DNA of 64,000 bases from Raillietiella orientalis (lineage: Eukaryota). Position numbers and translations under genes: made by a program. Shown here one piece after another: positions 1 through 64,000 of the stretch. The stretch spans positions 62,001 through 126,000 of the forward strand of contig JAYWIR010000081.1 in the NCBI GenBank assembly GCA_036172245.1, written 5' to 3'. Each line of letters starts with the position of its first letter. Positions within the stretch are counted from its first letter, which is position 1. The notes under the pieces are model-generated. The model saw only the letters and a program-made list of their open reading frames with translations. It made no database searches and had not been told where the DNA came from.

Positions 1-258
1 TTCGAAGATTTGGGAAAGTGGGAAATTCTCTTATTGTGGAGAGTTTGTTCTTTCTGGAATAGGAAGGCCCTGCAAAGTGGAAAGTAGGGTTATGGATAGT
101 ATTTAAACAGCAAATACAAATAGATAAGAGGAAAACACAATAAGGTTAACACAATGGGAAACTGAATTGCTTATTTGACTCTACAGACTGGGCACTAATG
201 TGTTCTGTGATGAAATGTGAAAAGGAGTGGTGATGTTTTGTGATTTACTTTTGTCATT

Positions 259-756
259 CTAGTATTCGTCTTGAGGTAATCTGAAATGCAGCGAGTTTAT
301 TATTATGAAAACTGACTGCAATGTTTTGTAGATGTCAAAGCAAAGAAAGTTCTTGGAAATTCTAATATGGAATTGCTGATATGGAGACTGCCTTTTCAGA
401 GGCTCGGCTGCAGGCTGTACCTCCTCATGCTGCCTCAGTCTCACGGCCCTTGGAAGCCTACGTTCAAATTTTCTGATAGCCTCGTATAATTTCGATCTAA
501 TGTCCGCTACACGATCTGTTCCGAGTGTTGGGGTTATCATTTCAATGGGTTTTAGCGAAAGTTCTTTCGGCACCTTCGAGCAAAAGGCCTCCCACTCGGG
601 TGAGAAGCCCTCTTTCGACTCGATGGCCTGTTGAGACATATGGGGTGAGAGGCATAGTGCTGATTTAGGGTACACGTTGAGCATGAAGGATCCGAGTCGT
701 CCTAGGGTTGAATCGGCTTCGGAATCATTGAAATTTGTACGAGCCTGGCCAGTCAA
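259..756 (-). CDS. Orphan ORF (165 aa, TTG start) of unknown nature, possibly a decayed viral or mobile gene together with ORF 768..980
   Basis: Long open frame in AT-rich DNA; no motif recognised. Confidence 0.2.
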   Translation of the reverse strand: MTGQARTNFNDSEADSTLGRLGSFMLNVYPKSALCLSPHMSQQAIESKEGFSPEWEAFCSKVPKELSLKPIEMITPTLGTDRVADIRSKLYEAIRKFERRLPRAVRLRQHEEVQPAAEPLKRQSPYQQFHIRISKNFLCFDIYKTLQSVFIIINSLHFRLPQDEY

Positions 757-1339
757 TTATCTTGCTCCTATGTGGTAAAATTTTGCATTAAGCATAATGC
801 CTGCTTACGCCTCTCCCAAGAAGGCGTTAAATTTTCCTTGTTGAAATTGATAAGAGTAGTAACGGAGTTTTCCAGACTTGCATCTTTCAGTTTGGGCGTT
901 TCTGCTGTGGTATTCGTTTGGAGTGGAATGTCATGCATTGAAGTGTACTGTGATATTGTTGCATGAAAAAATTCCAACATGCAACTATTTACTCATTGCT
1001 GATAGTTTAAATTATTCTCATGGCAATTATGATGATAGAAAGTCTGCAGTTATTCAATGTTTGAAGCTAAATCAAATTCTTTGGATCTTTAACATGATGT
1101 GTTATGAATCTTGATTTATAATTTCAACTTTTTTGAGGTTTGTGACAGATATTGCACTGAAAGTTGACTGTGCATAAATTTCCATACAGCAAAGGCAAGA
1201 TTTTTTCTTTTTCTTTTGCTAATCGGTATGCTTGGAATCAGAAGTTCCGAAATATGTTGCCTACCCATCTCACTGAACTGCAAATTGTTTTCTTGAAAAG
1301 CATTTGTTAGTATCCTTGGCCCTCACCCAAGTCATCATT

Positions 1340-1845
1340 GTGAATGTGGTGAGGGGGTTGGGGTGTGCTCTGCTTCGTGTAAGGCGGAAGCATTCTTTTA
1401 CAAGATTTATGTTTTTACTATAAAATTTGGTGTGGTTGTTGAGTATGAAGAGTTCGTCGGCGCCATCTTCTATGAGTTGGAGTATCTAGCGGATAGATGA
1501 TTTGCGATTTGGCTTACCACGTCTTGGTAGGCCAAAAATTGGCTCGTAGGATTCGTGTAGTTTCCCGAATATCCAAGCTTGCTTGTCTTCTTTAGTGAAA
1601 TACCGTAAGCTTCTCTGCGGACTGCCTCTAGCTTTTTCAAGATGACTTTTTTGGAAAGTTTTTCTTTTTAATCCTGGTAGTGTTCGAGGTTCTTTTAGCT
1701 GGAAGAATCCTTGAAGGTGTGGTGTTCCGGTTTTTGCGATCTCTTTGCCTATGCATGCAAAGAAGCAGTTAAGTCGGCACTAGTTGTTGAGTTCTTTTAA
1801 GTCGTCTTCGGTAAAGCACCAGTTGAAGAAGAGTGCGTAAGGCAT
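1340..1845 (-). pseudogene. rep: Degenerate N-terminal half of a CRESS-virus Rep (virus 2)
   Basis: Manual translation from ATG 1845: MPYALFFNWCFT...IGKEIAKTGTPHLQGFFQL...HLEKARGSPQRSLRYFTKED...ILQLIEDGA...KFYSKNINLVKECFRLTRSR. RCR motifs I/II/III are present and colinear with the Rep at 4015. There is an internal stop and no helicase half. Confidence 0.9.
1486..1517 (-). other. Putative rep intron of virus 2 (GTAAG...TAG, 32 nt)
   Basis: Same position as the virus 1 intron (YQDV|ILQLI); canonical ends. Confidence 0.65.
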
Positions 1846-1897
1846 TCTGAAATTCACTGTAAGTGCGACTTGTTTGTGGTTGTCTGCGTGTTGGTAT

Positions 1898-3493
1898 TTA
1901 TACTGCGTAACTGCGCAGAAGATGCAATCTGGTCAATAGTATTACCCAGATTGCATGCAGCTGACAAGGCAAAACCTTGGGAAAACCTTGGCAAAACCCG
2001 GCTTCTTCAGCGAGCATCATAACTCCCAAGCAGCCCTTGCTGACCGGACCGTATGGATATTCGGTCGAGGAGGCCTGGGTCAAGGGGAGGATTTCCTCTT
2101 TCAGCGCCTTTCGGATGATTTGGTCGAGCGATTGCCAGAGGGCTTTCCGCTTCGAGCCCATTCGGAGGGCGTGCACAAAGGCTAGGAACACAAACGTCTT
2201 TAAGGCGTCCAGCTTTTGCCATGGCGCAAGGGGACAGTCCATCACTTTGGCCACGCTGCCAGTAATGTCTTCGAGCGCATGGCTGTGCATGGCATCGAAG
2301 CCTACGGGCTTTCCTTCGTAACTATATGTACCGCTATCATTGAGCACGGGGATGGGTTCCCCTGTTATGTTGAATTGCTCACGCCCAAGAGTCTTGGGAG
2401 TTCGGGGATCGTAGTGCAGGGACGAGCACTTCTTGGCATTGATGGTGAGGCCCAGGCGAATAGCCATGTAGCGTGCCGCATTCAACGCCGCGTGTAGTGT
2501 TTGTGCGTCCTCAGCGAGGATGACGAGGTCATCCGCGTAAGCGAGCACCTTGATTCTGGGCACGTGGTGTTTGATCCCTTGGCACAGTGGCTCGATTGCG
2601 ATATCAAAAAGCAGTCCGGATAGCGGGCATCCCGGTTTCACGCCCCTACATATGTGTATTGGAGGTGAGAGACCGGCAGACGTTACGATCTGTGTGATGT
2701 TGTCTGTGTGCATTTCGCACACGAGTTCCACGAAACGATCACCGGCACCCGCACATTGGAGGGAACACAAAAGCTGTGAATGGGGGATGGATGCAAATGC
2801 ATCCAGCCAGGCAGCGCACACGGTTCGATGGTGGCGCTTGCTGTATTCGATCAAGTGCGATAGTATGAAATTGTGTTCGAGGACACCATCGAAAGGGAGG
2901 AAGCCCTTTTGGTGTGGGCTGAGAATGTTATTCTGTAAGATCCAGTCCCTCACTCGGCGGGCCACGCACTTGGTAAAGATTTTCCCTATCGTGCGGCTGA
3001 TGATAATCGGGCAGGCCCAAGGGAGCAGGAGTCCTGAGTCATCAATCATCCATGGACACAATTTGGTCGCTTCAGATTTGCTTATGTTTTTGATAATCCA
3101 TCTGTCACTGGACATCTTGGAGTAGTCAGGTTCCCAGTTACTGAAGACTACTATGTGTGGAGGCTCGAAGTATTTGATGGATCCTTGATATTTGGAATGG
3201 AAGATGATTCCGTTTTTAAAGGTCTCTATGAATCCATACTGAACTATTTCTTGGTTGTCCCTTGTGAGGTCTACAACTATAATCCTTTCGCCATGATAAA
3301 TGTGTGCTGCATCAGCTTTTTTGCAGCTGTGCATGTAGATTGCTGATTTTTTAAGATAGAGGAATTTGGCGAAGGTGGTTTTGCCGATTCCTCCTATGGG
3401 GTCGTAGAACCAGTGTATTTTCCTGGGATTTGGTGTGGTTCTGATGATTTTAAGTATGTCCATTTGCCAATTTCTGAGTTGTAGGTTTGCCAT
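1898..3493 (-). CDS. Chimeric ORF: CRESS Rep SF3 helicase fused in frame to a NeSL/Utopia-like RT domain, with a tail read through the virus 2 origin
   Basis: Walker A GGIGKT, Walker B IVVD, motif C VFSN, then HQKGFLPFDGVLEHN, GCPLSG, YADD, LAPWQK in one 531-aa frame. Confidence 0.85.
   Translation of the reverse strand: MANLQLRNWQMDILKIIRTTPNPRKIHWFYDPIGGIGKTTFAKFLYLKKSAIYMHSCKKADAAHIYHGERIIVVDLTRDNQEIVQYGFIETFKNGIIFHSKYQGSIKYFEPPHIVVFSNWEPDYSKMSSDRWIIKNISKSEATKLCPWMIDDSGLLLPWACPIIISRTIGKIFTKCVARRVRDWILQNNILSPHQKGFLPFDGVLEHNFILSHLIEYSKRHHRTVCAAWLDAFASIPHSQLLCSLQCAGAGDRFVELVCEMHTDNITQIVTSAGLSPPIHICRGVKPGCPLSGLLFDIAIEPLCQGIKHHVPRIKVLAYADDLVILAEDAQTLHAALNAARYMAIRLGLTINAKKCSSLHYDPRTPKTLGREQFNITGEPIPVLNDSGTYSYEGKPVGFDAMHSHALEDITGSVAKVMDCPLAPWQKLDALKTFVFLAFVHALRMGSKRKALWQSLDQIIRKALKEEILPLTQASSTEYPYGPVSKGCLGVMMLAEEAGFCQGFPKVLPCQLHAIWVILLTRLHLLRSYAV
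1922..1956 (+). promoter_or_regulatory. CRESS rolling-circle origin stem-loop (virus 2)
   Basis: 11-bp stem ATGCAATCTGG/CCAGATTGCAT around nonanucleotide TAGTATTAC (1937-1945). Confidence 0.93.
1968..1998 (+). repeat. Iteron-like direct repeats AAAACCTTGG (two full, one partial)
   Basis: Adjacent to the origin; GGCAAAACCTTGG also lies next to the virus 1 origin at 4142-4154. Confidence 0.7.
1999..3012 (-). mobile_element. NeSL/Utopia-like non-LTR element copy A, RT portion (3' truncated at virus 2)
   Basis: Colinear with the RT of 9689..12418 from RPIxISRT to LAEEA. Confidence 0.9.
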
Positions 3494-4015
3494 TGGATTT
3501 GGATGTCTTCTGCTTCTTGTTAGTCTGAAGCATTCCTTGACGAAGTTAATATTCTTTGAGTAGAATTTTGTATGCTGTTCTAGGGTGTCGAGTTCTGTTG
3601 CTCCGTTTTTGATAAGTTGTAGTATCTGGAAGTTATGTGTATTAGTTTGGTCAAGTTTTTAAAAAAAGATATGTACCATGTCTTGATAGTCGTTGGTTTC
3701 TTTGTGTTCTTGGATTAGTCCATAGGTCCAAGCTTGGTGGTCTTCTTTGGTGCAGTACCGTAAGTTGCTCTGTGGGCTTCCTTTTGCCCTTTCGAGGTGC
3801 GCTTTTTCAAGTGGTGGTCTCTTCAAACTCGGTAAAGTCCGTGGATCTCGGAGTTGGAAATAGCCCTGTAGATGTGGTGTGCCGGTGCTTGCAGTTTCTT
3901 TTCCGATAACTGCGAATGTGCAGTGTCGTCTGCACCAGTCTTTTATCAGGAGTAGTTCGTTTTCTAAGTAGTTGCATAGGGTGAAGCACCAGTACATGAA
4001 GTGTCCGTAAGGCAT
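3013..4015 (-). CDS. rep: Replication-associated protein (HUH endonuclease + SF3 helicase), spliced; native C-terminal tail at 5269-5232
   Basis: CFTLCN, PHLQG, YCTK; GGIGKT, IVVD, VFSN; the only stop (3659-3661) lies inside a GT-AG intron. Confidence 0.9.
3626..3676 (-). other. Putative 51-nt rep intron (GTACAT...ACTAAT...TTCCAG)
   Basis: Canonical ends and branch-point-like CTAAT; removal deletes the in-frame TAA; position shared with virus 2. Confidence 0.75.
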
Positions 4016-4095
4016 GGTGTGGTTGGTAATTCTGTCGAGGTGAGACTGGTTTGTGCCTCTTGTTGTGGTGGTATAAATACTTGGTAGCTACGCAG

Positions 4096-4133
4096 TAGAT
4101 GCTATCTGGTTAGTATTACCCAGATAGCATCTA
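4096..4133 (+). promoter_or_regulatory. CRESS rolling-circle origin stem-loop (virus 1)
   Basis: 14-bp perfect stem TAGATGCTATCTGG/CCAGATAGCATCTA with TAGTATTAC at 4111-4119. Confidence 0.95.
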
Positions 4134-4300
4134 GCTTATTCGGCAAAACCTTGGAAATTGTGTCAGATTGCAAGTTTTTTATGAGGGTGTCTGGTTCATG
4201 TCCGCAGTCGTGGAGGACTTAGGAATGCGGAACAAGATGTACTTGTCCACGTGTGGAGGTCGTGGCATGATCCGACGTCGTGGAAGACTTAGGGAGTCGG

Positions 4301-5194
4301 ATGGCGTGTCGCCACCAGCCTCATAGTGTAGGGGGGAAGGGGCTCTATGTAGCTCGCAGCGGCTATTCGACTTTCAAGAAGCCCAGACGTCCGTATAATC
4401 GTCGTCGGCGTTTGCGATTGTATCGCAGTCCGCGAAGTCGTCTGTCTCTTGCGAGGCGCGTGGTATCGCGTGATATAATGTTAAATGCGCAGCATTATGC
4501 ATCGTTGAGGTCTGCTGACGGAGATTATGTAAATTGTTCTTGGATGTTTACGTATTCGGAGAGTGCTGGAAATCTGCAAAGTATACTGACGGAATTGAAT
4601 TTGCAAGAGTTTGGTCGTTATTATCGATATGTAAGGTTGCGTGGAATGTCTATGAAGATCGAACCGCTGTCTTTGGGTTTAACGATAGGAAATATGGCCG
4701 AAGAATTCGGGATGAAAGTGTCTTATCGGAATCTTTTATTGTATCAGTCTCACAATCAGGGTGAATTTTTTGGATCGCTTGCAGGAATGCCTGATCACAA
4801 GGTGGAAGATGTGATAAGTGGTCATAAGGAAACGAGCGGCTGTTTAGTTCGTTATTTCGGTGTTCGTGGAATACGGCTGTATTCCAGGGCGTATATAAGG
4901 AAGGATATGCATTGTTATGGAGGGAATTTGGAGCGTTATGTGCGTTGTACTTGGGTTGATTGTGGTTTTGGTTCTCGTTTGGATCAAGAGTTGCTGGTGG
5001 AAATGTTTATGAATCGTATGCATGTGATGAAGCATATGTCAGGTATGGATATCCCAGATTCGATAAAGCAAGGTTGTCAGTCTGGTGTATGTCCTAAAAA
5101 TGGATTGTTAACTCAGGGTTGGCCTATTTACAGACTGACTCGAACGTTTTATGTGGAATTCAAACATCTAAGAGACCCTACCCTGTATACTTGA
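4301..5194 (+). CDS. cap: Putative capsid protein (297 aa from ATG 4301; GTG 4280 alternative)
   Basis: Arg-rich N-terminus (RRPYNRRRRLRLYRSPRSR), FGRYYRYVRLRG motif, divergent from rep across the origin. Confidence 0.85.
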   Translation: MACRHQPHSVGGKGLYVARSGYSTFKKPRRPYNRRRRLRLYRSPRSRLSLARRVVSRDIMLNAQHYASLRSADGDYVNCSWMFTYSESAGNLQSILTELNLQEFGRYYRYVRLRGMSMKIEPLSLGLTIGNMAEEFGMKVSYRNLLLYQSHNQGEFFGSLAGMPDHKVEDVISGHKETSGCLVRYFGVRGIRLYSRAYIRKDMHCYGGNLERYVRCTWVDCGFGSRLDQELLVEMFMNRMHVMKHMSGMDIPDSIKQGCQSGVCPKNGLLTQGWPIYRLTRTFYVEFKHLRDPTLYT

Positions 5195-5269
5195 AAAATG
5201 GAAAACTTGCAATGGAATGTACTTTTATTTATCAACTTCTGGTGAGGGGGGTGACAAAGTGGAGCATGT

Positions 5270-7540
5270 GAAACTGAGTTATGTCTTCAGTGGCCTGGTC
5301 TTTCGCCTTGGGGATGAGGGTGGTCCTGGATTCTTTCCACTCGGCCGGTATGCGCCGATGGTGGAGGCAGAGGTTGAATATGGCACACAGGAACCGACAG
5401 TCTGGGTCCATTCTGCGGAACGCAGGGTATGCAATCCCATCAGCGCCTGGCGCTGTGTCCTCACATTGCCTGAGGCAGTTGGCAATCTCGGCCTCCGTGA
5501 AGGGGGAGAGGTCCACTTCCTCATGTTGGGGACCTAGTTGTGCAGTCCATGACAGGGGGCGAAAGCCCGGAGTTGCACCAAACAGGGCGGTGTAGTGTTG
5601 GAGGATTTGATCCGGGTCCGCTGTACAGACATTAGGAGTGCCGTCCATGATTTGGCGGATCGCTCGTCGTCTGTTTCTGCCATGAAAGAGCTGAATATAT
5701 TGCGGTGTCAACACACTCTGCCTGGTGTCAGGCCTCGGCACCGTAAAGGGGCGAAGCCGTAAGTGGTGCTGGATGGTTTGATAGGTCGTCGACAGTACCC
5801 TGATCGCAAGTCCCCAGTGGTCCACCGTTGGGGCTCTATGCGAGAGGTTGTCTAAGGTTTGGACAGCCTCCTGAAGTAGGAGGCGCGACTCAGTTCGCCT
5901 AGGCACTGGTTGTCGTCGCACTGTTTGGGGATGGGTTCCAGTTGTAGGTGAATGGCCGGTCCTCATGCCGGGTGAGTCCCTTCCCTCTTGCTCGCCTTCA
6001 TCTTCTAGCAGGGCGAATCGGGAACCTGTCGCTCGCGACGCCGGAGCGGTGTTCCGCATCCGTGCTGGGCGGGTGCGTTCCCGTACGACACCGCCGTGAG
6101 GCCGAGTGTTTCAGACGGATCTCCTCGGTTGTCTTCGACGGTTCTGGACTGTAGGCCACCCTTGATCTTGAGACGGGTCAGGGGGAGGCGGCGCAGCTGG
6201 TATCAGTGTTGCAACGTCTGGGGATGCCCTAACGCTTGATTCGGCTGTGGCCTTGCTCCGCGGTGGGAGCTGCCTGCGTTCTTTAGCGGACACTGTTGTG
6301 TTCCTGCCCTTGCCGACACCAGGTCACGTTGGCGTTCGTACTCCCGAGCAATCGCGTTTTGCAGCGCGCATGATTTGTCAGTGCCTTTCTGTTGAAGAAG
6401 GCTTGGCCACAGTTTCGCTCTTGGCAGCGGATAGGTGCCGGGGGTATCACTGGGGCCACTGTCGAACCACATCGGTGGTGCCAGACAGGGATGGACATTC
6501 GCTGATTGCAGCGCCGGCAGAGGAGATGGGTTGCACGTACCGGTATGTGATGCGCGGTCTGTATTTGGCGTCTCAAAGACCCCAACAACCGCTTGGGTGC
6601 CATCCCAGAGGTGGCCCATCGGCATCGTGGTAACGGGCATTCCATGATCCGGGTCGTCGGGTGAAAGACAATGAGAACGTCCTCCCACGTCAGGATGGAT
6701 GCTGTGGTGTCTCGGCTTTCCATCGGTGGTGGCTCAAAGCTTACCGTGGGAGCCTGTGCTGGGACCTCTGGAACGGTGTCACCGTTTACGTGGTTCCCGG
6801 GCGAGCGCATTCTAGCATTCGTCCCAGGTGGACGTTGCGGTTCATTCCGCGAGCGCACTTGAGCTTCTGCACGTGCCGTTTGCTCGATTGGCACGCGGTT
6901 CGTGTGTGTCGGGCCTGATGGCTCAACCACTGCACTGCGGCTGCCGTTTCCACGTCCTGGCACACTGTCTCAGTCGCTCAAACCGAGGAATGATGGGTCT
7001 GCGCGGTCTTCGCTTGGACTCGACCGCACGTACGTACGCTGCATGTACGGGAGACGGCGGAGGAGGTGAGCGCGGGACATTGACACGCACTGCAGCCCCC
7101 GGTGACAGCTCTTGCATCAGGTCCATGCCAGTTTGTGAGAGAGGCTACCGTCAGTGTCGAGTGCCCGGATTGAAGGGAGTGTTGCTCTACTCTGGGCAGG
7201 GAGTGAGGAGGATGTTGGGCTGACTGGTTGGCTGAATTGTTCGATTTCGGCGGCACACAATGATGTCACAGAACCACAAGCTGGTATCGTGCTGTTATGC
7301 CGATGAGCTGTGGTGGAGGACTGGCTGCTCCGAGTACGGTGGGCGAGAGTAGCCGTATGTCCTGCGTGCTGGGCGAATTGGGAGGCAGGTGTTCGTCGAG
7401 CAGCGATGTGGCTGTCGATGGAGATTGTGTTGGGCGTGACTCGTCCATGCTTCCAGTCGTCCTTCCAGGCCCTTGTCTGGGCGTGCTCTGGCATGCAGGG
7501 GGCTGAAGCCCAAACCAGTTGCCCAAACCAGTGCCATGCT
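5270..7540 (-). mobile_element. NeSL/Utopia-like element copy A, N-terminal part (zinc fingers, pre-RT region), frameshifted
   Basis: CPLPRC...H, CRRC...HHRC, CQERNC...H; EDTAPGADGI, EWKESRTTLIPK; homologous to 21186..23201. Confidence 0.88.
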
Positions 7541-7544
7541 GCTT

Positions 7545-7679
7545 TCGAACGCTTCGCCTATCGGGAGGAAAGGGAATCTGTTACTTATTCCGGAACCTGG
7601 CATCGAAGAGGAGTGGGAGATTACCCGCGGACGCCGCCTTCGCCGCTGCCTGCCTTCCTCGCGAAGCAGCAGCAGCGTC
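7545..7679 (+). rRNA. Degenerate 28S rRNA fragment (D7 region)
   Basis: GAAAGGGAATCTGTTACTTATTCCGGAACC resembles the conserved 28S core; 7641-7679 is identical to 8679-8717. Confidence 0.6.
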
Positions 7680-8629
7680 TGCAAATTAATTAAAATAAAT
7701 TATTAAATATACAAATAATACGGCCAAAATATTGGGAAACACTCTGGAATGCCAAATCAAGTTAATTGAAACAGCAGAAAATTAGGGAAAATTGATTTAT
7801 ATCCATATGGGAAATTTAAAGGTAATGACGACATATACAGGAGAGCCAGGCCGGATCGATAAAACCTAGTTGTGATATTCACAGTAAGAAGGCAACACGA
7901 GTTTTTTGAAAAATACGAATTAAATTAATGTAAATAGTAATGGATTGATAAATTAGATTTGAAATGTAATCAGACGTGACAATATTCAAGTTGCAGTCGA
8001 AAAAATCGTCTGTATTTACAGAAGATAGAATTTAAGTAAAACAAAGTTTAGTTGAAAATCCCAGTTGCAGATGGCAGTACAGAATTTCTTAGATTTTCAT
8101 TTAAATTTATTGAATTAATTTGAGATTTTGACAAACAAAAAAATGCAAAAATACACGTTTTGTAGTATGAAATAAATTATCAATTATTAATTTAATCCAA
8201 AATATGTCAAATAAAAAAGTTCAAATTTTGGTCGAATGCTTACGCGTTACCAAGTAACGCGATCGCAAGACCAAGTAAATTTTCAATGGATTCTCGAATT
8301 CAAAAGGAATTTCATCAAAGTTAGATCTTCAATTTAGGTAATTTTAACCAGATAATTGAAGACAGGGCTTCAAGTTATCTGGTTATAGAAACGGTGGTAA
8401 ATTGGATTACGAAACTTACTTTCTTACCTTATTGACGAAACCACACAAACACTTCAAATTTATATAATTTGCTATTTTCTGGAGAGAAAATAACAAAATT
8501 TAGTACAAATGTACTCCAATCTTGCAATTGCAAGGTAAAATACACTTCGTGTGACTACGAACACACAAGAAAATTGAAAAAATACAATTTTCCAATGTTA
8601 CCGAGCGGAGCGACGCGGGAACACGTCCG
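7680..8629 (-). mobile_element. Isolated 5' UTR fragment of a copy-B-type element
   Basis: Homologous to about 17730-18608 (shared hairpin, splice donor, TTGCAATTGCAA palindrome, terminal ACACGTCCG). Confidence 0.8.
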
Positions 8630-8678
8630 AACGCTGCGACGGCGGCGGTGACTGACCTAAGAGAGTCACGCGAACCGA

Positions 8679-9496
8679 CGCCGCTGCCTGCCTTCCTCGC
8701 GAAGCAGCAGCAGCGTCGGTTCGCGTCGCGGCGGGGAGGGAATCCGCTTGTCGCTGCAAAGCAAACGAGCTCGGAGACGTCGAACTCGGAACCCCGGGAA
8801 GAGTTTTCTTTTCTGCATAAGGGATTGCCTCGTACCCTGGAATCGGCTCGTACGGAGAGAGGGTCGGGCTCCCGAAGAGCGCCGCGGTTCTTGCGGCGTC
8901 CGGAAGGCTCCGTTCGGCCCTGGAAAATCCGAGTGAGGTAGAACGAATCTCGTGCCAGATCGTACCCATATCCGCAGCTGGTCTCCAAGGTGAACAGCCT
9001 CTAGACGATAGAATAATGTAGGTAAGTGAAGTCGGCAAACCAGATCCGTAACTTCGGGAGAAGGATTGGCTCTGAGGGTCGGGCCGGTCGGGCTTGGCCG
9101 GGAAACGGTAGTGGTTTCCTCGCCGTGGCCGGGAGCTAACGGGAGATCGGCGTTTCCTCGCTCGGTCGGGGCGCGCGCGTGCCGGCGGGTCCGCTCGGGG
9201 TACGCTCAGCGGCTGCCTGCGGCGCTCGCCGGTCGCGCGTCGTCCTTCGTAGCGATACCCGTCTCCCATCCCGGCCTTGCGCGGGATTCCGACCCGCGGA
9301 ACGGCCTCGCTTGACGCTCCGGTCGGCCGTCGCCCGCCGCCGCGCGCCGTCTTCTTCTCGGCGCGCGGCCGGGCGCTCTGGTCCCGGAGCGTTTCGGCCG
9401 GCATGCAGCGATCGACTCAGAACTGGCACGGACAAGAAGAATCCGACTGTCTAATTAAAACAAAGCATCGCGATGGCCGTTGCCGGTGTTGACGCG

Positions 9497-9528
<32 letters not shown>

Positions 9529-9572
9529 AGTGAAGAGATTCAACCAAGCGCGAGTAAACGGCGGGAGTAACT
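8679..9572 (+). rRNA. 28S rRNA pseudogene fragment ending in the helix 69 loop
   Basis: GTCTCCAAGGTGAACAGCCTCTAG, GATCCGTAACTTCGGG, GAATCCGACTGTCTAATTAAAACAAAGCAT, GTAAACGGCGGGAGTAACT. Confidence 0.96.
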
Positions 9573-33371: not shown

Positions 33372-36345
33372 CCCGGTACGCCGGGACGTTTATTTTTTCA
33401 AATAAACTCATATAAACTGTGACTGGACCAGTAGTCCATCCACGCCCTGGAAACATTCAGCCTGCCGGGCTACCGGTGCACGGACCGGCGCGGTCGACCT
33501 CGGCAGCAGAGGGGAGGGGGAATCAAAGAAAAAGAAAAAAAAAATAAACAAAACCGGGTAGGGAGCGGGAAGGGATCACTGTCTGCTGGGAGGATCCGTC
33601 ATGCTCTGGAGGATGCCGGCAAGCTGTCACTAAATGGTGGGTTCCAGATGGGGCCATCGCGTAGCCATCCTCAGGAAACAAGCGGCGTACACGGTGGCGT
33701 CTCTGACGCTGGACTTTCCCGTCGCTTTGTTGCAGGCCACGCCGATGCCGCGTAGGCAGCACAGGGCTGCAAGCGAGGCCACCGATGGCAGAGCATCACG
33801 GACGAAGAGGGGGCGCAAAGCGTCTCTCGGTTTGCCTCCGGGGATCCCCAGGGCTGCGGCAAAGCGTTCCCACTAGGGACGGAGGGCAACACATTCCACT
33901 AGCAGGTGGGGGAGGTATTCCCTCTCCCCGCACCTGACACAATTGGGGTTTACACCCCCCCGTGTCCAGTGGTGTAGGCGGGTGTTGCAGGGGAGGCCCC
34001 AATGCAACACCAGGAGTGCCGACTGTTGCTACTTCATGGGGAAAGTTCGCGAGTCCATGAGCACCGGGGGCCACTCCAGATGTTCCTCCGGAACATCCAG
34101 TAGCTCGCCCGAGAGCATGCGTCCGTGTAGGGTGGTCCTCGGGGTCTCAGCGTTGTTGACGTGACCCGTTCTCCAATCCCCGTTTTTTTTTGCCCTGCTG
34201 GCGATCTTGACAGTAACCTCTCATTGTGCCGCGACGTCGCTGCCCAGATGTTCCCGTATGGTAGGCAGTACCGCAGCAAGGGAGGTTCTTTGAGCCCACG
34301 CTCTCCTTCGGGGATCCTCGAAGATTGCTCGGAGCGTGCGGTGGGCGTGAGGCCCTACCAGACATATTCGTTCGTGTTGCGGGCTCTCCTCCTGAGTCAT
34401 AGCCCACGTGGGGACGCTTTCCTGCAACCAGGCAGGACCGTTCGCGGGGCGTACGAGGATCCGCTCCGAGTTGGTCTTCACGAGCTTGGCGGCCCTTCGA
34501 AGCTGAAGTCCGCAGTGGCAATTGGGGCTTCGGAGTGCAAAGTAGGACGAAAGTCCCGCATTGCCGGTGGCCCGCTCGACGAGGAGACGTGCAGGGAGGC
34601 ACCAGGCGGTGCACCAATTTTTTGCCATAAAGGCAACACTCCGGAACTGGAGCTGAAGCTCCAGCCGCTCCAGCGTCAGGAGGCCAAGACCGCCGTCCCG
34701 ACGCGGAGCGCACAAGTCCGCGAGACGGTCTCGGGGCCTCCCTCTGCCCCAAAGGACTATCCTCAGGAGTTCCTTCGTCCTTTTCCTGACTCCGCTGAGG
34801 GGGGGAAACGAAAAGCAATGGGCGAAGGAGGGGTGCCGCAAAGGCGTTCCACGCCGCGGCCCGTTCCTGCAGGTAGAACCTGCCGTCCTGGAACGGTCCG
34901 ATCGCCACCTGAGCCTTCTGAAGGCTGCCGGACCACGCTTCCGCAGGGGAGTAGTCCCCCAACGGCACACCAAGGTAGTTGAAGTACATCACTGTGGGGT
35001 TCCCCAAACGGAACCAGTCCTGTTGCCCTGCCTACGCCGCTCCGACTGCCATTACGGACGACTTCGCCCTGTTCACCGTCAGTCCTGTTCCCCGACTCAG
35101 CAGGTCGAAGAACTCCTCCACCGCCGCAGACGGGGTGGACATAGGGAGCAGTAGCAGAACATCGTCCGCGTATGCCAAAACCGCAGGCGTACCGGGACAA
35201 TCGCGCGGCAGGTGCGCCAGAGTCTCCATGTACGCTCTCAGCACCAATTCGAAAGAGGCGCTAAAGAGCAGGGGGCTCAGCCTGTCTCCCTGCCGTATGC
35301 CGCGTCGCACCGGTACTCCGTGAAAGGTTTGCACGCTGAAAAGAACATTGATGAGCGCGTCGCGCCAGCTGGAGCGCAGGTAGGCCAACAAAGAGGCCGG
35401 GTAGCCCAAGCGTTCCAGAAGCTCCAGCAGGAGATTCTGGTCGACGCTATCGAATGCTTTACGCAATTCGACAGCGACCGCAAGGGCTCCCTTCCCTGAC
35501 CGACCGTTCCGTCTCCCGCCAACGGACTCACCGGAATTCCGGCTGCTCAATAAGCCCCTTCCTTGTTGGAGCTTTAACCATGTGGAAGCGTGGAACAGGT
35601 TCGCCTCCATGCTCCGCCCGGGAACAGCATAAGTCTGTTCCGGGCTGACGAAGATGTTGGCAACCCGTCCCAGACGCTCTGCCCAAACCTTTGCTAGCAA
35701 CTTGGCGTCCGCATTCACTATTGTGATGGGACGCTATTTGTGCATTCTTCTTAGGTCTCCCTTCGGGAGGAGCCGCATCTTTGCTGGATGAAATGAGGTG
35801 GGAACGTCACATGTTTCGCAAATCAGCAAGGTGAGCTGATGTACCAGAGGGGTAAGCTCTGCCGCGAAAGTTTGGTACAACTCCGCGGGTAGGCCGTCCT
35901 CCCCTGGAGACTTCCGCCTCTTGAGCTTTCCGATGGCCGAGAGGATCTCGTCCATCGTGAAAGGCTCGTCGAGGCTTCTTTTCTCCTCCTCCCCGATCGC
36001 TGTAGCACCTTCCGGAAGCAGGAGTCGTGAGACGTCTCGCTCCGGAGGCGCCGTGGCGTACAAGAGGAGTAAAATTTCTTCACAATGCCGCGCTTTTGAG
36101 CAGGTGCCGAGTGCTCCCGGCCCTGGTCGTCCAGCAAGCTAGACGACCCGGATTTCCAGGCTTGCCTCTCGGCTCCCGCTCGATACTTTGCTCACCCGCA
36201 CATGTCGGGAGTTCTCGCGTAACGTCGGGCCTGAAGATAGCACCTTTCGTTGCGCGGCCCCTCCCCAAATCCCTCTTTTCGAGAGCCGACGTGCTTTTCC
36301 GGCGCTCCGCGAACGAGCAGCGAAAAGCGGCTTTTAGGTTCAGTG
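33372..36345 (-). mobile_element. Family X ORF2 after the endonuclease + 3' end (second unit)
   Basis: KSPGEDGL, KAFDSV, RGIRQGDRLSP, YADD, YLGV. Confidence 0.88.
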
Positions 36346-36356
36346 TGTGCTTTTTC

Positions 36357-38570
36357 ACATCGTTAGTGTCTGATGGCATCGCTGTCAGAGGACACCACGA
36401 TGCAGGTAGGCGTGAGGGAGGCTAGCCCCCCCCACGACCTACAGAATCAGGGGCATCCGCCCCGTAATCGCCCTCGTCGCCTAAGACGAGGAGCTGGAGC
36501 GCCATGGTCGCCGCGCCGAGCGCGGAAACCTTGGCTGAGCAAGCGGCCTACAGGGCCTCCGGATATAAACCATCCCTGGTTTATAAGGTAGGAAACCTGT
36601 TCGACGGTCGCACCGCGCGTGCCTTTAGCAAGGCACTACAGGAATTCCCCGTGCGTGAGGAGGATCTTGACGACTTCGCCGTACTCAGCGGGTGGCGACG
36701 CGTGGAGGTCGTCTGCAAAGACGTAGCCATAGTGCAGCGCCTCATCAACACCCCGCTGAATGTGGCTGGCCGAAAGATCCTACCCGTTAGCATGGATCGC
36801 CCCGTAGTGGTCCATCTAACGGGGATCGCGAACCGCATGACGCGCTCTGCGGTGAACGCGGAATTGAGAAAAATTGAGATGTGCACGCGCTGTGGGCAAA
36901 GCCAACCATTTTTGACGGCTATAACAGCCTCTTTGGTGGACAGGCAGCAGCGCGTGTCACTATGAACGAGGTTGCTGGGTTACCCCACAAATTGGAGGTC
37001 GGGAAGGAGCCCGTCGACCTCTGGTACGTGGGGAAACCCCGCTATTGTTGCTACTGCGATGCAGTAGGGCATGTGCGCAGGCGGTGCCCGAATATCGAGT
37101 GCCACTTGTACGGGGAAAAGGGACACGTCCGTCGTGTGTGCCCTAAACGCCCACCCCGGTGCCACCTGCTGCCAAAAAGGAACAGGCGCAAAAGGTGAAT
37201 AAGGTTGAAATACCTCATCGCGAAAATGGCCGGCCCCAGCAGCCTTCTCCTCCTCCAACCCAGGTAGCGGCGGAAAAAACCGCCAAAGACGCGGGCGAGG
37301 AAGAAGGATGGACGCTGGTAAAGGCCAGAAAAGAACCCAAAAACGGTTCACAAGAGAAGGCGGAGCAAAAGTCGGTCGCGAAGGCGAAAAAACCTGGTCC
37401 GCGATCTAAAACTCTCCGCGAGTGCTCGGTAGCACTGGAGCGCATCAGCGTTCCCGAGGCTGCTACCCGAGGCGACGAGCCTCCCCTCGCCGCTTCCGCC
37501 GCGCCCGACGTTTGCGACGGCGAACCCTCTGTTTGCACAGAAGGTGAGACGCGCCACGCGCTCGTTGCCGGCGAGGACGCCGCCTTCGCGAAGGCGGCGG
37601 AGGAGCTCGCGGCCACGCTGGCTGAGCGTGAGAACCCCTCACGCAAGGCCGTGCGAAGGCCGGCTCCGCCGAAGAAGGCCCCCGCAGGTGAGTGCGACCT
37701 GGGGACCGGAAGTGCATCCTCCTCCTCGGAGGCACCCCCGGAAGACGGGACGCAAGTCCCAAAAGCCGAGGAAGCGCCTCCCCTCCACGAGCGAGGAGGA
37801 GATGCAGGAAGTCGCCGGCAGCGTGGGAATCGCGGAGGGGGAGCTCCCACGCGCGGAAGCCGTCGAGCAGGACAGCCCCATGGACGAAGGTGAGCAGGGG
37901 GGCGAAGTCCTAATTGCCGGCGCGGACCCTGTACAGCCCACCCGTACGAAGGAGGGCCAAAAGGTATGCGCGACACCACCGGAGGGTGACCCGCCCGACG
38001 CCCCGTCACCGATGGAGCAGGGGGACCAGGTGCTCGAGGCACCTGTTCCTCCTGCCCCAACTAGCGTCCCGCCCCAACAGGTGGCGCACGCCGCAGAAAG
38101 GATTTCCCAGGAATAACACCTGGGCTCGCCTGTCGCCGTCGAATCCGCGTGGCCAGTTGGAACGTCAACGGGCTGCGCGACGACGGAAGCAGACGAGATA
38201 CGGCCGACACCCTGCGTGAGTTCGACCTGGCCCTGCTGCAGGAGATTTACGTGATCACCTCGGCAGACGTCCAGGAGATCGAGACGATCGCGGGGGGTCG
38301 ACTGTATTGGTGATGCGGCGCCCGCAACACCTGTGGGGTCGCGTTTTTCGTGAAGCCGGCCATCCATGCTGCCGTGAAGGGCGTGCGCTTCGATGACGAC
38401 GGTCGGGTCGGTCGCCTGATTCTCAGCTGGTCCAACTCGATCGAATTGATCGTCACGAACGTGTACGCCCCAAGCGGGAAAAGGGGATACAGCGACCGTA
38501 CCAGCTTGCTGGAAACCCTGAAGCGCGACTGGCTGGCCGATACGAACGTGCGGAAGGCACACCTGATAGC
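36357..38570 (+). mobile_element. Family X 5' half (second unit), truncated inside the endonuclease
   Basis: Colinear with 30809-33015. Confidence 0.88.
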
Positions 38571-40870
38571 CCGTACACGTTTACCCGGAAAAGGTGAACG
38601 TGAGAGGTCCAGGCCAGTCGTACGCCGATTATACATCCCGGCAAGCGACAGAAGATTTCCAGAATGGTAGGGGCCAGTTGGTTCTTGACCAAGACCTCCA
38701 CACCCTGCGTGTTTCGTTCTTCCTCGCTGACGAGCATCTGCATATTGAAACGTCGTTCCATTTGCTGGATGATTTGGACACGCAACGTGTGGGTCTCCTG
38801 CAGGCACACGATGTCTTGTTTTGCGATGATCCGCACAAACCTCTTTCTCTTTCTCTTGTCGACTAACCCGTGTACGTTCCAGGAGGCCATGTTGATCCTC
38901 CTGGCGGTCGACAGGTATTAGGCCATACAGGGGAAGACAGACTTTTTGGCCTTCCTGAGCGTCTTCTGTCTGGGAGAGCGTGCTTTTCCAGACGATGAAG
39001 AAGGATCGGGTTTTTTGCTAGCAGCGTCACTCTCCGTCTCGGTGAGCTCGGTAAATTCGGCATCCTCCGTAGAGTGTTCTGCTCGCGCGATAAGTTTCCT
39101 AGGTAGAGCCTCTATTGCCACCTTTGCGCAGAAGTTTGCTTTAACGTCGAGAAGCTGTTCCTTCAGTTTGTCGCGCTCGGTAACTTCCACCACCTTATTC
39201 ACCGCCTCCTGTGCGTTGCAGATCTTTTGCAAGATTTGCTTCTGCTGTGGCCCGCTTTGCACCTCCATCAGTTGTTACGCCAGCTTTGCCAGCTCTTGGG
39301 TAGACTGCAGGGCCTCTTGATACACCCGAGTGGCTTCTTTTTCCACCTTTGCTTCTTCCTGTGCTGTCTCCATTTTCTAGTTTTCCGCTGCTCTTTCTGG
39401 GGTAAAAGAGGCTTTCTGCTCCTTGATGAGCATCTTCCTCTTTCCCTTTTTACCGACTTCGATAAAGCCGATCGCCGATACCGGCACGGCTTCCTTAGTT
39501 TTCATCGGCCTTCCTGCCAACTTTTGAGGCCCTTCCGCCTCTTTTATATTCCTGTCTCTCACGGGAGAGTGTCCTCTGATCGTTCTGCAAATGGCGAATT
39601 GAGGGCAGCTTCATTTACTGTGCCCATGCGTCTTGCAGAAGGAACAAACCTCCGGCTGCGGACAGTTTCAAACATGTTGTCCTATCTTGCCGCAGCGGCA
39701 GGAACGAGATGTTGGGCAAGCGCCTGCCCTGTGGCCAAACTGCTTGCATCCGATGCAAAATATTTTCGGTTGCCGATAACGCACTTTCACACAATGTGAT
39801 TGCTCATCGATGACTGCTATCCCAGGGATCACCGCGCCTTCCTTTAATTTTATGTTGGCGATCATGTCGCCAGAAAAGATTTTTCCTGAGAAGTTCTCAA
39901 ACTCGAGGTAGAGAACTTTCCCAAACTTCTCCAAGTATTTCCACACCGTGAGTTGAAGTGTGTAGATGGATATGCTATTTGAGAACACGGTAGTGTATGG
40001 CATCTTGCCAACGCCACAAAACATCTTTTCTTGAATATTGATCCCATTCTGGATAAATCCTTCCCCAACGTATTCACAGTCCGTGAAGACCGTGAACCCG
40101 TTGTTGCTGGGAATGATTGCGTGGTTACGGTCAAAATCTATATCTGTCTTGTCTAGAGACAGATATATCTCCCGGATATTGTTGAACTTTATCGTTCCAG
40201 TCTTAAAAATAATAGGCTTCACCTCTGGCCCTAACTGGACGATAGGCCGATCTACCTTTTTGACTTTCCCTCTGAGAGGTTTGCCGAATTTCCTTGGCGG
40301 ATGGACACTGACATTCCCCACCGCCACCGACGCCTACAGAAACGGCTGCACCGCCTCAGCCGAGCAAGATGGCGTCGCATCTTACGCTCCCTGCACAGTG
40401 TGGACGCGCGCTGGTCCCGCCTGGGACGCCGCCGCGAGCGCAACTTCGACGTTGCCGCCGCCGCTGCCGCAGGCGCGACCCCCGGCATCGCCGCCGCAGG
40501 CGTGTCCGTTGCCGCAGCAAGCGCGACCCTTGGCATTGCCGTCACGGGCGCAGCAAAGCCTTACGTGGGCACGATCCTCGGCTTCGCCGATGCCACCTAG
40601 CCGTTGCCGTACGTTACCTCCATCTGCATGGGGACGTCGGCTTCTCCTCTTCTGCTAATGCCAGCATCCTGACAGCTGAAACTATTGCTGAGGAAGTTTG
40701 AAGGTTTTCCGCTGTGATCTCCTTGGCGCTTCATTTGTAGTTGTATGAGCAGATCCTTCGCAGCACACTCTTGTCCACACTCACTGTGGACTGTCTCACA
40801 CTCACTTTTCTCTGGATACTTTCCCTCTCCGGACACACACGATCACAATTAACTAATTAACTTTCGTCGT
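38571..40870 (-). mobile_element. L1-like family Y copy: ORF1 + endonuclease N-terminus
   Basis: CIGCKQFGHRAGAC; SWNVHGL...CLQETH; homologous to 49090-51370. Confidence 0.88.
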
Positions 40871-43800
40871 GCGCGCAATACAATGAACCTGGAAGCCAGT
40901 TTATTTACTCGTCAAGAAAGAAGCAATCTCCCAACTTACAAAAAGGCGACTACGCTGCCTCCTTTTAAAGGCGTGGCGAAAGCGACGCCTTTAGATACGG
41001 TACCGAAAACTTCAGAGGTTTCCGAGACAAAAGACGCGGAAGCGTCCGGAAATCGTCACGGCAAGTGAGAGATTGTCGAGAGGAGAAAAGAAAAATCTCA
41101 CAAGAAGGCTTCGCAACCTCCATCTGTTAGCTGTTTGAGGGCAAACAACAGCCGCGTGAAGAAGAAAACCCGTGCGGGGGGTACTTCTCTCCTGGAAAAA
41201 GTGCGTGCAAGTCCGCCTCTATAACCACCGAGCAAACGATTGCGCTGCGATCGGACGGATGCAAGCGCACGCTCATCGTGCGAGCATCAGATTCCGTAAA
41301 GAAGTCCTATAACGCCGCCCAACCACGTGTTACTGGCACGGGATCGAGAATTCGCAGTACTGACGCCCTGAGGCGTAATGCGCTCTCCGCGGAACGGCGA
41401 GTGCTCTCCCCGGGACCCGCAGGTTCAGCATCCGGGGAGAAGCATTCGATTACCCGCAGCACGATGGAGGCCGGTGGCAACCGCGCCTTCCATCCCTTCG
41501 TACTGCGTGCTGCCCGCTCGCCGGGTGAGGCGAGCACCACGGCCTCGCCTTCCCTGCCGTGATGAGGGCGATCGCGTCTTCTTGTCGTGTTGCCGTGGCG
41601 TGCTGCAAACTCAACGGTCTCCGACACGACAAGAAGAGGCGACTTGTGGCTAACGCTCTGCGCGACTTATACTTGACGCTCCTGCAGGAGATTCACAGCA
41701 TCTCCGAAGAGCAGGCTGCCGAAATCGAACTGCGCTCGGTACAATGTTACATTATAGGTGCGGCGTCGCACCTACGTGTAGCATCGCTTTCCTCGTACGA
41801 GGAACTTTGGCGGAAGCGGTGCGCGGCGTTCGCTTCGACACGGAAGGCCGAGTAGGACAGCATGTACTTAAGTGGTCCGACTCGATCGACCTTGTCGTAA
41901 CCACCGTGTACGCGCCTTGCGGTGCTGGACGATATGCCGAAAGGATTGAGTTCTTCGGTACCGTTCAGAGCCAGTGGTTCTCTCGTGATCAACCTACTAT
42001 GGCGGACTTCATTGCGGGGGACTTTAACGTGCACCTGCTGACCCAGAATAGTGCACACAAGAGGGAAAAGTTGCTAGTGGAATAGATGTACTCTTCCGTG
42101 CACGCGTGCAACTTGTTCGCTAACGACCCTGTTATGGCGACATCACCGGACCATGTATTTTTCGATGAACACTTGCTCTATCGAGTGAGTCGAAGAGGTC
42201 GCGTGCCGTCCGTGGTTTCAGACCACAACAGGCTCGAGTTCAAGATGCTCCCGCCAGACAAGGAGCGTCCAAACTGTGTTTGAAGAATGCCGGCAGACTG
42301 GCTTAGTCACCCGGAGGAGGAGGAGCATCCTCGCCAGTGCATCCGCGGCGTCGCCATAAGTAAGCTGGCGGACTGGGACAATCTGAAAAGAGCGGTCCGA
42401 GAGTTTTGCTGCCGGTTTCCCTTGCAACAGCTTCCGCGCGGCTTCGAAGAGAATGTAGCCAACAGCAGAGATTCTCTGCAGGCCCGCTCCTACTCCAGGC
42501 GCGCAAAAGTTAGTCTATTATCCGAGTACAAGGCCAAGGCTTAGCGCCAGGTTTGGCAGTTTGGAGCGACAGTTGTGCTTGACGACCAGGACCGGGAATG
42601 CTCGGCTCCAGCCGACGTGCGACGGATAGACAGGTGCTAATTATCTTCTCTGTATGAAGAGGCACCAACGGAACGCAGCCTCTTCCGGCTGCTTCTGCCG
42701 ATTGATGCACTTGTTGTAGACGAGAAGGACCGCGCGCGTCTCCATTTGCAATTCACGGCAGAGGAAATTCCTTCGGCCATCTCGTGACTCAAGAGACGAA
42801 AAGCGCCAGGCGAGGATGGACTCCACGAGGAATTCTTCCAGAGCTTTGCGGCGGAGCTTATTCCTCTGGTGTTCATAATGTCGTCGTTGATGCGAGACGC
42901 ATGCGATATCGCCGTGTGGTTTCGCAAAGCGAAGATGCGTCTCCTGCCGGAAGACGGAGATTTGCGACAACTGAACAATTGGCGTACGATCACATTAGTA
43001 AATTCGGACGTAATGTTGTTCTCAAAACTATGGGTGGCACGGATGGGGAAGATCGCGGAGTTTTTAGTAAGTCTGGAGCAGAGCTACGCTGTTCCTGGGC
43101 GGTGCATGGACGCGAACCTCTTGTTCATCCGCAAATGGCTGCAATTGCAGCATCGCGTGGCGATGGATCGTCGTGGGAAAGCAACGCCTTCGATCTCTCA
43201 CCGACAAAGGCGCGGGTCGCAGAGGAAAACCATGGGAGCCTTGGCGGTTACAGTCGATTTTCACAAAGCTTTCGATTGCGTGAACCAAAAGCTTCTACTT
43301 GAGCTCTAGAAACTACTTGGGCTCCCGACATCCTTGTTGGCGTACTTGCGCTCCTGCTGGCGCCACGCGAATATATCCATTGTTCTTAGTGGCTGTCGCG
43401 TGTACGGCGTTCCGGTTAGGCAAGGAATAAGGCAGAATGATAGGTTGAGCCCGCATTACCTTAAGAACTATTTTGCAATGGTGCTGGAGGCTTACAGTCT
43501 TACGCTAACCAACCTGCCGAGCTCCTGTCCAGGTACGCCGTCCGTTGCAGCGTATGCAAACGACCTCCTACTTCTGTTGCCCATGTCCACCCCGGCAGCG
43601 TCGCTTGAAGATTTCTTTGAGTTTATCCGTCGCGGTGCAAGCGTGAGCGTCAACAGGAGGAAGTGCATGGTTGTTTTGGTTGGAGCGACGTGGGAGGGGC
43701 AGTCCGACTGGATTTGCCTGGGGATCCCCTCCGGCAGGTACCTAAGGTACCTTGGCGTGCCGTTTGGGGACTTCTGAATCTCAGAATCGTGGTCGGACTG

Positions 43801-45440
43801 CCTTCGGAAGGCAGTGCGTGCACTTGACCAGTTCTCAGGGGGCGAGTTCGTCTTCACAAAACGGGCCAGCATCTGGAACACCTTCGTTGCTTCCCTATTC
43901 CGCCCCTCATTTTTTGTTTGTCGACCCCTTCAGGAAGTCAAAGTCTGGGCACAGCACCTTCTACGCAGAACGCTGTGAGGCGCTGCAAGATCCCGCTTAA
44001 GACTTAAAGACTTAGTGGTGCCGCTTTTCGATGCAGGCTTGGGCATCCTAGACTTAAAAAGCATCGAGCTGCAGGTGCAGTTTCGCATGCTGCGGCTCTG
44101 TGCCAAGCTGTGGTGTACGCCGTGGTGCTTACCCGCACGACTTATACTAAGGCGCTGCACGAAAAGCGAGGGACTGCTTTCGTTGTTGCCCCACTTTCGG
44201 CACACCAGAATAGGGTTTGGCTTTTCGCTGAGGCAGTTGTCCTCACTGCTGGAAGCCCAATGTTGGATCTCCTGCCGCCCCATGAACATTAATGCATGGC
44301 GGCAGGAATCTTTTTATCGTGCGCAGCTTCCGAAGGAACGCGCCTGTTAGATCTTTGGCGCTTGCGACTTCTCCTCAGTCATCCAATGGACGAAGTCATG
44401 CAGGACAAGCACATGTCGGATCGTCTGCCCGCCACACTACCCGCAGCAGCGCTGTCTGCCCTTAGAGCAAGCAAAGAAATTTGCCTACCGGCGAAATGGG
44501 AGTTCTCCTGCTCAATTGCAGGAGTCAGGAAGCTCCTCGGCTGTTGCACGACGAAGGAGATGGTAGAAACTGCCACTCCTCGTAAACGGGCAAATTGCCT
44601 GCTTCGATGGAATGAGCATTTAAGTGTACCCTCCGGAAAGATAGGGGTCATCTTCGTTTGTTTGGACAGCTCCGTGTTCCCTTAAAGTGGAAACAAGATG
44701 TGGTGCTCTTTTTACACTAAGGTTTCCACTGTAATCGGCTGCGAAGCATCGTTTGCGGGGGAGCTGCTCTTGCAAACTGTTTGAGGTGCGGTGAGGTCGA
44801 GTCTTTTTCCGCACCTCTTGCTGTACTGCGGTGACCTCCGTAAACTGAGGCGAAGGCTGGTTTCAGCCATCCTGCCGCAGGGAGGCACTGTCAATGATGT
44901 ACTGCGGCGGTTCTTCAGGAGGAATGAATTTTCGATATGCGGGATTGTCGCTACCATGTGTTGCATTCGCGCCATCGTGAGGGCTCGATCTGCCCTGCAG
45001 TTGTCAGCGCAGCGAAGGGACGCATACCGGTTTGCAGCAGATTCCATTGAAAACGCTCCTAGGTGGTCTCATCTTCGTGTCGATGTCAGAGAGGACATCG
45101 CCGGCATCCACCGCCGCTTTACAGACTTCTATGAACGGCTCAATCTGGTGACCACTACGTCCTGAAGCCCACCTATACCCCTTTTTTGCTCGCTCTGCTA
45201 GAATACCAATGCCATTACTATTATCCCGGAGCGAACCAGAGCGATCACAAAGACTCTTGTTTCGGCGTTTGCCATTGATTTCTTTTTCTTTTGTTTTTGT
45301 TTGCTTGTTTTTCCAGTTCCCACAAACCGATCTGTGTTATTCTGACCTGTGTGCCAGCAATGTACTCTTGATACTTGTGCCGTCGTCGGTTGGGGCATGG
45401 TCCCCAACAGGTTTATTTTATATAATTGTTTCTGTTGAAC
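40871..45440 (+). mobile_element. 5'-truncated family X-like copy (ORF1 tail, APE, RT, C-terminus, 3' UTR), decayed
   Basis: LLQEIH, VYAP, AGDFN, SDH, DFHKAFD, GIRQ, YAND, RYLGV. Confidence 0.85.
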
Positions 45441-46020
45441 TTATATGAAATGAACGCCCCGTCGTAACCGGGAGAGAAATCTCTTGCGCTTGTTCTGCGG
45501 AGATCATGTGGATCTCCTGCAGCAGCGCAAGATCGAAGGATTCCAGAAGGGCGGCCATGTCTCGTCTCTTGCCGGCGTCTGTCTTGCCGTTCACGTTCCA
45601 AACGGCGATGCGCAGACGACGGCGGGAGGAGATTCGCGGCATTTCTGCTGGGAAGATTAAGGTGTGGGGAGCCCGACTCTTGCGAGTCGGGCGGGATGTC
45701 CATGTGGGTTTTTTGCCTTCTCAGGCATTTGGAGCACCTGTTCGGTCTCTACCCCCTCCATCCCGTCCGTGTCTGCGCGTGAGAGTCTTCCGTGCGAAGG
45801 GGCCCGGGAGTTTCAACGCTCATGTCAGCTTCTCTTCCGGCAAGCATCTCTTCCCCTTCGTAAAGGGGAAGGATATTATTCGGCTTTGTGGACTTACGTC
45901 CAGCCTTCTTTCGGGGTGTCGTAGAAACGGTGGCTGCGTTCCCGGCCTCCACCTCGGAGTCGGAATTGAGGGACTCCTGAGGGGAGGCCGAATGCCTTAC
46001 GGCCTTCTTTCTTGCCTTGG
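45441..46020 (-). mobile_element. Family X fragment (ORF1 end + endonuclease start)
   Basis: IAVWNVNG...LLQEIH. Confidence 0.75.
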
Positions 46021-46027
46021 AGGTTTA

Positions 46028-49000
46028 CACCCGGGTACGCCCGGGGCGTTTATTTAAAAAACGCAGCATACGCGGTACAAGGCCCCGCTCACGGGCATAC
46101 GCACGGGACCTGCCGGGACGCCGGCACGCTGCCCGGCGTAGCGTTCCTTAGCAGGAAAACGGGATGAGGATAAAAGAAAAAGAAGAAGAGAAAATGAACA
46201 AACAAAAAGAATTTGGAGGGGAGGGAAGGGATTACTATTCGCTGTGAGGAGGAATCCTACGTTGAAGGAAGCCTTCGAGGTCCATCCGAATATTCCCCAG
46301 TTGTGCCATCCGGCAGCTCTCCGCAAAAAGCGTTGGGCGTATGGGATGACATCTCTTGCGTGTTGACCCACTCCTTCGTTGTTGGCGTCGCTTATGCCGC
46401 CACGATGCCACGGACGCAGCACAAGGTTGCGATGGCTGCGGCTAGCTGCAGTGCGTCCTTCACGAAGACAGGCCGAAGAACGTCTCTGGGAGTGCTGCCC
46501 GAAGGGAGCCCGAGGGTCGTCCCGAATCGTTCTCAGAGGGGTCGGAGGGCAGCACAGTCCACAATAAGGTGGGAGAGCGATTCCCGCTCTCCGCACCTGA
46601 CACACTCAGGATCCACAGTTCCCCTTGTCCAGTGGAAGCGGCGTGCGTTGCAGGGTAAACCCCAGTGCAGCAGTAGCAACGCCGACTCTTGCCACTTAAG
46701 GGGCAGGATCCTGGATTCCTTGAGTACCGGGGGCCACTTCAGCACATCCGTAGGGATGGCGAGCAGCTCGCTTCATCTCATTAATCCACGCGGCTGGACG
46801 CTCGGGGTCGTGGCGTCCGCCAGTTCTTCTGTGGTCCAGCCGCTTAACATCTTCTCCCTGCCTGCGATCCGGCAGGAGACTTGCCACCTCTGCTTCTGGC
46901 GATCCTGAAGCGCCCTCAGGAGGTAGGGCATCGCCGTAGCAAGGGGAGTCGTCAACGCCCACCTGCGGCTCCGGGGAAATTCCAGTATTTCCCGTAGGGT
47001 GCGGTTGGCGTATGGGCCGATTCGCAGGCAGTTCATGTGGTTTCCACTCCTCCGGTTCAGCTTAGCCCATGTGCCAGCAGACTCCTCCAACCAGGCGGAG
47101 TTGGCGGGGCCACAAACCATCCAACCGTTCGTCTTCGCCAAGGTTGCTATGCGTCCGAGCATAAGGCCGCATCTTCGGATGTTCCGGCCAGGGCACAGAA
47201 GAAACGACGCGAGTCCTTCGCATCGGGACACACGCCTGGCGAGGTGGCGGGCCGGAATGCACCAAGGGGTGATCCACATCTTCGCTGCGATGGCGAGGGT
47301 TTGCCACCGCAGCTGGATTTCCACGTGCTCCAGCGTCAGGAGGCCAAGACCGCCGTCCCGACGCGGAGCGCACAACTCCTTCAGAGGGATTCGAAGCCTC
47401 CCCTTGCTCCAAAGGGCGATGCGGAAAAGGTCCTTCGTCCACTTTTTAACTACTCCTGGGGCGGGGCAAACAAAAAGCAAGGGGCGGAGGATGGGGGCCG
47501 CGAAGGCGTTCCAAACTGCGGCCCGTTCCGCCAAGTGAAACTTAGCGGTCCCAATCCGATAGCTAACAGATGGCGGAGCAGCGGAGGTACTCGCGAAGAT
47601 GCTCCACCACCACCGGGTGACTTAGCCAGTCTGCTGGCATCCTCCAAAAACAGTTTGGTGGCCCCTTGCCTGGCGGGAGCATCTTGAACTCGAGCCTGTT
47701 GTGGTCTGAAAGCACGGACGGCACGGGACCTCTCCGACCCACTCGACTGAGCAAGTGTTCATCAAGGGATACGTGGTCCGGCGTTGCTGCCATAACAGGG
47801 TCGCTAGCGAACAAGTTGCACGCGTGCACGGACGCGCACATCTCTTCCGCTAGCAACTTTTCCCTTTTGTGGGATCTATTCTCGGAAAGCAGGTGGACGT
47901 TAAAGTCCCCCGCAATGAGATGGGCCACAGTAGGGTGAGATCGAGTGAGCCACTGGCTTTGAAGGGTACCGAAGAACTCAATCCTTTCGGCATATCGTCC
48001 AGCACCGCTGGGCGCGTACACGTTGGTTACGACAAGGTCTTTCGAGTCGCACCACTTGAGTACAAGCTGTCCCACTCGGCCTTCTGTGTCGAAACGAACG
48101 CTGCGCACCGCTTTCGCCAAAGATCATCGCACGAGGAAAGCGACGCCGCACGTACGTGCAACGCCGCACCTATAAAGTACCGTTCCGCCCGCGCGACGTT
48201 CGATTTCGGCAGCCTGCTCCCCGGAGATGCTGTGAATCTTTTGTAGGAGCGTCAAGTCAAAGGCGCGCAGAGCGTTAGCTGCTAGTCGCCTTTCCTCCTC
48301 GTGTTGGAGCCCGTTGACGTTCCAAGACGTTACGGCAACACGACGAGAAGTCGCAATTGCCCTCATCACGGCTGGGAAAGCCAGGCCGTGGTGCTCGTCT
48401 CACCCGGCGAGCGGGCATTAAGCAGCATGACGGGCTGGAGGGCGCAGTCGCCACCGGCCTAAACTGTGCTGCACGTATTCGGGTGCTCCTCGCCAGGTGC
48501 AGAACCTGAGGGTTTTGAAGTAAGCACTCGCCGTTCCGCGACGAGTATGTCACGCCTCAGGGCTTCAGCCCTGCGGGCGCTCGCACCCGCGCGAGTAACG
48601 CGTCGTTCAGCTGCGCTACCGGAGTCCTTTGCGGAGTCTGATGCTCGCACGATCGACGTGCGCTTGCATCCGTCCGATTGCATCGGAATGGTCTTCTCGG
48701 CGGTCACAGAATCGGAATTGCACGCGTTGAAGGCGCCGGCTTTTTCCTTGGAAGCGGCACGAGCCGCGCGTGTTTTCGTATTCCCGGGACTGCTTTTTCC
48801 TTTGGAAAAGCTCAGGAATGGATGTTGCGGAGCTTTTTTTGGAGATTTTTCTTTCCTCCTCTCCACAACTTACATTCGCCTTCGCGATTTTCGGAGGCTT
48901 CCGCGACAGTAGTTGCGGAAACCTCCGGGATTTACGCTGCGTTCTCTGGGGGCGTTGCTTTCGCTACGCCTTTGAAAAACGGCAACGGAGTCACCTTCTT

Positions 49001-49060
49001 GACAGTCGGGAGATTGCTCCTCTCCTGCCCAGTCGGTGAACTTGCTCCGAGGCACAAAGT
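46028..49060 (-). mobile_element. Family X-like copy lacking the RT (junction near 47540): ORF1 tail, APE, C-terminus, 3' end
   Basis: SWNVNG, NVYAP, AGDFN, SDH; CVRCG...HLIVDC; terminal hairpin. Confidence 0.82.
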
Positions 49061-49091
49061 ATTGTGCGCTTGACAAAGTAATCAGTTAATT

Positions 49092-50995
49092 GTGCTCGTG
49101 TGTGCCCGGAGAGGGGAAGTTTTCCAGACGAAACTAAAAAAAAGAAGCGGCGAGGAGATCGCGGCAAAAGACCTGCAGTGGTCCCGTGCAGCAAGACCAG
49201 CTGCCAGGATGCAGGAACATAGAGGAGGAGTGGAGAGACCGTCGTCCCCCATGGAAGCCATGCAGGTAACGTGCGCCAACGGCGAGGTGGCGGCAGGCAT
49301 GCCGAGGATCGCGCCCGCGGCGGGCTTAGCTGCGCCGGCGGCGCCGATGCCAAGGGTCGTGCCCGCGGCGACGACGGCGGAGGTCGTTCCCGCGGCAGCG
49401 ACGCCGAGGATCGTGCCCGCGGCGGGGAAGGTCGCGCCTGCGGCGGCGATGCCGAGGGTGCCACCCGCGGCGGTAACGGCGGCAACATCGAGGTTTGCGC
49501 CTGCGGCGGCGGCGTCCCAGGCGGGACCCGCGGGCGTCCACGCGGTGCAGGGAGAGACGCCATCTTGTTCGGCTGCGGCGTCGCAGCCCTTTTCTTATGC
49601 GTCGGTGGCGGCTGGACAGGCGAGTGTCCACCCACCTAGGAAATTTGGTAAGCCGCTTAGCGGAAAAGTACTAAAAGTGGACCGATCAATAGTCGAAATA
49701 GGCCCCAACGTGAAGCCCATTATCTTCAAGACGGGGCTAATAAAATTTAATAACATCAGGGAGGTCTATTTGTCCCTCGACAAGACGGACATAGACTTTG
49801 ATCGCATTCAGGCGATCATTCCATCGAACAACATGTTCACAGTCTTTACAGACTGTGAAAACATTAGAGAGCGATTGATCCAGAAGGGGATCAATATACA
49901 AGGACGGATAGTTTGTGGTATTGGCGAGATGCCATACACAACCGTCTTTTTAAACGGCATCTCCATCCTCACACCGCAACTAGCGGTGTGGAATTACTTG
50001 GAGCAGTTTGGGGAAGTTCTGGACCTTGATTTCCAGAACTTCTCTGGAAACATATTTTCTGGCGACATGATCGCCAAGATGAGGTTGAGGGAGGGAGCGG
50101 TGATCCCTGGATTGGCCGTTATTGACGAACAATCCCAGGGAGTGAATGTGCGTTACCGGCAACAACCGGTATTCTGCACCGGGTGCAAGCAGTTCGGCCA
50201 CAGGGCCGGCGCTTGCCCAACGTGTCGTTGTTTCCGCTGCGGCAAAGTAGGACATCAAGTCCGAAACTGCAAGCAGCCGGAGGTGTGCTCCTTCTGCAAG
50301 AAACACGGACATGCGAAATGGAGCAGTCCGGAGTTTGAAAACTGCAGAAGGATTCGAGGTCTCTCTCCCGTGAGAGAGAGAAACATCAAGGTGGCCGAAC
50401 AGCCTCAGAAGGCAGGAATTCAGAAAAAAGTGAAAGAAGCCGTCCCGGTGTCGGCGGACGGCTTCATAGAAGTGGGAAAGAAGGGAAAAAGCAGGATGCT
50501 CCTCAAGGAGCAAGGAACTCCTCAAATCCTGGAGCAGCAGAGCAGGAAGGCGAGAAGATGGAGGTAGCGCAGGAAAGCGTGAAGGAAGAGAGACAGGAAG
50601 CCACTAAAGTGTCGCAGGAGGCTCTGCAGACTACGGAGGATTTGGCAACACTGGCGAAGGAGATCATAGAGGTGCAGAGCGGTCCTCAGCAAGAGAAAAT
50701 CTTGCAGAAGATCTGCACTGCACAAGAGAACATCAACCAGGTGGTGGAGGTCGCTGAACGCGAGAAGCTAGAGGAACAGCTTTTCGACGTGAAGGCGAAC
50801 TTCTGCGCCAAGGTCGAAATAGAGGCGCTATCTCGAAAACTGATCGCGCAGGCGGAACACTCTACGGAGGAGGCGGAAATTACCGACCTCACAGGTACGG
50901 AGTGTGACGCCGGCAGCGAGAAGCACGCTGCTTCTTCATTGTCTGGAAGAGCACCCTCTCTCAGACAGAAGAAGCTCAGGAAGGCCAAAAAATAG
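49092..50995 (+). CDS. Family Y ORF1 (Ala/Pro repeats, three CCHC-type knuckles, acidic helical tail); frameshift near 50540
   Basis: CTGCKQFGHRAGAC, CFRCGKVGHQVRNC, CSFCKKHGH. Confidence 0.85.
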
Positions 50996-51008
50996 GTCTT
51001 CCCCTTTT

Positions 51009-54000
51009 ATGGCCTCTTCCCTATCGACCGCCAGGAGGATAAACATCGCCTCCTGGAACGTAAACGGTGTGGTCGACCAGGGAAAAAGAAGAAGGATTGT
51101 GCGGACCATCGCACAACAAGACATTGTGTGCCTGCAGGAGACCCACAGGATGGGTCTGGAGATAAGCCAGCGAATGGAACGGCGATTCAACGGGCAGATG
51201 TTCGTCAACGAAGGAGAACGGAACACGAAGGGTGTGGCGGTGCTAATAAAGAACCACTTAGCCCCCACTATTCTGGAAGTGTTCTGTCCCCAACCCGGAC
51301 GAATCATCGGCGTGCGCCTGGCGTTGTCAGCGACTGTTCACCTTATCCTGGTGAACGTGTACGGGCCGCACAGGCTAAAACATCGTTGTGCGGAGGCGCT
51401 GCATGCAACACTCCGGCAAAAGGTCGCCCCTAAGGACGTCGTGATTGTTGCTGGCGATCTCAACATCTTGGATGAGATCATTCATTCGGAAGACGCCAGA
51501 GAAAGGACGGCGTATCGACGGCTATCCGAGGAGTTCGGACTGGTCTGGCGAACAGCAGGCCACAAGCCAATCGATCACGTCCTGCACAGCACCGAACTTC
51601 GGAAACGCAACCAGGGGTTTCGCGACACTATGACTACGGTGTCCGATCACCCCCTCGTGCGGTTTTCCCTAAGAACGGAGAATCCTCGGCGGAGGCAAGG
51701 CACCAGGGCAGCGCTCATCAGCATGCCCGCCTGGTTCGAAACCCATCCCGGACATCAGGCTGTCCTGGAGGCGATTCTGAGGGCAACAACAATCCGAAGA
51801 GTCGTCGACTGGGACAGCCTGAAACACGGGATACACCTGTTTGCGAACATGCAGTTCGGGGATAGGCGCTTGAGGCAAGAGGCGTACCGGGAGCTGCACA
51901 TCCAAGATCGCTCCCTCTCAAAGTACTTCGATCAGTACGAGAGTCTGTACGTCCTCAATAACATAAAAGGGGAAGTCGGCGTGCTGGAGAAGAGAAATCT
52001 GGCAACAGATATCTTCTGCAGCCAGTACGACGGCCAAAAGCGACAGTGGTCTAAGGATATCGTGGATGCCTTTCACAGGGATTACACGAAACACTTCAGG
52101 CGACAACAGCTGTGTCGCTCTAGTCAACAGGCCTTCTTGAGCTATCTCGAGAAGAGGACCGACGACCTCCAGCGGAACAGACTGAAGGAGGAGTTCTCCG
52201 AAGAAAAGGTGAAGACTGCGTTTGGGCAACTTCGCAAGGACGTGGCAGCGGGCCTTGACAGTGTACCCATCACGCACTATCAGCGGTACCTGCACGCCTA
52301 CCTGCGCTTGTTCCACCAGTTGACCCTCTGCATCCGAGAAGAAGGAAGACTCCCGGAATCCTTCTACGAGGGTAGGATGAGATTGCTAGCGAAAGGAGGC
52401 GACTCTACCCAGATCGCCCAATGGAGGCCAATCTCGATCTTAAACTACGATGCCAAGTGGTTGGCGAAGATCTGGTCCAACCGCTTAGGCAAGGTCATGT
52501 CGAGGCTGATCTCTCCGGTCCAGACATGTGCAGTCCCAGGACGACACATGTCGGACAATGTCAAGTGTGAGCAGGCAACTGTTGTACTCAGTCGATACGT
52601 CGGCAAGAACCTGGTGCTGGTGTTCACTGACATCGAGAAGGCTTTCGACTCCATCGACCACGGGATGCTGCTGAATGTTCTGGAGAAGCTAGGACTTCCG
52701 GAACACTTCAGCAACTTCGTGAGGGCGGTACTCCAGAACCAGTACTGCCGGATCAAGATCAACGGCCAGGAGACGGCAGCAATCAGGATGGAACGAGGAG
52801 TCCGACAGGGCGACTCGCTAAGTCCGATGCTGTTCGTCATCTATATGGAGGTGTTGTCGTCCTTTATCGAGAAGAGCGGACGACTAAGCGGGATTACCAT
52901 CGATAGCCAGCGTCTTACCCATCTGGCATACGCCGATGATCTACTCTTTTTCATAAAGGAAGAGAAAAATCAGCGTGCGTTTCTGAATGTGGTGGACCTG
53001 ATGGAACAGGGCTTGGGCTTAAAAATCAATTCCCAGAAGAGCCAGCTTCTGCGCGTCGGAATACTGGATCTCTCCACTCTAACGGGTAGTGGATTCCGTA
53101 CGGTGGACACGGCCAAGTACCTGGGAGTCTACATCGGCGACGGCTCTGCGTCGAAGCTGCTGTGGAAGGAAATCCTGGGGAAAACGGCCAAGGAAGCAGC
53201 CAAGTACACTCGAACGGACCTTGGGATAAAGCGAAAGGCCAACATATGGAACGGAGTACTCCTTCCGAAAGTGCTCTTCGGGGCGGCCTTCGCGAGGATG
53301 AACAAGGACACTACTAGGGAGTTCGACAAGCTGCAAAGAAAAACACTCTGGGGCCACTATCGCCCAAGAGTAAGACTGAAACCCCTGTGTGTCCCAGGGA
53401 AGAAGGCGGTTCCGGGATGAAGTCGCTTGCAGATTCCATGGAAATCATGGATACGCGACACATCCTGGACATTGCCACTTACTGATATGAGCGGCCGTAT
53501 GCGGAGCACAGGGCCTACGCGTTGTTGCTTAACAACTCGAAAGGCCTGATGACTGCGCTGCTAGGCAAAGTAGGGGAATGGATAACAATCGACCCGACCT
53601 GGAGGAGGAAGCAACGGCTGGTGCGGAAGCAGCAAATCAAGATCGTGCCGCGAAGCAGGGAACTCTGGCAGGACGAGTCCAGCCTGGTGATCCCTTGGTT
53701 GCTTCCTGTCCCGCCGGACACGAGAAGCTGGATCTACCAGCGGTCCAGAGTTACCCTACTGCAAATCCAGGAGTGGAGGCGAGGAGGCTACCTACATCAA
53801 ACACGTATACTTCGGTATACAGAGATGATGTTAGGAAGGTTTACCCACAGGACCCGCGAAGTGTGGTTCAACCACAACGACTTCGCATGTTCGAGGGTAA
53901 CGAGAACAAACCTCCGAAGGCTTATCCAAGAAAACGACCGTGACACCAGTGCCGTCCAGGAAGCCACCGAACGCTACGGGAGTGAACGGTTCAACCTGTT

Positions 54001-54526
54001 AGCGATCGGCACGACGCTCTGGAGGAGTGACCTTCCGACGGGCACCCAGGATGATTTCCTGATGTTTTATCACGGAGGAATCCAGAGTTGGTCCCGATTG
54101 CAGCACTTCACAGGAAGACGGGAAGACCGAGACTGCGCAGCATGTGGAGACGACGACACGAGACTTCACCTCTTGACGTGTATCACACTGCTGCATGACT
54201 GGCTGATGCTGAAATGGATCATAGGACTTACCAACAAGTCCGTGATGGAGATCCTCGCCGGGATGTTTCATGGGGATGGTAATGTTCCCTGTTACAATCC
54301 TATGGTGAGGACGACCATAGCCCTCTTCATCACCGCCATACTTGTGCGGTGGTGGAAAATGAGGAAAGCCAAAAGTGCCGCACCACCGATGGAGATCCTA
54401 CAAGGGCTCTTGAAGAGGGAAATCGGCATCAGGAACTGCCGGAAGATCCACGCCTGGACGTACCGATTCATCCTGAAGAGAATCCAGGACGACGCCCGGG
54501 ACCATCCAGCTGGAATTCCCCCCTGA
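51009..54526 (+). CDS. Family Y ORF2 (APE-RT-Cys-rich); frameshift near 53410
   Basis: SWNVNG, LQETH, AGDLN, IDH, SDH; WRPIS, DIEKAFD, GVRQGDSLSP, YADD, KYLG; CAACG...HLLTC. Confidence 0.92.
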
Positions 54527-54649
54527 AAAGCAGAACTCTAGTAAAACCCAAGGACCCCCAAGTGCAAAATGTTTGTATTGAGTGAATGAGAGTGCGAATG
54601 TAAATTTTGTATTTTTATAGAAAAATAAACTTACCCCACCCCTTGAGGG

Positions 54650-57640
54650 ACTTGGAGAAACCTGCCGAGTAGGTGAACTTGCTTCGCGGCTCAAAGTATT
54701 GTGCGCTCGACAACATAATCAGTTAATTGTGCTCGTGTGTGCCCGGAGAGGGGAAGTTTTTCAGACGAAACTACAAAAGAAGTGGCGAGGAGATCGCGGC
54801 AAAAGACCTGCAGTGGTCCCGTGCCGCAAGACCAGCTGCCAGGATGCAGGGAACCTAGAGAAGGAGTGGAGAGACCGTCGTCCACCATGTAAGCCATGGA
54901 GGTAACGTGCGGCAACGGCGAGGCGGTGGCAGGTATGCCGAGGATCGCGCCCGCGGCGGGCTTTTCTGCGCCGGCGGCGATGCCAAGGGTCGTGCCCGCG
55001 GCGACGACGGCGGATGTCGTGCCCGCGGCGGCGGCGCCGAGGATCGTGTCCGCGGCGGGGAAGGTCGCGCCTGCGGCGGCGATGCCGAGGGTGCCGCCCG
55101 TGGTGGCAACGGTGGCGACGGCGAGGGTTGCGCTCGGAGCGGCGGCGTCCTAGGCAGGACCCGCGGACGTCCACGCGGTTCAGTGCGAGACGTCATCTTG
55201 TTCGGCTCCGGCGGCGCAGCCCTTTCCCTATGCGTCGGTGGCGGCTGGACAAGCGAGTGTCCACCCACCAAGAAAATTAGGGAAGCCGCAATGCGGTAAA
55301 GTCCAAAAGGTGGATCGGCCGATCGTGGAGTTAGGGCCTAATGTGAAGCCTATCATTTTCAAGACTGGGCTGATCAAGTTCAGTGATATCAGGGAGGTGT
55401 ATCTGTCCATCGATAAAACGGACATGAATTTTGATCGCACACAGGCGATCATACCAGCAAACAACGGTTTCACAATCTTCACAGACTGTGAAAAGATTAG
55501 AGAGCGATTGATACAGAAGGGGATCAATATACAAGGGAGGATGGTTTGTGGTGTTGGCGAGATGCCATACACAACCGTGTTTCTGAACGGCATCTCCATC
55601 CTCACACCGCAACTAACGGTGTGGAACTTTTTGGAGCAGTATGGGGAAGTTCTGGACCTTGAGTTCCAGAACTTCTCTGGAAATATATATTCTGGCGACA
55701 TGATCGCCGAAATGTAGTAGAAAGAGGGAGCTGTAATCCCTGCATTAGCCGTTCTTGACGAACGATCCCAGGGTGTGAACGTGCGTTACCGGCAACAGCC
55801 GATATTCTGCACCGGGTGCAAGCAGTTCGGCCACAGGGCCGGCGCTTTCCCAACGTGTCGTTGTTTCCGCTGCGGCAAAGTAGGACATCTAGTCCGAAAC
55901 TGCCCGCAGCCGGAGCTGTGCTCCTTCTGGAAGAAACACGGACATCCCAAATGGAGCTGTCCGGAGTTTGCAAACTGCAGAAGGATTTGAGGTCTCCCTC
56001 CCGTGAGAGAGAGAAACACCAAGAAGGCGGAACAGTCTCAGAAGGCAGGAAGGCCGAAGAAGGTGAAAGAAGCCGTCCCGTTGTCGGCGGGCGCCTTCAT
56101 AAAAGTGGGAAGGAAGGGAAAGAGGAGGATGCTCGTCAAGGAGCAAGAAACCTTTCTTATCCTGGAAGGTGAAGAGCAAGAAGGCGAGAAGATGGAGGTA
56201 GCGCAGGAAGGCGCGGAAGAAGAAATAGCCGAAGCCACTCCGGTGTCGCAGGAGGCCCTGCAATCTACGGAGGAGTTGGCATCACTGGCTAATGAAGTCC
56301 TAGATGTGCAGAGTGGTCCCCAGCAAGAGAAAATCTGGCAGAAGATCTGCAGTGCACAGTAGAAGGTCAACCAGGTTGTGAAGGTCACCAAGCGCAAAAA
56401 GCTAGAGGAACAGCTTCTCGACGTAAAGGCGAACTTCTGCGCCAAGTTCGAGATTGAGGCTCTATCTCGAAAATTGATTGCGCAGGCGGAACACTCTACG
56501 GAGGAGGCGGAAATTACCGACCTCACAGGTACGGAGTGTGACGCCGGCAGCGAGAAGCCCGCTGCTTCTTCATTGTCTGGAAGAGCTCGCTGTCTCAGAC
56601 AGAAGAAGCTCAGGAAGGGCAAAAAATAGGTCTCCCCCTTTTATGGCCTCTTCCCTATCGACCGCCAGGAGGCTCAACATCGCCTCCTGGAATGTAAACG
56701 GTATGGTCGACCAGGGAAAAAGGAAAAGGATTGTGCGGACCATCGCACAACAAGACATAGTGTGTCTGCAGTAGACAGACAAGATGGGTCTCGTGATTAG
56801 TCAGCAAATGGAACGGCGATTCAACGGGCAGATTTTCGTCAGCAAGGGAGAACGGAACACGCAGGGTGTGGCGGTCCTAATCAAGAACAACTTGGCCCCC
56901 ACTATTCTGGAAGTGTTCTGTCCCCAAACCGGACGAATCATCGGCGTGCGACTGGCCTGGTCCGCTACTGTTCACCTCATCCTGGTGAACGTGTACGGGC
57001 CGCACAGGCTAAAACATTGTTGTGCGGACGCGCTGCATGCAGCACTCCTTGAAAAGGTTGCTTCCAAGGACGTCGTGATTGTTGCTGGCGATCTCAAGAT
57101 ATTGGATGAGATCACTCACTCCGAAGACGCCAGAGGAAGGACGGCGTATCGGCGGTTATCCGACGAGTTCGGACTGGTGTCGCGAACTGCAAGTCACAAG
57201 CCGATCAATGACGTCCTGCACAGTACCGAACTCGGGAATCGCATCTAGGGTTTTCGAGACATTATGACCACGATGTCCGATCACTCCCTGGTGGGGTTTT
57301 CCCTAAGAACGGAGAATCCTGGCGGAGGCAAGGCACCAGTTCGGCGCTCATCAGCATGCCCGCCTGGTTCGAAACCCATCCCGGAAATCAGTCTGTCCTG
57401 GAGACGATTCTGAAGGCAACAACAATCCGAAGAGTCGCCGACTGGGACAGCCTGAAACACAGGATACACGTGTTTGCAAACATGCAGTTCGGAGATAGGC
57501 GCTTGAGGCAGGAGGCGTACTGGGAGCTGAACATCCACGTTCGCTCACTCTCAAAGTTCTTCGATCAGTACGAGAGTCGGTACGTCTTCAAGAACATAAA
57601 AGGGGAAGTCGGCGTGCTGGAGAAGAGAAATCTGGCAACA
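54650..57640 (+). mobile_element. Decayed tandem family Y copy (ORF1 + APE), 3' truncated
   Basis: Colinear with 49030-52007; multiple stops. Confidence 0.9.
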
Positions 57641-58367
57641 TCAAAACAATCTGGACCGATTCTTATGAACACTTCCATCCTCTCCCGAAAATGGCAAGAG
57701 TCGGCATTCCTGTTGCAGCACTGGGGACTTCCCTGCAATTCCCTCCGACACCTCTGGACCTGGGGAGCGGTGGACCCCAATTTCGTCAGGTGTGGGGAAC
57801 GGGATTCCCTCCCCCACCTGCTAGTGGATTGTTTTGCCTTTCGGTCCCTTTGGTTCCTCTTTGCTGGGGCCTTCGGGATCCCCTGCGGCAACCCCAGGGA
57901 CGTACTGAAATCCCTCTACGTTGCCGACGCGTTTCGGCCAGCGGCCTCGTTAGCAGCCCTGTGCTGCCTCCGCGGGATCGTCGCCGCCTGAAGCAAGGCT
58001 ACGGGAAGACCACACGACTTGAGTGCCATTCAGCTAGCCTGCCAGTTCCTGAGGAGGGCGTCCCGATGGCCCCACCTGGATATAGAAATACAGAAGGAGC
58101 TTTTCGGCATCCTGCAAAGGATGCAACGGCCTCACCAGCAACTGTAATCCCTTCCCGTACCCTCCCTGTTTTTTTCTTGTCTTTTTGTTATGTTATTTTG
58201 GTTTTCCCCTTTCTTTGTGCTGCCGTGGTGTACCGTACCGGTCTACGAACCGGTGATCCGGCAGGCTCTGTGTTTCTTTGTGCATGGCTGGAGCAGCGGT
58301 CTAGCCACTGCACGTCCTTGTGAATGTTTTTTCTAGAATAAACTCCTTGTCGAAATCCGGGTGAAAA
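57641..58367 (+). mobile_element. Family X 3' end fragment
   Basis: KWQESAFLLQHWGLPCN; ends AATAAA...CCGGGTGAAAA. Confidence 0.8.
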
Positions 58368-58599
58368 TCGAATGCTTTGTGCATATCTACCGCTAGTGCC
58401 AAGGCTCCCTGCCTTTCTCCCGTCCGTCCGCACTGGCGCACGCCGTCGGCAGAAGGTCTTGCCGCTGTTCGGCTATTTGCCGCAACGGGCTCTTCAAGCT
58501 GCTACCAGGTGCGCGCGAAAAGAAGGTTCGCATCCATGGATCTACCCGGTACAGCGTAATACTGCTAAGGGCTTACCACGGACTCCGCGACTTTCCCTA

Positions 58600-60800
58600 A
58601 GCGCGTGACCCACAGCTTCGAAAACAATTTGACGTCCGTATTCACTGATGTGATCGGACGCCAGTTGTTGAGTTCTCGCATTTTCCCTCCTTTCGGTAGG
58701 AGACGCACCCTCGCTGAGCGGAAGGAAGAAGGGACATCGCCCGTCACCCTCATCAGCGTCGAGTTTCTAAACACCAGTGGGGCGAGTTCCGCCGCGAAGC
58801 TCTTATAGAACTAAGCGTGCAGTCCGTCCTCACCTGGAGTCTTCCGTCTTTTGAGTCCTGCGATGGCGTAAGAAACTTCCTCCAACGCAAAGAACTCGTC
58901 GAGACGAGCGCGATCCTCCTCGCCGATGCCATGTGCAGCCCGCAGGAAAAGTAGTTCGGACAGGACTCTTTCCGTCGGGGAATCAGCGTAGAGCAAGGAG
59001 AAGTGACGCTTTAGTGCTCGCCGCACTTCGGCAGGATCCGTGCATTCCCGGCCTTGGTCGTCGAGCAGAATAGCCTCTCCAGACTGCCAGACCTGGCTCT
59101 CGGCCCTCGCCTTTTACTCTGCGAGTTGCCGGAATTCCGCACGTCTCGAGAAGGTGCGCGCCTGCAGAAATGCTCTGCTATTGGCCACGCCTTCCCCGGA
59201 GCTACGTGGTAGCAGGTGCAGGGGGAACCGGTCGCAAAACTCGGGAACCGATCTTTTAAGATGGTCCCAGTCTGCGAGTTCCCGGATGGCAAAGCCGCAA
59301 AGGAACTGGCGAAGATGCTTCGCCGTTTCCGGGTGACTCAGCCAATCCGTCGGCATCCTCCAAACATTGTTTGCAGGTCCCTTGCCCAGAGGGAGTAGCT
59401 CGAACTCCAGCCTATCATGGTCCGATAACGTGGACGGCACACTGCCTCTCCTTCCCATTCGCGAGAGCAGGTTCTCATCCAAGTAGAGGTTAACCACGCA
59501 CATTTCCAGTCCAGGCTCGCCGGCTTCCAAGTTACGCGCGTGCACCGACGCGCCTGCCTCTTCCACAAGCGACCGTTTTGCCAAGGACCGCGTCTCGTTG
59601 GAAAGCTGGCAGACGCTGATGTCCCCTGCGACGAGATGCGCCACTCTTGTTCCGGAGTTTGTAAGCCATTGGCTCTCCAGCACGTCGAAGAACTTGATTC
59701 TTTCGACACGCCGATGAAAGCCGCTCGGCGCGCAGACGTTCGTTACGACGAGGTCGATTGAATCTGACCACTTGAGTTTAAGTTGGCCCATTCGCCCTTC
59801 CTGGTCAAATCGAATGCTGCACACTGCTCCCGCCATCCTACTATTGACGGGAAAACCGACTCCGCACGATTGTGCGGAACCTTCTCGCCAGTACAGGGTG
59901 CCACCCGCTCGCTGTTCCATTTCGGCAACCTCCGCATCGGAAATGTAATGCATCTCCTGAAGGATCGCAAAATCGAAATGTCGCAGGGTGTCTGACACGT
60001 CGCGTTTCTTTGCGTCCCTGCCCATCCCATTGACGTTCCAACAGGCTACGCTGAATCGACAAAAAGAGGCGACTTCCTGCATTAAGGCTGGGAAGGTGAG
60101 CACAGATTTCTCGCCTTGTCCGGCGAGTGGTTACGAGACAGAGCGGTCGATCTCGGAGACTAAACATCTCCATTCGGAGCCTCAAAGCTTGCTGCCGGTA
60201 CCTCGAAGGTGAGGTTTTTTTCCTCTTCTTTGCTATCCAGCAACAGTTTCTCCTCGGCAACCACGCGCTTGCGGGTCTTCGGGCGGCGATTCCGCGGTTT
60301 CGGGTGGTTGTTTCGCTCTGTGCTCTTTTTGTCGGATTCTGGATCAGAATCCGACAGTCAAGGGCTTGCCAGGCGCTGCTGCTGTTTCCCGTAATTAGGG
60401 AAATCGTTCGCTGCTGGTTTGTTAGCGCTTTCTGAAACTGCGGCTGAGAGTTTCGTCCTTCTAGCCGCAGCAGCAGCTTTTCGCTCCATTCGCGAGAGGA
60501 CGACTCCGCAGGAGTAAAGAATCGGAATCTTTTTCTGGGAGGGTTTCGCGGATTTCTTTCGCTCACTCACCTTCACACAGAGCTGCGAAGGCCTCGATGG
60601 TTTCTTTCTAATGATCTTTCTCACCTGCATCCAGCCTTCTTCCTTCGCGTGGCAGTTATTTTTGCCATCCTGAGATAGCGCTGCTTCTACGGATGTAAGA
60701 GGCGTTGCCTTTGCTGCCTCTTGGAGTGCTGCCTGCACGAAGGCGTACGCAAATCCCTTAACGATCGCGAGAGCCTTGCGCACGGGCGGTATCGCCGCCG
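58600..60800 (-). mobile_element. Family X-like copy: ORF1 tail, APE (59114..60103), start of RT
   Basis: CWNVNG, ILQEMH, AGD, SDH, KTPGEDGL, NWRPIT. Confidence 0.85.
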
Positions 60801-60889
60801 CTGAACGAAAGGGAGGCGTGATTATTGCTAGTTTAAAACTATACCCAAAACCACGCCAAGGCAGTGTTCAAAACCACTGCCAAGGCAAT

Positions 60890-63800
60890 TTTTGAGTGCC
60901 CTGAGAGGGCAAGTGTTTGAGTGAACGCCAGTGTGGAAAGAGTGCAACCGGGGACCATCATCATCTGCAGCAGCAGCGCCGAGAAGTCCACGGTGGAAGT
61001 TCTGCAGTCGTATTGAGCAGCCGGAACAGCTGCCAGGATGCAGGCATCTGGAGTTGGAGGAGTGGTAAGGCTATCGTCCCCTATGTAAGCCATGGAGGTA
61101 AGGTGCGGCAACGGCGAGGTGGCGGCAGGCATGCCGAGGAACGCGCCCGCAGTTGGCTTTGTTGCGCCTGCGGCGGCGATGCCGAGGGTCGTGCCCGCGG
61201 CGAGGACGGGGAAGGTCGCGCCTGCGGCGGCGATGCCGAGGGTGCCGCCCGCGGCGGTAACGGCGGCAACATCGAGGTTTGCGCCTGCGGCGGCGGCGTC
61301 CCAGGCGGGACCCGCGGGCGTCGACGCGGTGCAGGGAGCGACGAAATCTTGTTCGGCTGCGGCGTCGCAGCCCATTTCTTCTGCGTCGGTGGCGGCTGGA
61401 CAGGCGAGTGTCCACCCACCTAGGAAATCTGGTAAGATGCTTAGCGGAAAAGTTCCAAAAGTGGACCGACCAATAGTCGAAATAAGCCCCAACGTGAAGC
61501 CCATTATCTTCAAGACCGGGCTAATAAAATTTAATAACATCAGGGCGGTCTATTTGTCCCTCGACAAGGCGGACATAGACTTTGATTGCATTCAGGCGAT
61601 CATTCTATCGAACAACGGGTTCACAGACTTTACAGACTGTGGATACTTTAGAGAGCGATTGATCCAGAAGGGGATCAATATACAAGGGCGGATGGTTTGT
61701 GGTATTGGCGAGATGCCACACACCACCGTCTTTATAAACGGCATCTCCATCCTCACACCGCAACTAGCGGTGTGGAATTACTTGGAGCAGTTTTGGATTT
61801 CTGGACCTTGATTTCCAGAACTTCTCTGGAAACATATTTTCTGGCGACATGATCGCCAAGATGAAGATGAGGGAACGAGCGGTGATCCCTGGATTCGCCG
61901 TTATTGACGAAAAATCCCAGGGTGTGAATGTGCGTTACCGGTAACAACCGGTATTCTGCACCAGGTGCAAGCAGTTCGGCCACAGGGCCGGCGCTTGCAC
62001 AACTTGCAGCTGCTTTCGCTGCGGCAAAGTAGGACATCAAGTCCGAAACTGCCCTCAGCCGGAGGTGTGCTCCTTCTGCAAGAAACACGGACATGTAAAA
62101 TGGAGCTGTCCGGAGTTTGAAAACTGCAGAAGGATTCGAGGTCTCTCTTCCGTGAGAGAGAGAAATATCAAGGAGGCCGAATAGCCTCAAAAGGCAGGAA
62201 GGCCGAAGAAGGTGAAAGAAGCCGTCCCGTTGTCGGCGGGCGCCTTCATAAAGGTGGGAAGGAAGGGAAAGAGGAGGATGCTCGTCAAGGAGCAAGCAAC
62301 TCCTCAAATCCTGGAAGCAGCAGAGCAGGAAGGCGAGAAGATGGAGGTAGCGCAGGAAGGCGCGAAGGAAGAGAGACAGGAAGCCACTAAAGTGTCGCAG
62401 GAGGCTCTGCAGACCACGGAGGAGTTAACAACACTGGCGGAGGAGATCATGGAGGTGCAGAGCGGTCCTCAGCAAGAGAAAATCTTGCAGAAGATCTGCA
62501 CTGCACAAGAGAACATCAACCAGGTGGTGGAGGTCGCTGAACGCGAGAAGTTAGGGAACAGCTTCTCGACGTGAAGGCGAATTTCTGCGCCAAGGTCGAG
62601 ATTGAGGCGCTATCGCGAAAACTGATCGCGCGGGCCGAACACTCGACGGAGGAGGCGGAAGTAACCGACCTCACAGGTACGGTGAGTGACGCCGGCAGCG
62701 AGAAGCCCGCTGCTTCTTCATTGTCTGGAAGAGCACGCTCTCTCAGACAGAAGAAGCTCAGGAAGGCCAAAAAATAGGTCTTCCCCTTTTATGGCCTCTT
62801 CCCTATCCACCGCCAGGAAGATGAACATCGCCTTCTGGAACGTAAACGGTGTGGTCGACCAGGGAAAAAGAAGAAGGATTGTGCGGACCATCGCACAACA
62901 AGACATCGTGTGCCTGCAGGAGACCCACAGGATGGGTCTCGAGATCAGCCAGCGAATGGAACGGCGATTCAACGGGCAGATGTACGTCAGCAAAGGAGAA
63001 CGGAACACGAAGGGTGTGGAGGTGCTACTAAAGAACTACTTAGCCCGCACTATTCTGGAAGTGTTCTGTCCCCAACCCGTACGAACCATCGGCGTGCGAC
63101 TGGCCTGGACCGCAACTGTTCACCTTATCCTGGTGAACGTGTACGGCTTGCACAGACTAAAACATCGTTGTGCGGAGGCGCTGCATGCAACACTCCTGCA
63201 AAAGGTCGCCCTTAAGGACGTCGTTATTGTTGCTGGCGATCTCAACATCTTGGATGAGATCATTCATTCAGAAGACGCCAGAGGAAGGACGGCGTATCAA
63301 CGGCTATCCGACGAGTTCGGACTGGTCTGGCGAACAGCAAGCCACAAGCCGATCGATCACGTCCTGCACAGCACCGAACTTAAGAACCGCATCCAGGAAT
63401 TTCGCGACACTATGACTACGGTGTCCGATCACCCCCTGGTGCGGTTTCCCCTAAGAACGGAGAATCCTCGGCGGAGACAAGGCACCAGGGCAGCGCTCTT
63501 CAGCATGCCTGCCTGGTTCGAAACCCTTTTCTGACATCAGGCTGTCCTGGAGGCAATTCTGAAAGCAACAACAATCCGAAGAGTCGCCGACTGGGACAGC
63601 CTGAAACACAGGATACACCTGTTTGCGAACATGCAGGATACACCTCGCGATTGAGGCAAGAGGCGTACCGGGAGCTGAACATCCAAGATCGCTCCCTCTC
63701 AAAGTACTTCGATCAGTACTAGAGTCGGTACGTCCTCAATAACATAAAAGGGGAAGTAGGCGTGCTGGAGAAGAGAAATCTGGCAACAGATATCTTCTGC

Positions 63801-64000
63801 ATCCAGTACGACGGCCAAAAGCGACAGTCGTCTGAGGACATCGTGGATGCCTTTCACAGTGATTACACGAAACACTTCGGGCGACAACAGCTGTGTCGCT
63901 CTAGTCAACAGGGCTTCTTGAGCTATCTCGAGAAGAGGACCGACGACCTCCAGCGGAACAGACTGGAGGAGGAGTTCTCCGAAGAAGAGGTGAAGACTGC
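60890..64000 (+). mobile_element. Family Y copy running off the window end
   Basis: Colinear with 49100-52220. Confidence 0.9.

What the first reader, a model, noticed from the sequence alone, without database searches (positions are those of the whole stretch)
3013..5269. Intact unit-length CRESS virus circle inserted into a retrotransposon RT with reciprocal in-frame fusions
Seen: removing 3013-5269 rejoins the retroelement as CAG TTT C|GC CCG ATT (QFRPI, matching QFRPIAISRT in copies C and D), with no loss, duplication or obvious microhomology. Circularising the removed piece rejoins rep as ...PWA T|AC ATG (YMLHFVTPLTRS*) followed by AATAAA (5224-5229), giving a 329-aa spliced Rep. Origin and cap are intact. 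Inference: a single-crossover integration of the dsDNA replicative circle. The break is about 1.1 kb from the nick site, so it is not origin-mediated. The virus looks younger than its decayed host element and can be reconstructed completely.
Basis: partly seen in the sequence, partly recalled or inferred. Interest (0 to 1): 0.88.

Follow-up and report, generated by a model that had tools for sequence, protein, structure and literature searches.

The report
Whole CRESS virus inside R2 retrotransposon
A complete-looking copy of a small circular DNA virus sits cleanly inside a ribosomal-DNA jumping gene of an unidentified eukaryote, which links an unclassified virus lineage to a host but is a kind of viral fossil already known.

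Summary
Window 3013-5269 (2,257 nt, GC 0.44 against 0.52-0.60 in the flanks) has the parts of a CRESS-DNA virus. Rep lies on the minus strand, with an HUH domain, an SF3 helicase and a 51-nt intron. A 14-bp stem-loop carries TAGTATTAC. A 297-codon arginine-rich ORF in the capsid position lies on the plus strand. The piece interrupts the FRPI motif of an R2-clade reverse transcriptase. Three paralogous R2 copies in the window run straight through that site, so the target lost and gained nothing. There is no microhomology.

The best reading is a genuine, fairly recent chromosomal integration of one permuted genome unit, made by end-joining or illegitimate recombination far from the origin.

Caveats:
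- "Unit-length" cannot be proven without a free relative.
- The "reciprocal in-frame fusions" are one 1-in-3 coincidence.
- The capsid call is weak.
- No reads or genome were available to test the junctions.

Whole-genome CRESS integrations are already published for Entamoeba, Giardia and cyprinid fish. This is a new member of a known kind, of moderate interest.

The parts
3013..5269 (.). Integrated CRESS-DNA virus unit, 2,257 nt, circularly permuted
   Evidence: GC is 0.42-0.46 against 0.52-0.60 in the flanks. It is bounded by a continuous R2 RT frame. It has no terminal direct or inverted repeats.
3677..4015 (-). Rep exon 1: HUH endonuclease domain (motif I CFTLCN, motif II PHLQGYF, motif III YCTKE)
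   Evidence: Pfam Viral_Rep PF02407, E 2.6e-15, 56.9 bits against cut-off 26. The best solved relative is a circovirus Rep endonuclease domain, 7kii, E 4.9e-14. The invariant columns Q50, G51, Y87, C88 and K90 are kept.
3626..3676 (-). 51-nt GT..AG intron holding an in-frame TAA (3661-3659)
   Evidence: The sequence shows it. Read through with X at the stop, Rep has an 18-column block (the 17 intron codons to within one residue) that is a complete gap in 12 of 14 homologues and mostly gap in the other two, exactly here. 19 of 50 related viral contigs also have Rep interrupted between the two domains.
3013..3625 (-). Rep exon 2: linker and SF3 helicase (Walker A GGIGKT), cut in its non-conserved C-terminal tail by the integration break
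   Evidence: Pfam RNA_helicase PF00910, E 3.4e-5, 24.7 bits against cut-off 21.5. 7,685 library proteins match at E<=1e-3. All 16 invariant columns of a 35-sequence alignment are kept.
5232..5269 (-). Detached last 12 codons and stop of the Rep frame, now fused behind the 5' part of the RT
   Evidence: ORF 5232..6110 ends here. The codon phase matches that at 3013. This tail is not conserved in relatives.
5224..5229 (-). AATAAA directly after the Rep stop
   Evidence: Read from the sequence.
4096..4133 (+). Origin stem-loop: 14-bp stem with TAGTATTAC (4111-4119) in the loop, on the strand that encodes the capsid-position ORF
   Evidence: DNA fold -14.5 kcal/mol, z -4.67. Inverted repeat I1. 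17 of 50 related contigs have the nonanucleotide only on the strand opposite Rep, as here.
4301..5194 (+). Putative capsid gene, 297 codons, arginine-rich N-terminus
   Evidence: It is an open ORF. The call rests on position, orientation and size. Pfam Circo_capsid scores only E 7.2e-5, 23.6 bits, below the cut-off of 36.2. No sequence relative was found.
4201..4301 (+). Two 31-nt, internally palindromic direct repeats just upstream of the capsid ATG
   Evidence: the repeat finder family D1, 81% alike, spacing 70. Their function was not tested.
1999..3012 (-). R2-clade retrotransposon copy A, RT part downstream of the FRPI motif
   Evidence: Pfam RVT_1, E 3e-20. 65-68% aa identity to copy B. 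Copy B's best solved relatives are R2 proteins, E 1.6e-65.
5270..6969 (-). R2-clade copy A, part upstream of FRPI, with at least one frame break between 5822 and 6349
   Evidence: tblastn of copies B and C shows hits in different frames at 5822-5271 and 6960-6349.
1327..1998 (-). Second, decayed CRESS fragment. It holds an origin stem-loop (TAGTATTAC at 1937-1945), iteron-like AAAACCTTGG repeats, the Rep endonuclease domain with an in-frame TAG (1782-1780), and the start of the linker. It begins where copy A's RT breaks off.
   Evidence: 68% nt identity to 3727-4157. 53% and 68% aa identity to the two Rep pieces. Pfam Viral_Rep, E 3.8e-12. pS 0.81 against pN 0.25 over 165 codons.

Best explanation
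A double-stranded (replicative-form) circle of an unclassified CRESS-DNA virus was opened once and joined into a single break in the reverse-transcriptase gene of an R2-clade retrotransposon copy in a eukaryote chromosome. The opening lay in the convergent 3' zone, inside the non-conserved tail of Rep and almost opposite the origin. The result is one permuted genome unit.

The joining was homology-independent: classical end-joining of blunt or unprocessed ends, or an equivalent illegitimate single crossover. It was not made by Rep at the origin, and it did not pass through an RNA copy. The event is recent relative to the decay of its surroundings. An earlier, independent integration of a related virus lies 1 kb away in the same R2 copy.

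Shown: the anatomy, the exact continuity of the target, and the independence of the two viral pieces. Inferred: the joining mechanism, completeness on the virus side, germline status and age.
For: 1. Viral identity.
- Viral_Rep E 2.6e-15 and RNA_helicase E 3.4e-5, both above Pfam cut-offs.
- Circovirus Rep endonuclease domains are the best solved matches.
- 7,685 library Reps match at E<=1e-3, and the top 150 are 32-49% identical.
- All invariant Rep columns are kept.
- The origin hairpin carries TAGTATTAC, z -4.67.
- Named relatives are the Dragonfly larvae associated circular virus-10 Rep (41% identity, on a 2,259-nt contig) and a Rep-like protein of a snail genome. Several others lie on contigs of 333-915 kb.

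2. Clean insertion. 3 of 3 paralogous R2 copies are continuous across the site to the codon and to the base. There is no duplication, deletion or microhomology.

3. DNA route. The intron is retained, and both strands' genes and the origin are present.

4. Not origin-mediated. The nick site is 1,104 and 1,152 nt from the two ends.

5. One unit, not a multimer. There is no terminal redundancy.

6. Against a mis-join.
- The two host flanks are exactly adjacent in the target gene.
- No sequence is shared at the junctions that an assembler could have used.
- An independent, decayed fragment of a related virus lies nearby. Its synonymous difference from the insert is saturated (pS 0.81) while pN is 0.25, so the two diverged as replicating viruses before integration.

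7. Relative youth. Rep and the capsid-position ORF have no stops or shifts. Fragment 2 has a stop and is truncated, and the R2 copy has a frame break.
Against: - No genome is held, so junction-spanning reads, empty-site alleles and copy number were not examined.
- Completeness on the virus side is untested. No relative closer than ~45% Rep identity was found, and none was found for the capsid ORF.
- The 12-codon continuation of Rep across the break has no support from homology. About half of random frames would stay open that long.
- The capsid assignment rests on position, an arginine-rich N-terminus and a sub-threshold Pfam hit. hhalign against the capsids of the 7 nearest same-architecture relatives gave probability 0.45%, and the single-sequence fold was unusable at pLDDT 29.
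- Four unprocessed ends are unusual for end-joining. That leaves room for an enzyme-mediated conservative exchange.
- Intact ORFs do not date the event. CpG is not depleted in this host region, so it gives no clock.
Confidence: 0.62

Rival explanations
1. Enzyme-mediated conservative exchange. A breakage-and-reunion enzyme exchanged strands between the circle and the chromosome without loss of any base. Candidates are a type I topoisomerase, or the viral HUH Rep acting at a cryptic site as in rolling-circle transposition, which also leaves no target duplication.
For: The target has zero loss, zero duplication and zero microhomology. On the plus strand the viral break falls between T and A, as does the Rep nick in TAGTATT/AC, though that is a 1-in-16 match. 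The break is within 1.1% of the circle's antipode to the origin, in the convergent 3' zone, a post-hoc observation.
Against: No origin-like hairpin or nonanucleotide lies at either junction or across the ends. The host site shows no resemblance to the origin. Loss on the virus side cannot be excluded, so 'conservative' is shown for the target only.
Confidence: 0.1
2. Assembly or library artefact. A free viral circle co-sequenced with the host was spliced into an R2 copy by the assembler or by a chimeric read.
For: No reads could be inspected. The region is highly repetitive (R2 copies, rDNA pieces). The viral ORFs are suspiciously intact.
Against: An artefact would need two independent false joins at exactly adjacent host bases, with no shared k-mer at either join. 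A second, decayed relative 1 kb away shows that this genome region really does take up such viruses.
Confidence: 0.05
3. Real integration but not a complete unit. Some viral sequence was lost at the break, so the Rep continuation across the ends is fortuitous.
For: The tail crossing the break is not conserved, and relatives' tails run 0-60 aa. The nearest word-index relative ends right after the DRWIIK motif. No obvious poly(A) signal for the capsid-position gene was seen on either side of the break.
Against: A stop and AATAAA follow within 12 codons. The length of 2,257 nt is within the 2.0-2.5 kb of most related contigs. Both genes and the origin are whole.
Confidence: 0.2
4. Retrotransposon-assisted capture. 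The R2 reverse transcriptase switched template onto viral nucleic acid during retrotransposition.
For: The insertion lies inside an R2 element. R2 reverse transcriptases are known, from general knowledge and not tested here, to jump templates without homology.
Against: The intron is retained. Genes of both strands and the non-transcribed origin are present. The polymerase would have had to return to the very next base of its RNA template.
Confidence: 0.02

Closest known systems
Whole-genome CRESS virus integrations in Entamoeba dispar and Giardia duodenalis (Kinsella et al. 2020, PMC7493932; section 7 read)
   Same: Both Rep and Cap, covering the whole virus genome, lie inside host contigs, and the integrations were used to assign a host to an unclassified CRESS lineage.
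   Different: There, exogenous relatives at 73-84% nt identity exist and prove completeness, and one Giardia element is a 10-kb tandem array. Here there is a single unit with no known free relative, a spliced Rep, and a mapped base-exact target site inside an R2 element. Those authors assume Rep-mediated integration, whereas here the junctions are far from the origin.
Full-length tandem circovirus genomes in cyprinid fish genomes (Dennis et al. 2019, PMC6372831; passages read)
   Same: These are complete circular ssDNA virus genomes fixed in a eukaryote chromosome.
   Different: Those are multimers of true Circoviridae and are more than 39 My old. Here there is one unit, and the Rep helicase shows no phmmer match to the solved circovirus Rep. 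The ORFs are intact.
Dragonfly larvae associated circular virus-10 and similar unclassified CRESS genomes from environmental samples
   Same: It is the nearest named Rep (41% identity over the helicase part). Genome size is similar (2,259 against 2,257 nt). TAGTATTAC-type origins occur in 50 of 80 related contigs, and spliced Rep is likely in 19 of 50.
   Different: Identity is only ~40%. No capsid similarity was detectable. Those are free circles with no known host.
Cycloviruses (family Circoviridae), genome layout recalled from general knowledge
   Same: The layout is ambisense, with the nonanucleotide on the capsid-coding strand, and some have introns in Rep.
   Different: Family membership is not supported. 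The helicase part has no match to the solved PCV2 Rep, and the capsid hit is below the Pfam cut-off.

Membership tests
Cressdnaviricota (CRESS-DNA viruses) | Rep with an HUH endonuclease domain (motifs I-III, catalytic Tyr) | tested here: met
   PF02407, E 2.6e-15. The CFTLCN, HLQG and YCTKE motifs are present and all invariant columns are kept. Solved circovirus Rep domains match at E 5e-14 to 3e-9.
Cressdnaviricota (CRESS-DNA viruses) | SF3 helicase domain fused to the endonuclease | tested here: met
   PF00910, E 3.4e-5, above cut-off. 16 of 16 invariant columns are kept, including the Walker A G-K. 4,599 library hits at E<=1e-10.
Cressdnaviricota (CRESS-DNA viruses) | Origin stem-loop with a conserved nonanucleotide | tested here: met
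   14-bp stem with TAGTATTAC in the loop, z -4.67.
Cressdnaviricota (CRESS-DNA viruses) | Jelly-roll capsid protein gene | tested here: inconclusive
   The ORF has the right place, size and basic N-terminus. Circo_capsid scores 23.6 bits against a cut-off of 36.2. No relatives were found. hhalign probability is 0.45%. The fold has pLDDT 29.
Cressdnaviricota (CRESS-DNA viruses) | Small circular ssDNA genome packaged in virions | not testable with these tools
   Only the integrated, linear, permuted form is seen.
Circoviridae | Rep and Cap homologous to those of circoviruses and cycloviruses along their whole length | tested here: not met
   The endonuclease part matches. The helicase part gives no phmmer hit to any solved Rep at E<=1, although full-length PCV2 Rep (7lar) is in the library. 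The capsid hit is below cut-off. No tree with reference taxa could be built because no named reference set was available.
Endogenous viral element (germline, inherited) | Viral sequence flanked on both sides by host chromosomal sequence | tested here: met
   Both flanks are halves of one R2 RT gene within a 64-kb stretch of retrotransposons, 28S pieces and a U4 gene. This holds for the assembly only.
Endogenous viral element (germline, inherited) | Present in the germline and shared between individuals or species | not testable with these tools
   No genome is held.
R2 clade of non-LTR retrotransposons (the host element) | RT most similar to R2 RTs, single ORF with a C-terminal CCHC and restriction-like endonuclease, N-terminal zinc fingers | tested here: met
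   Copy B against solved structures: R2 proteins at E 1.6e-65 to 4e-46 with 2 stretches, against LINE-1 ORF2p at ~1e-17. A CxxC...HxxxC motif and a PD..D..K-like stretch are visible in the translation of copy B, and C2H2 fingers in copy C. Motif naming is from general knowledge.
R2 clade of non-LTR retrotransposons (the host element) | Sense-oriented insertion at the canonical 28S site | tested here: not met
   The 28S pieces are on the plus strand and the R2-like copies on the minus strand. The recalled canonical target motif is absent from the window at up to 2 mismatches. These copies are rearranged, or belong to a relative with other habits.

The most novel reading that the evidence does not exclude
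The exchange was conservative on both partners, made by a breakage-reunion enzyme at a fragile point opposite the origin. This rDNA-associated block of same-strand R2 copies acts as a recurrent trap for this virus lineage: two independent captures lie in the same orientation in one R2 copy, as in small-RNA-producing clusters that store viral fragments for defence. The intact unit would then be a very recent capture of a virus that still circulates in this host.
Probability: 0.12. Interest if true: 0.75.

Novelty: new member of a known kind. Interest (0 to 1): 0.45.

Why it matters
Most CRESS-DNA viruses are known only from metagenomes and have no host. An integrated copy with both genes, the origin and a spliceosomal intron ties this unclassified lineage to a eukaryotic nucleus. 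The lineage's nearest named relative comes from dragonfly larvae.

The junctions can be read to the base because paralogous R2 copies serve as empty sites. That gives one of the few cases where the integration mechanism of a CRESS virus can be argued from sequence. Here the evidence goes against the usual assumption that Rep does it at the origin.

Two independent integrations in one R2 copy raise the question of whether rDNA-linked repeat blocks are preferred or merely tolerant sites.

Tried and rejected
Read-level and genome-level checks
- Sequencing runs: none was listed for 2300-6000, and no RNA holder was listed.
- Own genome: not held.
- Earlier notes of this scan: nothing by place, sequence or words.

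Close relatives
- IMG/VR with the Rep helicase part as a single protein: none.
- Word-index search with Rep: 1 hit at 44% identity.
- Capsid ORF: none in the word index and none in IMG/VR. In metagenomes, one locus (L081) matched only the arginine-rich first 42 residues and was discounted. Among 80 related viral contigs the best was E 0.49.

Capsid structure and profiles
- Capsid fold without an alignment: pLDDT 29, so no fold search was made.
- hhalign to the capsids of 7 relatives: no match.

Other parts of the window
- Window 1-1326: no similarity to the insert, the R2 copies, the rest of the window or the 80 viral contigs. 0 of 6 ORFs hit Pfam.
- Other viral domains: 71 further ORFs of at least 140 aa gave only RVT_1 and Exo_endo_phos.

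Ideas dropped
- The R2 endonuclease cut the virus at a 28S-like site. The recalled target motif is absent from the window and the geometry does not fit.
- CpG decay as a clock. The observed/expected ratio is ~1 in the host region.
- An 11-nt repeat shared between the origin flank and the Walker A codons (I5). About one such repeat is expected by chance in 2.2 kb.

Literature: the Draupnirviridae paper (PMC10193959, passages read) gave nothing on whole-genome integration.


Full report
WHAT IS THERE

Window 3013-5269 is a 2,257-nt island of GC 0.44 between flanks of GC 0.52-0.60.

Rep. On the minus strand a 142-codon frame (4087-3662) matches Pfam Viral_Rep (E 2.6e-15, 56.9 bits, cut-off 26). 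The next frame (3658-3014) matches RNA_helicase (E 3.4e-5, 24.7 bits, cut-off 21.5). The two are in the same frame, separated by one TAA.

The TAA lies in a 51-nt GT..AG segment (3676-3626). I read the unchanged DNA through with X at the stop and aligned it with 14 homologues. The window sequence then has an 18-column block (the 17 intron codons to within one residue) exactly there; it is a complete gap in 12 of the 14 homologues and mostly gap in the other two. The segment is therefore an intron. 80 related viral contigs were fetched from IMG/VR. In 50 of them both Rep halves could be placed in order, and 19 of those 50 are also interrupted between the domains.

All invariant columns of Rep alignments are kept. 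These are Q50, G51, Y87, C88 and K90 in the endonuclease part (19 sequences) and 16 columns in the helicase part (35 sequences).

Origin. The hairpin at 4096-4133 has a 14-bp stem with TAGTATTAC in the loop. It folds at -14.5 kcal/mol, z -4.67, and 0 of 200 shuffles fold as well.

Capsid-position ORF. On the plus strand a 297-codon ORF (ATG 4301, stop 5192-5194) starts with an arginine-rich stretch. Its only database support is a Circo_capsid hit below the cut-off (23.6 against 36.2 bits).

THE FLANKS AND THE JUNCTIONS

The flanks are two halves of a reverse-transcriptase gene on the minus strand (RVT_1 E 3e-20 for the left part). A fuller paralogue in the window (9692-12463) matches solved R2 retrotransposon proteins at E 1.6e-65 to 4e-46, against about 1e-17 for LINE-1 ORF2p.

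Three paralogues in the window are continuous across the site. The right flank's last residue maps to 11864, 13755 and 21525. The left flank's first residue maps to 11860, 13751 and 21521. One codon lies between them in each. A nucleotide alignment shows the flanks abutting with no gap and no overlap.

The break falls in the codon for the R of the FRPI motif. The bases on either side of the two junctions differ, so there is no microhomology and the boundaries are unambiguous. The insert has no terminal direct or inverted repeats, and no second copy of any of its parts lies at its ends.

In-frame fusions. The Rep codon and the RT codon are both split after their first base, on the same strand. 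That both chimeric frames stay open is therefore one coincidence with a chance of 1 in 3, not two.

The Rep tail. Across the break the Rep frame would run 12 more codons to a stop at 5234-5232, followed by AATAAA. Roughly half of random frames stay open that long. The tail after the conserved DRWxI motif is 0-60 residues and unconserved in relatives, and the nearest word-index relative ends right after the motif. At ~40% identity it says nothing either way.

Unit length. "Unit-length" therefore remains an inference. It rests on the presence of all parts, the stop and poly(A) signal just across the break, and a size typical of relatives.

Window 1327-1998 holds a second CRESS fragment on the same strand.
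- It has an origin hairpin with TAGTATTAC (1937-1945), two to three iteron-like AAAACCTTGG repeats, an endonuclease domain (Viral_Rep E 3.8e-12) with an in-frame TAG at 1782-1780, and the start of the linker.
- It begins exactly where copy A's RT stops matching copy B (residue 542, window ~1999).
- Over 165 aligned codons the two Reps differ at 81% of synonymous sites (saturated) but at 25% of non-synonymous sites.

They therefore diverged under selection as viruses. They are separate integrations, not a genomic duplication. What lies left of 1327 is unidentified.

RELATIVES

A full HMMER pass over 1.84 billion representatives found 7,685 Reps at E<=1e-3. The best 150 are 32-49% identical.

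A profile search returned 53 proteins.
- Only three carry a name from their source: the Dragonfly larvae associated circular virus-10 Rep (41%, contig 2,259 nt), a "replication associated protein" of Biomphalaria glabrata on a 90-Mb contig, and one "hypothetical protein".
- Nine others lie on contigs of 333-915 kb, presumably endogenous copies in other eukaryotes.

The helicase part has no phmmer match to any solved Rep, so I do not place the virus in Circoviridae. In 17 of 50 related contigs the nonanucleotide is only on the strand opposite Rep, as here.

The capsid ORF has no detectable relative anywhere I could look. Its single-sequence fold was useless.

MECHANISM

The retained intron, the genes of both strands and the origin exclude an mRNA or retrotransposition route. 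The ends are 1,104 and 1,152 nt from the nick site, and no hairpin or nonanucleotide lies at the junctions, so Rep acting at the origin did not make them.

One break in the circle and one in the chromosome, joined without homology, give exactly this structure. That is either classical end-joining of a linearised replicative form or an illegitimate single crossover, and the two cannot be told apart from the product.

Two features stay unexplained. No base was lost or added in the target. The break lies within 1.1% of the point opposite the origin, in the convergent 3' zone; this is a post-hoc observation. They keep a conservative, enzyme-mediated exchange alive as a minority rival.

An assembly artefact would need two false joins at adjacent bases with no shared sequence. 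The neighbouring old fragment also shows that such viruses do enter this region. I put the artefact at about 5%, but no reads could be examined.

AGE

The viral ORFs are unbroken. Fragment 2 is broken and truncated. The R2 copy has a frame break between 5822 and 6349, although its 650 RT codons next to the insert are still open. "Younger than its surroundings" is reasonable. No clock is available, since CpG is not depleted here.

COMPARISON AND NOVELTY

Whole-genome CRESS integrations are in print for Entamoeba dispar and Giardia (PMC7493932, section 7 read). Tandem full-length circovirus genomes are reported in cyprinid fish (PMC6372831, passages read).

This case adds a new, unclassified lineage with a spliced Rep, a single unit with base-exact junctions away from the origin, and a double hit in one R2 copy. 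My paper searches listed no report of a CRESS genome inside an R2 element. Those searches were few and keyword-based.

VERDICT

This is a new member of a known kind. Interest 0.45.

Noticed in passing
window 1327-1998: A second, decayed CRESS fragment (origin hairpin, iteron-like repeats, Rep endonuclease domain with an in-frame stop) from a different related virus. It has the same orientation and starts where the R2 copy's RT is cut off.
   Followed up: yes
window 1-1326: An AT-rich stretch (GC 0.39) of unknown origin next to fragment 2. It includes a 165-codon ORF at 262-756 (minus strand) and has no similarity to anything searched.
   Followed up: partly
window 8609-9002, 9445-9601, 18883-20649: Three pieces of eukaryotic 28S rRNA on the plus strand (Rfam 116-926 bits) interleaved with R2-like copies that all lie on the minus strand. 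One piece ends at GGGAGTAACT (9572), close to the classical R-element insertion region as I recall it.
   Followed up: partly
window 9689-26700: At least four R2-clade copies or fragments (9689-12463, 12804-16553, ~20657-22958, 25008-26690), all on the minus strand and 44-73% identical in protein. Copy C carries a long Pro/Ser/Thr-rich N-terminal region with C2H2 fingers.
   Followed up: partly
window 7826-8537 and 17809-18515: AT-rich repeats, 65% alike, each lying just upstream of a 28S piece. A 39-nt exact repeat also occurs at 7641-7679 and 8679-8717.
   Followed up: no
window 60772-60909: A full-length U4 spliceosomal snRNA gene (Rfam 91.4 bits) among APE-type LINE fragments (50844-53417, 59117-60130, 62686-63531).
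   Followed up: no
window 4201-4231 and 4271-4301: Two 31-nt, internally palindromic direct repeats between the origin and the capsid ATG. They could be regulatory or Rep-binding elements.
   Followed up: no
whole window: The CpG observed/expected ratio is ~1 at GC 0.54, so this repeat-rich region shows no methylation-driven CpG loss. No ordinary host protein gene was recognised in 64 kb.
   Followed up: partly
proteins P0153, P0155, P0157, P0160, P0173, P0200: Six different Rep-like proteins of this lineage come from one 825-kb ENA contig, which suggests a multi-copy endogenous cluster in another eukaryote.
   Followed up: no

What the first reader, a model, noticed from the sequence alone, without database searches (positions are those of the whole stretch)
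1898..4015. Potential HUH endonuclease-SF3 helicase-reverse transcriptase fusion gene under a viral promoter
Seen: after removing the 51-nt intron, one frame runs from the rep ATG (4015) to 1898 (688 aa). It joins a near-complete Rep to an RT core with YADD and is bracketed by two same-strand TAGTATTAC origins (1937, 4111). Inference: Rep nicking at both origins could release a roughly 2.17-kb ssDNA circle carrying the Rep-RT fusion, which the neighbouring Cap could package. Caveat: the RT has lesions (WLD---AF, KPG for KQG, YEG for YLG) and may be inactive, so this could be an accidental chimera.
Basis: partly seen in the sequence, partly recalled or inferred. Interest (0 to 1): 0.78.

Follow-up and report, generated by a model that had tools for sequence, protein, structure and literature searches.

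The report
Virus circle inserted inside retrotransposon gene
A nearly whole small circular DNA virus landed in the middle of a damaged jumping gene, and its replication gene happens to read on into the broken reverse transcriptase, so this is most likely a one-off fossil rather than a new hybrid element.

Summary
The 688-aa frame, the 51-nt intron and both TAGTATTAC stem-loops are real; the interpretation mostly is not. Window 3013-5268 is one near unit-length CRESS-virus circle, opened in the Rep tail and inserted into the RT of an R2/NeSL-type retrotransposon. Six sister retroelements are uninterrupted there, the RT's front half lies at 5270 onward, and Rep's own last codons and stop lie at 5225-5268. 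The junction occurs once. The RT piece lacks its front motifs and endonuclease, and has a 3-codon deletion in motif A. Origin 1937 belongs to a second, broken virus. The capsid gene lacks about 105 nt with its likely start. In this genome 13 Rep match ends abut retroelement frames: all 13 on the same strand, 4 in frame (chance is one third), and 2 read through, the second at an older locus. No Rep-RT was seen in 268 proteins or 142 outside loci. The scan noted CRESS pieces inside LINEs elsewhere in this genome. Against my reading: the RT piece has no stop or frameshift, and origin-to-origin release is not excluded.

The parts
1340..1845 (-). Broken Rep of a second CRESS insertion (virus B), frameshifted and cut short; left end approximate
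   Evidence: Viral_Rep hit E 3.8e-12; 68% DNA identity to 3727-4157; a copy that continues into a capsid gene lies on C72, L031
1898..1997 (-). Last 32 codons and stop of the fused frame: read-through across origin-B DNA, neither Rep nor RT
   Evidence: DNA matches other viral origins
1922..1957 (+). Origin B stem-loop with TAGTATTAC at 1937-1945
   Evidence: z -3.79
1968..1998 (+). Iteron-like repeat, present three times at the join between virus B and the RT (once in the uninterrupted copy)
   Evidence: window versus L031; join shared only with C161
1998..3012 (-). Middle piece of the RT of an R2/NeSL-type (RLE) non-LTR retrotransposon; YADD at 2539-2528; 9-nt deletion in motif A near 2804, Q-to-P at 2635, L-to-E at 2317; cut before the end of the thumb and the endonuclease
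   Evidence: RVT_1; matches residues 493-834 of a 1169-aa R2 protein, E 7e-27; lesions versus six sisters
3009..3012 (.). Rep-RT junction; up to 4 nt shared by virus and retroelement
   Evidence: single match in the genome at up to 2 mismatches
3013..3625 (-). Rep exon 2 of virus A: SF3 helicase with Walker A, Walker B, motif C and arginine finger; lacks the native 30-aa tail
3626..3676 (-). 51-nt GT-AG intron with an in-frame stop at 3659-3661; its donor departs from most family members at +4
3677..4015 (-). Rep exon 1 of virus A: HUH nickase with motifs I-III
   Evidence: Viral_Rep E 2.6e-15; motifs; a sister copy matches solved circovirus-type Rep domains
4072..4079 (.). TATA-like box between origin A and the Rep start; function untested
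   Evidence: sequence; same place in sister copies
4096..4133 (+). Origin A stem-loop with TAGTATTAC at 4111-4119
   Evidence: z -6.24
4301..5194 (+). Capsid-like gene of virus A, with a deletion of about 105 nt near 4346 that removes the likely start and part of the arginine-rich arm; an upstream ATG at 4301 is in frame
   Evidence: Circo_capsid E 7e-5, below cut-off; atlas score 0.96 to cressdnavirus clusters; deletion versus 5 of 5 aligned copies
5224..5268 (-). Displaced 3' end of the virus A rep gene: last codons, stop (5225-5227) and AATAAA
   Evidence: continuity with 3009 in L002, L003, L005
5270..7520 (-). Front half of the same retrotransposon: zinc-finger region and start of the RT; one stop and one frameshift; far end approximate
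   Evidence: joins 3012 directly in uninterrupted sisters; frames

Best explanation
A one-off chimera made by viral integration. Shown: a CRESS-virus circle of about 2.4 kb (Rep with intron, origin, Cap) was opened in the tail of its rep gene and inserted between two adjacent bases of the RT gene of an RLE-type non-LTR retrotransposon. About 44 nt of virus were lost and no target site was duplicated. Rep and RT lie on the same strand and the join fell in frame. A separate join put the origin of another, broken viral insertion on the far side of the RT piece and removed the retroelement's 3' part; the frame ends by running through that origin. Inferred: both joins were made by end-joining repair of a break (short shared bases at one, a locally repeated motif at the other). 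The RT piece cannot polymerise. If the locus is transcribed and spliced at all, it yields a Rep with an inert tail. The segment has not spread.
For: Six sister retroelements (77-84% identical) run through the site uninterrupted. Three sister viral copies join 5268 to 3009 through 44 nt that the window lacks. The insert is 2256 nt against a tandem unit of 2402-2407 nt on C106. The junction occurs once (1 of 40 scored matches spans it). RT: front motifs lie on the other side of the insert; 3-residue gap in motif A against R2 structures; 15 changes at residues shared by at least 5 of 6 sisters, 10 of them also kept in a distant element. The front half of the element has a stop and a frameshift. 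The genome has at least 126 and 150 Rep-domain matches; 4 of 13 Rep ends next to a retroelement frame are in frame, as chance predicts. No RT match in 268 Rep-like proteins or 142 outside loci.
Against: The 337-codon RT piece has no stop or frameshift, whereas 6 of 6 sisters have at least one; both of its deletions (9 and 3 nt) keep the frame. pN/pS to sisters is 0.12-0.15, and 0.25 (5 N, 5 S) at 88 strictly shared codons, not 1; this mostly records the element's active past but is no clean sign of neutral decay. A second, independent Rep-to-RLE-RT read-through exists on C40. The C161 copy differs at only 2 of 983 bases right of origin B, against 38 of 1936 left of it (9 in one cluster), unexplained. 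Rep keeps all its motifs. The repair pathway is inferred, not shown.
Confidence: 0.84

Rival explanations
1. Passive defective replicon: the chimera arose by accident, but Rep made from this locus or from an infecting relative nicks origin B and closes at origin A, releasing a 2.17-kb ssDNA circle that carries rep and a dead RT piece, much like a defective or satellite DNA.
For: Two same-strand origins 2174 nt apart, both hairpins, with a shared iteron-like repeat. They are the only pair within 10 kb among 18 strict origin matches. Rep motifs are intact, 95% amino-acid identity to a sister. Replicational release from repeated origins is established (PMC3187698, passages). The size is close to the 2.4-kb unit.
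Against: No re-integrated product among 29 of 29 matches to the origin-B join. The local Cap has lost its likely start. The intron donor is atypical and retention ends Rep at 118 aa. No AATAAA lies on the coding strand between 3012 and 1898; the native one is displaced to 5224. The origins come from viruses whose Rep N-termini are about 60% identical.
Confidence: 0.09
2. Functional HUH-helicase-RT element: Rep nicks DNA and hands a 3' end to the fused RT, replacing the lost restriction-like endonuclease, and the unit moves or is kept by selection.
For: Open 688-aa frame; YADD intact; frame-preserving deletions only; a second Rep-to-RT read-through in the same genome.
Against: Single copy. The missing front of the RT sits stranded beyond the insert. 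Motif A deletion and Q-to-P change. The C40 read-through joins a different Rep to a different RT position and is broken by stops and frameshifts. In-frame rate equals chance. No outside example.
Confidence: 0.03
3. Same anatomy, other route: the retroelement's own RT copied the viral DNA in by a template jump during insertion. A jump during second-strand synthesis onto the virion strand would give the observed polarity (Rep co-oriented with the retroelement). This concerns how the insert arose, not whether the fusion works.
For: 13 of 13 Rep ends that abut a retroelement frame are on the same strand; 29 same-strand against 1 opposite-strand neighbour tags within 1.5 kb. The intron is retained, so the template was DNA. 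Nearly one full round of the circle was copied.
Against: The same bias is expected if these clusters are selected as one-strand small-RNA traps: every RT match from 20 kb upstream of the window to window position 36000 is on the minus strand. The copies are not independent. Short shared bases fit repair equally well. Template jumping to ssDNA is recalled knowledge, not tested here.
Confidence: 0.2
4. Assembly artefact joining a viral contig to repeat DNA.
For: No reads were available to span the joins; the region is repeat-rich.
Against: Both ends of the insert meet the two sides of one empty site. The insert carries its own deletion and differs by 3-6% from the nearest copies. The origin-B join is repeated on another contig.
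Confidence: 0.03

Closest known systems
Endogenous circoviral elements fused with LINE-1 DNA in carnivores (CVe-Carnivora-4; Dennis et al., PMC6372831, passages read)
   Same: Rep-bearing ssDNA-virus DNA embedded in a non-LTR retrotransposon.
   Different: There the composite was amplified to 10-20 copies, apparently by retrotransposition; here it is single-copy and the host is an R2/NeSL-type element that has lost its 3' end. The passages read report DNA association, not an in-frame protein fusion; Table S4 was not read.
Whole-genome and tandem endogenous cressdnavirus insertions (cyprinid CVe, PMC6372831; krikovirus Rep+Cap EVEs, PMC10193959; passages read)
   Same: Near unit-length genome with Rep, origin and Cap integrated in a host chromosome; tandem copies occur in this genome too (C106).
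   Different: A different, unplaced lineage (best outside relatives 34-47% identical) with a short Rep intron and over 100 matches in one genome.
Geminivirus-like Rep carried in a transposon of Tuber melanosporum (Liu et al., PMC3198968, passages read)
   Same: Viral Rep combined with transposon genes in a eukaryote genome.
   Different: That element has 42 copies over 95% alike, terminal inverted repeats and separate transposase frames; none of this is seen here, and the partner is an RT.
apvRep-3 long alleles of avipoxviruses (PMC10193959, passages read)
   Same: A captured cressdnavirus Rep fused in frame to neighbouring genes.
   Different: That fusion is inherited by four species and the partners are not RTs.
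R2 / NeSL / Utopia-type RLE non-LTR retrotransposons (R2 structures 9nl3, 9dou, 8gh6)
   Same: The RT piece is of this type; zinc-finger-like motifs lie in the front half.
   Different: This copy is split, has lost the endonuclease end and is damaged in its RT motifs. Clade names are recalled and no tree was built.

Membership tests
Endogenous CRESS-DNA (Cressdnaviricota) element | Rep with HUH nickase and SF3 helicase | tested here: met
   Pfam, motifs, solved Rep domains
Endogenous CRESS-DNA (Cressdnaviricota) element | Nonanucleotide in a stem-loop origin | tested here: met
Endogenous CRESS-DNA (Cressdnaviricota) element | Capsid gene of cressdnavirus type | tested here: met
   Circo_capsid below cut-off; atlas 0.96 to Cressdnaviricota clusters, recognition value low
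Endogenous CRESS-DNA (Cressdnaviricota) element | Circular unit genome | tested here: met
   circular permutation between copies and a 2.4-kb tandem
Endogenous CRESS-DNA (Cressdnaviricota) element | Integration in host DNA with an empty site | tested here: met
   six uninterrupted sister retroelements; assembly not checked with reads
Circoviridae (or any named cressdnavirus family) | Ambisense Rep and Cap around the origin | tested here: met
Circoviridae (or any named cressdnavirus family) | Rep phylogeny within the family | not tested
   no tree with named references; nearest proteins are 34-45% identical and mostly unnamed. Not filed under a family.
RLE non-LTR retrotransposon (R2/NeSL/Utopia type) | R2-like RT | tested here: met
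   E 7e-27 to R2 against about 1e-6 to LINE-1 chains
RLE non-LTR retrotransposon (R2/NeSL/Utopia type) | C-terminal restriction-like endonuclease and intact 3' end | tested here: not met
   the copy ends at about 1998, where sisters continue; it is a remnant of such an element
Mobile Rep-RT replicon (proposed) | Several copies of the fused unit | tested here: not met
Mobile Rep-RT replicon (proposed) | Complete RT with intact motifs | tested here: not met
Mobile Rep-RT replicon (proposed) | Relatives in other genomes or viromes | tested here: inconclusive
   none seen, but the searches list only the best hits and no close outside relative of this Rep was found
Mobile Rep-RT replicon (proposed) | Spliced transcript or free circle | not testable with these tools
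   no run was listed

The most novel reading that the evidence does not exclude
This genome repeatedly joins CRESS Rep tails in frame to R2-type RTs (twice seen), and this copy is the youngest. Spliced from its viral promoter and bracketed by two working origins, it is released as a 2.17-kb ssDNA circle carrying a retroelement RT piece, with the frame kept open by selection. That would be a cressdnavirus-retrotransposon hybrid caught forming, in which a HUH nickase could stand in for the lost endonuclease.
Probability: 0.05. Interest if true: 0.8.

Novelty: new member of a known kind. Interest (0 to 1): 0.22.

Why it matters
As it stands the locus is a well-resolved fossil. Both ends and the empty site show how a whole CRESS circle enters a retroelement from a DNA template, and how convincing-looking fusion genes arise by chance in a genome with over a hundred viral pieces lying in the same direction as retroelements. 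The same-strand bias and the unplaced, intron-bearing virus lineage are the parts worth a specialist's time.

Tried and rejected
Sequencing runs: none was listed, so no reads were laid; this is no evidence on expression. 'Intron is just a nonsense mutation in coding DNA': rejected. 'Retrotransposon inserted into the virus': rejected, because both RT halves flank the virus and the element's 3' end is missing. Fused relatives: 2 hits of 200 candidates, 413 and 460 aa; 0 of 677 long candidates scored; weak evidence; best 150 of 7685 listed, longest 529 aa; no RT family in 19 selected proteins, mostly the longest; 0 of 268 proteins and 0 of 142 loci, probed only with four RTs from this window; positive control worked. 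Free virus of this lineage: 3 distant loci, 65 loci and 74 loci, whose near-full helicase matches were at most 47% identical. Host identity: the atlas gave only general eukaryotic RT clusters; not determined. The capsid probe was in the wrong frame; I use no capsid count from them and redid it. One search stopped after 25 of 30 loci and the junction survey used a truncated probe; both were redone. PMC10675110 (passages) gave nothing that bears on this. PMC6186406 (passages) only confirms that intron-split Reps are known. No structure was predicted, since a fold would not decide activity. No supplements were read; Table S4 of PMC6372831 may bear on how close the carnivore case is. Earlier-findings look-ups by words, sequence and near place returned nothing.

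Full report
Observation. The frame is as described. Exon 1 (4015-3677) and exon 2 (3625-1898) are stop-free and add up to 688 aa without the 51-nt GT..AG segment 3676-3626. Pfam places Viral_Rep, a helicase and RVT_1 along it. TAGTATTAC occurs at 1937 and 4111 only, against 0.08 expected, and both sites fold into hairpins. The intron is a trait of this virus lineage. Among the best 30 of 126 Rep matches in the genome, 28 show GT and AG in the same columns; 26 are convincing, since two copies are broken there. Their lengths are 32-51 nt, 13 of 26 are not multiples of three, and the interior is poorly conserved. The window's intron holds an in-frame stop, so the fusion exists only if it is spliced, and its donor differs from most family members at +4.

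What it is. The window lies on contig C81 of a 210-Mb eukaryote; the host group was not determined. Six sister retroelements on C72 and C33, 77-84% identical, run from the equivalent of window 1999-3012 straight into 5270 onward. So 3013-5268 is an insertion into an RT gene. Three sister viral copies join the equivalent of 5268 to 3009 through 44 nt that the window lacks, and a tandem on C106 gives a unit of 2402-2407 nt. The 2256-nt insert, with those 44 nt and a 105-nt deletion in Cap, accounts for one circle. The circle was opened in the rep tail: native Rep runs 30 aa past the junction, and its last codons, stop and AATAAA now lie at 5224-5268. Up to 4 nt are shared at the Rep-RT join and no target site is duplicated. 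The retained intron shows a DNA template.

The second origin. Origin 1937 belongs to another viral insertion whose Rep (1845 to about 1340) is frameshifted. A copy on C72 continues from that origin into a capsid gene. In the window it is joined to the RT through a thrice-repeated iteron-like motif, and the retroelement's 3' part is gone. That join is found twice, here and on C161, identical over 221 nt; no match among 29 of 29 carries the origin-4111 arm on the RT side. C161 is rearranged at the equivalent of 2919 and so does not show whether it ever held the Rep-RT junction. The fused frame ends by reading through origin B, and its stop lies outside the origin-to-origin interval.

The RT. It matches residues 493-834 of a 1169-aa R2 protein (E 7e-27), with a three-residue gap right at motif A. 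The motifs before the break lie at 5270 onward. Against six sisters it has 9-nt and 3-nt deletions and 15 changes at residues shared by at least five, 10 of them also kept in a distant element, including Q-to-P at 2635 and L-to-E at 2317. That these motifs build the nucleotide pocket is recalled knowledge; inactivity is inferred, not assayed. The front half of the element has a stop and a frameshift. C161 shares the lesions and differs by two changes, both non-synonymous.

Results against this reading. The RT piece has no stop or frameshift, while 6 of 6 sisters do. Both deletions sit between short repeats at codon spacing, which favours in-frame loss (my reading), and the finding was picked because it is open; still, the open frame is not fully explained. 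pN/pS to sisters is 0.12-0.15, close to the 0.10-0.13 between sister subfamilies, and 0.25 at 88 strictly shared codons (5 and 5 changes), so there is no clean signal of neutral decay. Rep keeps every motif and differs from its nearest copies with pN/pS of 0.17-0.21, which fits a young insertion. A second read-through from a Rep tail into an RLE RT lies on C40 (L099:4116-5750); it joins a different Rep to a different RT position and is broken by stops and frameshifts. The window and C161 differ at 2 of 983 bases right of origin B but at 38 of 1936 left of it.

Is the in-frame join more than chance? The junction 21-mer occurs once at up to two mismatches. The genome holds at least 126 nickase and 150 helicase matches (lower bounds). 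In the loci fetched, 2 of 102 distinct helicase matches read on into an RT. Of 124 distinct Rep match ends, 13 abut a retroelement frame; all 13 are on the same strand, 4 are in frame and 2 are open. With the strand fixed, one in three is the chance rate. Limits: only retroelement families of this window served as probes, some copies are related, some match ends come from frameshifts, and only part of the 150 matches was fetched. The strand bias also holds locally: every RT match from 20 kb upstream of the window to position 36000 is on the minus strand.

Packaging and release. Five of five aligned copies carry about 105 nt near 4346 that the window lacks, with the likely Cap start and part of the basic arm; an upstream ATG at 4301 is in frame, so a shortened product is not excluded. 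Release between same-strand origins is an established reaction (PMC3187698, passages), both hairpins fold, and this is the only pair within 10 kb among 18 strict origin matches. A passive 2.17-kb circle is therefore possible, but nothing shows it.

Outside the genome. No RT match was found in 268 Rep-like proteins or 142 viral and metagenomic loci, none of 677 long candidates scored, and 19 selected Rep relatives carry no RT family. The nearest relatives are 34-47% identical, so these blanks are weak and the virus lineage stays unplaced.

Known cases. Circoviral Rep DNA fused with LINE-1 DNA in carnivores, whole and tandem circovirus insertions (PMC6372831, passages), Rep within a truffle transposon (PMC3198968, passages), Rep gene fusions in avipoxviruses (PMC10193959, passages) and intron-split Reps (PMC6186406, passages) are all described. 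Ten searches, judged from listings and abstract openings, showed no Rep-RT protein fusion; the library lacks most subscription papers. Earlier notes of this scan report CRESS pieces inside LINEs, the same intron and one-strand pile-ups elsewhere in this genome; they are leads, and I tested the intron and the strand bias myself.

Verdict. A real but accidental single-copy chimera: a near-whole endogenous CRESS virus nested in a damaged RLE retrotransposon (0.84). Passive circle release 0.09, functional hybrid 0.03, artefact 0.03. Interest 0.22; new member of a known kind.

Noticed in passing
L099:4116-5750 (G000:C40, about 330100-331750, +): Second, independent in-frame join of a full-length intron-bearing CRESS Rep tail to the start of an RLE-type RT; older, with stops in Rep, frameshifts in the RT and a damaged origin.
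   Followed up: partly
genome-wide loci L001-L157: Rep genes next to retroelement frames are almost always co-oriented: 13 of 13 abutting ends, 29 against 1 neighbour tags. Fits one-strand small-RNA trap clusters or RT-mediated capture.
   Followed up: partly
window 1-2919 versus L026:2963-5911 (C161): Paralogous or allelic copy with 2 differences in 983 nt right of origin B and 38 in 1936 nt left of it; possible recent conversion starting near the origin. C161 then repeats 129 nt and switches to an inverted RLE element.
   Followed up: partly
L023:5889-9793 (C106): Head-to-tail viral tandem with a 2.4-kb period made of two non-identical units; capsid 94-96% and helicase 80% or 95% identical to the window's.
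   Followed up: partly
window 7641-7679, 8609-9002, 9445-9601, 18883-20649: 28S rRNA pieces on the + strand alternate with minus-strand RLE elements; a 39-nt 28S piece lies just beyond the front end of the element that hosts the virus.
   Followed up: no
window 9689-12463 and 12804-16553: Long open frames (924 and 1249 aa) of two further RLE-type elements; the first runs through the RT to an endonuclease-like C-terminus.
   Followed up: no
L031:7298-7331; L043 and L045: Two related Rep copies (C72, C33) break off into a short 28S rRNA-like piece and then resume with viral sequence.
   Followed up: no
window 49074-54526 and repeats at 5.6-6.1 kb spacing; 29000-38600: Tandem arrays of LINE-like elements with a zinc-knuckle first frame and an endonuclease-RT second frame.
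   Followed up: no
window 60772-60909: U4 snRNA gene, full model length, just before a LINE-like copy.
   Followed up: no
window 4200-4300: Short repeated and self-complementary segments in the viral intergenic region between origin A and Cap, conserved in sister copies.
   Followed up: no
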